From: Salisapilia sapeloensis CBS 127946
Lineage: Eukaryota; Protista; Oomycota
Direction of reading: 5' to 3'
Assembly: GCA_023334545.1 (NCBI GenBank)
Contig: JAADVB010000075.1
Location: 8,198-72,197, forward strand
Length of the DNA: 64,000 bases
In this document: one piece after another, positions 1-64,000 of the stretch
Position numbering within the stretch: position 1 is the first letter of the stretch
Layout of the letters: every line of letters begins with the position of its first letter
The notes under the pieces: model-generated
What the model saw: the letters and a program-made list of their open reading frames with translations, nothing else
Told to the model about the DNA's origin: nothing
Databases searched by the model: none
Translations under genes and position numbers: made by a program

Positions 1-6
1 CCGCTC

Positions 7-2529
7 GTGCTCGGACGAGATGAAGCGCAGGAGGAACAAGAGATCTTAGCCGGACTCTTGCGACCGACTGACGTGCGTGTGAACCAGGCACAAGGCTACC
101 ACGTCAGCAGCGATGGCATGCGGATGCTACTACGACGCTTCGTCCCTCCCAACCAACGACTACAGTCCTTGCGCTTCCTCCCAGAGACCGTGGAAGGCGC
201 CAAAGGTCACGCTCGTTTGCTCGTACAGTCTCGTTGTCATGCTTTTGTCTACTTCTTCCTCTCCGCCGAAGCAGATCTCACGCGCAAGCACATGGCGCGC
301 AAAGTCCTCGGTCGTGGCGATGGTTCATGGGCTGAAAAGCTCCAGTGGTCCGTCCAGCCACGTCGAGAGACGAGTCGTGTCGTTGTCCAATACTCGTTCA
401 AGTCCAGCGCCACGAGTGTCGCAGCTAACAGCAGCTTCCTCTTCGTCGCGACGAGGAAAGAGCTTCAGATATGGACGATTTGGAGTCCATGCCAGTACTT
501 GGCGACGCGAAAAGTGTTTTCCGAGTCGCAAGTGCCGCAACCATCGCAGCCGCAGCTTCTGTCGGTCGTCCCATTACCGTATGCAGCCAAGAGTATGGCA
601 GCATTAGACTCGTATCTCATCCTCCTTCCTCCTCATCGAGAAGAAATGGTTCGAATGAGCGACTTTTACGTCCGATCCGAGAGCGAAGCAGCAGTCGATT
701 TACTTCCAGAGAATGAAATCGACTTAAGGACGCAAGTAGAACCGAAGCGTCATAAAGGCGCGATGCTCGTGCTACAACAGAACGCTCCGTCTGCCATCTT
801 CCAAAACGTCCGCACAGCCATCGCATCTCTTGAGACAGTCGGTCAGAGCCACATTGACGTCCTCCTAAGTCTCTTCTCCCTCTATCGTTTCCGCGCAGAT
901 GCGACGTTCCAAAGGAGTAAGAAGAAATCATTGAATGACCAGGAACGAGTAGCATTGCAGGTAGAAACACGGCAGTATGGGAAGCTAGCAAGAGCGAGTG
1001 CAGGTGTCCTCGCGCACTTGTTCGTGTCGTCGGAACAAGTGAATTTGTCTCGTGCAGCACACTTGTTCGTCGTGTCAGACGTTCCATCCGAGACGGCAGT
1101 GCAGACGCTTGAAGATGTAGAGGGTGTAGACGAAGTAGACGTACAAAAGGGCGTGCAGACGTACCTCGAAGCCTTTGCATTGGCACCAAACGCCGTTGTG
1201 ACGGACGACTCCTTCCGCACAAAGGTCTTGGAACACTACAAAGCACTCGGATCATCCGATCTTGCGTCGCTGATGCTCCAGTCTCGTCTAGACTGGAGTC
1301 CATCCGACCTGGAATTTGCCTTCCAAGCGTTGGAAGGAGATGTATTCGTAGTAGAAGCTGCACGACTAGTGCTGCTAGTCCAAGGTCTCGAGAGCACAGC
1401 GTCAGGCGCTTTTATAGATGAGTGTAGTCGTGATAAAGTATCGAGTCAATTGGATTTGTTGCTGGAGAGAGGACGAGAGGAGACGATAGAGCTATGTGTG
1501 AAACATCCAGAGCTACTAGAATCGACAGACGGGAAAGGTGTGTCTGTCTTGGCGACTGTCTTACTCGACTCACAGCCAAGTGTGCTGCTCCAAGTGCTGC
1601 AAAAGCTATTTGGAACGAACGTAAAGCAGCAGAGAGGACTGCAGCCGACTCTATTATACTGTCTACAGCTACTGGGCTCCACTGCAGCCGATAGCGTCCA
1701 ACGCATCTCGCACTGGATGAACGACAAGGATGCAGTCGTGGAGGCTGCGTTGGATGGCTTCAAGGACCAAGATCTGGCGCTACTAAGCTTCCTCCTCTAT
1801 GTCCTAGGAGAAAGAAGTCACGTCCAAGAGCTCGTGGATACGAGCCAAATCCCAGACGAAGACGAGGACGTCACGATGCTCTACCAAGCAGTCGCGACCG
1901 AGACACTCTTGATCGGCATGGCACTGAGCCACCATCGCGACTGCCAAGATGAAACAATTACGCATCTACTGCCGTCTTCAACTGACGTAGAAGAGCAGCC
2001 TGCATGGGTCCAGCAGCTTCTATCAACGCAAGAACCTGCCAACCTGCATCCGCTATTCACCAGGATGCTACAGTTGATGCAGCACCATGGCAACGTCCTC
2101 CCACAACCTCTAATCAACGTATACGAAAAAGGCTCAAGCTCTCCGTTCTCGACACTCGTCGCACTCCTGTCGTTCCCTATGCTCTCTCGCACTCAAGATG
2201 CCCTACGTCTACTCTACACTCGACAAGACTTAAAGAAACTACTGCTTCCGTATGGAAAACACTTTTGTTCGACTCTAGACGAATGGAGGTTACTGCTCGA
2301 GATGCTAGCAGACGATGACCGGGACGAAGAACAGGTGCTGGACCAAGTGCTCACGTACATTTGCTCGACACTCGGACCAGAGGAGCTTGTACAAGTGCTG
2401 CCGGAAGACGGAGATCTCGGGAGGTACATGGAGACATTGGAGCTCAACGTACGTCTGCAAAAGGCGCATGACAGTCGTCGTAGTCGACAGCCAATGCACT
2501 CGTTCCGTCAGCCACTCGTCATTCCGTAA
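7..2529 (+). CDS. HPS3-like (BLOC-2 subunit) protein, 5'-partial
   Basis: 840-aa ORF running from the window edge. Its C-terminus LDQVLTYICSTLGPEELVQVLPEDGDLGRYM resembles the HPS3 C-terminal 'LPEDG' helical motif. Family call is by recall only. Confidence 0.5.
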   Translation: MLGRDEAQEEQEILAGLLRPTDVRVNQAQGYHVSSDGMRMLLRRFVPPNQRLQSLRFLPETVEGAKGHARLLVQSRCHAFVYFFLSAEADLTRKHMARKVLGRGDGSWAEKLQWSVQPRRETSRVVVQYSFKSSATSVAANSSFLFVATRKELQIWTIWSPCQYLATRKVFSESQVPQPSQPQLLSVVPLPYAAKSMAALDSYLILLPPHREEMVRMSDFYVRSESEAAVDLLPENEIDLRTQVEPKRHKGAMLVLQQNAPSAIFQNVRTAIASLETVGQSHIDVLLSLFSLYRFRADATFQRSKKKSLNDQERVALQVETRQYGKLARASAGVLAHLFVSSEQVNLSRAAHLFVVSDVPSETAVQTLEDVEGVDEVDVQKGVQTYLEAFALAPNAVVTDDSFRTKVLEHYKALGSSDLASLMLQSRLDWSPSDLEFAFQALEGDVFVVEAARLVLLVQGLESTASGAFIDECSRDKVSSQLDLLLERGREETIELCVKHPELLESTDGKGVSVLATVLLDSQPSVLLQVLQKLFGTNVKQQRGLQPTLLYCLQLLGSTAADSVQRISHWMNDKDAVVEAALDGFKDQDLALLSFLLYVLGERSHVQELVDTSQIPDEDEDVTMLYQAVATETLLIGMALSHHRDCQDETITHLLPSSTDVEEQPAWVQQLLSTQEPANLHPLFTRMLQLMQHHGNVLPQPLINVYEKGSSSPFSTLVALLSFPMLSRTQDALRLLYTRQDLKKLLLPYGKHFCSTLDEWRLLLEMLADDDRDEEQVLDQVLTYICSTLGPEELVQVLPEDGDLGRYMETLELNVRLQKAHDSRRSRQPMHSFRQPLVIP

Positions 2530-2634
2530 TCGGCGGCAACGAAGTGTCCACGAGTGTCGAGGCACTTAGACCTCGGTCTTCTAGTAACTTGGTAATCGTT
2601 TCAATGTACTGCTCTCTCGTTAGTCTTGTGTCTA

Positions 2635-4019
2635 TCATTTACAATAAAGAAAACAACGTACCGACGTACGAAGTGTTCGGAAACCACGCTTGTGGCTAGC
2701 GCGATGGGAGATATGGAAGTGGACGACCCACTTGGTCATCGGTTCAAGCGCAATGAGACTTTCATTCCCTCGCGCACGTTCAATGAGACTATCCTCTTCT
2801 CTCAAATTCAGATGCAGAAGGTCCTTGGACTTTTCAGATGCGGCCACGGAGCTTGGGTTTCTCGTCAAAGGATTCTTCTCTGGTTTCTTATGAGCAAAAG
2901 CTGCTTCTAGCTGTAGTATCCGGTCTAGATCCTGCATGAACGCTCGGACTTGTGATGTACTTGCGTGGGCAGGAAGGCGGATACGTAGCTGGAGACGCCA
3001 GAAGTAGGACTGGATGACGGTAGTAGCTAGCGATACGGTTTGTCCCGCAGGAATGTAGAGCTTGGAGTCGTCATCCGTTGTGACGACGAGGAAACCTAAT
3101 GGAGCGTCGCTTATGCTTCCTTGGCTCGTGCCGGGCAGCTGAATGCGCGTATCGATGTGCAGCATGTTGGAGAGGAACATGTAGTGCCCACCCATCACGT
3201 TCCGGAGCTAAGTAAAAGACTTAGCAAGAGGATAGCAAGATGAGAAAGAGAAGAAATGTACGATTGGGAGTGTCGCGACGGATATACATAGGAAGAAGGC
3301 GGATGAAAAGACAAAGCGCAGTCGCTCGTCCTCTCCGATGAGCGTATCTAGGTAATACGTGTAGACTACGAGCACAAGGAAGATGATCTTGGCCATCTAT
3401 TACCACACGCATTTCAGCATATATACATGAGTAGCTTGTGCATCAAATAGTCCGTACGGTTGACCCTTCCTCCAGTAGCGTGATACGGCCAGCTTTATCC
3501 GCGTCCGACATTTTCGGTCGCTCTTCCTCGGCTTCCTCATGCTCTATTTTCTCTGTCTCTCGACGAATGATGTACTAGATCAATGTTGTAAGCTTCCTAC
3601 CAGGTACGACAGATCTATAGGTATCGTACCGCCCGGAGGACATTAAATACAGCGTCCAGCCAAACGACGAGACAGATGCCAAAGCCCCAGGAAGGCCATT
3701 GACACAGGATTTTGTCGAGATTCGACGCCTTGAGCGATATCCAGAGCATGCCTGTGCGAAACAAAAGGGCCGTCTGCCACCGCCCAAGCCGCTTGGCATC
3801 ATCCGGCCATCGCCAGCTCCGAGGACTGCCTTTACGAAGGATAAAAAAGATAATCCGAGTAATCGGGTCCGTGAGCACGGTCGAGAGTGCAACGAGGACG
3901 AGTGCAACGTAGGACTGCCACGCCCCACTGGCTTCCTTCCACCAATCCCCCCACCTGTCCATTCGGATGAGGCAAATATCACCCTCCGTGAGCTCCTCGG
4001 TGGTCATACTACCCTCCAT
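2635..4019 (-). CDS. MscS-family mechanosensitive channel-like membrane protein (multi-exon)
   Basis: Splicing the minus-strand ORFs 3615-4019, 3208-3396 and 2635-3198 through GT-AG introns gives several TM helices. These are followed by LRNVMGGHYMFLSNMLHIDTRIQLPG..G.I....LGFLVVTTDDDSKLYIP, which fits the MscS TM3/beta-domain pattern, and then a RLQLRIRLP C-terminal domain. Confidence 0.6.
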
Positions 4020-4077
4020 GATCGATCCCTTGTTTTGAATCGTTTCAAAAGCGTGATTATTGGTGTCCAGAAGCGAG

Positions 4078-4709
4078 ATGAGTACGCAGCGAGGGAACGT
4101 AAAGAAGCAGCGAGCGCCGAGGCATCAGAACTCGTTCGCTTTCAGACATAATCCCAAGTCGAAGAAGACGCAGAAGATTCTCGCTGCGCCAATTCAAGGA
4201 CTGTGCGAGAAATGCCATGCGCAGATTGAGTGGCGGAAGAAGTACCGCAAGTATAAGCCATTGACACAACCTGCGACTTGGTACGATTGGACATGTAGAC
4301 TTTAGATGCTTCTGTGGCTTATGACGGTGGAATGTAGTGCGGACTGCCATCAAAAGACCGTCAAGGCGGCATATCACACCCTATGCGAACCATGCGCCAA
4401 GGTACGTCGAATTACAATTCATTTCATTTAGCTAGTACTCAGTCTACACTACAGGCTCGAGACGTGTGTGCCAAGTGCTGTGAAACGAAGGAGATCGTAC
4501 CAAGGTACTAGCACATCTTTCGCCAGTCTGATTCGCCATCTAATCCTGTCCGTAGCGCCGAAGAAGTCGAAGCAGAGCAAGCCCAGCAAGAAGAAGAACA
4601 GGCTGAATTGATCAAAGGCATGTCCGAACGAGAACGCCGAGCCTACCTTCGCGCGAACGGCATCGAACGCGTGGCCACCAATGTCGACGACGAGGACGAG
4701 GACTTGTAG
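4078..4709 (+). CDS. C9orf85/DUF2039-like conserved Cys-rich protein (multi-exon)
   Basis: Reads MSTQRGNVKKQRAPRHQNSFAFRHNPKSKKT..GLCEKCHAQIEWRKKYRKYKPLTQP, then CHQKTVKAAYHTLCEPCAK..VCAKC across short introns. Stop TAG at 4707-4709. Confidence 0.8.
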
Positions 4710-5030
4710 TTCGAGTCGTGTCGTCCGTCGTCGTAGAGATAGCTTACGTCAACATTTTTTACTTTCAATCATACTCTTTTTTCCCCTGTACTTGCGTCTA
4801 GCTCATCCAGCTAGACCACCGTACTACTTTGCCTTGACGTCCATGTAGCGCATGACAAGCAGCTACTTCAGACCTGACGCTTGCTGACGTCACTTGTGTC
4901 GGACGTAATCAGGGACACATGATTCCGACGTCACGCACTTGGCCTATTAAAACGAGACACATGCCGACAATAGCTGGTGGGCATCACAATTCCTTTCGCA
5001 TCGTACGCCCCTGCACGTCTCGTTGGAGGT

Positions 5031-6121
5031 ATGGACAAGACACAGGCACCACCACCGCTCTTCGAGGAGGTCCCAAGCCTCCGGTTCCTCTACCCGTTCG
5101 AGTGGGAACGCAATTGGGTACGTACAATCGACAAAAGATGCAATTGACGAGACTGACGCAGGACTATGCAGCGCGTCGGCGGACAAGTCGAGTTTTGCCG
5201 AGAAACGCTGCCGCATGCCGTTGCACTCTGTGCTGCCTATGCCATCCTCTGCTTCGTAGGTCAGTGGATCATGCGAGACCGCAAGCCGTTCAACCTGCGC
5301 ATGTACGTCTCTTGTGATGCCTCCCTCGTCCTGCATGCCCAACTCACTCTTCTCTTGTCTGCAATAGCCCGCTCGCATTGTGGAACCTCGGGCTAGCCGT
5401 CTTTAGCTTCATCGGAAGCATCCGCACAGCCCCTTTCCTGCTCAACAGCCTCTACCGCCGTGGACTCTACTACTCGGCGTGCACACCGCCGATGGAGCAC
5501 TACGGTCAAGGCCCGATCGGCTTGTGGGTGACGCTCTTCATCTTCTCCAAGGTGCCAGAGCTCGTCGACACGTTCTTCATCGTCATCCGCAAGAAGCCGC
5601 TCATCTTCCTCCATTGGTACCACCACATCACCGTCCTGCTCTTCTGCTGGCATGCATTCGCGACGCTCTCGGCCAGGTATGCATCCTCTTGTTGACGCTT
5701 GCCTTTGCCCATACTAACCGCTGCATGCAGCGGACTCTTCTTCGTCGCGATGAACTACACGGTGCATGCGATTATGTACTTTTACTACTTTTTGACCGCT
5801 TGCGGCTACCGCCCCAAGTGGGCACTAGCTGTCACCGTGTTCCAGCTGAGTCAGGTACGTTCTGTTTAACATGATTCCGTCCGCCACTATGCTCATCGTT
5901 GTGGATTGTATTGGCAGATGGTCGTCGGCGTCTTCGTCTGCGGCGCCAACCTGTACTACATCAACAAGGGCTACGACTGCAGCATCGACCGAGACAACCT
6001 CAAGTGGGCTGTCCTCATGTACTCGAGCTACTTTGCACTCTTCCTCAAGTTCTTCCTCGAGCGCTACTGTTTGCGTAAACGCTCCTCTTCGCCGACGTCT
6101 AAGAAGTCCAAGGCCGAGTAG
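5031..6121 (+). CDS. Fatty acid elongase (ELO/GNS1-SUR4, ELOVL6-like), copy 1, 5 exons
   Basis: KVPELVDT, FLHWYHHITVLL His box, MNYTVHAIMYFYY, MYSSYFALFLKFF and C-terminal KKSKAE. Four GT-AG introns. Confidence 0.93.
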
Positions 6122-6491
6122 AGCTTTCCATCGACCAAGCTAGCTCCTGCTTTCGACCCTGTAGCACTGCTTCCCATTTTCCAAGAGACGTACTAGAACC
6201 CTCGTCTTGGTGACGTCGCTTAAGCTCCAGGGCAAATAGATTTTTGAAACCTCTCGCTACCTGGCCTTACGCTTGCTTTGCCACCAGCTCGAATGAAAAG
6301 ATCAGCCTTCAGACGCTGACTCGAGCTTCGTCACCATCTTTTCATGCTTTTCTACGAGACGCCTACCACCCGTTTGTATCACCTACGTCGCTACTAATCT
6401 GCACCGCAACAGGTGATCTAACACGCAAGCTCGCCCAGATCAACCAGAATCCGATTCGCCTCGCCCCCGAACACAACACATCCTCATCGGA

Positions 6492-7581
6492 ATGGAGCAG
6501 TCGCACAAGACGCCCTTGCTCTTCGAAGAGGTCCCGAGCCTACGCTTCCTCTACCCGTTCGAGGCTGAGCGCAACTGGGTACGCTATTTATGCTTTAAAA
6601 TCCCCGTTTTAAATCTAATTTGTAACTTTTGCTGGACCACAGCCACTCGGTGGACAAGTGGAGCTCGTCGCCTCCACCCTCCCGCATGCCATCGCCCTCT
6701 GTGTTGTCTACGTCCTGCTCATCTTTGGCGGACAATGGTACATGCGCGACCGTAAGCCCTTCGATCTCCGTGTGTACGTATCCAAGCATTACATATGCAT
6801 ATATCATGTCATCTCATGCTTGTCATCAGACCGCTGGCGCTTTGGAACCTCGGGCTAGCTGTCTTCAGTTTCATCGGTAGTCTCCGTGTCGTCCCGTTCT
6901 TGCTGAACCACATCTACCGCCGTGGACTCTACCACGCGTCCTGCGGCCACCCATTGGACAACTATGGCCACGGTCCGATCGGCTTGTGGGCGACCTTGTT
7001 CGTCTTCTCGAAAATCCCAGAGCTTGTGGACACTCTATTCATCGTCGCTCGCAAGAAGCCGCTCATCTTCCTCCACTGGTACCACCACATCACCGTCCTA
7101 CTCTTCTGCTGGCACGGATACGCGACGCTGTCTGCTAGGTATCTTCCATGGCTGCAATCTTCCTCCCTCCCGATCTAACCGTTTATTATTGTCTAGTGGA
7201 CTGTTTTTCGTCGCGATGAATTACACGGTGCATGCCGTCATGTACTTTTACTACTTCCTCACGGCATGCGGATACCGTCCGCGATGGGCGTTGGGTGTCA
7301 CCGTTCTCCAACTGAGTCAGGTATTTTCTCTACTTTCCATCTCTACAGACTCTATGCTAACATAAACTGTTTTTATCTAGATGGCTGTCGGTGTGACTGT
7401 CTGTGGCCTCGACCTGTACTACTTGAACAAGGGCTACAAGTGCAGCATCGACACGGACAACCTTAAATGGGCTGTCATCATGTACTCGAGCTACTTTGCG
7501 CTCTTCCTCAAGTTCTTCCTCGAACGCTATTGCTTCAGCAAACGGTCATCCAATGCATCGAAGCAGAAAAAGGTTGAGTAG
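6492..7581 (+). CDS. Fatty acid elongase (ELO/GNS1-SUR4, ELOVL6-like), copy 2, 5 exons
   Basis: KIPELVDT, FLHWYHHITVLL, MNYTVHAVMYFYY and C-terminal KQKKVE. Same intron positions as copy 1. Confidence 0.93.
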
Positions 7582-7745
7582 CATGTGTCTTAGTCCGATC
7601 CTTTCCTTTCGTTAGCAGTACAAGAGAAATAGATCGTCGTGATAGCTTCTCCTTTGTCATTGTTTGCGTCATGATTTTTGAAGTTGATCGCAACCTTTCA
7701 AGATGCCTACATCCTCCCCTCCGTATAGTAACAAGACCAAGGACC

Positions 7746-8810
7746 ATGGACGAAGCAGAGTCGACCAAGCACATCGATGTGGACGAAGGAACGTACTGGG
7801 GACGCGTACGCAAGAACCTCGACATGCTAGATGTCCGCATGGCATTCGTTACGCCACACCAATTACAAGATGCTCTTCGTGTACTCGAAGACAGACGTAC
7901 GCCATATTGTGTCATTCGCCTTTCAAATCCTCTCACGCTTCCTAATCACATGTAGAGAACGGGGAGATTGTAAGCGACGAGGAATATGCCAAGGCAGCTA
8001 AAATCAAGCGGGGGATCATCCATCCCGACACAGGTACATTGAAAACGTATTTACACTATCTTTCCAGTCCCATGACGAGTGTCCACAGGAGAAGCCGTCT
8101 TTGCACCGTTGAGAGCATCCATGATCGTTCCGATGAACATGCTCATGGATGGCGCTATGCTCTTGGCACGTACCTCCACACAGACCGTGTTCGCGCAGTG
8201 GCTCAATCAGACGTACAATGCGCTTCATTACTATGCCAATCGCAATGCCACCAACCACGATTCGGCACAGCAGCGACTCGTTGCGTATGTTGGCGCGACA
8301 GCCAGTTCTGTTGCTGCTTCTCTCGGTATCCGTGCCTTGGCCAAGCGTCGACAGTCGCCACTCCTTGCTCGATTCGCTCCCTTTGCTGCCGTCGCGGCTG
8401 CCGATTTGCTCAATCTGTCGGTCATGAGGCAAAGCGAATTCATGATCGGAGTCAACGTGTACGATGAGAATGGTGACTGGATTGGGAAGAGCAAACGTGC
8501 CGGTGCATTGGCAGTTGGTTCTTGTATCGCAGGTCGAATTTTCGCGGCTGCTCCGATTCTAATCGGACCTCCATTGATCATGCAGCGACTGGAAAAGCGA
8601 CCGGCGTTCATCAAGAGGCCGTGGCTGCGAGTACCGACTCTCCTAGGTCTAGTGGGACTCGCCATCCAGTGCTCCGTGCCGCTCACGTTTGGACTGTTCC
8701 GACAGACGGCACAAGTGGAAGCGCACCACTTGGAGAACGATATCGCGCGTGCAACGAGGAAAAAGGATGGTAACCCAGTGCACTTGGTCACGTACAACAA
8801 GGGCATCTAG
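7746..8810 (+). CDS. Sideroflexin (mitochondrial carrier, SFXN family)
   Basis: IIHPDTGE..FAPLRASMIVPMN, QWLNQTYNALHYYANRN, PFAAVAAADLLN, MRQSE and YNKGI C-terminus. Two introns. Confidence 0.92.
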
Positions 8811-8911
8811 AACGTCTGGATCTGTAGATACGACGTGTGGAACGATAGACGTGGTTTTTGCCAAACGAAAAGTATTTATAGTCTCTTGATTTCCATTTCT
8901 CTCGATCGACC

Positions 8912-10297
8912 ATGGAGGAAGAGTTCTCGGCCGAGAATGCGTTTAAACAGCAAGTGGATACGCTTCAGGCCGAGTGTCTTCAGGCACGAGTGCTCCAACT
9001 CCAGGAAGAGAACGATACGTTCCGGTCACGACATGATAAACGAGAGCAAGAGACGCATGAGTTCGTCGCTTACTTTCAAAAAGAGCTGCAGGCGAGAGAC
9101 CGACAGATTAGCAAGTTAACGGAGGAGATGGCTGCGTTGAAACTCAAGCACACGCTAGCGCTTGAAAATGTGACGCAGACAAAGGACGGTGTGATCCAGC
9201 AAATGCAGTTACAGCTTTCTACGAAAGAGGAAGGGTACCAGGAGCAATTACGAGAGATGCAGGAGGAACTAGTGCAGCTCGAGAGGTTCCAAGACGTCAA
9301 AAGTACGATTGAGTCCAAGGTGAAAGACCTTGAGAGTCAATTGCTTAAGGAAAAGGTCCAAGGGAAGGAAAGCTTGGAAATGCTGGAGCGCAAGTTCTTG
9401 GAGGAACAGTCAAAGCTCCGGAAGGAACATGATAAAAAGATGGAGCAGGTACGACAGCAGGCGACGGAGGATGCTCGACAAGGACTGGATGCAGAAACCC
9501 GGAAGATCATGGCTGATAATCGGAGGATGGGCGAAGAGCTTCGCTTCCAACTGCAGATGACCGACGAGCTGCATCAAGAGAAGGCAAAATTGGAACAGGA
9601 ACACAAGCGCTTGGTAACAGAGATAGATCTGGCACAGTCCAAGGAACGAGAGTACGCCTTACACTCGCAACGCCAAGCTCGAGAGATCAAACAGCTTCGA
9701 TCCAACCTCCGTGATCAGGAGAAGCGAGCGAGCTCGACACTATCGGACATGCAAAAGGAACAGCAAACAGCAGCGCTACAGGCTGAGCGAGACAAGCAGG
9801 AAGCGACGATGGATGCCGACGGACTGCGGAGGTTACTACAACTAAAGAATCGAGAGCTACGAAACCTAAGGCGGCTGTCCCAGACGATACTGGATCAGCG
9901 TACAGACGTCGAGCAGTTCTTCCTAGATGCCTTGGCGCACGTTCGGAAGCAGATATTGGAAGAACGCAAAGCGAAGCGAGAGGAGGATCGAAAACGATAT
10001 GAATCTGAAATGACAAGGGCAAATGGCGGAAAGACGCCTGTCAAGTTTCCACCGCTGCGATCCCATTCGACTCCTGGTCCGAAAGACGAGATGAAAGTGG
10101 ACATCCGGCAGTTGTCATGGGAAGACAGGGAGCGAGTGCTACGACTCGTCTTTGCACGTATCAATGGAAGCAAGAGCATGGCCGCGACGGCACCTCCATC
10201 TCCACGAGAAGATCGCATCGCGAACCAAAGTAGCGAGAGCGTGTATTATACAACGGAGCCGTCTGGATACCTGGAAGCAGTAACCGAGACCGAGTAG
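8912..10297 (+). CDS. BBOF1: Basal body-orientation factor 1 (CCDC176)
   Basis: Long coiled coil with LERKFLEEQSKL, QRTDVEQFFLDALAHVRKQI and VDIRQLSWEDRERVLRLVFARING. Confidence 0.85.
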   Translation: MEEEFSAENAFKQQVDTLQAECLQARVLQLQEENDTFRSRHDKREQETHEFVAYFQKELQARDRQISKLTEEMAALKLKHTLALENVTQTKDGVIQQMQLQLSTKEEGYQEQLREMQEELVQLERFQDVKSTIESKVKDLESQLLKEKVQGKESLEMLERKFLEEQSKLRKEHDKKMEQVRQQATEDARQGLDAETRKIMADNRRMGEELRFQLQMTDELHQEKAKLEQEHKRLVTEIDLAQSKEREYALHSQRQAREIKQLRSNLRDQEKRASSTLSDMQKEQQTAALQAERDKQEATMDADGLRRLLQLKNRELRNLRRLSQTILDQRTDVEQFFLDALAHVRKQILEERKAKREEDRKRYESEMTRANGGKTPVKFPPLRSHSTPGPKDEMKVDIRQLSWEDRERVLRLVFARINGSKSMAATAPPSPREDRIANQSSESVYYTTEPSGYLEAVTETE

Positions 10298-10438
10298 GAT
10301 AGTGCCAACATGCACATGTCTTCAACGTCTGCGCATGCCATTGAACTCTAGGACAAGTACGAACTAACTGGCCGTGAACAAAATACGTACATTACTCCTG
10401 CACATTCTCTTCCTATCACTTTTCTATCAAACGTACCT

Positions 10439-11872
10439 TTAAGAGTACGCGACTCGTTGGTCGTTCACCTGTTCGTCGTCCGATTCATACCGTAGCGGAT
10501 CTTGGAACAAGTCGCCTCCGTGCGTCCACCGCGTCTGGTCTCGCTTACTATCTCGCATGGACGACGGACTGGACACTTCCGTCCCGTACGAGTGGTAGAG
10601 AGATGTCCCCAATAACGTCTCATCGTGGTGCTTGTCCGTAGCGTTGATGATGTGGAAGACGCCAAAGTCTGGTAGTTTATTACTATTTGATGAACGATGT
10701 CGAGGGGCTGCGACACCTCCGACCTTGGTCGTGATAAGACAGAGGAGCAGAACGGTCGGGAGGAACTCCCAGAAACAAAAGAAGACAAAGCAAGCAAACG
10801 TCGTGACGCGGCCATTCATATCGAGTTGGTTCCAAATGCTCAGAAACCAGTTCTGAGACGTCGCCAAATCCCGAACGGACCGCGTGAAGAAGATGACGAA
10901 CAGCAAGACGTTGATGATCGCGAGACTCTGTCGCGTAGAAATATTAGTGGAAAGAGCAAAACCGTTTTGTGGAGCCATGTACTCTGGGTTTGGAGATCAA
11001 CAGACGTCGACGCTTCCAACTTTCCACCTACGTCACATGCCTATAAGCAATGTACTAGACAAAAGTGCAAAGGATGTACGTACATTGGCCATTTTCCATC
11101 CAAAGAAACCGAAAAGAAAGGAGAGGAGGAAGAAGGAGATGGCAGAGTATGCTAGCTGGATACTGACGTCCGAGACTTGGGAAAACTCTTGGTCGTATTC
11201 ATCCTACATGACTCAAACGGTTGGTGACCTTTGCTGGTGAGACTACTTGTCAGCAGCTTTAGCAGTGATGATGACAACATACTCCGTACTCGATCGCAGC
11301 ATTGATATCGTCAGACAATGTGAATGCCCACACGACAGTGAAGACACCTGCGAAAGAAATAGAGTCAGAGACGCTATCAACACGACTTCGTTCAGATAGT
11401 ACCCATGGATAGAGATAACGCCAGGTATAGAGGTATACATATTCTTCTCCACCGAGTTCTCCACTCTTTCCCCGTCAACACTTGTATGTAGAAGAGCACG
11501 AGGAGAGAAAAGCTCGCGAATCTGTCCGTGCCGAGTGCATCGATACTCGCAATTAAGTCCTGTACAAAAGGTCGTAGCGTACTACTAGGCAACGTACTGA
11601 AGTGGCGTTGGCAGCCAATACAAGAGGTACAGCTCGAGATACGTCATGCTATCGCGAGTCTGGAGGATGACCCAGTAGGCCGCTCGAACGAGCGTCCAGA
11701 GGAGGCAGAGCGTATAGAAGCTCGTGGACCACGACAAGACCTTGTTCTTGTTCAAGAGTGATGCCAAGAGACGTGTGAGCAAGAATAGGAACAAGGCGAT
11801 GCACATGGCTGTCAAGAGGAGCGCATAGATCGTAGGCGCCGGCCCCGTTCGATCGCCGCCACGCTCGCTCAT
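10439..11872 (-). CDS. GPR137/TM7SF1 - THH1/TOM1-like multipass membrane protein (multi-exon)
   Basis: TM helices with FYTLCLLWTLVRAAYW..YLLYWLPTPLQY..FSLLVLFY and CFVFFCFWEFLPTVLLL, followed by a Ser-rich tail. Confidence 0.75.
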
Positions 11873-12140
11873 TTTAGCTTGTCAACAAAATAGCATCACA
11901 CCCTCTCCATACAAAGTATCTATCAAAGATACAGAATATAATGAGACGTATCTTAAAGAGTCGTGATAATCAGATGGATAGTGCATCAAGCCAAGTCTGT
12001 TGGTCACGACGTCAGTTCCTCGATGCTGTGCATGAAGGTCAAGCGGCAGTAGAGAAAGAATATACGTATATTAGAATCAACTTCCTTGTGTTGCTTTCTT
12101 TCTGCTACCCATGGTCTAGTCCCATATGATAGATGTCAAC

Positions 12141-13552
12141 TTACTTTCGAACGTATCGACGGATGACATCCAGGAGCGGACGAAGACGACGACGCTGCTC
12201 GGCATCCCCTGAAGCTGTTGCGAGGTAGTCATCTGCCAAAGAAAAATCAGTCAAGTGGTATCTCACTCAATTGTAATGCATTATCACCTTGGAGGTTGCG
12301 TAGAGCTGTAATCGTCTCGGATGAGTCGATGTACTGCTCCTAGAGGTAAGCGTTAGCATTCCAAATAGGTAGAGTCTATCAGACGTAAGCTTACTGTATG
12401 CGTTTGGAAGTCTTCCGTATCACATAGTAGAGCCAAGGTCTCTGCGCCAGTCAAGACCGTCGCATGGCCGAGCAAGTGCCCGTTCGAGCTCAGGTGCATG
12501 GCTAGTAGAGCAAGCACGCGTTTCTCCTCAATAAGTGGCATGATCCTAAATGTAGAGTACGTTAGCTGCCTAACGCATCGCAAGTGTAATCACTAGGAAA
12601 GATGACCTCGATTCGTCGATCGACTCTAGCTGCTTGCAGAGTCCCCATAGAAAGTGGACGACCGTCACTTCCTGACAGTTGTCCACATCCCGATTAGCAA
12701 GGTACTACAGGACGGTGTAGACAGTTAGCAATGGTTGTAGAAGGTGATAGAATAGATATGAAACTACCTCTGGGTTCTCCAGACTGTACGACAGCACGTC
12801 ATGGATGTACTCGATCAAGAGCGGCAGGTCGGTCGTTTGTACTGCTTCTTGGTGGAGCCACGCGTTCTTTAACGTCATGCCCATCCCTCGCTCGAACTTG
12901 GCCATGTTCTCCATCGTCGAGTCCTGCTCAAAAGGAATTTTCATTGTATGAATGTACTCGACGTTTGTGTACGCTCCCATCGTACCTTGATATTTCCTCG
13001 CTCTAGAACGCGTTTCAAGTAGTCATTATAGGCGACGAGGTTCCGGAGACATCTACACTCGTTGCGTCATAAGCAGAGATAGCAAGATCACGTACATGCG
13101 ATAGTATACAGATTCAGTTTAGCGTCTTCGAGTAAATAGCTACGTCTAGCAAGTGAGCATTCGTCCGAATGGTAATGTCGATCAAAAGCGAAATTACCGG
13201 AGTGCGAGCTCTTCACATTCCCACAGTGTGGCATCCGGTCGTTTTGGAAGCGAACGTTCCTATGCATGAAAAACATCCGAATGATCGACGCAATCTTATC
13301 AAGACTACAAATCCTACCATCTCTGTAATATCGCCGATACGTGCTATCTGCTTTGCCATCTCGATCCAATTGTCCGTGAGCACGGGATAATCAGCCTACA
13401 AAGCCATGAGCTCTGGCTTACCACGTCTACAAACACAAACGCACCATGAACCGAACATGCGCCCTCAGATCCGCGGCAAGCTTGGCTGAAAGCTGCTCAA
13501 AGTTATCCGTCGCGTGCTTGGACGCATAGTGGTTCTTGCGCGTACTCGCCAT
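12141..13552 (-). CDS. Conserved hypothetical helical protein, many short introns
   Basis: Exons joined by GT-AG introns give [116 protein letters not shown]. Family not recognised. Confidence 0.65.
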
Positions 13553-13612
13553 GGTGGAGCCGCACGCCCTTTCAAGATCGTTTAACCGGTTGAAACCCTC
13601 CTGGCGTCGGCA

Positions 13613-13621
13613 TTTGATTGG
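13613..13621 (-). promoter_or_regulatory. CCAAT-box-like motif in a 148-bp divergent promoter (hypothetical gene / PP2A-C)
   Basis: TTTGATTGG (CCAATCAAA on the minus strand). The same core occurs at 23214 and 48660 upstream of other genes. Confidence 0.45.
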
Positions 13622-13700
13622 TGGAAAAGGATGTCCGGCGTGGTGCATAGCATACAAAAGTCAAGTGAGACGAAAGGAGAATTTGAGCGGAGATACGAGC

Positions 13701-14716
13701 ATGGAGTCGCGTGGGGAGATGAAGTCGCTCGACGCCCAAGTCGAGCGCTTGCGACATGCCGAGAACTTGACCGAGATGGAGGTCTATGAGCTGTGCCAAA
13801 AGGCCAAGGAGATCCTGTCGGCCGAAAGCAACGTGCAGCCGGTCAAGTGCCCCGTCACGGTCTGTGGGGACATCCACGGTCAGTTCTACGATCTCCTCGA
13901 GCTCTTCCGGATAGGCGGCAACTGCCCTGACACCAACTACCTCTTCATGGGCGACTATGTCGACCGAGGATACTACTCTGTACGTACAAGCGTCATATCC
14001 GATCGAATAGTATATACTGACTTGTTTCCTCCTAGCTCGAGAGCGTGACGTTGTTGGTGGCACTTAAGGTCCGCCACCCGGAGCGCATTACGATCCTCCG
14101 AGGCAATCACGAGAGTCGACAGATCACACAGGTCTACGGGTTCTACGACGAGTGTCTGCGCAAGTACGGCAATGCCAACGTCTGGAAGTACTTCACCGAC
14201 CTCTTCGACCACTTGCCCATGACGGCGCTCATTGAAAACCGCGTCTTTTGCATGCACGGCGGACTCTCGCCTTCCATCGACACGTTGGATCACGCGCGCG
14301 CGCTCGACCGAGTGCAGGAGGTGCCGCACGAAGGACCCATGTGCGACCTCGTGTGGTCCGACCCGGATGACCGGTGTGGGTGGGGCATCTCCCCTCGTGG
14401 TGCCGGGTACACGTTCGGCCAGGACATTACGGAGCAGTTCAAACGCAGCAACGGCCTGACGTTCATCGCGCGCGCCCACCAGCTCGTGATGGAAGGCTAC
14501 CAGTGGACGCACAACCGCGGCGTCGTGACCGTCTTCAGTGCGCCCAACTACTGCTACCGCTGCGGGAACCAGGCAGGACTGATGGAGATCGACGAGGTGA
14601 TGTGCGACCGGCAGGGCGAAAAGGTGTACGACACGTGCAAGTTCATCCAGTTCGACCCAGCGCCACGTGATAGTACGTTCAACGAAAAGAAGCGTACGCC
14701 CGACTACTTTCTCTAG
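13701..14716 (+). CDS. PP2A-C: Ser/Thr protein phosphatase 2A catalytic subunit
   Basis: GDIHGQ, GDYVDRG, RGNHE and [11 protein letters not shown] motifs, and the diagnostic C-terminal TPDYFL. One intron at ~13981-14034. Confidence 0.97.
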
Positions 14717-14807
14717 TCTCAAGGATCACAAGAGCTCTTTTACCTCTACTTTTTACCTCGATTGGACTCTTGCACTAGCTAAAACGCTTCGGAACGTTCT
14801 TGTTTTT

Positions 14808-16856
14808 TCACTCGATACGACTCTCTTCCTTGTCTACTTGTTCTCTCTTCCCGACAGCATACCTACGTAGTCGAGGCAGGATACTCGTCATCTTGGCGTC
14901 TTGTACCACCTTTTCCATCGCGACATATACTTCCGATGCATACTTTGGCAACGACCCGCCGTCTTCATGCAACAGCGTAAACGTCTTAACGAGCTCTACG
15001 ACCTCACTCTTGGTCTCACAGACCTCGATCAGCTTGAGCATGTGGTCGGAAGAAATCGGGATACCTTCGCACTCCATGTTGTACGCCACTGCGAGGGTGC
15101 GTAGAGGTAGACGAGCGAGGAGCCCGACGTCGATCAGAGCGCTGTACAGTTGTTTATCGAGCCTCGGCACGAGCTGCATGAAGGAGAAGCACACTTCGAT
15201 GCCTTCGGAAGTGTACAGCGCCTGCATCGTAGACGTAGCAAACGCATGGTCTGGAGACAAGTCTCTCGCTCGCATCTCTTCCAATACTTTCAATATCCCA
15301 TGCACGTCTCCCGTCGCGCCGTATAGGACAGCGGCAGGAGTGAAGGCTTGGACGTCTAGCTCCAGCTCCGATCTCGACAGCATCGACTGGAAGAGCACTT
15401 GCATGTCCTCTGTGCTGCGACGATGAGAGCATGCTGCCTGGAGAGACGTGAAGACCTCGAGCGTCGGGGAAACATCAAAGTCTAGAAAGTCATGCAGCAG
15501 CGCCATGAGCTGCGAGATAGACTCATTGCGATGACTGTCGACCATCGCGAGCATCGTCACGGCGTCTGGCTCGACGCCTCGAGACAGCATGTGCTGGAAG
15601 AGCTCTTTCGCTCCTTCTGCATCTCGAGCGTCAGCATAGCAACGTAATGCGTCGTTGAAAACGAGACGAGGGAGGTGCCAGTTGGGAAAACGCTGCTCCG
15701 TTAAAGACAATTCGTCCAGCACGTGCTCCAACATGGTCGTGTCATGCGTCTGGCGACAGTAGGCGATGGCCAGGCCATACCCAGCATCCTTGGCACACCC
15801 GTCGTGGATCATACGACGATAGATCTCCTTCCACTGGCGCCAGTCCTGTAGCTCTCGACAGGCCACGAGAGCACTCACGTACATGTTCTCATCCATCCGA
15901 ACGTCTGGTGTCTCATCGCGCAACGACGATAGGTGAGAGTAGACGCGTAGAGCATCTCGTGGGGACTGGCGGGAAAAGTACTGGAGAGCAGACGCGTAGG
16001 TAGAAGTCAGATAGGATGCGTCTGAACGAGAGTGCTTATGCTGCGCACGAGTGGCCCAGTCGAGGAAGAGAGGGAGGATGCTTTGGGCGTACGGAAGCTC
16101 GAGTTTAGCACAAGAACGAAACAAAGATACGAAGGCGAAACTCTCGTGGTGTCGAGTATCAAACGTCGGGTGGTCGTGGAGCTTACGAAAGACTTGGACG
16201 ACGCCCTCGTGCTTGTCTTGAGCGTACAGGTGGTACAGCACCGACGAAGCGATCTTTGGTGGGAGCTTGTGCATACCTGTGGACTTGCCTACGTTGCTCA
16301 AGTAGAAATCTAGGAGAAAGGTGGTGGATGGGACGTCGCCGAGCTTGCTACAGCCATTCAGGAGATTGATGAGGATGGACGAAAGGACCTCGGGACCGGC
16401 ATGCGCTTTCAATCGGTCGAGCATGCTGTTGAGATAGCGATTCGAACTAGCGCCTCCCTGTCGGACCGTCGTGAACAGCATGTCTGTCCATAACTGGATG
16501 CCCCCACTCGATGGCTCTGACGCGAACAGGTACTCGACGAGCCACTCGGCGTTCTTCCCATCCTTTTGTCGAAATCTATTTTGCAGAGCAATACTCCAAA
16601 CACGTTGGTCTGTCTTTGCCATCACTTCGACCGGATCAGCCTTCTCTAGCTTGCGTAAGACGCTCGAAATGAGCCCCGGGTCTGCTCGTGGTGAGAAAAA
16701 GTGCCGCATTTCGTCATTGGCAAAGCGCATCCGTCGCTTCCCGCCTTTGCGAGGACGGACACTACGACCAGTACTTTCATTTCGAACTAGCAACGCAGTC
16801 GTGTGCGTACTAGTCCGTCGAAGAGGACGCAGAGCAGCGTGGAGTGCGTCCATCAT
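14808..16856 (-). CDS. Pentatricopeptide-repeat (PPR) protein, probably mitochondrial
   Basis: 35-aa repeats such as LVFNDALRCYADARDAEGAKELFQHMLSRGVEPDAVT and NMYVSALVACREL..WKEIYRRMIHDG. Basic presequence-like N-terminus. Confidence 0.88.
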   Translation of the reverse strand: MMDALHAALRPLRRTSTHTTALLVRNESTGRSVRPRKGGKRRMRFANDEMRHFFSPRADPGLISSVLRKLEKADPVEVMAKTDQRVWSIALQNRFRQKDGKNAEWLVEYLFASEPSSGGIQLWTDMLFTTVRQGGASSNRYLNSMLDRLKAHAGPEVLSSILINLLNGCSKLGDVPSTTFLLDFYLSNVGKSTGMHKLPPKIASSVLYHLYAQDKHEGVVQVFRKLHDHPTFDTRHHESFAFVSLFRSCAKLELPYAQSILPLFLDWATRAQHKHSRSDASYLTSTYASALQYFSRQSPRDALRVYSHLSSLRDETPDVRMDENMYVSALVACRELQDWRQWKEIYRRMIHDGCAKDAGYGLAIAYCRQTHDTTMLEHVLDELSLTEQRFPNWHLPRLVFNDALRCYADARDAEGAKELFQHMLSRGVEPDAVTMLAMVDSHRNESISQLMALLHDFLDFDVSPTLEVFTSLQAACSHRRSTEDMQVLFQSMLSRSELELDVQAFTPAAVLYGATGDVHGILKVLEEMRARDLSPDHAFATSTMQALYTSEGIEVCFSFMQLVPRLDKQLYSALIDVGLLARLPLRTLAVAYNMECEGIPISSDHMLKLIEVCETKSEVVELVKTFTLLHEDGGSLPKYASEVYVAMEKVVQDAKMTSILPRLRRYAVGKREQVDKEESRIE

Positions 16857-16983
16857 GCTCTGGTGTCGGCCTTGGTATCCTTCACGCGACCTTCCTGGAA
16901 CCTTTCGAGAAAGTTGATGGAAGGTCGCGTGAAGGATCGACTTCCAGCATCGACCGGAGGATTAATCAGGAAGAGCTACGACC

Positions 16984-19900
16984 ATGCCACCACTTTCTCT
17001 ACGCATCAGGTACAAGGATCTAGTGTATACAATGTAATTATAGAAGATATGAACCCCCTATGTTTGTATTTTGATAGTAAACTACGCAATATTGAGTACA
17101 AGCCTCTACCAGCAGAGCAGAGCTATGATCAATTGCAAGTGACGAGAGAGAAAGTAGAAGGTCAGCTCGTAGCTGCCAATACGCAAAAGTTCGCTTTCCC
17201 ACATCAATCCGACGGTAGGTTTTCATAGTTACATTTCTCAAGTATACTGCAGAAGAGATCGTAACATGGATAGAGAGTAGGTGGAGGAGCTATCCAAGTC
17301 AAGCTTCTACAAGACGTAGGAAAGGAGGCTTCGTTGACGGTATCCATCTCTCCTCCACATCACCCTTCTTGCCTCTCAACTGATATAATTATCGAGACAG
17401 CCTCCTCTAGTCCGAGCTCATCGACAGAAGGTCACAGCCCTCTCGTTCTCTCCCTTTGACGAGCAGCTCCTGGCTTCGGCAAGCGCCGACACGACCGTCA
17501 AGGTACTCCACAGCCTACTCTTACGCCCCTATCCAATATACAAACCAATAAATTACATGTACTGCATGAATTAGCTATGGAAACTTCCGTCGAAAGGTCT
17601 GGAAACCGACGTGACGGACGCGTCTGCTGTCTTTCAACCCCCAGGTTCATCCGTCGGAGGCCTCTCCTTCCACCCGTCTGCAGCTAACGTCCTCGCTGCG
17701 TCATCATCCACCAGTCTCTTGATATACGATCTCGAGAGCCAACAAGAGTGCTTCTCTCTGTCTAGTCCTAGTCCCATCACCTCCTTTACCTGGAGCTACG
17801 ACGGAAGCTCCCTCCTCTCCTCGACATCCGACCGTAGTATTCAACTAGAAGATCCTCGACATGCCGACAAGAGCTCTACTCCGATCGTCTCAGAAGCGCA
17901 CTCTGGTCGACTATCCATACGTGTCGTCTGGTGTGGAGATAAAGACCACTTCTTATCCACTGGAAGCGACAAGATGATGCAGGAGAGAGAGATCAAGCTC
18001 TGGGATCCTCGAAACACGTCCAAGCCTCTGCATCGAGAGCGACTGGACAGCAGCATCGGATCTCTCATGCCCATCTTTGACGAAGACCTCGGACTCGTCT
18101 ACCTCATCGGCAAAGGCGATCGGAGCATGCGACTCCTGGAAGTCGACTTACAACGATCTCCTGGTCTACACCCACTGCAGCATCTAAACCTCCCACACAT
18201 GAATCTCGCTGCGAATCTACTTGCTAAAGCTACGTGCGACACGAACGCTTGTGAAGTAGGAAAGCTCTTGAGCTTATCTGATCGCCGATGTGACGTCCTG
18301 AGCTTCCGAGTGCCGAGAAGGAATGGTGAGATGGAGTTCCAGAGCGATTTGTATCCAGATACGAGAGATGAGGAAGCTGCGATCACTTGTGAAGAGTGGA
18401 AGCTAGGGGCGAACGCGACACCAAAGAAGAGGAGTGTGCAGCCGACGCCCAGGAAGGAGAGCAGTGGACAGGTCTTTGGAGGCCAAGCGGTGCAGTGGGG
18501 AGCTACTTCAAAGCAAGCGTGGACAAAGCCGGACTGGAAACCGGCCGATGCTAGTGCCAAAGTGCCGAGTCAAAGCAGTGGCGGTAGTGGATGGAACTCC
18601 AAGGCGACGATGTGGAATGCAGCACCGACGACCAAAACACTTCCGAAAGCGTCTGGATGGGGAGCTCCGTCCAACGCTTGGACCTCTAATCTCTCGAAAG
18701 AGAGCCCTAAGGAGCAGGTAGAGGAGACAAAGGAGGAGACAAAGGAAGAGACGAAGGAAGAGGATCCGATCGAAGCGAAAGAAGAGGAAAAGATGGAGCT
18801 GTCGGAGAAGGCACAGCGGCTGGGCTCCAAGTACGGACACAAGCTCAAGTTCCTTCAAGGCAAGGAGAGTACTCGCCACGAAAACTTTTACATTCAGGAC
18901 AAGAGTCTGTCTCCTGCAATTTTGGCGTCTCCTGTCATCAAGACGAATGGCGACGTCTGGGCCCTCCCTCTCGCTGGTGCAGGAGGTCCGATACTTGTAC
19001 AGCCCTTGTCTAGCACTGGTAAAGCGTCTTCCTCCACTCCCGTGCTCAACGGACACAAGTCTTCTGTGACAGAGCTAGAGTTCAGTCCGTTAGAGCATAG
19101 TCTTCTAGCCAGTGGTTCTCTCGATACAGACATCCATCTCTGGAAACTGTCGGCGGACGGAGTGCAAGGCTCTGAACGTCCGAGTGTGACGCTTGGTGGT
19201 CATGTCAAGTCCATTCGGAGTCTAGCTTTCCATCCGACGGTGTCCAACCTCCTCGCTTCTTCCTCCCACGACTTATCCATTCGCCTATGGGATGTCTCCA
19301 CCGGACAGGAGAAGATGAGTATTCAAGATAAGCTCGAAGACTTTGTCTGGTCCATGGAGTTTAATCCGTTCGATGGACAGCTACTGGCGTCTAGCTCGAA
19401 AGACAAGATCATTCGAGTGTTCGACGTACGCTCGCAAGAGCATGTCGTCCAGGAGATGGGCTCTGGGCATGACAGTAGCAAGCCACAGTTTGTCAAGTGG
19501 GTGAATGACCACACGCTCCTAAGTGTCGGCGTTAGCAATCGGAACGAGAGACAGATGAGCTTCTGGGATGCTCGGGACCTCGCGAACCCTGTCGCAACGC
19601 AGACGATTGAAACGACAGCTTCGTCCTCTGTCCTATATCCTCTGTACGACGCTAGCTCGAGCCTCCTCTTCCTCGTAGGCATTGGCGACAGACAAGTGTC
19701 TAGTTTCCAAGTAGATGTGCAGCAGTCGAGAGCAGACGCCAACCTCCCCTTTAGTCTATCAGGACAGCAGTCCATCGCAGGTGGAGCACTCCTCCCGAAA
19801 CAGTCGTGTAATGTAAAGGAGGTGGAGCTAGCCAAGATGCTACTGCTGACGCCTGCATGCGTCGAACGTGCCTCCTTCTCCCTCCCTCGTACGCAGCTGC

Positions 19901-20312
19901 TGAAGCAGTACTTCCAGGACGACGTCTATGGACAAGTGAGAAAGGAGGTGGCAGTCGCTACGTATGACGAGTGGATTGACGGTAAAGACGTTCGACCAGC
20001 GTACGAGTCTCTTGAGCCACAAGGTACCTCTCTCATCTACTCTACGACCACATATGTACTGACGGATATGATGTAGGCATGACACGTCTGTCGGAGCGAC
20101 CGAAGGAGGAGGCAGTGGTGCGGCCCAAGACGCTGGACTTTCAGAAACAGATCCAAGAGGAAGAAGAGCGGAAGCGACAGAAGGACGCCGAGATCGCACG
20201 ACTGAATGCTCTTGCAGCCCAGCCGACGCTGCACGCGGAGCATCAAAAGGGGTCTGTGAGAAGACAAGGCGGCGCGTACGACTCGGATAGTGACAACGAG
20301 TGGGACGATTAA
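16984..20312 (+). CDS. CORO7: Coronin-7 / tandem (double) coronin
   Basis: Spliced N-terminus MPPLSLRISKLRNIEYKP..KVTALSFSPFDEQLLASASADTTVK. Two WD40 coronin halves (REIKLWDPRN, GKGDRSMR, FQSDLYPDT, then GHKSSVTELEFSP, FQDDVY). The last exon ends SDSDNEWDD* at 20312. Confidence 0.9.
18721..18756 (+). repeat. 3 x 12-nt tandem repeat encoding EETK-EETK-EETK in the coronin linker
   Basis: GAGGAGACAAAG GAGGAGACAAAG GAAGAGACGAAG. Confidence 0.85.
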
Positions 20313-20361
20313 GTACAATGCAACAGATCTTGTTAATACGAACGTCGTCTTTCCTGACGAC

Positions 20362-23126
20362 CTAGTCTTGCGTCTTCTGAGGTCGGATAAAAGCTTTCCG
20401 CAGACGATCACATACGTTGGAAAGGTACTTGTCTTCCGTCCGACGCACTTGGAACACTTCATTCCGAACGTCATACTCGGAGAACTATCCATCTCATCAG
20501 TACTCTTGCTCCTACGAAAGATAAATACATAACAACGTACCGCTCCACTCGTGACATGCACATCGACATGCCCATTCGCAGCATCTAGACCGACAGGAAC
20601 GCCGACACTAAACTTTGTGTCTTCCTCCTGTCTACTCTCTCCAGGACAGAAAAAGTGGATGAAGACCTTGGACTTGTCGTCATCAAACCGGAGCGAAAAG
20701 CTCGCAGATAGACTCCGGAGCTCTTTCAGCAGACGGAACGTCTTGTGGACATAGTGCTCCAGATGCACCAGCAGACGCTTGAGATGCTCCTTGTCGCTAT
20801 GCAGTCCCTCCAGCGCCCAGATACGAGAAAAGTACGACGGATCCAGCAGCTTATGCGCCACAAGTCGCACGACGTCCGTCCCGACAGCCGACGCCAAGTC
20901 CAGCTCAACGTCTTTCCCCGTGAGCGTAGACGAGACGTCGAGCGAGTACGTTCCTTGCAGATGCTCCGGCTGCGTCTCGTCTGCAAAGTCGATGACTGTA
21001 AGCACTTTGGACGTAAAGAATGGGTCTTCTCGCGTCGCATTCAGCTTGATCTGATGGGACGTAGCACCCGCGACACGCCAGATCGTGAACTGCTGTAGTA
21101 AGCAGTACATTTCCTCTGCCTCGAGCACCTTTTTCCGTCTCTGCGTCACCTCCTCCTCCGTCGGCGGTTGATTCGCAGACGCCTCGTCTTCCAACGCAGC
21201 TACCTTGCGCTCTAGCACAGACGCTTGGAGCGACAGACCCGACACGTCCTTTTGCAGCGCCTCGACCGTCGCCGAGAGGTCCTTCCGGATCGCTCGCTGC
21301 TCTTCAATCGCGTCCAAGAGCTGCGCCGTCTGCTGCTCCTTGGCCAAGAGCTCCTTGACGGCCGCCAGCTTTTGCTCTCGACTCGACACGGCGCTCGAGA
21401 GTTTCTGCTGCAGCTGCGTCTTGTCCTGCCGCAGCACGTCGATCTGCTCGTCCAGACTGGACAGGAGCTGCTCTTCCATCTGAATGCGCTGCTCGAGCCA
21501 CTGACTCTTGGCCTTGGCAGCCTCAATCTCACTGAGCTTCTGCAGCTGCTGATGCCGACTGACGTCCAACGCGTCTTTCGTGAACAGAGGAGACACTTGC
21601 TCTGTCAAGAGCTGCGGCGTGACCTTCTCTAGAGACGCAACTGCCTTCTGCAGCTTGGAAGCATGCTCCTGGACGATGTGTCTGCAGGCAACGTTAAGCG
21701 CTGCGACGCGGAGCTGCTGAGCAGACGTCAACGAGATAAAGTCTGCTTTCGACTGAAGGTCGGCAAAGTCGTTCGGGACATACATGGGCTTCGACCTATT
21801 CGTCAGCGTCGCATACGACAAGAGGTCGGACACAGTGAAGCTCGGTCGGACTTCCAGCGCATTCTCGTCTGCAGACACAGTACCCGCAGGCGTCTCTTGC
21901 TGCACAGCTGCCTCTTGCTCATGCACTGCTGCTGCTAGTAGACCCGAGACGTCACGCGGGAGGTCGACGGTATGGTCCTCTTTATCCACATCCGGGAAGG
22001 GCGTGTCCCCTATTGAAACTCTGTTCAAGGACGACCGGACGCTGTGGTTGGTATGCTCGCCTGTGATGTCCATGTCTTCTCCTTCCGATGCATCCGAAGA
22101 GTCTGCATATGGCTGTCGATTCTGCATCGAAAGAGAGAACGGGAGGCTCGAGGGAGAACGAGACGGACTGGACATGGTCGACCGACGTGTGTCGTAGCTC
22201 GTGCGCCGAGTGGGCTGGAAGGGAGACGCAGACGACGTGCCTGTTGCTCCTAGAGTCGTCCGACGCTGCTTCTTGGCCGGATGGTCTTCTCCGATGAGAG
22301 ACGGGAGGCCGTGGATACTGCGTCGACCGGTCGGAGCCGTCGGAGAGGAGAACAAGGCGTCGTGCTTGGCTCTATTCGCTTCCTTATTCTCCTTTTCCTT
22401 GTCTTGCTTCTCTTCTTTCTCACTCGACAAGTGCTCTGGGGACTTGGAGACAGTCGAAGCATGTCGAGACCGAGGGATCTTGGATCGCAGAGGCGTCATG
22501 GACACCGAAGGAGAACCAGGGTGGAACTCGGCGTGCTTGGGTGGACCAAAGTTCACGCGTTTACTAGGCGTGTCTGGGTCTTTCGTCGCGAGAGACCTGG
22601 AAGCTAGACAACTACGTAGAGGCTGTGATAAGGAAGGAGGAGATAAGAGAGCGACGGGCATGGAAGACTGTAGATCCGCGTCTGTCGTACGACTCGCTTG
22701 CGGCGGCGTGGAGACACTGTCACTAGATGTGTTCGGTCCCATGGACTGCCGACGCCTCGGAGGCGTCCGCTTCTCCAGAATACTCGTATGCACCTTCCTC
22801 TTGTTCCCGACCTGGCTGTCACTCGACGTACGTACAGTCGTACGCTCTTCCTCTTGCGTACGAGTGACATTGACGACTGTACTCGCTCGGAAGATGGATG
22901 GAGATAACGTCTCACTTGTCTGACTCTTGGACTGCTGCTGTAGACGCAGGACCATGGACGGAGATAGCGTATCTCCTCTCTCCTGCGACTGGAGCCTCGG
23001 CATCTGCGACGGCGACAACGTCTCTCCAATCGAGTGTCGCTGTGAGTTAGTCATCTGCGTCAACGTCGAAGGCGACAGCGTCTGGTTCGATAGAGACATA
23101 CGTCTCTCCGTAGCAGCTTCCTCCAT
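20362..23126 (-). CDS. KNL1/Spc105/Spc7-like outer kinetochore scaffold
   Basis: Disordered S/T/P-rich N-half with SILE (22773-22784), RSCL and KRVNF (22548-22559) PP1-docking-type motifs, and a MELT-like EDMDIT (22062-22073). Then a long coiled coil and a C-terminal alpha/beta region compatible with tandem RWD domains. The final exon is predicted after an intron at ~20548-20485 and ends FIRPQKTQD* at 20362. Confidence 0.65.
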
Positions 23127-23190
23127 GTGCGTCTTGGCGCCTTTTTCGTATTCTCCTTCCCGCTCATGCTTTAAACACTTCCTCCTCCTC

Positions 23191-23224
23191 ATTGGCTATA
23201 ATTATATTTTCATCCAATCAAAAC
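23191..23224. promoter_or_regulatory. Two opposed CCAAT-box-like motifs in a 129-bp divergent promoter (KNL1-like / GH1)
   Basis: CTCATTGGCT (ATTGG at 23191-23195) and CCAATCAAAAC (23214-23224). Confidence 0.5.
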
Positions 23225-23255
23225 ACGCATTTCAGTAAACACGCCGAAATCGACT

Positions 23256-25027
23256 ATGGACGCTCGAGGACGTCTACTACAAGCGCTTCTAGGCTGTACC
23301 TTGGTGCTCGTGGCTCTAGCTTCGGATAAGAGATGCTTTCCAAAGGAATTCATGCTTGGAACGGCTACGGCTGCGTGGCAGGTCGAGGGAGGAGTCACAG
23401 CGTATGGTAAAAGCCAGAGTGTCTGGGATGCTTTCTGTCTAGAGCAGGACATGCAGTGTGCAGACGTCGCAGATGACTTTATTCACAGGTATAAGCAGGA
23501 CATCCGGCTCATGACTGAGATGGGTCTATCCTCCTTCCGCTTCTCCATCTCCTGGCCTCGCGTCATGACGTGGGACGCACACGAGGGCGAGATGGTGGCG
23601 AATCCCAAAGGCATCGCCTTCTACCACTCGCTTATTAACGCTCTCAAGAAGAACAATATCGAGCCAATCCTCACACTCTACCATTGGGATCTACCTCTCC
23701 AACTCGAGACTCAACTATCTCCTGGCGGATGGCTCAATCGAGACATGATCCGACACTTTGACACCTACGCAGCTCTTATCTTCCATCAATTCGGTCGTAA
23801 GGTAGACTTCTGGGTGACGTTTAATGAACCCCTAAGCTTTATCGGAGGCGGATATGCCAACGGAGGCTCTCCTCCGAACATCACGGGCTCGGACTCGTCA
23901 GCTTATCAAGCAGCGCACAACGTCCTCTTGGCACACGCAAAGGCTGTCGAGACCTTCCGACGCTTCCAGAGGAAGCACAAGGTCCACCAACACGCGCGCA
24001 TCTCCATGGTACTGAACCATGACTATGCCTATCCTTTGGATGCAGCAGACCCGATGGATGTGGCAGCAGCAGATCGTCGTCAAGTCTTCGGACTCGGATG
24101 GTTCCTCCACCCGATCGTACATGGAGACTACCCCCGCCTCATGCGCGATATCGTCGGCAGTCGACTACCGACGTTTTCCGAGGAAGAGCAAAAGATGCTG
24201 CAGGGATCCTACGACCTCCTGACGCTCAACCACTATTCGAGCTACTTGGTCACCGACTGCAGTAGCCACAAGTCCATCATCTCGTGTGACGATCTGAACG
24301 TTGGATGGAGTCGAGATATGGCGATCGACCAAAACCACATGCCGATGGGAGCAAGACGCTCGGCCATGCGTCCAGACGGCAGTTATATCATCCCTACGAG
24401 CTACTACTACCCTCCAGGCTACCTCGATACCATCCGATACGTCCATCAATACGATCCTTTGGCTCCGATACTCTTGACAGAGAATGGGTACTGTGGGAAC
24501 GAGACGATTGAAAATGAAGATCAGCTGTGGTACTTTCAACAGTACTTGACGCAAGTCCACAAGGCGCTGACGGAAGAACACATCCCCATCATAGGATACA
24601 CTGCCTGGAGCTTTTTAGATAATAACGTACCTTTCTCTCCTTCTTTATAGCTCTTTCATACTCACTTGTTCGTCTGTAGGAATGGGGATCGTACGACCCT
24701 CGCTTCGGACTCTTCTATGTCGACACGCCTGCGCAGAATGAAAGCCATGATCTGAGTAGAGTGCCTAGGACGGCAGCCAAGTGGTACTCGCAGGTCGCCA
24801 GGTCTAAGTGTCTAGAAGACTCCCACTCGAGAGCGCTGGCGATACCAAAGTCGCCCAGTCCGTCTGCCATCTACATGTCCACTGCGCTCATCTGTGGCAT
24901 CGGATCGATGCTTGTCGTGGCTTCTGTCGTCCTGGCGTCTTCGTGGAGACAGAGACATATTGCTTTCCGACGGAGTAGGCAGTCCGAGGCCACGCCCCTT
25001 CTCTCGGAGGAGCGTCAGTCAGACTAA
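23256..25027 (+). CDS. Glycoside hydrolase family 1 beta-glucosidase, secreted and membrane-anchored
   Basis: Signal peptide, FMLGTATAAWQVEG, FRFSISWPR, LYHWDLP, catalytic TFNEP and LTENG, WSFLDNN|EW across an intron at ~24628-24680, and a C-terminal TM helix. Confidence 0.93.
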
Positions 25028-26360
25028 GTAGGCGTTTGAACTTGGCATGACATTAAATGATTGGAATCTTCTCGTTGGTACAGACAAGTACTGCTGGTTG
25101 GTATTTTACCTAGTCTTATGTGGCAGGATCTTCGTCTGAAAGGTAGAAGGCTGTATGATGGCAAAATCGCTGGTAAAAGATGGCATGCTGTGAGCTACAG
25201 CCTTCACAAGTTCTTTTACTTCGAATCACTTTCAATTCGGAGTTTCAGCCAAAATGCTCAAATGTTCGTCGCTATGCTACTAGAGTTGGAATGAACAACA
25301 AAACCATGTCTTGGTGATATCTGTTATCACTGTCTTACATGGAAAAAGGCAATATGATATAGAATTAAGAAGTCCGTGTTCGTCGAGCGGATAATCGGGT
25401 TTTATGCAAGGAATGATTAGCATTGTGTCAACAAACACAGATGAAATATAATTGGAATGAAGGCCTACATCTTTGGTGTCGGCCTATTCTTACGTTGCTA
25501 TCCACCTTTCTATTCCTGTTTATGTAAATCTTCCGCTCTTCCGGCATGTATTGACGGGTAACAGTGTCGAGCGTATCATCGGAAGCCCTTCAGGTTGAAG
25601 TGTCATTCGATTTACTTGCAACATTGAGCTCTTCGCCATTTTATTAGGACATAGTACAGTGTGAGACATATATCGATCAATTATTCCGTCTAGCACTGTA
25701 CATTCCCTGTTCCGAAATAATAGCGAAGAGCTCACTAGCGCAAGTAAAGCGAAGAGCTCACCAAGCCTTTTGCGCGCTTTTTCAAATTTGCACACGTCGA
25801 GACCCAAGCATGCCTTGAAGTCTTCTCGAAGATGGTTTCCTCTTGGTTGCATCCAAGGCGATAACAGACATAAACCAGGAATATGAATTCGCATCTCCAT
25901 TGGCAGTACAGAACACTCACTTATGCATTCGATATAGTGGGAGAAAGATCTATTGAAGTTTTGTGTTAGGTTTCCATAGCATGTAGCTACTCTGAATCGC
26001 CAATTCTCAGCGAACACATAGCTATCCGATTCGATTGTCAAGAATAGAACTACATAAGGCGAATCGCCAATCATGCTGAGTCGGATGCGGGGTTTGAAGC
26101 GCTTTGAAAGAAGTAGGCAAAGCTTGGACCGTGTTGGCGCTGAATGCCAATCTCGACATCAAAAACGATGAACCTTTTGATCAGACACACCCCACTTTCG
26201 CATCCGATACCTCTATCCCTCTCCAGCGTACTCGAGTCTGACAACGACCACATCAACTACATGTCCAAGACATATGCAACAACTTCCAACTAGTTTAAAT
26301 CCTCCATAAAATACCACCTCCTCGAAACTCGTGCAATACCAAGTACTCGCCTACTTAGTC

Positions 26361-28679
26361 ATGGATCGAAAGCGTCGACGTAGCTCATCGCCAGAGCCCA
26401 AGTTCTCCAGCAAGGAAGAAGAGGAGGAAGCAAAGCGTGTGGCAGAGATTGCTCGCAAAGCAGAGGAACGAGCTGCCAAGAGACAGCAGACGCAAAAGCC
26501 TCGTGCGAATGGCGATCCCTCCTCTAGCTCCACGGGCGTCACCTTTCGCTCCAAGGAACAGCGAAAGAAGGATGCAATGGAGCGTCTGCGTCAGCGTCAG
26601 GAAGAAGCCGATCGCCGTCGTCGAGAGGCCGAGGAGAGTCGTCGCAAGTTCCTCGAATCTACGTCCTCTCACCCCAGTCGCCGTGATCGGTCTTCCGACC
26701 GTCACTCAACCACCAAGAAGCCTTCCAGCACACGAGACGAAGCTTCTTCTGCATCCAATCGAGATGAAAAGGAAGAAGAGGCTTTGCAGCAGCTAAAGGA
26801 CCAGTACTTGGGTAAGAAGGTGCAGAAGAAGAAGGTCGTGAAAGCGAGTGAAAAGTTCTCCAAAGTCTTTCAATTCGATTGGGATGCAAGTGAAGACACA
26901 TCCTCCGACCTGAATCCACTATATAACCAACGTCTAGACGTCAACCTGCTCTTCGGTCGAGGCTATCGTGCCGGCGTCGACTTGCGAGAGCAGCGGAAGA
27001 AGAACAACTTTTTAACAGAGCTCAGTCGAAAGCGACAGACGGAAGAGCAGCTAGAAGATGAACGTAACCAGAGTCTCTCGAAAGATGAGGTCGCTGCTCG
27101 GAGGAGAGAGCGAGAGAAGGCGCTGGAGAGCATGCAGGCGAGGGAACAGGAGACGATGGAGGCGATGGAGACCAAGGAAGCGCAGGCCTATGGCTCCCAC
27201 TGGTCCGACAAGACGCTCGACCAGATGAAAGAGCGCGACTGGCGCATCTTCCGAGAAGACTACGACATCACCATCAAGGGAGGCAAGGCGCCGCATCCGC
27301 TGCGCAACTGGAAGGAAGCGTCGAGCCTCCCGACTGCAGTCTTCCAAGCCATCGAAGCACTCGGCTTTGAGAAGCCATCGCCCATCCAGATGCAGGCAAT
27401 CCCCATCGGCCTCGAGCGTCGAGATATCATCGGTATCGCCGAAACCGGGTCTGGTAAGACGCTGGCGTTCATGGTGCCGATCATCGCCTACCTCTACGGC
27501 CTCCCTCCGACCATGATCAGTCGGACGGGGGAGCAAGGTCCCTTGGCGCTCGTGATGGCTCCCACGAGAGAGCTCGCTCTCCAGATCGAGCAGGAAGCTC
27601 TCAAGCTCACAAAGTTCACGACCGTCGGTCCGAAGCAGCAGGAGCATGCCGTCAAGACGGTGGCGGTCGTGGGTGGACAGAGCATCGAGGACCAGGCGTT
27701 CAAGCTCCGACAGGGCATTGACGTTGTGATCGGAACGCCGGGGCGACTGATGGATGCGCTGGACAACCACTACCTCGTCTTGAATCAATGCAACTACGTG
27801 GTGCTAGATGAAGCCGATCGGATGATCGACATGGGCTTCGAGCCGCAGGTGGAGCGCGTCTTGGATGCCATGGGCTCTCTCCTCAAGTCGGAAGCAGAGG
27901 ACGAAATGGAGAGACAGATCTCTCTCGCAGCTCGAGGCCAGGACACGAGGTACCGCGTGACAGCCATGTTCAGTGCGACGATGCCGCCAGAGGTCGAGCG
28001 TCTCGCGAAGAACTACCTGCGTCTCCCAGCCATCGTCAAGATCGGAGACGAGGACTCTGGTAAGAACAAGCGCATCAACCAGCGCGTTCTATTCATGAAC
28101 CCAGGCAAGAAGCGTGACCGACTCATCGAAGTGCTCGGTCAAGTTCTCAAGCACAAGCCTCGGTCGAGAAAGGAGAAGGCGACGGATAGTGAAAAGGTCA
28201 TCGTCTTCGTCAACGTCAAGAAGGAGTGTGACTCGATCTCGAAACTCGTGTCGTCCTCGGGGTTCCGAGCGACTACGCTGCATGGAGGCAAGTCACAGGA
28301 CCAGCGAGAGGAGAGTCTCAAGGACTTTCGACAAGGTTTCTGCGACGTCCTCGTCGCGACGGATGTTGCTGGTCGTGGTCTAGACATCCCAGACGTCACG
28401 CACGTCGTCAACTACGACCTGCCGTCCAAGATTGAGAACTACAGCCATCGCATCGGACGTACAGGACGTGCCGGGAAGGAAGGAGAAGCCATCTCGTTCC
28501 TGACAGATGACGACGAAGAGATCATGTACGACTTGAAGCAGTACCTGACCTCGACCGACATGCCTGTGCCGACAGAACTGCAGAGCCACCCGTCTGCCAA
28601 GGCTGCGCCAGGAGCTCGAGACGACCGAGGGCACGTGATCGCCAAGAGCAAGCGCGATACGGTCATCTTTAGCAAATAA
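26361..28679 (+). CDS. PRP28: U5 snRNP DEAD-box RNA helicase PRP28/DDX23
   Basis: MKERDWRIFREDYDI, AETGSGKT, APTRELA, VLDEADRMID, SAT, HRIGRTGRAG and ELQSHPSAK. Intronless. Confidence 0.96.
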   Translation: MDRKRRRSSSPEPKFSSKEEEEEAKRVAEIARKAEERAAKRQQTQKPRANGDPSSSSTGVTFRSKEQRKKDAMERLRQRQEEADRRRREAEESRRKFLESTSSHPSRRDRSSDRHSTTKKPSSTRDEASSASNRDEKEEEALQQLKDQYLGKKVQKKKVVKASEKFSKVFQFDWDASEDTSSDLNPLYNQRLDVNLLFGRGYRAGVDLREQRKKNNFLTELSRKRQTEEQLEDERNQSLSKDEVAARRREREKALESMQAREQETMEAMETKEAQAYGSHWSDKTLDQMKERDWRIFREDYDITIKGGKAPHPLRNWKEASSLPTAVFQAIEALGFEKPSPIQMQAIPIGLERRDIIGIAETGSGKTLAFMVPIIAYLYGLPPTMISRTGEQGPLALVMAPTRELALQIEQEALKLTKFTTVGPKQQEHAVKTVAVVGGQSIEDQAFKLRQGIDVVIGTPGRLMDALDNHYLVLNQCNYVVLDEADRMIDMGFEPQVERVLDAMGSLLKSEAEDEMERQISLAARGQDTRYRVTAMFSATMPPEVERLAKNYLRLPAIVKIGDEDSGKNKRINQRVLFMNPGKKRDRLIEVLGQVLKHKPRSRKEKATDSEKVIVFVNVKKECDSISKLVSSSGFRATTLHGGKSQDQREESLKDFRQGFCDVLVATDVAGRGLDIPDVTHVVNYDLPSKIENYSHRIGRTGRAGKEGEAISFLTDDDEEIMYDLKQYLTSTDMPVPTELQSHPSAKAAPGARDDRGHVIAKSKRDTVIFSK

Positions 28680-28722
28680 AATTCAAAAAGGACACCCCGA
28701 CTCGTATTTATCTCGTTACGCT

Positions 28723-29900
28723 TTAGCTGATTTCTATCGACACGCCCAAGTGGTGCGAGTCGCTGTCGTAGTGACGTATGTCCATCTGAGCCTGCACACG
28801 CGTACGCAGGTGGCTCGATGTCTGCCACTCGTACGCGCCGATCCAGTATCCATCGGATCCCAAAGAAGTTGATAAGCGTTCTCGATCCGTCACGTCGTAC
28901 TGGACCTTGGCACGAAGCGTCTGCGTCTCTTTTCGTCTGTCCATGACCAGCTGAGAGCCTACCAAGAGCTCTGGGCGCAAGCACTGCGTCACGTCCAGCT
29001 GCACTAGCTTCATCTTGTCATTCCTAACGAACCATTAGTCTATGTCGTTAGGTAGAGGAGGATGGAGCATACACTTGGAACAGGGCGAGAACATCTTCGT
29101 GGACGACGCTCGCAGCCATATCCAGCACCGTCACCCGTCCCAAGCGATCGCTATGGTCCAAACCTACGTCATATGCAGCAATGGCACCGACAGACACAGC
29201 CTACGCTCACGTCAGTACTCTTACATGAACAATAAAATCGGTATGCTTACGCCGAGGTGGACGCCAGCAGTAGCTTCGAGCGTCGGACCGTTGACTGCGT
29301 CCATCTTGACACCGACGAATCCGTTCTCGTCGCTATAGTCGCATCCGAGACGAGCGTAGGAAGCAGAGGACATGGTCGCAGAAGCGTTTTCTCGAGCTTC
29401 CAACGTCACGCGCGTCGTGTCCGTCGCACGCAGTCGAGCCTGGAGCTCCATCGCACGATCCGAGTTCAGGCGTATGTGGGACTTGACAATATCGTTGATC
29501 TGGGGCGAGTAGTGCAACGCAGACTGGACGTTCCGCTTCGCGACGGTGCGTAGGAATGGAGAGACGACGGTCGTGCGCAGACCGATGCGAGCTCCATTGC
29601 CCGTGATCGTCGATAGGCCGACAAAGTGCTCCGACTTGCCTGTGGGCGTCAATGGCTCCTGCAGCCACGTCCGGTGGTCTATGAACTCTCGATAGCGACA
29701 CCAGCCAGACATCGCCCTGAGCTCCTCTTACGTCGACTTGCTGATCTCGACTCGAGGTCGCACGTACCGGCTGACGCGTTCGGTTGTTGCGATTGTAAGC
29801 AACAGCGTTCGAAACACAGTCCGGAGGCTCTGGAAACCGGAGGGAAATGGACTTCTTTCTATATGTCTATAGGCTGTCTAGATGGTTCTGGCATGTCCTA
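28723..29900 (-). CDS. Porin-3 superfamily (Tom40/VDAC/Mdm10-like) mitochondrial outer-membrane beta-barrel; 5' end uncertain
   Basis: Amphipathic beta-strand pattern in ORFs 29221-29712 and 28723-29013. The C-terminal HHLGVSIEIS* fits the mitochondrial beta-signal. Confidence 0.5.
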
Positions 29901-30563
29901 GAACTTGTACTTGTTGGAGGATGTAGAGAGATGCAAATGTAGATAGTTGGCATGTACGAAGGGAGATGATGTTGTATGCAAGGTAGTCAACTGAAAAGTG
30001 TATCCTGTGGTCGATCGAATGGAAGGTGGACGGGAGTACAGTTACTCGAGCCTCACTCCATGTCGTTTCATGCATATAGCAAGTGTGTAATACGAAAGAG
30101 CAGTAGGATAGAGACTTCCAAGTGACTGTCTCTCCGTTCTGGATCAGAGTCCAGTAGCGACGTCGTAAGCACATCCACAGAGGTTCGAATTGTAAATGCT
30201 GGCTATTATAATCCTCACAAACGCCAGAGGAGCATTTATTCTACTACTTCCGTATCCTACCAACACCCGTTCGCATCCACATTACATTCTTAATCCAATC
30301 AACGCCAGATTACCAGTAGTACATCACCACGAACTACAAGCCAAGTCCAGTCGAGACCTCATGCACATGGAAACCTACCTCTCCCATCTCACTACACAGG
30401 AATCTATCCTACCATCCCCACTAGCAGCAATACAAGACAAGCAGCATACAGATCTTCCGACTAGGTCGCCGACATACAGCATAAACAGGTCTCAAATGCC
30501 TTTGAAGATCTGACGCATCACGTACCCTCTATCAAGCATAATCAAATCTTCCGGCCCATCAAG

Positions 30564-31676
30564 ATGACCAGTACGCCCATCACACTCTTCGTAGGCACCT
30601 ACACGCGCAATGAAGGCTTCGTGGACGGGCAAGGCAAGGGTATCTACTCAATTACGCTGGATCCAGCCACTGGACAGCTATCGCCTCTCTCTTTGACCGA
30701 CAACATCGGCACGAACCCGTCCTTCATCACCGCCACCGCCACACACCTCTACGCAGTGAACGAGTGCGATGACCCTGCCTCGACTTCCAAGAACACCGAC
30801 AAGACTGGTTTCGCTGTCGCCTTCAAGATCCAGTCGGACGGAACGCTACAGGAGCTCAACCGACAGGAGACGGGAGGCGTCGCGCCAGCGCACATCGCTC
30901 TCAGCCCAGACCAAAAGTTCGTCTCCGTCGCCAATTACATGGGCGGAAGTGTCGCTCTCTTCCCGGTGCTAGAAGACGGGTCTCTCGGTCCCATGGCAGA
31001 CCTCCAGCAGTTCTCTGGTGGATGCGGCGTCAACGCCGAGCGGCAGGAAGCTCCCCACATGCACAGCACGACCTGGGCTCCAGAATCCAACGCGCTCTTC
31101 GCCGCTGACCTTGGTAACGACCGTGTCATGCAGTTCCAATTGGATGCTGCGGCCAAAAAGCTGAGTAAGAACGCTACGACGGAGGCTGCCAACCGCCCGG
31201 CAGGATCCGGACCGAGACACATGGCTGTCCATGCCTCCATCCCTGCTGTCTACATTCTGGATGAGCTTTCCAGCACCGTCGGCGTCCACTCGTACTCTCA
31301 TGGCACTGGATCCATGTCGTCGGATGCTCTTCAGACGCTGTCGACGCTGCCGTCGGACTTTCAGGGCTCGGCGCTTGCGGCCGACATCCACATCTCGACC
31401 TGCGGCAAGTTCCTGTACACGTCCAATCGGTTCCACGACAGCATCGCGTGCTTCAAGATCCAGAGCACAGGAGAGCTGGAGCTCATGGACATCGAGTCGA
31501 CGCGTGGGAAAACGCCTCGGAACTTTTTGATCTACCAGAACCTGATGCTCGTCGCGAACCAAGACTCGAGCGATATCCAGGTCTTCCGCATCGATTCCGA
31601 CACAGGAAAGCTGACGTTCACCGGCCATTCGCTCCAGACCCCGACGCCAGTGTGCATCGTCCCGATCCAGCAGTAG
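30564..31676 (+). CDS. 6-phosphogluconolactonase-type 7-bladed beta-propeller lactonase (Pgl/YbhE, muconate cyclase family)
   Basis: LFVGTYT, VANYMGGSV, ERQEAPHMH, ADLGNDRV, PAGSGPRHM, AADIHIS..GKFLYTSNR, GKTPRNF and VANQDS. Intronless. Confidence 0.92.
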   Translation: MTSTPITLFVGTYTRNEGFVDGQGKGIYSITLDPATGQLSPLSLTDNIGTNPSFITATATHLYAVNECDDPASTSKNTDKTGFAVAFKIQSDGTLQELNRQETGGVAPAHIALSPDQKFVSVANYMGGSVALFPVLEDGSLGPMADLQQFSGGCGVNAERQEAPHMHSTTWAPESNALFAADLGNDRVMQFQLDAAAKKLSKNATTEAANRPAGSGPRHMAVHASIPAVYILDELSSTVGVHSYSHGTGSMSSDALQTLSTLPSDFQGSALAADIHISTCGKFLYTSNRFHDSIACFKIQSTGELELMDIESTRGKTPRNFLIYQNLMLVANQDSSDIQVFRIDSDTGKLTFTGHSLQTPTPVCIVPIQQ

Positions 31677-31821
31677 CGTCTTCCTTTCCTTTTCTCCTAG
31701 TTTCGCATGAAATTCCGTAGCTAGCTCATGAAAATGCATTCGCATGGTTTCATATCCGATGTGTCTTTGTTCTATTCATAGTCTCTCGGTCTGCTAGCGC
31801 GCTAGAGTACTTGATAGAGTG

Positions 31822-33117
31822 ATGGGTACGGAGGTGTGGTCGCTGGAGACGAATGAAGACAAGTTGAATGCTTTGGGAGACACGAAGTCTCTCCTCGGAG
31901 CCTACATTCCGTCCGGTACCTTCCATAAAGATGTAGAGGAGTTTTGCAAGGCAGCAGACATCACTCCACATCCGCAGCTACTCTTGTCCAGACAGGAACG
32001 AGGTAGAGGTGATACAGAAGACGTTCCAGGAGATGAAGATGGATGTCCAGATGAGATTCAAGTGCGAAACTGGCGCATGGACGCTGGAAACGTATCTGCA
32101 CTGTGCTTTGGACTGAAGCATTGTCCTGCCATCCGATCTATCCGGTTGGTCTGTCACTAGCCAAGACCATTCACATACTAGAGCATTGACCTCTCTGCCT
32201 TGTAGGATGTTTAACGCTCAACTTACTATGGACCAACTGACGCAGTTGGTCCAAGTGGTGACCCAGACCAAGGTCCAGGAGCTGTTCGTAGACTGGAACG
32301 GTATGCAGAGTACGGACGCAGATAAAGAGAATGGTAGCTCGCCTGAAAATCATGTCGGCGCACTGTTCGAGCAGTGCTTGACGAGCGCACCTCACCTGCG
32401 CTTGCTTTCACTCCGAGGAAATGGCATCGACTCCACTGGGGCACTCGCCATTGCACGAGCATTGAGGTCTGGAAACTGTCATCTGGAGGCTTTGAACCTC
32501 TTCCAGAACGACATGGACGATGTTGGAGCAAAGGCATTCGCACAGTCACTCCCGTTCTCGCCAAATATCCGATTCCTGTCGCTCGCAAACAACCGTGTGT
32601 CCGACGTCGGGTACTTAACTGCCAACTACCATGTACATATCTCTCGATCTAAAGTGTCTGATGTAGACTTCACGCTCTAGTTGGAGGGATCACGAGGCAG
32701 GAAGCAACGCCCGTGATCCTGCAAGAGTTTCAGAATGCAGAGCCTCGCATACAGGCAGAAGTACGCAGGCAGCTTTTTCATACAGATCATGAGCAAATAC
32801 TAATAGTTGAACGTTTTGGGTAGCTGGACCAGGCCAAAAAGGCAAAGAAGAAGATTGATCGAGCAACGGCGATGAAGAACATTGGCTTGCCAGATATGGA
32901 AGTGGTCGAAGAGCAGCAGTACGTCAGTGGAAATGAATCGCTCCAGCACTTGGTCTTGAGCGGAAACTCTTGTATCACGCCACAAGCCATCCACGAGGCA
33001 AGTGCTACGTTGGACGCGTATCGACCGAAACTGGACGCCCACCTCTGTCAGATCAAACTCGAGCGCTTGGATATACAAAAGGAGAACGAATCATTTTCCA
33101 CGTTTCTCACATTCTAA
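31822..33117 (+). CDS. RNI-like leucine-rich-repeat protein (LRRC71-like, probably ciliary), multi-exon
   Basis: LRLLSLRGNGIDSTGALAIARAL, LEALNLFQNDMDDVGAKAFAQSL, IRFLSLANNRVSDVG and LQHLVLSGN. Confidence 0.7.
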
Positions 33118-33141
33118 ATGAATTGAATGACGACGCTGTCT

Positions 33142-33852
33142 CTACTCTCTTCCTTCCTTTCGTACAGGCTGGTAGTTGCGTTGGAGCTGCTGGAGGATCT
33201 TCATCAGTGGTGAGAAAACGTACCAAGAGACTAGCACTAGCAGAACGACGATCCACACGATAAGAGGGACAGTCGAGATGGGAAACGCACCAAGAATCAT
33301 TCGCTCGACTGCAATGTCAAAGGTGCAAATGCGGCCTCTAGTCCTATCTTTTCTAGCCGAGGGGGGCTCGACACCTCGAGGCTGGACATCTACCGAGAAC
33401 TCTACTTGTAGATAGACACCTTGACTAGTATTCAATCCAGCATTCTCTATCTCTTGCTGCAACCCAAGACGGAATGTGCTTTCGCCATCACTCGTCCCGT
33501 TCCTGAGCTCTACCCACTCTTGCGGATGCAGTCGCAGCTTGGTCGTGTCCAGTCGTCGTAGCTCATCCTTCCCACCTTTATTTCGGAGCTGCTGTCGAGA
33601 CGCAATGCGTACGTCTTCGACGCGTATCTCAAATGCAGCAGGGTTAGACGCTGGATGAGAGATCTTGACATCGTACAGACTAGACGTGTGCAGGTCATCC
33701 ACGACAAACCTGTGGAGCGAACCGCACGGCACGTGGTTATTCAACAAGGGCGTTTCTAGCTGGAGGTAGGTTGCATTCTCCTGGAGACTCTGAGCAGTTA
33801 CTAGAGCCAAGGTCGTCCAGCAGACCAAGGTCGCTTGGTACATGCGTGTCAT
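33142..33852 (-). CDS. Single-pass ER-type membrane protein (Pga1-like / plant-type uncharacterised family)
   Basis: Signal peptide, YDVKISHPASNPAAFEI, RRLDTTKL, FDIAVERMILG and a C-terminal TM helix. Family call is by recall only. Confidence 0.5.
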   Translation of the reverse strand: MTRMYQATLVCWTTLALVTAQSLQENATYLQLETPLLNNHVPCGSLHRFVVDDLHTSSLYDVKISHPASNPAAFEIRVEDVRIASRQQLRNKGGKDELRRLDTTKLRLHPQEWVELRNGTSDGESTFRLGLQQEIENAGLNTSQGVYLQVEFSVDVQPRGVEPPSARKDRTRGRICTFDIAVERMILGAFPISTVPLIVWIVVLLVLVSWYVFSPLMKILQQLQRNYQPVRKEGRE

Positions 33853-33923
33853 GCTGTTCCTGTGCATCCGTCCTGCTAAGTACGAGTGTAGCCATTAGGG
33901 AGGAGATAGGTACACGCGTGGTC

Positions 33924-36070
33924 ATGGAGACTCGATGCATCTGCCCCACCTGCGCTAAACCTTCCGACAATGACCTGTGTGTCGACTGTCAGACGCCAGT
34001 ACGGCCGCCAACCGTGTTTGACTGCGCTCGACTCGGCTGGGTCACGACGTTCCAGCAGCTAGTCGACGAACAGGTACCGTCCTGAGCTTTTCTTCGGCTA
34101 TCTACTGCAGACACTTATTTAAGGCATAGGGCACTGCGTTTGATGTGAATGCAAGAGAGGGGGAGGCACAAGCCACTGTGCTCCACTACGCAGCTAGTAG
34201 CAGAAGAATAGGCATATATAAGTAGGTAGGTACGAGTATCATGTACGTCTCTGCTTCTCACATGTCCTGTAGGTACATTTTCACCCACGAAAGTCTCAAG
34301 GACCAGGTGCAGGTGGACGCTAGAGCAGGAAAAGACCAGACGACGCCATTGCATTGGGCAGTGCGATACAACTACATCTACGGCGTCGAGATCTTGTACC
34401 AGCATGGAGCTGACATCCATCGTCGAGACGCAAGCAGACTCACGCCATTCCTCACCTCCATACGTGTACGTCTAATAGCTAGATTCAATGGCAGGAGTAG
34501 AGCCTCATCTTCGAACAGGACGGCTTTCCTCTCATTGCTGCCTACTTGATCGCCAAAGGCGCAGACGTCGACACTAGAGTCGATGGTACCCTTCATCAGC
34601 CATACCGACGCCTACTAGTCCTTATACAATGACCACTTGCTGTAGACACCTACATGCAAACGGCACTCATCCTACTATGCACGCCCAAGTCTTTTCACCT
34701 CGACACCTTCCGCATGCTCCTGAGTCTGCGCATCGACAAAGACGCACAGGACAGTCTTGGAAACACAGGTACCTTCGACACTCCTCTCTACTTTACGACG
34801 CTCATGTCTAGTCGGTGTTCATAGCTCTGCACTACGCCGCCGCCAATAACCTAGGTCCGGCAGTACGCATCCTTCTCGACAGACAAGCGTCCACGACACT
34901 GCGCAACAAGGATGGGAAAACCGCATTAGACCTGGCAGTCGTCAAACTACCTCCAAAGGCAGCAACCTTACGACTGCTGGGAGACGACAAGCGCCTACGA
35001 GTCGCAGCCTCCACACTCGGACTCTCCGTACGTCCACTCCCTCCATGTCCATCATTTCATTTGAATCTAATCGCTCCCAACAGAAGTCTACGCTGGACCA
35101 GTACCTCTACAAGACCTCCTTCTTCATCCCGTGGCTTTTGCTTCCTCTCTTCTACGTCGTCCTCTCCGTCTTCAACGGATACAATGTCCTATTAGCTGAA
35201 CTCCTTCTCCTATGCACTGCCGCCGGACTCCTCTGGATCTTCCAGACCGGAGCCTACGGAGACAGTCGGAAGGCTGCTGCACTCATGTTCGGAGTCAACG
35301 TAGCCTCCATCTTCTGGCTCTTGGTCTCCTACCCTACCTTTGCCATCGCTGCCAATGTCTCTCTCGGATTCCACATAGCCTTAGCTCTGTCCTCCATCGC
35401 CATGGTCTTTTTCCTCTACAAGTCCATTGTAGTCGACTCTGGCACCGTCCGCACGACGTACGAGGAGAAACTTGGAAACATCGAGACGCTCGTCGAGTCC
35501 AAACGACCGGTGGAAACCAAACTCTGTCTCTCCTGTCTGCATCAACGACCTCTACGTGCCAAGCACTGTGCTGAACTAGACGCATGCATCTCTCGCTTCG
35601 ACCACTACTGTCCCTTTGTCGCCAACGCCGTCGGACTGGATAACCATCGATACTTTTTCGGCTTCCTCTTCTTCGCTGTCACCAGCATATCGCTTGAGAC
35701 ACTCGTGTGCTGGTGGTACGCCACGCAGAATAATCTCTTTTCGTCGTCAGAAGGCATGTGGCATACGATCTGGAGCCTCGTGCACTACGAACCGCTCCTT
35801 TCGTGTGTCATGACGCTCGACATCCTTCACCTGTGTTGGATCGAATACCTCCTCCTGTTCAACGTCTACCTCCTAGTCGCAGACCTGACAACGAATGAAG
35901 TAGTGAAGAATGAAAACAAGGACAGAGTTTACTCGCAAGGCATCCTTCAGAACGCCATCAACTTTTTCCGACTCAAGAACGCTCAGCAGGTCGACTGGAA
36001 GAAACTGCATCGGCTAGAAGAGTTCTCTGCTTCCATTGATAAGCACAACAACAAAGATAAACACTTGTGA
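33924..36070 (+). CDS. Ankyrin-repeat S-palmitoyltransferase (Akr1/ZDHHC17/TIP1-like), DHYC variant
   Basis: Ankyrin exons (DQTTPLHWAVRYN, ALHYAAANN, NKDGKTALDLA), TM helices, CLSCLHQRPLRAKHCAELDACISRFDHYCPFVANAVG (35600-35611) and TTNE motif. Confidence 0.92.
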
Positions 36071-36094
36071 TCCCACATGCGTGTCTCTATTCCT

Positions 36095-37345
36095 CTACAT
36101 GACGCGCTCCAAACATCGCAGTCGAGCGCTTCTAGACCGAGGGTTCGCCTCCATCTCCTCCTTGCTCGCTTTCATAGCCTTCCGCTTCACCAACCGATAC
36201 ACCTCCCCTCCGTCCAAGTCCTCTCCGCCACTATCATCGTCCAACTCTTCATCGCTGTCTTCCTCGTCACTGTCCTCGCTTTCCTTTCCTTCCTCATCCT
36301 ACAGAGCACAATATCAGCAAAACAATTACTTCTGCCAAGCAGCATGATAAGCATACGAGAGCTCGAAAGAGTTCCTTGATGGGCCGATCCTCGAGCGAGT
36401 GGAAAGCAATCGTACACAAGCGCCCTCCAGGTGCGAGATGATGGACGAGCGAATCGACACCGTCCTGCACGTGCTGCAGCTCTTCATTCACGTAAATCCG
36501 GAGCGCCTGGAAACACTTGGTGGCCGGATGCGTCTTGCTCTTCCGCGCCTTGATCCGCTTGGACCGGAACGCTGTGCGTTCAATGCAAGTGCGGAGGTCC
36601 GTCGTGGTTACGAATGGTCCTTTGCCACGACTCCGCTCTTGCACAATGGCTCGGGCGTACTCTTTCGCTGCCTGCTCTTCTCCAAACTCTCGAAAGATCT
36701 ACAATCCCTCGTCTTACTCGCTGCATATCACATAGGTAGAAGGTCATGTACCTTGGTAAGCTGGACTTCTGATAGCGTATTAACGGCGTCGGCTGCTGTC
36801 ATCTTGTCCGATCGCTGGTCGAATCGCATATCGAGCGGTCCATCGCGCAAAAAGCTAAACCCTCGGCTCGGTTCATCCAAGTGGAAGCTATTGGCGCCCA
36901 AGTCCACGAGGATGCCATCGACTTCCAATGGAAAGTCGTGCTGCTCAATATGGTCCGCCAGGTCCGCGTAGGAGCCGAGCGCAAAGCGCACACGGGGCGC
37001 ATACGGTTTCAGATTCTCTTGTGCAATGGCCAGTACCTATCAATACCCAGGTCACGTGACGTCTTTGCCCTAGATAAATACACGGAAAGCCACCTCTGGG
37101 TCTCGGTCGATGCAGAGCAGTTGGGCGTCCTGGTGCTTGTCTAAGAGCGCTTTGCTGTGTCCTCCAAACCCGACGGTGCCGTCGACGTAGTGCGTCCCGT
37201 GGTCTTTCGCCCAGAGCCCCACCACCTGTTCGCACAGCACAGGCACATGCACTGGCACATCGGCACTAGCGTCGGACGTGAAGCACCGTCTAGACGACTG
37301 CAAGTGGCGTAGCAAGGTAGATCGGAAGTAGGTGGGTGTTCTCAT
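36095..37345 (-). CDS. rsmH: Mitochondrial rRNA m4C methyltransferase RsmH/MraW (METTL15)
   Basis: Presequence, HVPVL, YVDGTVGFGGHS, IDRDPE, DGILVDLGANSFHLD..RGFSF..DGPLDMRFD, HPATKCFQALRIYVNEEL, FHSLEDR and NPRSRSARLR in the last exon. Confidence 0.95.
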
Positions 37346-37451
37346 GAAAGTAGAATGAAAAGAATGACTGGATGCAAGTAAAAGCCCTCGAGAGCATGGT
37401 CACGTGTGCCAAAACTGTCGCTCTAGTTGAATTCGTTAGGTGTCTTCCTAT

Positions 37452-39779
37452 CTACACACTTGGCCTCGCCATCCACGACTCATACAGCGGCTGATGAGCG
37501 CCTCGTGGATGCATCAGATGCAGCGTCTCGTGCTTCTCCACATGCATCGGCAGGCCAAGAGGTTTCCAAATGTGCGTCGAGGATCTCCGCATGCCACACA
37601 CCTGCGCCACGACCTTCTCCAGCTCCTGCTCCGTCAGGTGCGCGCCTAGCTGTACCATGGCAACGTCGTGCTTGGCGGCAGCGACGTAGCGTAAGATGCC
37701 TCTCTCGAGCAGGTACTCGACGGCCTGCTTCATGGTCTCGCTGCACAGGGCTTCTGCGTGCTGGAGCTGGTGGGAAGACAGGAGAGCCTTGGCCAGGAGC
37801 TGCGTCTGCCGAACGAGGTCGCCGACAGACATGTTGTCTATCGAGTGGGAAGCCATCGGTCGTAGGCTCTGGAGACACAGCCAGAGGGAGTCTACCAGCG
37901 GCCACGAGAGCGCCAAGATGAAGCTAACGAGTCTGCTCTTGCGCCACTTGTTCAGTCGGACGAGGACGAAGGAGTGGCTTGAGTAAGCATTCCCAAAGAC
38001 GTCTGGGCAGTGCGTCTGGAGCTGCTCTAGTCTGTCTGCCAAGTCGACGTCCTGGTGGTGACAGAGGTGGCGGAGGTAGGTCCAGAAGGAAGAGGCTTTG
38101 TGCAATAGAGAGCTGGTGGATATGCTGACCTGGTCCTGCGTGAAGATGGTGGAGACGTGGTCTGGCAGGTGTCTCTGGAGGAGGATCGAGTGGATGGCCG
38201 TGACAATCGCCATGTCGGGTAGAAAGGCATGCAGAAGCTGGTTTCGGTAGAAGTTGAGCACGAGCGCTTGCGTCGGAGAGCCCAGGTGACTCTGTACGAC
38301 GCCATTGGACTGCACTGGCACCTTGAGCACCGACAGGGCGTGGTCTACCACCTCGTCACTCGAGACGTTGCTGACGTTTACCTGTCTCTCTTCTAGTTCC
38401 TGCAGCAGCCACTGGCAGGAGGAGTGAATCATGTCTTTCGTGGCATACGCCCTCCTCCACATGAGGACAGAGGAGACGACCGAGGTGCTCGTGATGGTCC
38501 CCGTCTCTTGCATCCGGACGCCCAGCGTCTTGGCAGTCTCGAGCAAGTTGAACCTAGCGTCCAGAGCGAGAGGCTGTCCGAAGCGGACGTAGGCGTGTCC
38601 GCAGCGGAGGAAGAAGATGCTCCAGATGGACTTGAGCAGCCCTAGCAGAGTCTCCGGCGCCTTTGGCTTCCCCAGCACCTGGGCAGCATAGTCCTCCACC
38701 TCGAGCACCTTGTCGTAGTCGAGCGAAATGGGGACAAGAAGCATCTTTCGCCCTCTTGCATTCTCGTTGGACGTAGGAAGATACCTCTGCAAGAGAGACA
38801 GAAAGCCCATGCGCAGCTGATGCACTCGGCCGGAGCGAGACCGACCTCCTTCCAGAAACACCTCGATCGGATTCCCGTCCGCCATCAGCTCGTGCACGTA
38901 CGTGTCCAAGACGTCCTTGTAGAGCTGGTCGTCTCGGAAGGACCGACGCATGAAGAAGCTCCCGTTGGCTCGCAGGAAGCGCCCAACCAGAGGCAAGTCG
39001 AGGTTGTTCCCGGCCGCGATGCGAGGGAGAGGAATGCCGTAGCCAAAGCACAGGTAGCTCACGATCAGATAGTCCAGGTGTGTCTTGTGCGTAGGACAGA
39101 AGACGACGCACGTGCCGTCGTCCGCCTGCTCCAGAGCTTCCTGTAGGCCACGCAAAGAACCTGCATCGACGTGCAGGCCGTCGAACAAGAGTCGCCATGT
39201 CTTCGTCAGGATGTACCCCAGGCATCGTACAGCCGGTAGGAGCATATCCGACCGCAGAGCCTTTAGAATCTTGGAGACTCGGGCAGGCTCTCGACCGAGT
39301 CTGGCCTGCACCTGCTCCTCGTGCCGAGATGGAGACGACGGACGGTGGCCATGCAAATTGTACTCACATCCGCCACGGAGGCTAAAGACAACGTCCTGAA
39401 GCAATCGGCGGACGTCGATGCAGCTAGGACTATCCAAAGTCTGGCGCTTGGCGGCGCATCGTCTCCGAGAGCCAACGGACGCCAGAAGCCACGAGGTCTG
39501 CATGACGTCCACCATGTCTGTCGCTTTCAAATGCTCTCCACTGTGACAAGTAGCACAAGTGCCGCTGCTGCAGAGACTCATGGGCGTCGAGAGCTCCGTG
39601 TCGTCGTCGTCGTCGCCACCGGCGAGCTCTCGTCGGCCCTCGCCCATCTTCTGGTGGTCTCCTTTTCCCCACATTGCCACATCTTTGAAGTTGCCTCTCT
39701 CCACCCGATGCCATCGACCGCCACTGCGATCTTGAAAGGGAGCGTCACGCCGCGACGAGCGACCGGTCTCACCTGCCAT
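37452..39779 (-). CDS. Glycerol-3-phosphate / DHAP O-acyltransferase (GPAT/GNPAT family)
   Basis: PTHKTHLDYL (HX4D), IAAGNNL, GSFFMRRSF, FLEGGRSRSG and LVPISLDYDK. Confidence 0.92.
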   Translation of the reverse strand: MAGETGRSSRRDAPFQDRSGGRWHRVERGNFKDVAMWGKGDHQKMGEGRRELAGGDDDDDTELSTPMSLCSSGTCATCHSGEHLKATDMVDVMQTSWLLASVGSRRRCAAKRQTLDSPSCIDVRRLLQDVVFSLRGGCEYNLHGHRPSSPSRHEEQVQARLGREPARVSKILKALRSDMLLPAVRCLGYILTKTWRLLFDGLHVDAGSLRGLQEALEQADDGTCVVFCPTHKTHLDYLIVSYLCFGYGIPLPRIAAGNNLDLPLVGRFLRANGSFFMRRSFRDDQLYKDVLDTYVHELMADGNPIEVFLEGGRSRSGRVHQLRMGFLSLLQRYLPTSNENARGRKMLLVPISLDYDKVLEVEDYAAQVLGKPKAPETLLGLLKSIWSIFFLRCGHAYVRFGQPLALDARFNLLETAKTLGVRMQETGTITSTSVVSSVLMWRRAYATKDMIHSSCQWLLQELEERQVNVSNVSSDEVVDHALSVLKVPVQSNGVVQSHLGSPTQALVLNFYRNQLLHAFLPDMAIVTAIHSILLQRHLPDHVSTIFTQDQVSISTSSLLHKASSFWTYLRHLCHHQDVDLADRLEQLQTHCPDVFGNAYSSHSFVLVRLNKWRKSRLVSFILALSWPLVDSLWLCLQSLRPMASHSIDNMSVGDLVRQTQLLAKALLSSHQLQHAEALCSETMKQAVEYLLERGILRYVAAAKHDVAMVQLGAHLTEQELEKVVAQVCGMRRSSTHIWKPLGLPMHVEKHETLHLMHPRGAHQPLYESWMARPSV

Positions 39780-39928
39780 CTCCTCCGTCTCCTGTCAGAC
39801 TTTGTGTCACGCTCGACTTGGCGCTCGACAAAGCTACTTTGGCCGCCAAACGACCACTTGCTGTTGGACCTTGGACCTTTTTTCCACATCTTCCACGGTC
39901 ATTCGATATACTCCGACGGCCGATCAGC

Positions 39929-41859
39929 ATGTCGTCGATGTCGACACGGGAAGCTTCGGCCGGATACGGCTCGTGCCAGCAGGATCGGTCTCGACCATCT
40001 GGGAAGCGGATCAAGTTCCGAGACTTGCAAGAGGTAAGCCATCCCTAGTCACCCGGCATCATCCATTCCCTTCTCCTCGCGCTTCAACGATCCATCCGCT
40101 GATCCGCCTTTACCCTCCTCCTCTAGCTCTCCATACGCACGTGCGACTTGCCACAAGTCCGGTCGGACCAGCGACAGCGACATTCCGCCCCCGCAGACAC
40201 CTCCAGGATGACGCCCGTTACAGACCTTCCGGATTCGGTGCAGACGCCCAGGACGCCCATCCAGCCGAGCTCCGGCAAGAAGCGGCGGAGGCGGACCGCT
40301 GCCCAGATCGACCGCAAGTTCAAATGCCAAGTCCATGGGTGCTCGAAGGTATTCTTCTTCTACCCCCATAACTCCCTCTCTTCTCACGACACCATTGACG
40401 ACGCAGGCGTACGGGTCCGAAGGCTCTCTTAAGCAGCACGTCAAGCTCAAGCACGATGGAAAGCCAGATACGAGGACGACGCCCAAGACCCTCAAAGTCA
40501 CGCCCGTACGTTGAGACGCTCCCTCTTATCTTTCACATTCACATGACGCTCATGTGTGCATAGCAAGTGCAGACGGATGCCATGCACAACCTCTCGAGCC
40601 ACCACGCCTTCCATCTCTTCTCGGCTACACCGTCCGGCACGCGCAATGTCACCATCCGACCAGCCACGCACAGTCCAAGTCTAGGCCACGAGCCCTCGCC
40701 CCACTCGACGCCCACCACGCCTCCTGCCTTCCCACCCGCCTCCTGGCCTGGCACAGTCCACTTTGCTCTGACTAGTGTAGCAGAACCTTTGAATGGTACA
40801 ACCCTTGGCCATCGTGCTCGGTCCTACTCGATGCCATCCTCCCCGCCAAGTGTGTTTCATCATGTTCCACTGATAGTACTCGATAGTCTCATACTCTATG
40901 CTCTAGGTACCTACACGCCCACTGCGAAAAGCCATGCTGAACCACGCAGCCGAGCTGTCCGATCCAGCAAGACCAGTGCCACGCCACGGCCAAAGGGTAA
41001 GTCGTATCGTTTGAAAACACGGTCCCAGTCAGACTCCGTGTCGGATCCACATGCGTTCGACCTTCCGTCGGAGCTGTCGGAGCAACTGTGCAGTTTCAGT
41101 GACGACCCAGACCTCAGTCCCTGGGATGTCGACGCCCCTATCATGATCTCGTCTCCCTCCGATGCCGTCTCTCGAGAGCACAGCCGATCGCTCGACTGGA
41201 CAATGTCCGGAGCCAGTCTCACACCAGACGAAGAGGTCTTTGACAAGGACATTCTGTCCGTTCTGGCCACATGTGAAGCAGAAGACTCCTCTTCAGAGCG
41301 TGCTTCTACGAAAGAAGAGCCATGTGAGTCTCTTTGGGACTCATCCATCGCGTCAGACAATATTGACGTCTTCATGTCGGAAACCCTCTCGACGGGCTTG
41401 ATGGAGACGGCTCACTTGACCAGCGTCATCACGCCGACGGTGGATGTCGACATCAAGGCCCCTTGGATGGTACCCAACGAGCTCTCTTTGCCCACTCTCC
41501 CGTCTTCTTCTAACCCGTCCACCTTCCTCTTTTCCGAAGACCACTTGAAAGACGCTAGTTGGAAACATACAGCTCAAACTACATGTCCAGTGCCACTTTC
41601 AACCAGTATGAACGGACCGGACGAGGAAATGCCAGCCATTGCCGAAGACAAACCCTTCTTCACCAAGGAAGGCTTCAAGCTAGATGCAATGGCGTGGGAT
41701 CATGACAGACGCCCCTCCAGCAGCTCCACGCGTGACAGCAAGCAGATTGACTCGGCTATTAGCAATGTGCTCGACATGGATCTGAACGATGACACGGCTG
41801 GTCCATCCAGTGATACGGAGAACTCTTGCCCTTTCGCAGACATATTATTATACGATTGA
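39929..41859 (+). CDS. Single C2H2 zinc-finger transcription factor with a long disordered acidic C-terminus
   Basis: Splicing gives KKRRRRTAAQIDRKFKCQVHGCSK|AYGSEGSLKQHVKLKH (C-x4-C..H-x4-H), continuing into ORF 40567-41859. The start codon is inferred. Confidence 0.8.
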
Positions 41860-42029
41860 GAGTGCTAGCTCCATGCGCTCATGTGCAGCCACTGCATACA
41901 TGTCAACCACCACTGTGCGAATCACAAGAGAGCTTTTTATGTCTGGCAGTTGGAACCTTTATCTTTGTATCTGTCTCAATCTACTCTTGTATCAGTTACA
42001 CACCATGGCGTGATCTCTTGTGTGTCTAC

Positions 42030-45000
42030 CGTTTTACAATTAAAAAGCTGGATATATGTAATTCCGAGCAAGCATTAAAAGTTTGTTGTTGTTGCAAAGG
42101 GCTAAAAGTTTATTAAGCAAGCTTATATTAGAAGACGACGTCCTTTGGAGTCCACTGAAGGTGGCCTCTACCATTCCGAAAAATGGGATGCTGGTTGCTC
42201 AGTACATTCGGAGCCCTTGGACTGGAGAACTGCCATAAGCGCGTTTCAGAGCTGACGCTTCCGATACGGCAGTTCCTTGATTTTCGTTTTTTGGAGTCCG
42301 TTTTGAAGCGAGCAAACACTAGCACTGGCAAGAGGGCACGTATACTTTACTCACTGACGTTTATAAGTAGTGCAGACTCTATTTTGTCAATATATTCAAC
42401 TACTGGGCCTACCATAAAGTTTCATAATATTGAAGAGGAAAGTTTGTGGTATATCCGTTACGTGGTTCTTGAATCTATGTAGCAATCGCTAATATCCATC
42501 ACCTTATTAGATACATCGTAAACGACAACAACCAGTTATTAATCGAATGTTGGTTGCCCTCGAAGACGGTTGCCGTAGCTCAAGCAGACCCTGGCACAAT
42601 TAACGTAAAATTTATTATCATGGGCAACGTGTAGGAATAAAAGAGTTGAAATAAAATATGGTAAAACAGTCATTTGTTGATGGTTTGCATCACTCGCGCA
42701 TTAGACGATTATCCTTACATTAGAGGGCGGTATTCAATCTGTTTGTAGACTGCATACTTTTGCACGAGTCATAACTATGGCACTGGTGCAGCTTCTTTTA
42801 AAATCATGAAATAAACCTGTCGCGTATGATTTTAAATCTAATTCCTCTAGTCGAAACAGGGAAAGTATGTTTGGAACGCTTGGGAATGCTTAGGAGAGCA
42901 CTGAGGGGTAGAAGTTACGGTGATGTCGGATAACTCCGAGGCAGGACAAACGTGGTTGACTTCATGTTCATGTACACTGGGCCGCTGCACAGGTCGAACG
43001 TAGATAGCCAAGTGTGATCATAGATCCTATAGTACAGGGAGATATTAGCAAGTGGTCTCGCGTGCGCGTGCGTTCGACAGTGAAAATGGACGTACTTCGA
43101 GGTGGCACAGTAGTCGTCGATTTGCAACAGCGAAGCTTAGTAGAGCTGCAAGATGATGTGTTCGGGACTTATCTTGGAAAATGAGTGATGATTTATAATC
43201 ATACCGCACCCTTCTACGCAACAATTCGCATTTGGTCTCATTGTGCAAATTTATGAGGCGTACAAACTTACAGCCACAGTTTTTCATGCTATCAACGAGA
43301 CAGCATCGTTTGACCGTCTAACGAGCCCTAAAGTAATGATAGATAGAAGAAGTCAGAACAGTTTTATGACCGAAGAAGAATCACACTCAAGCGAGCTCAA
43401 GCACCTACTGCACAAAGCGTCCCGTAAATTCATTTAACTAAGCACATAAGACTGTAGTTCTTAGCTATGGATCGAAGAACCTTCTGTACAAAGTGCACGG
43501 AAGACAGAAGTACCCATCATAGAAATTTGTAGCTGTTACACGAGTTACAGAGACATCAAATGCATATATAGAAGTCAATACGGTTGCAGCTGGGCTTTAT
43601 ACCGTACTGTCATAGTATAGAACGCAACCATACCCAATCAATGGCTTGACAGTTGACTGCACTTCTCTAGCACTAAAAATAGCTTTGTAAGTAAGTTTTT
43701 TCGTATCTATTTTGTGGATAAAGTTATTTTTAAACGGTAAAATACTTTAGTCCAAAACCTTCTGTCCAAAGCAGTACAGACTTGTAACACTATTTTCATG
43801 AGGCAGTATAAACTTACTAAACCCAATTGTTAATTAACCGCAGATATTGTACATATATCAACTAAATCTCATATTAAATCACAATAAAAATAAAACTTTG
43901 TGCTAGTGTAAACAACTTTTCTATAAGAACTTCATCTTGCATGCATCATATGCATTTCCTAGTTATAAATATGTATGAGAAAATTTATTAAAACATGCAA
44001 AATTTAGACACATTACTTAAAATAAAGCAAATGATATGTTAAACAAAGTAACGTCAAATTAAAAAAAGGGAAATTGAAAAGAAGACAAATAAGTTCCAAA
44101 AACAAGTTTTGACATATACGCAAATACTTTTAAAATTTACAGCAAACAAAATTTTTAGCTCTATAAACGAATTAAACGCAAGATCTAAACAAACAGATTG
44201 TTTGTGTTTGCATTTGGTAAGATTTTAGTCTGTATAAAAAATGAATTTTTTATTGTTTTATATCTGACGTAGCGACCACATAAGCAAAGTTTTTATATTA
44301 ATTTTGTTTTACAAATGCATTGATATTTAACATGACATGAATTAAATTGTGTGTAGAGCAAATTTTTATATAAAAATCGTATAATTTTACACACAGTTAA
44401 TTTAACCAAAATTAATGCAAACTGAAGTATCAGATTGAAAACACAAAAAACAATTTGTATTAAAAACTATAAACAACTTCAAATAAAAACACAAGTTACT
44501 TTAACGTACAAAAACAAGCTAAATAAGACTTTACAATGTATAAAATTTTTGTATCAAAGCTATTGTTTCGTAAAAAATCATATATTTTAACTTTAGAAAA
44601 AATACAAATACAACGTTGTAGGTATTTTGTTAAAGGTGAATAAAAATTACTCTAAATACGATAACAAATAGACTATACATAACATAATTATTAAGGCACT
44701 TAACAACATAACAAAAGTTAATAAAAACTAGAAATTACATGAAGACAGTATGTTTTGAATCAAACATTGTATTTTTGTATTCAAAGCCCTCTATCTATCA
44801 CTAAGCAATTTTACAATTACTTTTTAATACAATGTAAAGAATAGATCCAACTACTGTTTTAATTAAACAAAATTTGTGACTTTGCATGATGCTTATAACT
44901 ATTTATATATCGTATCATCTATTCATCATACATAAACAGTTGTAGAAAGTGCTTTTCTGAATAACCTTTAACATTTAGTGTTTCTTAAAAACCTTTGTGA

Positions 45001-48000
45001 TATATTGTATATAAACATTACAACAAATTTATTTATATTAAATATTATCCTTAGCCTAAATTCATTAAAAACTTTAATAAAAATTGTAGAGCTTACGTAA
45101 TAAATTTGGAAATTATTCATTGTATCCAAAAATTATTTTTTACATATATTGTAGCGTACAGCAAACATCTCATGTTCAAATTTTTTCTCTTAAATTCCTC
45201 TATGAATGCGCTTTATAAATATGCAGAACACTATGGACGACAACAACGTATAATGAATGTGTCAAAAAGTTTACATTAATAGCAGAAAACCGTCTGTAAA
45301 GAGTATATTTTTAAATCATAAAAAGACAGTAAAAAATACTTGTAGGCTTGTCCACCGCTACATGTGTATTATATTGTTATGAAAAAAAAATTATCATGCT
45401 ATTATCATATTTGATTATATAGTCAAGCACTACAATGTTTTATATATTTAATTAAATTTATCATGATATCGATTCCTGAAAGCATAAAACAAAAAAGGCA
45501 AATTTGGAGGAAACTACTTTAAACTTAAATAATACTTAATCTTTTTAACTTTAGTTTTATGACTTAAAAATTATGTTTATGTATAAAAGAAAAGTTTGTA
45601 TACATTGTTGTAATATTTTATATGTGAGCAATAAAAGATCGATTTTTTTATTATATCTGACATTGAATGTAGAAAAGATTTTCTCTTTATCTATACATTT
45701 AATGTTATATACCTTTTTTACATTTTTATTATTTTAAAAGATACATAATAAATAAGTTCGTTCGTTTAATTTCTATAATTATTAAATGATATTATTTAGC
45801 AGCATACAGACACTAACCTGTTTAATTTTAAAATTTATAAGTTTATATTTGAGATTTCTTACTAATAGTGATATTGAGATTTGTACTTTGAGTACTAGTT
45901 TTCAATATGTTTTGGTTAAATATTGTTCTTAACGTAAGTGTTATGCTCCTTATAGCATTAATTTAATTATCTAGTCAGTTTATAGTATTTAAAACATAAA
46001 AAACTTGTGAGAATATATAATATATATTCAATGGTAGTTTATATACTTGTTTTAGCACAAAAGTTTTATTTTCAAATGATAAGTACATGCTATTTTTTTG
46101 TTAATAGTTTGAAGCTGTGTGTTTAAATGTTATCTCCATATAAGGAAGAAACCTTATCAATCTCAATATTAAGTTTTTTATTTTTTTTATAGTACAAAAT
46201 GTGTATTAAACTTATATTTTTTCACGTAAAATAATAAATCTGCTAAAAAAAAATTGCATACAAAGAAGCGTTCTTTGTTGTCGTTATTTTCTAGCTGATC
46301 TATATGTGCTAAGTGTTATAATATCACATGTTTGTCATAGCCTAATATGAAATGTTTTTTTTGGTCTAGCTTTTTTTAACTTTGTATAAGAATATCTATT
46401 TATGAAAATTTTCTAAAAACTTTACAACGCAGTTTATACGATTTCGACATTTTTATTTAAGCAAACAAAGAATACTTTGTAGAAAAACACGTTGATTGCT
46501 TATATTTATTACTGTTGAAAGAAAATACAACATTTTATAAATATAGATAGTCTATTTGACTAAATAATTACAGTTGACATTTTAGGCGTTGAGAAAACGC
46601 ACTAAAATTTTGTAAATTTGTAGCTGTCGAAAAATTTTGCTCCGTATCAATTTGTAAAGGATACACAAGCAGCGTTAGGTTTAATTTAGGTTCGTCCAAA
46701 CAGAGGTCTGGATATTTGACAAGCTTAAGCTCAATTGAATACAGTGTATTTTTACTCATATCTTTACATTCGTTGTTGTAAAATATGTTCTCTTATATTC
46801 ATGCAGTATCTATCTTTTTAATGCTTATTGTGCAACTAAGTGTGTTCATTTCGTAGCACAAGACGACCAAATCGACGTAGGAACACGTCGAAGGAACTAC
46901 ACTCTTACACAATTTGCTGTTTAAATCATGTTATTACAATCTGCAATTGATGTGTTGACAGTATTTTTGATTACCAAGGCGCTGGCGAAATCAAATTCAA
47001 TGCACGAGTACATCATTCTAGAGTACGTTTGTGTTCATTATAAACTCTGTCAATAATGAGGCGACATTTCGCTAGTATTAAGGCAGCAGATATCTGTTAT
47101 GCATGCAAGCGACACTAAGACAGTATCATCTAGAGCAATGTACGTTCTGTTCAAATGTCTTGATTCAAATGCTTTTTATAGTCAACGTGTCTGACAATGG
47201 TCTTGACTGTAAACAATACAATTGGCTTGTGGTCATGAGTAGATAGTTTGATTTAGCGAATGCTGTCGTCTTCTGTAATTCAAAACAGTGTCAGAATGCG
47301 GTGATTACTCGCTCGGATTCGTATCTGCAACGGCAAACAACATTGCCAGATGAAGCATATCCGTCACCTACATTCTGATAGTCTGACAGTAATCCTATCT
47401 CTTACATCGATGTACCACAAAGAGTATCCTTTAATATTCGTGAACACTAATATTAATGTAGTCTTAATGCTGTATTTCACAGCGTGCAGAGATTTGAAGA
47501 GTCGATGTATATTTAGCGTTGATACCAAACCTGCTAAAGCACTCTACTTCAGCTGCAATCGCTAGAGTTGATAGACGCCAAAAACTGTATTTATATGCTG
47601 GATAAAACTTGCTTTAGAAATTGTTCATACAACAGTCGTTGATGTCGTGTGCTTACATTTGAACCACCGTGATCGTTCGCTAATTACTTTGACAGGTACT
47701 GCAACCTTTTCTAGGCTTACTAATTAATCAGCAAGGTTAAGCAGCTCTTCAATTGCCGCTACGCGCGATATTGAGCTTAAATAGGTTAGTAAGCTCACAA
47801 ATTCAATTCTGTTATATACTTCATCATGTTGAATCCCGGAGGTCTCTATCCTACAACATCATCTAGGACGAGTACTCCTACCAGCTTAGTGCGTGCTCTC
47901 TATTTTGTACTTGCACTGAGATCGTGTTGGCGAAAGTTTATATAAGCAGTTTTCGAGCATCATCTTTTTGCTGCATTTGTCTATACGTGGTACAATTCAG

Positions 48001-48700
48001 GAAAAATCTACCTATACACACCTAGCAATATGTTTGACATTGAATAATGTGCTCAATCGTAGTGTGCCATCAACACAATGCTTGCAAACGCATAGCGATC
48101 CGGCGTTTTTAAAGGTAGGTCTTTTACCTTTGCTTGATAGCATGCGGATTTTGCTTTCACATATTATGGAGCTTTAGTTTGGCTTCTCGATTCGGCGAGC
48201 TGGTTTTCCTTTAGTTGTGCGATTGCTTTTGCATTCGATTGTGCCAAGTTGCAGGAAGAAAGGTATTATTAAAGGTATAAGTTATAATGAGAGTAAATGC
48301 CATGCGACTATAATAGAATTGCGTGCCTGTTGACAGTGGTTGGTCGTCAAAGTCGTAGAACCAAGGACTACATGCTGCACCCAACCGACGTATGAATTAA
48401 AAGCACTAGGCAGCTCTTGGTACGATAGCAAGCATAGACAAGGTAACTTTTGTGGGTATAGTACACCATGTCACCACCATTACACAGAAATAGGCGCAAA
48501 AGTCACTTGGATGAACGCTGCGGTTAAGCATAAAGCAAGACAGCACAAAGATTACATGTACCGTCACTCGAGTCTGGTAATCTAGCTCTCACCTTTACAT
48601 ACAATGCTCTACTTCAGACTTTCCGAATCAGATGCATCAAATTCAAGCAGCCATTTATACCAATCAAAACGCTTGAAAAGGCTCTTATAATCTTGCAGTC
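42030..48700. other. Gene-free AT-rich island with a ~23% GC core (43600-46800) and intermediate-GC shoulders; candidate centromere or replication origin
   Basis: Only short ORFs (none over 100 aa) in ~6.7 kb of an otherwise packed genome. Hand counts: 66 G+C of 300 at 44401-44700 and 69 of 300 at 45841-46140. Strand skew inverts mid-island. The functional label is inference. Confidence 0.85.
48660..48670 (+). promoter_or_regulatory. CCAAT-box-like motif upstream of EEP gene 1
   Basis: CCAATCAAAAC, identical to the 11-mer at 23214-23224, ~130 bp upstream of ATG 48797. Confidence 0.45.
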
Positions 48701-48796
48701 TCTAATAAATACGTCAATTAAGGCAAACGACCCTACATTCCATAGAAACACTGCTATTCCTACGAAGAAGATTGCGCCTAAAACAAGCGTTTTAAC

Positions 48797-49879
48797 ATGA
48801 CCGAGATCGGATCGTTCCTGCCGACGACCTCATCCTCCGCCCCTCGCAACCCGTACGCCCGTCATACGAAGAGCGCAGGCCAAACTCCGTCGTCCAAGGT
48901 CGTGCTGGGTGTTATCGCAGCCTTCACAGTCGGATGTGTCGTTTTGTGGAGAACCTCTTCGATGCCATCGATGACGTCGATGACCACGGACTCCAAGGTC
49001 GCTGTGCCTCGGTTCAAAGGAGCTTCGGCAGTCGATCCGCACCAACTAGGTATCATGACCTTCAACCTCCGTTTTGCAGGTGCAAATGACGGACATAATG
49101 GATGGAGATACCGAAAGGATCACGTGGCAAATATCATCAATCGGTACCATCCGGCCATCATGGGGACGCAGGAGGGACTGAAGGATCAGCTAGCAGACCT
49201 CCACGACCTCCTCTCTCACCCATATGAGCGGTACGGTATCGAGCGAGAGACGAACGGAGAGTTCGAACAGATCTTCTACGACACAAGTGTCGTCGAGTGG
49301 CTCGACGGAGGGAACTTTTGGCTCTCGGACTCACCCGACACTCCAGGCACTAAAGGATGGGATGCAGCCTGCGTTAGATTGGTAACCTGGTGCAAGTTCC
49401 GACTGCATGCGACCGGCCAGGAGCTCTTCTTTTTCAACACGCAGCTGGATCACGAAGGCGCTAGGGCGAGAACCATGGGCTCCCAGCTGCTCCACGAGCG
49501 CATGCAGGAGATCGCTGGCGCCGACTCGGCTGTCTTCCTCGTCGGTGACTTTAACACGTACCGTCACACGAGTACCTACAGCTACTTGACGGCAGCCAAG
49601 GAAGGTCCGAAGCTGTTGGAGGCGTGGCCTGAAGCAGAGAACCAGATCGGAGACGTGTCGTACACATATCATGGGTGGGCCGGCATACAGAATGACGGGG
49701 AGAAGACTGCGAAACGCGCTGCGAACCACATCGACTGGATCTTGTATCGTCCCAAGATGAGAGTTCTGTCAACGGAAGTGATCACGGAGTCTCGGAATAG
49801 TCGGTATCCGTCGGACCACTATCCAATCCATGCTGAGGTCATGTTTCCACCGGTTACACAAGTAGCTCCGTCGTCGTAG
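48797..49879 (+). CDS. Endonuclease/exonuclease/phosphatase (EEP) family hydrolase with an N-terminal TM anchor, copy 1
   Basis: IMTFNLRF, MGTQEG, GGNFWLSDSPD, GWDAACVRLVTW, GDFN, IDWILY and YPSDHYP. Intronless. Confidence 0.92.
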   Translation: MTEIGSFLPTTSSSAPRNPYARHTKSAGQTPSSKVVLGVIAAFTVGCVVLWRTSSMPSMTSMTTDSKVAVPRFKGASAVDPHQLGIMTFNLRFAGANDGHNGWRYRKDHVANIINRYHPAIMGTQEGLKDQLADLHDLLSHPYERYGIERETNGEFEQIFYDTSVVEWLDGGNFWLSDSPDTPGTKGWDAACVRLVTWCKFRLHATGQELFFFNTQLDHEGARARTMGSQLLHERMQEIAGADSAVFLVGDFNTYRHTSTYSYLTAAKEGPKLLEAWPEAENQIGDVSYTYHGWAGIQNDGEKTAKRAANHIDWILYRPKMRVLSTEVITESRNSRYPSDHYPIHAEVMFPPVTQVAPSS

Positions 49880-49925
49880 AAAAAAAAAACTTTTTTTTCC
49901 ATTTTAAATTTTTTTTCGATTCGAT

Positions 49926-50741
49926 ATGAGCTCCCTGCGGATCATGACGTTTAACCTGCGCTTTGACACGCCACAGGATGGACGGAACCAGTGGGGGCAT
50001 CGACGAGAGCACGTGACAGAGGTCATCGAGCGGTATCATCCGCTCTGCTTCGGGACACAGGAGGGACTAGTCAACCAGCTGGAAGATTTGACACGGTCTC
50101 TCCAGCATCCGTACGAGCGATTCGGAGCGCCTCGGGAGCCCAACTCGGAGCATCAGCAGATCTTCTTTGACACAGACTTTCTGGAAAAGATCGATGGGGA
50201 CACCTTCTGGCTGTCGGACACGCCAGAGAAAGCCGGCACCAAAGGCTGGGATGCGAAGCATGTACGAGTCGCGACGTGGTGCCACCTCCGTCTGATCGCC
50301 ACTGGACACGAGTTCTTCCTCTGCAACACCCAGCTCGATCATATCGGACAAGTCGCTCGATTGGAAGGAGCCAAGCTCATTGCGTCCAAGATGAACGCGA
50401 TAGCAGGAGGGAAGACGCTCTTTATCATCGGAGACTTTAACACGTACCGAGACTCGGACGTCTATCGCTTCTTAACGAAAGACACTACCGGTCCAAAGCT
50501 GTTTGATGCATGGACAGAGACTGATGAGCAGATTGGCGACGTCTCGTGCAGCTTCCACGGATGGGAAGGTGTCGATGGACCGCATGAAAAGGGTGAAAAC
50601 AAGGGCGAGCGCCACATTGACTGGATCCTCTTCCGGCCGAAGATGCAGGTGCTGTCGACGGAAGTTATTACAGAGCATAGAGACGGTCGCTATCCGTCGG
50701 ACCACTATCCGATCCAAGCGGAAATCGATCTGGACGAGTAA
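49926..50741 (+). CDS. EEP family hydrolase, soluble, copy 2
   Basis: LRIMTFNLRF, FGTQEG, GDTFWLSDTP, GWDAKHVRVATW, GDFN, IDWILF and YPSDHYP. Intronless. Confidence 0.92.
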   Translation: MSSLRIMTFNLRFDTPQDGRNQWGHRREHVTEVIERYHPLCFGTQEGLVNQLEDLTRSLQHPYERFGAPREPNSEHQQIFFDTDFLEKIDGDTFWLSDTPEKAGTKGWDAKHVRVATWCHLRLIATGHEFFLCNTQLDHIGQVARLEGAKLIASKMNAIAGGKTLFIIGDFNTYRDSDVYRFLTKDTTGPKLFDAWTETDEQIGDVSCSFHGWEGVDGPHEKGENKGERHIDWILFRPKMQVLSTEVITEHRDGRYPSDHYPIQAEIDLDE

Positions 50742-50775
50742 TGTCAATAACAATCAAAGTCACCTTCCTTTCTAT

Positions 50776-52091
50776 TTAGTTTGCATAACACGACCGAGGG
50801 TACCCGTCGCCATGACGCAGCGTCACACTGTCCAGCGCGACGGTCTCGTGGCCTTTGGTAAAGTCACCAAGGATGCGAATGGACGAGAGGTCCGACAGGA
50901 CGTCGACAAATTCACACTGCGTCGGCTTGGTCCACTCCCGAATGACATTCTGAGGGTCTTTTAGCCATCCAGCATGCTCCTGTAGTGGTAGTCGGAACTG
51001 CTTAGTCGATCCGTCAAACGTGTAGTCCAGAGACATCGGTAGTCCAAGCGTGATGCCGAGGTTGTGATTGCACGATGCGCATTCGAGCAGCACTAGGTTC
51101 ATTCGTCCGTACTTGTTCAGGTTGGCCATATCAAAGTTTCCTTCTGCAGACGACAGGACAAAGTCTAACGACCCACCGTATGCAGCCCACTGGTGTCCGA
51201 GGAACTTGCTCGGAGCTGCAAAGTACCACATCATACTGTCATCCCCCGTGTCGACCTGATGGTGAATGAGATCATCCATGGCGTAGATATAGTAGCTCAA
51301 GAGCCCTCCTGCTCGAGACAGAGGCTGATAAGTTGGCACAGAGTTACCATTTCCTACGACTACCCAGTCTTCAATGTTCACATCGAACGGACTGGAGACC
51401 AAGGAGCTTGTCGTTGTGAGTACAATCATGCCTTCATTCGACACATCGCTCTTGGAGTTAGTTGCTGTATACCGGAACTCTGCATACTGCTCTATGTCAG
51501 AAAGCTGATACTATGAGGATATAGCGAAGCTTGGTACTTTGGTGTGAAGCGGATGCGTATCGTACTGCGGTCTCTTGAATATTACTCGACTCTTACTTCC
51601 TGTCACGACCGTCGGAACAGTGGTAATTGGAACTTGCTCTCGCTTCGGTTCATACCTGCGCAGTCCTCATGAGCAATAATACTAGTGCGACAATCTGGGT
51701 GAAAATGTACCCGTGGATACTGTAGACTTGCGAGAGCTGGTATAGCTGTCCATTCTCAGGTAGCGATGTGATTGTGATGAGCAGCTACAGTATCCTCCAA
51801 ATCGTTAGGTATGCATTACACTTTACCATGCACGTGATTAGCTACCTTGTCACCTGTTTTGTCGTAAGCTTTCAGCATAACTTCTGTCTCGTGCCCAGGT
51901 GCTGCATGATAGACGAGATTGCGGGCGACGGGGCTATTTAATCAGGCAGATAAGCTTTTACATGGACTAATGGACATCTGAAAGAATTTTACTCACGTGT
52001 CTGCCATTGCCAATGGCATGAAGACAATGGACAGTAGGAGTACTATCCAAAGCGTTCGCATCCGACTTTTTGTTCGCCACCGTGGTGCCAT
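50776..52091 (-). CDS. Secreted laminin IV type A (laminin-B) domain protein, multi-exon
   Basis: Signal peptide MAPRWRTKSRMRTLWIVLLLSIVFMPLAMA. WYFAAPSKFLGHQWAAYGGSLDFVL and FVDVLSDLSSIRILG match the laminin-B pattern. Confidence 0.75.
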
Positions 52092-52238
52092 TTGACTCTT
52101 CAGGTAGATGCTGACGCTTTAGCTCGAGACGAGACACCTTCGTTTCCAGTCATGAAACGGGCGTTGAATTCTGGAACGACCTGATGACGAATTATAAATG
52201 CAAGTGCTTACGTCTAATAGGAAGAAGGTTTATTATCT

Positions 52239-54675
52239 CTACTCTGCTCCTACTTCTCCAGCGTATTGGCGTAGTTCGGTCAAAACACCAAGAGCATCGT
52301 TATCAACTGGGTTCTTGTCATTCATTGCGTGGATGCGACCTAGAAGGGTTTCCAGAAGTCGTTCTTGAAAATGTCCATTCACATGCTGGTTGTCTTCTGG
52401 TTTCTCTTGCTGTGTTGTCTCCAAAAACACCTTAAGACCGTCCATCACCTTTGACTCTAGCAGCACTTCATCGCTGATACGCTGCAAGATATAAATGAGA
52501 GCTGTCTCTGTTGGCAGATGACTCGACTGCGTGTTTTGATCGGCTATATCATAAAGATCCGAGAGCCAAAGCTTACCTTGCTTGTCCAGCAGCTCCTGCG
52601 TACTGCCTACATCCGGCAAAAGGTCTGCGAGTACCTCGAGTACCATCTCGCCACTGCACAATACAAGCATTAGACTATTTTAGTCTAAAAGAAAGCAGCT
52701 AGGAAACGTACTTGGTAGACGTAGTGTCCAAGCTAGACTCGGCATAGATGACCGCTAGGCGGAACATGGTCTCGTACAGCTTGTCCATGGCTGGTAGTCG
52801 CCCGTTCTCCCGATAGTATGCCGCGACAACCTCTACACCTCGCCGCTGCATAATCTGAGCGACTTGCAGTAGCATTGCACTAGCCTCCGCTTGTACGGTC
52901 ATGTCCGAGAACCGTTGTACGTGGGGACTAGCAACCGCATCAACTAGGCCCTTGACATGTGGCAAGAGAACTCGATCGAGAGAGCCTCGCATCAAATGCA
53001 TCATCAGTTGCAGCGTACTGCACGTAGCAGTCGGCGTTATCGTAGCCACTGCGTCGTCCTCACCCCGAATACGGGGCAAGAGGATCTTCAAGTATGTGTC
53101 TGGACTCGTGAATCTTCCCACAAGTTCAGCAGCTTCCTCAATGTCCTTCTGAAGCTCCTTGTCTCCCCACACACGCCGTAAGGATGCGACAATAATGTGT
53201 GCATCGACTGTCAGCGTTTCTTCGCAGTAGACGAGGATGGTCTTGAGAAGTCGAGCGGCTCGGACTCGTGTCTGGGACTGCCAATTGGTCAGTTCTCTCA
53301 GCACAGGCTGGAGGAAGCGCCTTGCACGTCCTCTGACGAACAATCTCGTTCCGAGCGACGGGCGCTCGTGGAACGGAGCTGGCAACTGCCCATTGTAATT
53401 GTAGGATGGGTTACGCCCATCAATACCATACTGCTTCATCTCTATGACCTCACTCGCATGCTCCTGCTCATACGTGTTTCCAAGCATTTCTAGCGTCTTC
53501 ATAGCTTGGATAGCAATGTATAGGATCTCGTCGCTCACACCACTGAGTAGATAAGGCAAGAGGCGAGACTCGTGGTCGTATCTGTCCGGCAGCGTCGTGA
53601 TCCAATCGCCGACCATGGCATAGAACGCCTTTCGGACACTACTGTTTGCGTCCTGGTCTAGTCTGGCAAAGTAGTTGACTCGAGTCTCGCCAACGTAAAA
53701 GGCAGCAATCGGGATGACGTTCTCCTCTCGATGTCCGATGAGCTCCACCAAGGTTTCCGTTCCACTGCCTTTGCATTTCTCGACATTGGGACAGCTGAGG
53801 ACCGTCCGAATGCCATTGATAGCGGCCACACGGACTCTGGCGACACGGTGCAGCAAGAGGTGCTTCATGGCTCGGACGATCGCGACGCTAAAGTGCTTCA
53901 TGACCGAGACCATGTGATCACTAATCAAAGCGAGCAAGTGGCAGCTGCGTATATTGACCTCATGATATGGGTCGTGAAGCCCATTGACTAGTACGAGTAT
54001 CATATCGAAGATGTAGGCATGTAGGATGGAGGAGGCGCTATGCGTAAATACATTTTGCAGGATCGTCTCGATCAACTGAAGGAAGAGGAGTCTAATTTCC
54101 TCCGACGGTTCAGTCGGCTTTCGTCGATCCACTTGTTTTTCATCGACGTAGATTCTTCCTCTCTGGAAAGCTTCCTGCAAATACGCATCTCTTGTGAACT
54201 CTTGCATGTTTCCATCGAACGCATACGGACTCTCGATCCGCGAGACGATGGACGGCATCAAGTAAGGTAGGTAGCGCATGATGTCTTGTTCGTTTTGGAA
54301 CGACAAGATGCACAAACGGATACTCACGTCTCTGACTTTTTCAATCGAGTCGTGGAAGCGTTTGAATAGTAACTTGGCGACGACATCGAAGTCGAAGTGT
54401 TGATCCGAGGTTTCCACCAGGATATGCCGCTCGAGAGCGACTGCCGCTTTCTTGCGTACGTTTGGACGATCGTGTGCCATGCGATTGACTTCCAGGTGGA
54501 AGTTGCATGCCGTGGACGACGTACCCACCACACACTCCGTCCCATCTGATGTCGGTTGAGTGTAAGTCGTGTCGGACATGGATTTCCGGAGAACGGCGTC
54601 AGCCTTGGCCGCTCGCGGCTGGGTGTCCGCATCCTGTAGCTCTTGCCATAGCTGGTTGATCCTGTCGTTGGCCAT
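52239..54675 (-). CDS. DNAAF5: Dynein axonemal assembly factor 5 (HEATR2), HEAT repeats
   Basis: EPSEEIRL, DPYHEV, WITTLPDRYDHESRLLPYLLSGVSDE, RPSLGTRLFVR and ELTNWQSQTRVRAARLL. The last exon is 52239-52670. Confidence 0.88.
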
Positions 54676-55280
54676 CGAGACCTTATGCTGAGAGTCGTCT
54701 ACGCCTGTTCATGTCTGTTGAAACCGTGGAGGCGTCGAATCTATTTCCGGCGTGGTATCTTAGGACGGTCAGACCTTTTGAACGAAAGGAACAAATCTCG
54801 ATCACAATTCGATCAGTCTGTATTTTCATTCGCACCAGCCACCTGTGCCAGCTAGTATCTGCCACTACCACCACTATCATCTATCATGACATCCACGACG
54901 GAAGACGCTCGGTATAGAAATTTCATTCTTTCCACCCTGTCACTAGCTTACTGAAACGTCTCTAGGCCGTGCACGCCTCGCAAGCGTCTGGAAGAAGCGA
55001 AGGAAGTCGACGGCCAATTATCCGCTTCGAGTGTCCTGCGAGATTTCTGCGCCCACTTCGTGTCGGGCGTTCTGGACCAAGGCCTACATAAATTCCAGTA
55101 GCAAATCAAAATAAAATCCAACTTTCCACATGCGCTGGTAATGGCTTCTTCCGTCCTAGTTTGCCAAAGCCGGTTACAAACTCTTCAACAGGTGGCTTTG
55201 CAACGCACGCATTTCGTCAACTGGACGACGGACTTTGCCCCCGTTTTGACACGCCCTCTATCGCTTTCGAGCGCTCTGAA

Positions 55281-55297
55281 CTCCATTCGCCATTCTT
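55281..55297 (+). promoter_or_regulatory. Oomycete INR+FPR-like core promoter upstream of myosin
   Basis: CTCCATTCGCCATTCTT resembles the YCAYTYY initiator plus flanking element. It lies ~20-35 bp before ATG 55317. Confidence 0.4.
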
Positions 55298-55316
55298 CTT
55301 ATTAAGCACCTACGTC

Positions 55317-58300
55317 ATGGAGATCGGAGTCGGCGTATGGGTTCGAAAGACACACGACGCACCTTGGCAGTACGCGACGATCGTCCACCTTTCGGGCGAA
55401 AGTGATGTCAAGAGTGTCCGCTACCGACTTTCGACCGGCCCCGACGCTCGGACGGACGTGACAAGGGACTTGAGTGCGCAGGCAGTCGAAGCAGAGGAGA
55501 CGGAGGACTTTTTACTAGCAAATAACAGCGATATGGACCTCGTGGAGGATTTGATCCAGTTACCTCATTTGCATGAGCCTGGGATCTGCCATACACTAAA
55601 CGCTCGATTTAAGCTGAACGAGATCTACACGCTCACGGGGGAGATCCTGCTGGCGATTAATCCCTTCAAGAACATTGGCATCTACTCAGACAAGATCATT
55701 CGCAAGTACATTCGGAACGGAGACAAACGGTCTCTCGGCCACGACGTCCAGCCTCTGCCGCCGCATGTCTTCGGGACGGCCGACCAAGCATACAGGGCGC
55801 TCATCCGTCCGTTAGTCTCAACGGAATGCCACAACCAGTCCATCCTCGTGTCTGGCGAAAGTGGCGCTGGGAAGACCGAGAGCACGAAGTTCATCATGCA
55901 GTACCTCGGCGTGATCGCCCAGCAGCATAAGAAGGCTGCGTCGGACGATGCAACGGTCATGAAGCAAGTGCTGTCTTCGAATCCGATCCTCGAAGCCTTC
56001 GGGAACGCCCGTACGATCCGGAACGACAATAGCAGTCGCTTCGGCAAGTTTATCAAGATGCAGTTCAACGACGCAGGAGCGCTCGTCGGTGCTGCCATCA
56101 ACACGTATTTGCTGGAGAAGATCCGGCTGACGTACCAGGCAGAGGACGAACGCAACTATCACGTCTTCTACGAGATGCTGGCCGGCGCATCTGATGTCGA
56201 GAAGGAGCGCTGGCAGCTCCTCAAGCCGCAGATGTACCACTACCTGAACCAGAGCTCTTGCAGCAAGCGACACGACGGCGTGGATGACGCTGAACAGTTC
56301 CGAGTGCTCAAGAACGCCATGCAGGTCATGGGGTTCCAGGAGGAGGACGTCGAGAGCGTCTTCCAGACCGTCTCAGCGCTGCTGCATCTCGGTAACGTCG
56401 AGTTCGAGGAGGTGCATCACGCGTCGGGGACGGAGGGCAGCGAGATCACAGGCGACAGCACGTCCCTCGCGTACACGCAGTCGTTCTTCGAGGTCGACGC
56501 GGACGGTCTGCAGCAGACGCTGTGCTTCCGCCGGATCCAGGCCAAGGACGAGGAGTACTCGATCAACCTCCTCCCGGCCGCAGCCGAGAGCACTCGAGAC
56601 GCACTCGCGAGGTACGTGTACGGCCGGCTCTTCGACTGGCTCGTGTCTCGCATCAACGACATGATCGAGAAGGACGTCGAGACGTCTGGCTTTGTCGGCC
56701 TTCTGGACATCTTTGGCTTCGAGGACCTCGAGCAGAATTCGTTCGAGCAGCTGTGCATCAACTATGCGAACGAGACGCTGCAGCAGCACTTTAACCGGAC
56801 GGTCTTGCGCCTCGAGCAGGAGGTTTATGAGGAGGAGGAGATCACCTGGAGCTTCATCAACTTCCCGGACAACACGCAGTGCATCGACTTGATCCAGAAG
56901 AAGCCCTTGGGCGTCCTGAGCGTGTTGGACGAAGAGTGCATCATCCCTCAAGGGAACGACAAGAACTTTTGCCGGAAACTGTACAAGCACCATGCCTCGC
57001 ACCCACACTTCGCAGCCGACAAGACGCAGCAGGCGAGCCACCAGTTCGTGATCAAGCACTACGCCGGTGACGTCCTGTACGACTCGTTCGGCTTCTGCGA
57101 CAAAAACAAGGACACCTTGTTCTACGAGATCACGGAGCTCCTGCAGCGGTCGTCCAAGGCTTTCGTCCGGAACCTCCTGCCTCGTCCGAAGCGACAGAAG
57201 AGAGGCGAGAAGAAGGAGGCGAGTAAGACGAGCATCGGAGGCCAGTTCCGGACTCAGCTGCAGGAGCTCCTCTCGACCATCGGCCAGACGCACTGCCACT
57301 ACGTCCGAACGCTCAAGCCGAACGATGACGCCAAGGCCGCCACCTTTGACTCGAAGCGCGTCTGCGATCAGCTCAAGGCCGGAGGTGTCCTCGAGGCCGT
57401 GCGGGTCAATCGAGCTGGCTACCCCGTCCGCATGTCCCATCAGCAGTTCATCAAGCGCTATCGTCCGCTGGCAGACGCGTCCTATCTCGGACGGATACCA
57501 GAGGCCGCGGCAGAGGAAGGACGGATGGAAGAGGAGGAGGTGAAGGGGGCTGCGAGTCTCCTCGTGACGTTCCTGCTCCAAGCCCATGCGCAGAGGTATC
57601 CGGAGCTAGCAGAGGACCAAGTGGCGTCGATACAAGTCGGCCGAACGCGCGTCTTTTTCCGTCGCGCAGCCATTCAGTTCGTGGAAGCGCAGCTGGCCAA
57701 GAGGTATGGGGAGTTCGTGGTCTTGATCCAAGCCAATGTCCGTCGGTTGCTGGCGAGAAGGAGCTTTGTGCGTTTGAATGAGAGCACGAGGACAGCGCAG
57801 AGGGTCGTGCGAGGCTTCTTGGGCCGAAGAGCCTTTGCGAGGCAGTTGGCCACGAACAAGAAGCTACGTCGGAAGAGAGAGGAGCAGAGGCGACGGCAGG
57901 AGGAGGAGGAGCGACAACGAGCCGCAGAGGAAGAGAGACAGGAGGAGCGACGACGAGCCGCAGAGGAAGAGAGGCAGGAGGAGGAGAGACGACGGGAAGA
58001 GGAGAGGCTGGCGGCAAAGCTCGTGGAGGAAGAGAAGCAGCGACTGACGGCGCAGACGGCGCGGTCGTCGGACCCTGCGTCTGACGACTCGGGTGAGGAC
58101 AAGGACACGCGGCGCCGGTCGAGCGGTCGGTCGACGCAGCGCTTTCGGTTCACGAGAGAGTACGACGGAGGCAGGAGTAGTCTGGACGAGGGCATGCGGT
58201 CGGTGGCGATGGAGCCGGGGGACACAGTGCTCCACGTGGCGGCCAACTGCTGCAACGAGCAGGACGTCCTCAAGCTCCTGCAGAACGGGTCGGACATTGA

Positions 58301-59420
58301 CGCGCGCAACAGACGAGAGCGCACGCCGCTCCACACGGCGACTCTGCATGACAACATCGAGGTCGTGGGCATCCTGCTGGACTGGGAGGCAGACGTCGTG
58401 GTGCAGGATGAAGACGGGAACACGCCGCTCCACTTGACGAAAGACGCGCACATCGCCCGCATGCTCTTGGAGGCAGGGTGCACCCCGAACATTGTGAATG
58501 GGGACGGCCGGACGCCGCTGATCGAGGCCGTGGAAAAGGGGCACGCAGGGATCGTCAAGGAGCTGCTGCACTTCAAGGCCGACGTGCTCTTCCGAGAGCT
58601 CAAGCACCACCAGACAGCGCTCCACCTGGCGGTTCGGAGAGGACACTACGCCATCGTGACGGACTTGTGTGCGGCGGAGGACGTCCAGCACCTGATCAAC
58701 CTCACGGACCGGAACGGGAACACGGCGCTCCACTTTGCCGTCGCGAGAGACCGGAAGAACGGGTACAGACTCGTGGACTACCTCCTTCGGCACGGGTCAG
58801 ACGTCGATCGAGTCAACGCTCGCTTCCAGACGCCGCTCGTGGTGCACATCATGACGACGAGACAGACGGACCCTGCGATCGCAGAGCTGATGCTGTCGAA
58901 GGGGGCGGACCCGAACATCTCGCTCACGGACGGCGCGACGCTGCTGCACATTGCGCTCGAGAGAGAGCTGATTGACGTCGGCTGTGCGCTCATCAAGCAC
59001 GGAGCGCTCTTGAACAAACCAGACACGGACAACCGGCTGCCGGTGGACCTGGTCGAGAAGAAGTACCTCAAGAAACTGTACGCAGCCATCTCGACACCGC
59101 CGGCGTGGGTCGAAGAGAAGAGCCGGCGGAGGTGCATGGTGTGCAACGGTAACTTCAAGTTTGGCACGAGGCGCCACCACTGCCGCCACTGCGGTCGAGT
59201 CTGCTGCTCGGACTGCTCCAACTACTCGGTCGAACTCTTCCGGTTCCCGAAAGACTTTCCGGGACGAGTGACGGACGGAGGGAAGAACGTCAAGGACGCA
59301 CAGCGAGTGTGTCGGACGTGCCACGCCGTCTTCAAGCTCCGAGCGGCCCAGAAAGAGAGTAAGAGTGGCTTCATGGCGAGAGTGCTCGGGTACGAGTGGG
59401 ATGAAATCACCGACAAGTAG
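55317..59420 (+). CDS. Myosin heavy chain with motor, 2 IQ motifs, an ER/K helix, ankyrin repeats and a C-terminal FYVE finger (oomycete-type)
   Basis: GESGAGKTE, NSSRFGK, LLEK and DIFGFE motor motifs. IQANVRRLLARR and AQRVVRGFLGRR IQ motifs. TPLH ankyrin repeats. WVEEKSRRRCMVC..RRHHCRHCGRVCC FYVE finger. Confidence 0.96.
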   Translation: MEIGVGVWVRKTHDAPWQYATIVHLSGESDVKSVRYRLSTGPDARTDVTRDLSAQAVEAEETEDFLLANNSDMDLVEDLIQLPHLHEPGICHTLNARFKLNEIYTLTGEILLAINPFKNIGIYSDKIIRKYIRNGDKRSLGHDVQPLPPHVFGTADQAYRALIRPLVSTECHNQSILVSGESGAGKTESTKFIMQYLGVIAQQHKKAASDDATVMKQVLSSNPILEAFGNARTIRNDNSSRFGKFIKMQFNDAGALVGAAINTYLLEKIRLTYQAEDERNYHVFYEMLAGASDVEKERWQLLKPQMYHYLNQSSCSKRHDGVDDAEQFRVLKNAMQVMGFQEEDVESVFQTVSALLHLGNVEFEEVHHASGTEGSEITGDSTSLAYTQSFFEVDADGLQQTLCFRRIQAKDEEYSINLLPAAAESTRDALARYVYGRLFDWLVSRINDMIEKDVETSGFVGLLDIFGFEDLEQNSFEQLCINYANETLQQHFNRTVLRLEQEVYEEEEITWSFINFPDNTQCIDLIQKKPLGVLSVLDEECIIPQGNDKNFCRKLYKHHASHPHFAADKTQQASHQFVIKHYAGDVLYDSFGFCDKNKDTLFYEITELLQRSSKAFVRNLLPRPKRQKRGEKKEASKTSIGGQFRTQLQELLSTIGQTHCHYVRTLKPNDDAKAATFDSKRVCDQLKAGGVLEAVRVNRAGYPVRMSHQQFIKRYRPLADASYLGRIPEAAAEEGRMEEEEVKGAASLLVTFLLQAHAQRYPELAEDQVASIQVGRTRVFFRRAAIQFVEAQLAKRYGEFVVLIQANVRRLLARRSFVRLNESTRTAQRVVRGFLGRRAFARQLATNKKLRRKREEQRRRQEEEERQRAAEEERQEERRRAAEEERQEEERRREEERLAAKLVEEEKQRLTAQTARSSDPASDDSGEDKDTRRRSSGRSTQRFRFTREYDGGRSSLDEGMRSVAMEPGDTVLHVAANCCNEQDVLKLLQNGSDIDARNRRERTPLHTATLHDNIEVVGILLDWEADVVVQDEDGNTPLHLTKDAHIARMLLEAGCTPNIVNGDGRTPLIEAVEKGHAGIVKELLHFKADVLFRELKHHQTALHLAVRRGHYAIVTDLCAAEDVQHLINLTDRNGNTALHFAVARDRKNGYRLVDYLLRHGSDVDRVNARFQTPLVVHIMTTRQTDPAIAELMLSKGADPNISLTDGATLLHIALERELIDVGCALIKHGALLNKPDTDNRLPVDLVEKKYLKKLYAAISTPPAWVEEKSRRRCMVCNGNFKFGTRRHHCRHCGRVCCSDCSNYSVELFRFPKDFPGRVTDGGKNVKDAQRVCRTCHAVFKLRAAQKESKSGFMARVLGYEWDEITDK
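57909..57980 (+). repeat. 2 x 36-nt tandem duplication in the myosin ER/K helix
   Basis: GAGCGACAACGAGCCGCAGAGGAAGAGAGACAGGAG followed by GAGCGACGACGAGCCGCAGAGGAAGAGAGGCAGGAG (2 mismatches). Confidence 0.9.
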
Positions 59421-59539
59421 GCAACGCACTAGAGGCGTTGAACGCTAGCTGACATAGCTGTAGAGACACGTGATAGTCGCAGCCAAGTACGAATCAATCG
59501 AGCTATATTTTGACTTTTTCAAGCCCAAGTTTCCACTGC

Positions 59540-62047
59540 CTACACGTCCTGGTCGACCACGGCTTCGATCGACAAAATATTTCCGCAGTCCTGACGTAGC
59601 CCCATGCGGTTGTACCCGTCGCTACTCGACATGCCCTTGAAGCACTTGCACACACCACTGGCGTAGTCGCACTTACCACTGCGTGTGCATGTTAGAAGGG
59701 TAGATGATGATATTATAAATGTACGTACTTGTTCGAGCACACGGCGTTCTCGGTCGTGCCTTGGACGGAGTCACCCACGCCGTCGGTATCGATCGTAAAG
59801 ACTGGCAGGTACGTCGGGTCTTCTAGCGCTTCCATGTGGAGAGAAGGAAGATCGCCCATGGCGTCTGCAAACAAGATCGAGATAGCGTTGCTGGCTGCGC
59901 CGTTCGTAGTACATGCTGACGTTGCGTCGCCGAGAGAGTACGCCACCTGGACACGACCGATCGTACGCACAGCCTCCATTGCTGCTTTCAATTCGGAAGC
60001 AGTGGCTGTCGACAGGATGCTGTCCGTCGCCTCGCCGCGGAACCAAAGGCGGAAGGCTGTCGTCTGCGTATGCTCACACGTGATCACCTGGACTTCGTTC
60101 ACTTGGTCTTGCGTGTGCGGGTCATCACCTCGAGGACACGACCTAAGAGAGCAGTCGTGACCTTCCCATCCTTCGTCGCACAAGCATCCTTGGACCTTGT
60201 TAAAGTCCCATGTCTTAGCTAAGTTCGGCGTCTGACCGTAATTCACTGGCACCGGATCTCCGTTCACGCGAGCTTCTCGTGCCAACTCTTCCATCGTCAG
60301 ACACTGGCCGTGGCCACTGCACGGCGTATTCCCAGGACACTTGAGTCGCTCGCATGCACCACCGGTGAAGTGACTCGGACAACTGCACTGGCCTGTTACA
60401 GTGTTGCAGACACCGACACCGGAGCACACGGCATAGTCATGCGCAACGTCGTCGGCGCTTGGCATGTCGAACCAAGCCCTTCCCTTTGGACATGTACGGA
60501 CGGAACAGTCTCCAGATGTCCAGCCTTCGGCACAGAAGCATCGGAATTGCGGCGGGCCGGAGCAGTAGCCATGATTCGTGCAAGCAATAACACCCTAGAA
60601 ACATGCCACGATTAGAACTGTGAGATGTACGGATTGGTTTTGTCACGTACAGGACAGGCAACGATGGATGACTCGGCAGCACCGCAGTCTCCCCTTTCTC
60701 CGGCGAGACCGTCTCCGGCGCTGCTGATGTAGCCAGGGTAGCACCGACAGTATCCTGAGAGTTCATCGCAGAAACCTCGATTTGAGCACTGCTCATTCTC
60801 TTTGGACCCGTCTTCCGTCTTGGTTACAGTCAGCTCCGGATCGGAATCAACCACAGCATGCACCAAGTTTGTGCTGTCACCAACTAGAAGCGGTAGCCTA
60901 CGTTGTGCGTAGGTAAGTGCGACAGTATAAGACTTTAGACAAGTAGACTTACGATCCAAATGTTTGAGTGAACTCGACGGTCACGTACGTTCCATCGGCA
61001 TTGCACATCTCCGTTTCGGACCCACCAAACGTGACACTAGCTTCCCCCACTGTTGTTAATGCCTATTCTCAATGCGTTATATCAACTGTAGTCGTCTATG
61101 TATATCAAATTATCTCCTTACGTTAAGCTTGGCATACACGTCGTCTGCACCGTCAGCTACATTGATAGGTACGGTAGTCTGTCCTCGAAAGGACAGTGTC
61201 AGCGTTCCATCCTACAACGATAGTATCAGCATCTACAAGTTCTACCATGTAGACATTTGGATGCTCACAGTCGCAGCGCAGTAGACTGTTTGCTTTTCGT
61301 TCAGCTGATGACCAAAAAGCGTGTCATCGTTTGCCCCTGTCAATGGGTCGTCTCCAGTGGGGCAGGTGCCTGTGGCATCAAGCAGTTAGATTTTCATAGA
61401 ATAAAGTTAAAAGGCCTCGGATATGCAGACTTACGCTTAGAACAGTCACCACCGGCGTATCCTGGATGACAGACACAGCCGTAGATCATCTCACTATCCC
61501 AATTGGCATCGTATTTGACCGCAGGGCCCTCTCCTCTATCTTTTAACAGTGCGTGGAACTTGAGTGAACGGCACTCGCCACGGTTGTTACAGTTGTTTGG
61601 ACACTCCACTACAAATACCAATGCAATGAGAAACATAAAACGAAAGTAGTTTAAGAGGCGTGAATTTACTTCGATCGCATGCCAAGCCTGTGAAGCCAGG
61701 GTCGCAGGTACACTTTCCAGTAGTAGTGTCACACCGACCGCGATTCGAGCACATTGCAGGCTGGTGCGCTCTGTCGGTTGCTATGGCCATGTCGCTCCAG
61801 GCCGGGCCACTTGGACACATTCCTATTAACATCACCTAGGTAACATGGTCGTATGAGGAGTAGTCTCGCAGGAACACGTACGCAAGGAGCAGTCACCACC
61901 GAAGAAACCGGTAAAGCAGCTACAAGTACAGCCAGAACCGTAGCTCGTACAAATACCATTGCCACTGCAGCTATTCGGACAGCATCCTTCCGTATAAGCA
62001 AGAGTTAGAAGCAAGAGGAGAGAGCTAAATATCTTCCAAGTAGTCAT
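59540..62047 (-). CDS. Secreted tenascin-like EGF-repeat protein with internal 'EVQ' domains, multi-exon
   Basis: Signal peptide MTTWKIFSSLLLLLTLAYTEG. Repeated CSGNGIC, CSNRGRC, CSGHGQC and CSGVGVC EGF units. NEVQVITC..FRLWFRGEAT module typical of oomycete EGF proteins. Confidence 0.88.
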
Positions 62048-62530
62048 TTGGACGAGAGGAAAAGATAGAATGCTAATCGACTTGAATGACATGCAAAAGT
62101 CGTTTTAAAACGGTGCTGTCGGTGTTTGGCCTATTTCTGTAGGCTACTGCACGAGATACCAGCTCTTTATGTCTAGTAGCACAGTCGCGAAGAGACTTTT
62201 ATCTGCACCATTTCTTTCAAACAGCAGAAATATGGTGGTAATCTTCCGATGGCTCAAGCTATCCAGCATGCATCTTTCGAATAAAAGTAAGCGACGGTAC
62301 CCGCGTAAAGGCAAAAGAAAATTTGCTTCGGGATTAAGAGAAGCAAGAGCAGTGTCTGACGTAATCTAGGCTTGCATGTGTTTCTTAGTTTCAGCTGAGG
62401 AGATCGTACTACGCACGAGCTGTTGATGATATCAGCAGTTAAAGTAGAAACGAATGAAAGGCTTTCAAACGATGCCGCTACAGGCAGGTTTCATATATTA
62501 AACGGAAAAACTACCTCTTCAATACATCAA

Positions 62531-64000
62531 CTAGAGCTCAAACTCTTCCGAATGGACGTCAAAGTGCTCACCACCAATCTTGCCAACGGTGGTGTCAACA
62601 ACATCCTTGAGCGCCATCGGTCCAGACATGAAGATGCCAACTGGTTCTTCACTCTTTCTCCCGAGATGCTCTTCATACGCACTGCGCAAGAGCTTGGCGG
62701 TATCCGGGCGGTAGCCACGTCTGACGTTGTATTGTGCGAGGAGGTCGCGCCGAGTGTGCACGTCCGAGGTTACCATGTAGCTCGGTCGGTCCTGCGACTC
62801 GAACGCAGGGTTGTACTGGACGCTAGCATACTTGGCTAGCCAAAAGGCCGACTTCCGACTGTACTGGTTGTAAAAGCACGCCACGCCGTAGATGATGAAG
62901 AAGAAGAGCAGGCCGAGGAAGCTGAGCAAGAAGCGCTCCAGCGGCCACAGATTCCGGTGGGGAGCGTCCAGGTTGTTCGAGACCGAGATCGGGTTGTTAT
63001 ACGCGAGCAAGACCATCGCGAACGAACTCACGAATATGGAGAGGGCAGAGAGGATAGCTCTCGATCGACCGAGTGCGAGTGGCACGGCAAACGGTCGAGC
63101 CTGGTATCCTTTCTTGGTCATGGGCCGTTCTTCATCTTTATCTCCATCCTTAGGGTACATGAGCGCAATCGGCTGGTCCAATTGAGCTTCATGATCGGCT
63201 CCACTGGATCCTTGCGTCCAGAAGAACTCGAAACGACAGTGCTCTTGTCTCGGGTCCAGCTCCTGCAGCCGCACGAGCGTCGGGTGAATGGCTTCTAGGA
63301 GAGACAGCTCTCGGAAGGAGAAGATGAAGTGCACACGACGAGGCGTCACTTCGAAACCTTCTTGCTTGGCAAGTGTCCAATTGACCACCATGTCTTCTAG
63401 GATGGCAAAGAGAGGCGTGGCCCCGATGCCTCCGCCGACGAGACAGACAGTCGAGTACATCTCGTACGATGACAAGGACGTGCCGTAGTAGCCGTCTACG
63501 TACAACGTTGGAGACAGATTCTTCCTATCACACTCGTCCGCAAGGTCAGCCAGCTTGGCGGTCCAATCTCCAAGCGACTTGAGGAGGATGGTGACGGACG
63601 TGGCGCTGGTCTTCGGAGACGAAGCGATGGTGAACGGATGCCACTCACGCTTGGAGATGGTCGGTGCGTTTAAGTACACGAACTGGCCGATGTCGTAGTC
63701 ACCATCCTGGAGTGTCGACCGAGTAATGGTGAGCGAAATGACGCCATCGGAGCAGTGTCGAAACTCTTGTACTTCTACTGGTGTCTGCGCCACAACCTTG
63801 GAGCTCGCTCGACTGAGCATGTAGAGAACCAGTGACGGCAAGAGGAGGAAGATGCTGCCTGCCCAGTGCAGTTCGAGGAAGAAGATGGCCGGGATGAAGA
63901 GCTGATGGGCGTTGTAGAAGACGGTGTAGAATTTGCGACGGACGTACGGAATGGAAGTCGCACCAATGATCAAGAAGAGCACGAGCGCGGTCTGGCCAAA
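62531..64000 (-). CDS. Ferric reductase / NADPH oxidase-like flavocytochrome, 5'-partial
   Basis: FYNAHQLF..LELHW heme His residues, REWHPFTIASSP (FAD), YVDGYYG, LVGGGIGATP (NADPH) and C-terminal HFDVHSEEFEL. Confidence 0.92.
   Translation of the reverse strand, partial: FGQTALVLFLIIGATSIPYVRRKFYTVFYNAHQLFIPAIFFLELHWAGSIFLLLPSLVLYMLSRASSKVVAQTPVEVQEFRHCSDGVISLTITRSTLQDGDYDIGQFVYLNAPTISKREWHPFTIASSPKTSATSVTILLKSLGDWTAKLADLADECDRKNLSPTLYVDGYYGTSLSSYEMYSTVCLVGGGIGATPLFAILEDMVVNWTLAKQEGFEVTPRRVHFIFSFRELSLLEAIHPTLVRLQELDPRQEHCRFEFFWTQGSSGADHEAQLDQPIALMYPKDGDKDEERPMTKKGYQARPFAVPLALGRSRAILSALSIFVSSFAMVLLAYNNPISVSNNLDAPHRNLWPLERFLLSFLGLLFFFIIYGVACFYNQYSRKSAFWLAKYASVQYNPAFESQDRPSYMVTSDVHTRRDLLAQYNVRRGYRPDTAKLLRSAYEEHLGRKSEEPVGIFMSGPMALKDVVDTTVGKIGGEHFDVHSEEFEL

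What the first reader, a model, noticed from the sequence alone, without database searches (positions are those of the whole stretch)
43600..46800. Candidate short, AT-rich regional centromere in an oomycete-like genome
Seen: a ~3.2 kb core at ~22-23% GC (hand counts of two 300-nt samples) inside a ~6.7 kb gene-free gap, in a genome whose genes look ~50-60% GC and are usually 25-150 bp apart. GC grades down from both sides through ~1.5-2 kb shoulders. I found no tandem satellite, terminal repeats or intact transposon ORF. Established: short GC-poor troughs mark centromeres in the diatom Phaeodactylum, in Plasmodium and in several yeasts, whereas Phytophthora sojae centromeres are very large and transposon-rich. 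Inference: this may be a compact, repeat-free centromere type that I do not know of in oomycetes.
Basis: partly seen in the sequence, partly recalled or inferred. Interest (0 to 1): 0.85.

Follow-up and report, generated by a model that had tools for sequence, protein, structure and literature searches.

The report
Short AT-rich candidate centromere, compact oomycete
A unique, silent, repeat-free 3-kb stretch of very AT-rich DNA in a gene-packed oomycete genome looks like the small centromeres of diatoms and some yeasts, unlike the huge transposon-filled centromeres known from other oomycetes. No kinetochore data exist yet to prove it.

Summary
A 3.0-kb core (43,666-46,705) has 24% GC. It lies in a 6.9-kb ORF-free gap (41,860-48,796) of a window whose remaining sequence has 53% GC. 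All 60 of the window's 100-bp windows at or below 32% GC fall inside the core.

- **Not an artefact:** the core is single-copy. One independently built 36.9-kb short-read contig spans 41,500-47,499 (core plus most of both shoulders) without a difference.
- **No content:** I found no repeats, RNA families, tRNAs, coding periodicity, Pfam domains, or phage or plasmid matches.
- **Silent:** assembled RNA from three runs stops about 190 nt after the left gene. No RNA run was listed as holding 5% of the gap's words.
- **Strand bias flips:** A/T bias reverses near 45.25-45.5 kb in the orientation expected of a fixed replication origin, as at Candida centromeres.
- **Synteny breakpoint:** two gene blocks conserved in Pythium and Phytophthora/Peronospora meet here. 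In those relatives they lie on different contigs.
- **Host:** a long-branch peronosporomycete oomycete.

Best reading (about 0.55): a short AT-rich regional centromere, a kind known in diatoms, Plasmodium, a red alga and Malassezia, but new for oomycetes.

The scan noted roughly ten similar islands on other pieces of this genome. I could not check those notes. CENP-A occupancy and one-per-chromosome are untested.

The parts
43666..46705 (.). AT-rich core (GC 0.24), the proposed CENP-A/kinetochore-binding core
   Evidence: Contiguous 200-nt windows have GC <0.30. Segmentation gives 43,700-46,799 at GC 0.24. It holds 60 of 60 low-GC 100-nt windows of the whole window. The longest ORF is 57 aa. 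There is no period-3 signal, A/T tracts of 5 or more number 52 against 30 +/- 5 expected, no Pfam hit, no Rfam hit or tRNA, and no phage or plasmid match.
41860..43665 (.). Left shoulder: non-coding DNA at GC 0.42; apart from the left gene's ~190-nt 3' UTR at its start, absent from RNA contigs
   Evidence: no period-3 signal; no domains; no relic of the neighbours found in relatives. RNA contigs end at 42,036-42,059.
46706..48796 (.). Right shoulder: non-coding DNA at GC 0.39-0.40
   Evidence: No RNA run holds 5% or more of the words of 42,100-48,740.
45250..45535 (.). Turning point of strand composition (A and C excess to the left, G and T excess to the right): inferred long-term replication initiation zone
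   Evidence: The cumulative G-C minimum lies at 45,247, and the A-T and (A+C)-(G+T) maxima at 45,532-45,535. The detrended A-T excursion is 117 against 59 +/- 13, and the (A+C)-(G+T) excursion 156 against 68 +/- 15; 0 of 2,000 shuffles reached either. G-C alone was reached by 154 of 2,000 shuffles.
40567..41859 (+). Left flanking gene: expressed 430-aa orphan ORF whose transcript ends about 190 nt into the gap
   Evidence: ORF. No Pfam family and no informative Atlas hit. RNA contigs of three runs cover it and stop at 42,036-42,059.
34226..39794 (.). Left conserved synteny block: Ank-DHHC, MraW-type methyltransferase, GPAT
   Evidence: The same order and orientation occur in Peronospora effusa and Pythium oligandrum.
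48797..59420 (.). Right conserved synteny block: two tandem EEP hydrolases, Laminin_B protein, DNAAF5, myosin-Ank-FYVE
   Evidence: EEP-EEP-LamininB-DNAAF5 is conserved in Pythium oligandrum. DNAAF5 next to myosin-Ank-FYVE is conserved in Phytophthora ramorum.

Best explanation
The roughly 3-kb core, probably together with part of its roughly 2-kb shoulders, is a short, sequence-unique, AT-rich regional centromere.

**Proposed working (inferred, not shown).** CENP-A nucleosomes and the kinetochore assemble on the AT-rich, untranscribed core. The same site fires as a constitutive, probably early, replication origin, and over long time this has written the mirror-image strand bias. Suppressed recombination, and so an absence of GC-biased gene conversion, together with AT-biased mutation keeps the core at 24% GC in a 53% GC genome.

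**Shown.** Composition, uniqueness, silence in assembled RNA, assembly contiguity, the skew flip and the synteny breakpoint.

**Inferred.** CENP-A binding, origin activity and one site per chromosome.
For: 1. The trough is about 10 sd below the rest of the window and is the only one in 64 kb. On the published diatom criterion (at least ten 100-bp windows <=32% GC within 3 kb; bioRxiv 10.1101/096016) it scores 54.
2. Its size matches experimentally mapped short centromeres: 2.4-5.6 kb CENP-A peaks in Phaeodactylum and 3-5 kb kinetochore-bound regions over an AT-rich core in Malassezia (PMC7025860).
3. It is unique in sequence, with no satellite, transposon ORF, domain or RNA gene.
4. The ORF-free gap is 3-6 times longer than any other in the window.
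5. Transcript contigs from three RNA runs end at 42,036-42,059 and none covers 42.06-47.5 kb. No RNA run was listed as holding 5% of 42,100-48,740, although the same runs hold 21% of 41,000-49,500, which is about the size of the two gene flanks.
6. A/T bias flips, and more weakly G/C bias, with G and T in excess on the strand running away from the centre. Koren et al. found the same pattern once per chromosome at Candida and Yarrowia centromeres (PMC2924309).
7. The gap joins two ancestral gene blocks that lie on different contigs or chromosomes in Pythium oligandrum, Phytophthora sojae and P. ramorum. Centromeres are known synteny breakpoints in oomycetes (PMC11139960) and Malassezia.
8. Unchecked scan notes list roughly 10-13 other 2-3.6-kb AT islands, several with skew flips, on other pieces of this roughly 24-Mb genome. 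That count is in the range of oomycete chromosome numbers: 12 for P. sojae, 18 for P. plurivora, and at least 16 centromeres named in G. ultimum.
Against: - There are no CENP-A, kinetochore, Hi-C or replication data.
- I could not read the rest of the assembly, so one-per-chromosome rests on unchecked notes. Some of the noted islands are smaller or carry tRNA genes and may be a different thing.
- All oomycete centromeres mapped or inferred so far (Phytophthora sojae, Peronospora, Pythium, Globisporangium) are long, rich in Copia-like transposons and of genome-average GC (PMC7082073; PMC11139960). The prior within this group therefore points the other way.
- Synteny blocks here are only 3-5 genes long, so a breakpoint at the gap is weak evidence.
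- The G-C skew change alone is not significant (154 of 2,000 shuffles).
- RNA evidence comes from assembled contigs, which show presence better than absence.
Confidence: 0.55

Rival explanations
1. Inert AT-rich spacer. The core is the fully decayed remnant of an old insertion, such as a transposon, viral or mitochondrial DNA, or other foreign AT-rich DNA, or simply neutral DNA driven AT-rich by mutation bias. It has no segregation function.
For: There is no positive functional evidence for anything. The core lacks any detectable feature. Depletion of CC/GG (0.62) and GA/TC (0.75) fits context-dependent cytosine loss, which a follow-up agent also reported for an AT island on another piece (s1-288927). 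The gap lies at a rearrangement junction, where insertions could accumulate.
Against: - A genome this compact, with spacers of about 35-65 bp between neighbouring ORFs, should delete 6.9 kb of useless DNA.
- There is no relic of coding periodicity, domains, rRNA or tRNA, as a mitochondrial or viral piece would leave.
- There is no repeat copy, and no RIP signature: CA/TG is over-represented at 1.19 and TA is at 0.90.
- A passive remnant does not predict a centred, significant skew flip.
- It also does not predict recurrence of islands of the same size on other pieces (unchecked).
Confidence: 0.25
2. A fixed, efficient replication origin (an AT island bound by ORC) that is not a centromere.
For: The A/T skew, and more weakly the G/C skew, flips in the origin orientation at the centre. 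A/T homopolymer tracts are enriched, 52 against 30 +/- 5. To my knowledge, AT islands mark origins in fission yeast.
Against: - A genome of about 24 Mb needs hundreds of origins. This 64-kb window has exactly one such island and no weaker ones (0 of 1,210 low-GC windows elsewhere).
- The scan notes list only about a dozen genome-wide (unchecked).
- In Candida, strong skew flips were seen at centromeres and not at ordinary origins (PMC2924309).
- Origin function alone does not explain a 6.9-kb gene-free, silent zone.
Confidence: 0.12
3. Assembly artefact or contaminant joined into the contig.
For: AT-rich DNA of about 22% GC resembles oomycete mitochondrial composition (my knowledge). The only DNA run that holds the stretch may be the one the assembly was made from.
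Against: - A separately built Logan contig of 36.9 kb spans 41,500-47,499 with 0 differences and 0 gaps, continuous with nuclear genes.
- The window has no N.
- Graded shoulders lie on both sides.
- There is no phage or plasmid match and no rRNA or tRNA.
Confidence: 0.03

Closest known systems
Phaeodactylum tricornutum (diatom) centromeres (Diner et al.; bioRxiv 10.1101/096016)
   Same: Both hosts are stramenopiles. Both sites are short (CENP-A peaks 2.4-5.6 kb in the diatom), unique in sequence, and low in GC within a genome of about 50% GC. Neither has a satellite. The diatom low-GC-window criterion is met here many times over.
   Different: The trough here is much deeper and longer: 3 kb at 24% GC, obvious even in 1-kb windows. 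The diatom dips were not evident in windows of 0.5 kb or more. Here there is also a 6.9-kb gene-free zone and a skew flip. CENP-A binding and episome maintenance were shown in the diatom and are untested here.
Malassezia and Candida lusitaniae type short regional centromeres in GC troughs (PMC7025860; PMC2924309)
   Same: Both have an AT-rich core inside a kinetochore region of a few kb at the chromosomal GC minimum, with no repeats. Both sit at synteny breakpoints between species. The Candida-clade yeasts and Yarrowia share the origin-type skew flip centred on the centromere.
   Different: These are fungi, so the resemblance is analogy, not homology. The Malassezia core is under 1 kb and carries a 12-bp motif. 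I could not look for a motif with only one locus available.
Phytophthora sojae, Peronospora, Pythium and Globisporangium centromeres (PMC7082073; PMC11139960)
   Same: Both belong to Peronosporomycete oomycetes, are poorly transcribed, and are associated with karyotype and synteny breakpoints.
   Different: Those centromeres span roughly 115 kb to over 270 kb of CENP-A chromatin, are repetitive, are enriched in a Copia-like transposon and have genome-average GC. This site is about 3-7 kb, non-repetitive, transposon-free and 24% GC.
Plasmodium falciparum and Cyanidioschyzon merolae centromeres
   Same: They are 2-4 kb, AT-rich and occur once per chromosome, as summarised.
   Different: Plasmodium centromeres sit in an already very AT-rich genome (my knowledge). 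Neither is documented, as far as I know, to have the three-tier profile or the skew flip seen here.

Membership tests
Short AT-rich regional centromere (diatom / Plasmodium / C. merolae / Malassezia kind) | Occupied by CENP-A (CenH3) and kinetochore proteins | not testable with these tools
   No ChIP or CUT&Tag data were available for this organism.
Short AT-rich regional centromere (diatom / Plasmodium / C. merolae / Malassezia kind) | Exactly one per chromosome | tested here: inconclusive
   There is exactly one in this 64-kb window. The rest of the assembly could not be read. Unchecked scan notes list about 10-13 similar islands in 444 windows and 332 pieces.
Short AT-rich regional centromere (diatom / Plasmodium / C. 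merolae / Malassezia kind) | Local GC minimum of a few kb (diatom rule: at least ten 100-bp windows <=32% GC within 3 kb) | tested here: met
   There are 54 such windows in the 3-kb window starting at 44,001, and 0 of 1,210 outside 43.5-46.9 kb. The core is 3,040 nt at GC 0.239.
Short AT-rich regional centromere (diatom / Plasmodium / C. merolae / Malassezia kind) | Unique sequence without satellite arrays or transposons | tested here: met
   only short chance-level repeats; no domains. A single short-read contig spans the region, which implies single copy.
Short AT-rich regional centromere (diatom / Plasmodium / C. merolae / Malassezia kind) | Gene-free and poorly transcribed core | tested here: met
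   There is no ORF of 120 aa or more over 6.9 kb. RNA contigs of three runs stop at 42,036-42,059. No RNA run was listed for 42,100-48,740. Caveat: assembled contigs do not prove absence.
Short AT-rich regional centromere (diatom / Plasmodium / C. merolae / Malassezia kind) | Confers mitotic stability on an episome | not testable with these tools
   This needs a transformation experiment.
Centromere-linked constitutive origin (Candida / Yarrowia skew pattern) | GC and AT skews of opposite sign that both reverse at the centre | tested here: met
   On the left, AT skew is +0.10 and GC skew -0.13. On the right, AT skew is -0.06 and GC skew +0.10. The A-T and combined excursions exceed all 2,000 shuffles. 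G-C alone is weak, reached by 154 of 2,000.
Oomycete long transposon-rich centromere (P. sojae kind) | CENP-A region of over 100 kb, clustered Copia-like transposons, GC like the genome average | tested here: not met
   The gap is only 6.9 kb between expressed genes. It has no reverse-transcriptase, integrase or other domain. GC is 0.24 against 0.53. Family definition.
Nuclear copy of mitochondrial DNA | Recognisable mitochondrial genes, rRNA or tRNA | tested here: not met
   There is no Rfam hit at E<=1, no tRNA, no period-3 signal and no Pfam family reaching significance in 20 ORF pieces. No mitochondrial genome database was available for a direct BLAST.
RIP-type mutated repeat | Repeat copies with CpA/TpG depletion and TpA excess | tested here: not met
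   The odds ratio of CA/TG is 1.19 and of TA 0.90. There are no repeat copies.

The most novel reading that the evidence does not exclude
This peronosporomycete oomycete has replaced, or never acquired, the long Copia-rich centromeres of its relatives. Instead it uses diatom-like centromeres defined mainly by low GC content and coupled to a fixed replication origin. If composition alone suffices, as in Phaeodactylum, a 1-3-kb piece of this core could maintain the first autonomous episome in an oomycete. Short AT-rich centromeres might then be the ancestral stramenopile state.
Probability: 0.2. Interest if true: 0.8.

Novelty: new member of a known kind. Interest (0 to 1): 0.6.

Why it matters
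All oomycete centromeres described so far are long transposon-rich regions of genome-average GC. This has been contrasted with the short AT-rich centromeres of diatoms and Plasmodium.

A validated 3-kb AT-rich centromere in an oomycete would show that centromere type can switch within the Peronosporomycetes, perhaps along with genome compaction. It would also give a clean system of unique sequence, with every centromere assembled, for studying CENP-A placement and the link between centromere and origin. Finally, it would offer candidate DNA for stable episomes, a tool that to my knowledge is not available for oomycetes.

Tried and rejected
**Checks on the core and gap that found nothing**
- Tandem and dispersed repeat searches found only short matches at chance level.
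- Rfam at E<=1 and ARAGORN found nothing.
- Pfam on the 20 longest ORF pieces of the gap gave no significant family.
- A search for relics of the genes that neighbour the two synteny blocks in Pythium, Peronospora and Phytophthora (NIPA, DRC10 and others) gave only noise. The first-stage idea of fossil coding sequence in the shoulders is therefore unsupported, and there is no period-3 signal either.
- blastn of the core against phage and plasmid collections gave no match.
- The classic RIP indices fall inside the thresholds I recall for RIP (my knowledge), but the dinucleotide odds ratios show no CpA loss or TpA gain, so I rejected RIP.

**Attempts to reach more of the genome or name the organism**
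- An exact-protein look-up of a window gene in public assemblies found nothing on record. I could not reach the rest of the genome or name the species.
- Literature searches did not identify the organism, nor any report of short AT-rich oomycete centromeres.
- An Atlas search of the 430-aa flanking ORF was uninformative.
- The published PNAS version of the diatom paper is not held, so I used its preprint.
Full report
**Observation**

The window averages 51% GC, or 53% outside the gap. In 1-kb bins only 44-47 kb falls below 0.30, at 0.24, 0.22 and 0.28. The next-lowest bin outside the gap and its shoulders is 0.42, at 25-26 kb. At 300-nt resolution GC is 0.18-0.25 from about 43,750 to 46,600.

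The run of 200-nt windows below 0.30 GC spans 43,666-46,705, which is 3,040 nt at GC 0.239. Three-kb windows elsewhere have mean 0.533 and sd 0.029, so the trough lies about 10 sd below them.

Least-squares segmentation gives three tiers:

| Tier | Coordinates | GC |
|---|---|---|
| Flanking genes | outside 41,900-48,799 | 0.54-0.57 |
| Left shoulder | 41,900-43,699 | 0.42 |
| Core | 43,700-46,799 | 0.24 |
| Right shoulder | 46,800-48,799 | 0.40 |

The shoulders sit at the low end of the 0.40-0.50 seen in the window's other ORF-free intervals. The profile is therefore stepped rather than a smooth V.

No stop-to-stop ORF of 120 aa or more exists between 41,857 and 48,781. The next-largest such interval in the window is 2.3 kb. 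There are no Ns.

**What is not there**

- Tandem Repeats Finder and the repeat finder return only short matches at chance level.
- There is no Rfam family at E<=1 and no tRNA.
- The longest ORF in the core is 57 aa.
- The 20 longest ORF pieces of the gap have no Pfam family reaching significance.
- Period-3 signal is at background in the core and both shoulders (2.8-3.3), against 10-45 in the flanking genes.
- The core matches nothing in the phage or plasmid collections.
- Dinucleotide odds ratios show no RIP pattern: CA/TG is 1.19 and TA is 0.90. They do show depletion of CC/GG (0.62) and GA/TC (0.75) and an excess of GC (1.54).
- A/T tracts of 5 nt or more are enriched, 52 against 30 +/- 5.

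**Real, single-copy and silent**

A Logan contig of 36,940 nt from DNA run X1 spans 41,500-47,499 with no difference and no gap. X1 may be the data the assembly came from, so this is an independent assembler rather than independent data. It still rules out a scaffolding junction and argues for single copy.

Transcript contigs of three RNA runs from a different study cover the left gene and end at 42,036, 42,059 and 42,036, about 190 nt past its stop codon. Nothing from these runs lies on 42.06-47.5 kb.

Those runs hold 21% of the sampled words of 41,000-49,500, which is about the size of the two gene flanks. No RNA run is listed as holding even 5% of 42,100-48,740. Contigs show presence better than absence, so low-level transcription is not excluded.

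**Strand composition**

The left half of the core has A>T and C>G. The right half has T>A and G>C.

| Measure | Turning point | Observed excursion | Shuffles | Shuffles reaching it |
|---|---|---|---|---|
| A-T | 45,532 | 117 | 59 +/- 13 | 0 of 2,000 |
| (A+C)-(G+T) | 45,535 | 156 | 68 +/- 15 | 0 of 2,000 |
| G-C | 45,247 | 44 | 33 +/- 7 | 154 of 2,000 |

Turning points come and excursions. The G-C change alone is not significant.

The orientation, with G and T in excess on the strand running away from the centre, is what a long-lived bidirectional origin produces. Koren et al. found exactly this pattern once per chromosome at the centromeres of Candida albicans, C. dubliniensis, C. lusitaniae, Lodderomyces and Yarrowia. 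GC and AT skews there had opposite signs and switched at the same point (PMC2924309).

**Host and neighbourhood**

GPAT (37,452-39,779, minus strand) and DNAAF5 (52,699-54,675, minus strand) hit Pythium, Globisporangium and Phytophthora best, at 44-54% identity. Albugo follows at 42-46% and Saprolegniales at 35-45%. A DNAAF5 tree puts the window inside the Peronosporomycetes on a long branch, apart from Albugo. The DNA run's contigs total about 24 Mb, so this is a very compact oomycete genome.

The left block, Ank-DHHC then MraW-type methyltransferase then GPAT, keeps the order and orientation found in Peronospora effusa and Pythium oligandrum. The right block, EEP, EEP, Laminin_B and DNAAF5, keeps that of Py. 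oligandrum. DNAAF5 next to myosin-Ank-FYVE keeps that of Phytophthora ramorum.

In Py. oligandrum, P. sojae and P. ramorum the two blocks lie on different contigs or chromosomes. In Pythium the genes next to GPAT and to the EEP pair are only about 0.6-0.9 kb away. The trough, together with an expressed 430-aa orphan ORF, therefore sits at a synteny breakpoint. Blocks are short here, so this is modest support.

**Interpretation**

Each testable sequence property matches the short AT-rich regional centromeres that have been mapped experimentally:

- Phaeodactylum has CENP-A peaks of 2.4-5.6 kb, typically one per chromosome, marked by at least ten 100-bp windows <=32% GC in 3 kb. This locus scores 54.
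- Malassezia has 3-5 kb bound regions over an AT-rich core at chromosomal GC minima, which are also synteny breakpoints.
- Plasmodium and Cyanidioschyzon have 2-4 kb centromeres.

The locus does not match the oomycete centromeres known so far. In P. sojae these are CENP-A regions of roughly 115 kb to over 270 kb, repetitive, enriched in a Copia-like transposon and of genome-average GC (PMC7082073). The same transposon criterion has been used in Pythium, Globisporangium and Peronospora (PMC11139960).

I therefore read the locus as a short AT-rich regional centromere with an embedded constitutive origin, at a probability of about 0.55. The remainder goes to the following rivals:

- **Inert decayed AT-rich spacer (0.25).** This is hard to square with a genome that otherwise tolerates spacers of only about 35-65 bp between neighbouring ORFs, and with the centred skew flip.
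- **Origin that is not a centromere (0.12).** Such islands are too few. There is one in this 64-kb window and none weaker.
- **Artefact (0.03).**

**Other DNA of the same genome**

First-stage notes of this scan describe similar 2-3.6-kb AT-rich, gene-free islands on roughly 10-13 other pieces, and several of those notes report skew flips. Twelve notes in 444 windows carry the word 'centromere'.

One follow-up on another piece (s1-288927) reported the same CC/GG and TC/GA shortage that I measured here. That number of islands in about 24 Mb would fit one per chromosome, given 12 chromosomes in P. sojae and 18 in P. plurivora. These notes are unchecked AI readings and I could not read those pieces, so I count this as a lead and not as evidence.

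**Limits**

I had no CENP-A, Hi-C or replication data, no access to the rest of the assembly, no mitochondrial database for a direct comparison, and RNA evidence from contigs only. The species could not be named.

Noticed in passing
window 40567-41859 (+): An expressed 430-aa ORF has no Pfam family and no informative Atlas neighbour. It occupies the place where Pythium and Peronospora have a NIPA-type Mg transporter upstream of GPAT, so it is an orphan gene right at the synteny break beside the trough.
   Followed up: partly
window 48797-50741 (+): Two tandem endonuclease/exonuclease/phosphatase-family genes are separated by 46 bp. The tandem pair, and its neighbours Laminin_B and DNAAF5, are conserved in Pythium oligandrum (L004), so the duplication is old.
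   Followed up: partly
window 43666-46705: The core shows an unusual dinucleotide pattern: CC/GG 0.62 and GA/TC 0.75 are depleted, GC is at 1.54 and AC/GT and CA/TG are at 1.19. This is not RIP-like. A follow-up on another AT island of this genome reported the same CC/GG and TC/GA shortage.
   Followed up: partly
window 41500-42059 and beyond (RNA runs X2, X4): The RNA contigs that end at the left edge of the gap are 7.3 and 8.6 kb long (2.0 kb in run X3), so those two must run across several neighbouring genes. This suggests overlapping or read-through transcripts in this very compact genome.
   Followed up: no
window 11153-13529 and 24998-26362: These are the next-largest ORF-poor interval (2.3 kb, GC about 0.48-0.49) and the second-lowest GC stretch (about 0.40-0.42, partly overlapping a 184-aa ORF on the minus strand). 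Neither has a single 100-bp window at or below 32% GC, and I did not examine them further.
   Followed up: no
window 52699-54675 (-) and 55161-59420 (+): A DNAAF5 dynein-assembly factor is present, so the organism probably makes flagellated zoospores. No Peronospora effusa homologue appeared among the DNAAF5 hits. Next to it lies a 1,419-aa myosin-ankyrin-FYVE fusion that is annotated as three separate genes in the Phytophthora ramorum record (L005).
   Followed up: no

What the first reader, a model, noticed from the sequence alone, without database searches (positions are those of the whole stretch)
43600..46800. Mirror-image strand-skew inversion at the centre of the AT island (origin-like signature)
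Seen: the left half of the + strand is A- and C-rich (44401-44700: C=38, G=28, many A runs), and the right half is T- and G-rich (45841-46140: C=26, G=43, many T runs). The switch lies at about 45.3-45.6 kb. Established: a flip from C>G to G>C along the + strand is the polarity left by a fixed bidirectional replication origin, and such skew flips are known at centromere-associated origins in Candida albicans and Yarrowia. Inference: this is a long-lived, constitutively firing origin, which supports the centromere idea from a different measurement than GC content.
Basis: partly seen in the sequence, partly recalled or inferred. Interest (0 to 1): 0.72.

Follow-up and report, generated by a model that had tools for sequence, protein, structure and literature searches.

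The report
Mirror strand skew in AT-rich island
A gene-free, very AT-rich 3-kb island in a compact water-mould (oomycete) genome really does switch from A/C-rich to T/G-rich at its centre, as do the two other complete islands I could read, which fits a small yeast-style centromere or replication start site but does not prove that DNA copying starts there.

Summary
Cumulative GC skew bottoms at 45,247 and cumulative AT skew peaks at 45,532, near the middle of a 3.3-kb core (43,641-46,940, 25% GC) in a 53% GC genome. The AT flip is significant on its own (permutation p about 0.001). The GC flip is weak alone (p 0.03-0.09).

The two other complete AT islands I could fetch show the same polarity. 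Split at their geometric centres, all six arms have T>A and G>=C on the strand read outward. Pooled TA skew is 0.077 (p 1e-10) and pooled GC skew 0.083 (p 7e-5).

The arms share no sequence, so this is not an inverted repeat. I found no motif, gene remnant, RNA family or assembled transcript.

The polarity matches bacterial and human origins and the centromere skews reported for Candida and Yarrowia. That precedent is disputed: a later paper argues that the Candida centromere skews are not replicative and that yeast leading strands are A/C-rich, which would make this pattern a terminus. No replication or CENP-A data exist here.

Verdict: a real, recurrent feature; the origin reading is plausible but unproven. 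Other notes of this scan report the same flip on other pieces of this genome.

The parts
43641..46940 (.). AT-rich core island (about 25% GC; genome about 53%)
   Evidence: 200-nt windows below 33% GC. Whole-island + strand counts are nearly balanced (A 1251, T 1233, C 416, G 400), so the skew is mirror-symmetric and not global.
42400..45250 (+). Left arm: + strand A>T and C>G (T/G-rich on the - strand read outward)
   Evidence: Left of the AT change point at 45,532 the island has A-T = +126, and left of the GC change point at 45,247 it has C-G = +44. Outward TA skew is positive in every 500-nt bin out to 3 kb from the centre.
45247..45532 (.). Switch zone: cumulative GC-skew minimum (45,247) and cumulative AT-skew maximum (45,532)
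   Evidence: It lies at 0.49-0.57 of the island's length. No shared motif, tandem repeat or RNA family is found there.
45533..48400 (+). Right arm: + strand T>A and G>C
   Evidence: Right of the AT change point the island has A-T = -108, and right of the GC change point it has C-G = -28. Outward TA skew stays positive to about 3 kb from the centre.
41860..48735 (.). Gene-free gap that holds the island
   Evidence: No ORF of 100 aa or more. The short ORFs have no Pfam family. No Rfam family. No contig of four probable RNA runs lies on 42,900-48,735.
40582..41859 (+). Left flanking ORF (425 aa, no Pfam family), pointing towards the island
48797..49879 (+). Right flanking gene (Exo_endo_phos family), pointing away from the island; transcript contigs begin at 48,736-48,797

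Best explanation
Shown: the island belongs to a set of sequence-unique, gene-free AT-rich islands of about 3 kb in a compact oomycete genome. In each complete island read, the strand read 5' to 3' away from the centre is enriched in T and G, and the asymmetry spans the whole gene-free gap.

Inferred: a strand-asymmetric process begins at or is centred on the island's middle and has run the same way for a long time. The most likely process is bidirectional replication initiation at a small regional, centromere-like element, with a G/T-rich leading strand as in bacteria and human skew jumps. Forks leaving the centre would make the + strand the leading-strand sequence on the right and the lagging-strand sequence on the left. 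Asymmetric substitution would then build T and G excess on the outward strand in this unconstrained DNA. The island would be of the Candida/Yarrowia kind, where centromere and early origin coincide.
For: - Exact counts and skew extrema at 45,247 and 45,532.
- Change-point tests significant for AT in each of three islands, with the split at 0.45-0.62 of island length.
- With an unbiased split at the geometric centre, all 6 arms have outward T>A and G>=C. Pooled TA skew is 0.077 (p 1.3e-10) and pooled GC skew 0.083 (p 7.3e-5).
- A 1.46-kb all-AT contig fragment also runs from A-rich to T-rich.
- The outward TA skew continues past the AT core, to about 3 kb from the centre in this window and in the pooled arms. 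A process that runs outward fits this better than a property of the core alone.
- TA and GC skews have the same sense as the skew direction given for bacterial and human origins (PMC2924309; PMC3459929).
- Koren et al. describe AT skew with a local GC drop and no GC skew at Y. lipolytica centromeres, which were first isolated as origins.
- There is no arm-to-arm or island-to-island homology, no coding remnant, and no transcript contigs although the neighbouring gene is well covered.
Against: - There is no replication timing, nascent-strand, ORC or CENP-A evidence.
- The direction of replication skew in oomycetes is unknown. In three yeasts the leading strand is A/C-rich, which would make this a terminus (PMC3459929).
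- The same paper argues that the Candida centromere skews are not replicative.
- Third-codon-position skew of the 26 flanking ORFs shows no significant left/right effect (GC3 t = 1.35, AT3 t = -0.48).
- Each skew jumps by about 15-17%, above the 9% reported for S. cerevisiae origins.
Confidence: 0.4

Rival explanations
1. Selected architecture, not mutation. Oriented poly(dA:dT) tracts (A-tracts on the + strand on the left, T-tracts on the right) are kept by selection. Their orientation would organise chromatin symmetrically around a centromere core, for example through directional nucleosome exclusion or remodelling. Replication would play no part.
For: The excess lies in runs of 3 or more: on the outward strand the T-run to A-run ratio is 1.5-2.0 for most lengths from 3 to 8 and 1.0 for lengths 1-2. 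Outside such runs T-A is -26, against +98 +/- 51 in shuffles. The islands share size, composition and symmetry but no sequence, as expected if composition and geometry are what matters.
Against: Shuffled sequences of the same composition already place most of the skew in runs, so the extra concentration is only about 2.4 SD. There is no consistent 10-11 bp or nucleosome-scale periodicity of AA/TT. A G>C skew of equal size accompanies the T>A skew, which tract selection does not predict. The skew continues into the flanks at 38-46% GC.
Confidence: 0.2
2. Divergent low-level non-coding transcription from the island's centre. The outward strand is then the non-template strand on both arms, and it gains T (and G) through transcription-associated mutation and repair asymmetry, as in mammalian transcription units.
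For: In this window the coding strand is T>A at third codon positions (strand coefficient -0.068 for A-T skew, t = -2.9). That is the same sign as the outward strand of the island. The skewed domain ends about where the flanking genes begin.
Against: Four probable RNA runs of one study have no contig on 42,900-48,735, while the adjacent gene is assembled at depth 135-195. Third codon positions show no coding-strand GC skew (coefficient 0.003), yet the island has one (0.083). Codon usage confounds the third-position measure.
Confidence: 0.15
3. Fork convergence or pausing at a centromere. If this organism follows the yeast rule (leading strand A/C-rich), the A/C-rich left arm and T/G-rich right arm mean that forks habitually enter the island from both sides and meet at its centre.
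For: Leading strands are A/C-rich in S. cerevisiae, K. lactis and C. albicans, and some S. cerevisiae termination sites carry skew jumps (PMC3459929). Centromeres are described as natural fork-stall sites (PMC7025860).
Against: It needs two efficient origins close by on both sides of every island, for which there is no sign. In the yeasts with small regional centromeres that have been studied, the centromere replicates first, not last (PMC2924309).
Confidence: 0.12
4. No function: chance fluctuation, two decayed convergent genes, or an old inverted duplication whose arms mirror each other.
For: The per-island skew (about 0.08) lies within the range that genic windows reach (sd 0.05, maximum 0.13). 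The GC flip alone is only marginal in this island.
Against: The polarity is the same for both skews on 6 of 6 arms in three unrelated islands. The best arm-to-arm inverted match is 30 nt at 83% and the longest inverted pairs are 70-80% low-complexity matches. No ORF, Pfam hit or 3-nt periodicity was found. The right neighbour is not convergent.
Confidence: 0.03

Closest known systems
Small regional centromeres with skew flips in the Candida clade and Yarrowia lipolytica (Koren et al. 2010, PMC2924309; also C. lusitaniae, C. auris relatives, PMC8262905)
   Same: ORF-free unique sequence of a few kb. GC skew changes from negative to positive with an AT skew of reverse sign at the same point. No motif is shared between chromosomes. 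The Y. lipolytica case (AT skew, little GC skew, local GC drop) is the nearest match in composition.
   Different: The organism is an oomycete, not an ascomycete. The GC-skew jump here is about 17%, against 74% at C. albicans centromeres. Kinetochore binding and early replication were shown there and are untested here. The replicative cause of those skews is itself disputed (PMC3459929).
Short AT-rich centromeres of the diatom Phaeodactylum tricornutum and of Plasmodium falciparum (as summarised in PMC7082073)
   Same: Short, simple, non-repetitive, strongly AT-rich regions in SAR-supergroup genomes. The diatom is a fellow stramenopile.
   Different: I found no report of a mirror skew for them in the papers read. 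CENP-A binding or episome maintenance has been shown there and not here.
Phytophthora sojae centromeres (Fang et al. 2020, PMC7082073)
   Same: Same class of organism (oomycete); poorly transcribed.
   Different: Those are 115 to over 270 kb, rich in transposons (a Copia-like element), and have the GC content of the genome. This island is 3.3 kb, unique, 25% GC and carries no transposon trace.
Replication-origin skew jumps of bacteria and human N-domains
   Same: An upward jump of both GC and TA skew at a point, with a G/T-rich outward (leading) strand.
   Different: Those skews persist or decay over the whole replicon. Here significance is shown only within about 3 kb of the centre, and silent sites of the flanking genes give no significant signal.

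Membership tests
Replication-origin skew jump | GC and TA skew change sign at one point, both in the same sense | tested here: met
   Extrema at 45,247 and 45,532. AT p about 0.001 and GC p 0.03-0.09 in this island. Pooled over three islands, both are significant.
Replication-origin skew jump | Skew persists or decays slowly over the replicon, including neutral sites of flanking genes | tested here: inconclusive
   Outward TA skew is positive out to 3 kb. The left/right effect on third-codon skews of 26 ORFs is not significant (GC3 t = 1.35, AT3 t = -0.48).
Replication-origin skew jump | Known direction of replication skew in the species, and mapped initiation at the site | not testable with these tools
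   No replication data are available. The published directions differ between bacteria or human (G/T leading) and yeasts (A/C leading).
Small regional GC-poor centromere (Candida/Yarrowia type) | ORF-free, unique, GC-poor trough of a few kb without shared motif or repeats | tested here: met
Small regional GC-poor centromere (Candida/Yarrowia type) | Exactly one per chromosome | tested here: inconclusive
   The assembly has 1365 contigs. Of the 12 places that lay in longer contigs, two held complete islands.
Small regional GC-poor centromere (Candida/Yarrowia type) | CENP-A/kinetochore occupancy and earliest replication on the chromosome | not testable with these tools
   No ChIP or replication-timing data.
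Inverted-repeat (palindromic) centromere or inverted duplication | Left and right arms are reverse-complement copies of each other | tested here: not met
   Sensitive blastn of arm against arm found at best 30 nt at 83%. The repeat finder gave only 70-81% low-complexity pairs of 38 nt or less.
Oomycete transposon-rich centromere (P. sojae type) | 100-300 kb, Copia-like transposon clusters, GC content like the genome | tested here: not met
   The core is 3.3 kb at 25% GC, with no ORF, Pfam family or repeat. The P. sojae features are from PMC7082073.

The most novel reading that the evidence does not exclude
Each chromosome of this deep-branching oomycete carries one unique AT-rich centromere of about 3 kb that is also a fixed, constitutively firing bidirectional origin. 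The mirror T/G skew would be its mutational footprint. That would be a centromere-origin coupling arrived at independently of the Candida/Yarrowia yeasts, and the opposite of the 100-300 kb transposon centromeres of Phytophthora. It would be readable from sequence alone and could serve as a basis for oomycete episomes.
Probability: 0.3. Interest if true: 0.75.

Novelty: new member of a known kind. Interest (0 to 1): 0.5.

Why it matters
If the islands are centromeres, oomycete centromeres span two extremes: 3-kb AT-rich islands here and 100-300 kb transposon arrays in Phytophthora. A compact, sequence-defined element would then be available for building stable episomes, as was done in diatoms.

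The recurrent mirror skew gives a sequence-only marker for the class and fixes the point to probe. It also bears on an open dispute, namely whether skew flips at small centromeres are footprints of origins or of something else. A second, unrelated lineage with the same signature makes that question testable outside yeasts.

Tried and rejected
- Inverted-repeat arms: sensitive blastn and the repeat finder found only short low-complexity matches.
- Homology or a shared motif between islands: no common 9-mer with 4 or more G/C, and only four trivial AT 11-mers. The TTG(A/T)CAA motif that another note of the scan proposed is not enriched in this island or in L005.
- Decayed genes: no ORF over 63 aa in the core, no Pfam hit, and no 3-nt periodicity.
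- RNA genes and tandem repeats: none.
- Periodicity of AA/TT at 10-11 bp or at nucleosome scale: not consistent across islands.
- Strand-specific dinucleotide context as the source of the skew: TC and GA (o/e 0.69 and 0.76) and CC and GG (0.61 and 0.57) are depleted on both strands almost equally, so context depletion does not explain the skew.
- Skew carried only by homopolymer runs: largely a consequence of composition, with an excess of only about 2.4 SD.
- Skew at silent sites far into the flanks: not significant.
I did not seek the letters by another route.
- Orthologous locus in relatives: the nearest proteins are only 44-48% identical. The Pythium oligandrum locus keeps only GPAT-DHHC linkage, so no orthologous island could be compared.
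Full report
**Context.** The window is G000:C1089:8198-72197 of a 22.4-Mb assembly in 1365 contigs. It is about 53% GC and densely packed with long intron-free ORFs. These include GPAT, a DHHC palmitoyltransferase, two Exo_endo_phos ORFs and a dynein assembly factor. The GPAT protein finds oomycete proteins first, but at only 44-48% identity (Globisporangium, Pythium, Phytophthora). Albugo is at 42% and Saprolegniales at 35-39%. The organism is therefore an oomycete with no close sequenced relative. At 43,641-46,940 GC falls to about 25%.

**The observation.** The cumulative G-C walk over 43.0-47.5 kb falls to a minimum at 45,247 and returns to zero. The cumulative A-T walk climbs to a maximum at 45,532 and falls again. 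A single-change-point test within the island, shuffling blocks of 1, 10 or 25 nt, gave the following:
- The AT flip had p = 0.0005, 0.001 and 0 of 2000 shuffles. A-T is +126 left of the split and -108 right of it.
- The combined A+C versus G+T flip was reached by 0 of 2000 shuffles.
- The GC flip alone had one-sided p of 0.025-0.05.

It is strong for A/T and marginal for G/C in this island taken alone. The whole island is nearly balanced on the + strand (A 1251, T 1233, C 416, G 400), so the pattern is a true mirror.

**Recurrence.** Runs of 22 or more A/T letters served as a strand-neutral marker. I fetched 14 places from the first search, 12 of them in longer contigs and two whole short contigs.
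- Two places held complete islands of the same kind. L005 (C269) has 2,750 nt at 26% GC, and L007 (C358) has 3,260 nt at 24% GC.
- One contig of 1,459 nt (L012, C159) is AT-rich throughout.
- Both complete islands show the same polarity as the window's, and the fragment also runs from A-rich to T-rich.
- Change-point tests for the AT flip gave p of 0.0085 or less in L005 and 0 of 2000 shuffles in L007. The split lies at 0.45-0.62 of island length.

I then split each island at its geometric centre, a choice that does not depend on skew. All six arms have T>A and G>=C on the strand read outward. Pooled TA skew is 0.077 (p = 1.3e-10) and pooled GC skew is 0.083 (p = 7.3e-5). Forty-eight control windows of 3.3 kb from the genic part of the window average zero with sd 0.05-0.06. 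The size of the skew is therefore ordinary. What is not ordinary is that it sits in non-coding DNA, in both skews, with the same sign every time.

I did not look for another route, so the sample is three complete islands and one fragment. Notes from other readers and agents of this scan report the same flip on at least seven other pieces of this genome and estimate 15-21 islands. I treat these as leads only.

**Anatomy.**
- The skew is not limited to the AT core. In this window the outward TA skew is positive in all twelve 500-nt bins out to 3 kb from the centre, then dissolves where the genes begin. Pooled over the six arms it is positive in every 200-nt bin to 3 kb.
- The arms are not copies of each other. 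The best arm-to-arm inverted match is 30 nt at 83%, and the repeat finder gives only low-complexity pairs.
- The islands share no sequence and no motif.
- There is no tandem repeat, no Rfam family, no ORF over 63 aa in the core, no Pfam hit, and no 3-nt periodicity or consistent helical or nucleosomal periodicity.
- The T excess lies in runs of three or more. On the outward strand the T-run to A-run ratio is 1.5-2.0 for most lengths from 3 to 8 and 1.0 for lengths 1-2. Shuffles of the same composition give most of this effect, and the extra concentration is about 2.4 SD.
- The most asymmetric trinucleotides are TTT>AAA, GTT>AAC, TTG>CAA and TGT>ACA, so the outward strand is keto-rich.
- Depletion of C after a pyrimidine (TC and GA o/e 0.69 and 0.76; CC and GG 0.61 and 0.57; background TC 1.29) is nearly equal on both strands. 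It does not account for the skew.

**Transcription.** One search for runs found four small runs of one study, labelled RNA by guess, that hold about 30% of the words of 40.5-50.4 kb. Each run gave one contig of about 2 kb. The contigs begin at 48,736-48,797, that is 0-61 nt upstream of the ATG of the right-hand gene, and run rightward at depth 135-195. Nothing lies on 42,900-48,735. Starts that tight in four runs fit mRNA and not DNA.

The island therefore yields no abundant stable transcript in that study, though unstable RNAs are not excluded. The result also shows that the T-rich right arm lies upstream of a + strand gene. The 'two convergent genes' explanation therefore fails here.

**Flanks.** Third-codon-position skews of 26 ORFs were regressed on gene strand and on side of the island. 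They show no significant side effect (GC3 t = 1.35, AT3 t = -0.48). The + strand GC3 skew is mostly negative at 20-42 kb and slightly positive at 48-64 kb whatever the gene strand. That is in the expected sense, but it was picked out after the fact and rests on few genes. The coding strand is T>A at third positions (t = -2.9), which leaves a transcriptional reading open.

**Literature.**
- Koren et al. 2010 reported that all C. albicans centromeres have a GC skew that changes from negative to positive, with a weaker AT skew of reverse sign. They took G and T to be enriched on the leading strand. They found similar patterns once per chromosome in C. lusitaniae, L. elongisporus and Y. lipolytica. 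The last shows AT skew, no GC skew and a local GC drop (PMC2924309). This is the closest known parallel, and the polarity here is the same.
- Marsolier-Kergoat 2012 objected that the Candida centromere skew is far larger than replicative skews (74% against 9%) and returns to baseline within about 3 kb. The same paper found that skews across inter-origin intervals make the leading strand A/C-rich in C. albicans, as in S. cerevisiae and K. lactis (PMC3459929). Under that rule the pattern here would mark fork convergence.
- The centromeres mapped in P. sojae are 115 to over 270 kb, transposon-rich and of average GC. The diatom P. tricornutum and P. falciparum have short AT-rich ones (PMC7082073).
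- Small AT-rich, ORF-free centromeres with skews are also described for C. auris relatives (PMC8262905). Kinetochore regions of 3-5 kb with an AT-rich core are described for Malassezia (PMC7025860).

**Reading.**
- Shown: a recurrent, centred, mirror-image T/G enrichment of the outward strand across a gene-free, untranscribed, sequence-unique AT island.
- Inferred: a long-lived strand-asymmetric process centred on the island.

My ranking of the causes:
- Bidirectional initiation at a small centromere-like element: about 0.4.
- Selection on the orientation of A/T tracts for chromatin organisation: about 0.2.
- Outward cryptic transcription: about 0.15.
- Fork convergence under a yeast-type skew rule: about 0.12.
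- Chance, decayed genes or an old inverted duplication: about 0.03.

**Verdict.** The origin interpretation is partly supported: the signature is present and not trivially explained, but its cause is untested and the precedent is disputed. As a kind of thing it is a new member of a known kind (small GC-poor regional centromere or origin with mirror skew) in a lineage where that kind has not been described.

Noticed in passing
window 48736-50765: Two adjacent Exo_endo_phos ORFs (48797-49879 and 49926-50741, both +) are covered by single contigs of about 2 kb in all four probable RNA runs. They may be one gene with a short intron or frameshift, or they may be co-transcribed.
   Followed up: no
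window 43402, 43478, 43756, 45288: Four copies of a 16-nt word (reference copy at 43478-43493; the others 81-94% identical). Three lie at the island's left edge and one lies in the switch zone. The word is absent from the other two islands.
   Followed up: partly
window 43641-46940; L005 3491-6240; L007 3401-6660: C after a pyrimidine is depleted on both strands in the islands (TC/GA o/e 0.69/0.76, CC/GG 0.61/0.57). In the genic background TC/GA is over-represented (1.29). GC dinucleotides are enriched in the islands (1.56).
   Followed up: partly
window 20000-42000 versus 48000-64000: Third-codon GC skew on the + strand is mostly negative for ORFs at 20-42 kb and slightly positive for all seven ORFs at 48-64 kb, whatever the gene strand. 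It is positive again at 0-20 kb. This is suggestive of a wider skew domain, but it was picked out after the fact and is not significant in the regression.
   Followed up: partly
G000:C952:1-5200 (not fetched): This contig is packed with A/T runs of 22 or more. The same 23-mer occurs at 119-141 (+) and 5151-5173 (-), so there is an inverted repeat. It is probably mitochondrial DNA or another AT-rich element and not a nuclear island.
   Followed up: no
L016 (Pythium oligandrum SPLM01000147.1:788815-811568) versus window 35045-39779: GPAT and a DHHC gene are linked in both genomes, but the genes between and beyond them differ. Local synteny with Pythium ends before the island.
   Followed up: partly
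window 40582-41859: A 425-aa ORF next to the island has strong C>G skew (-0.19 at all positions), 60% GC3 and no Pfam family.
   Followed up: no
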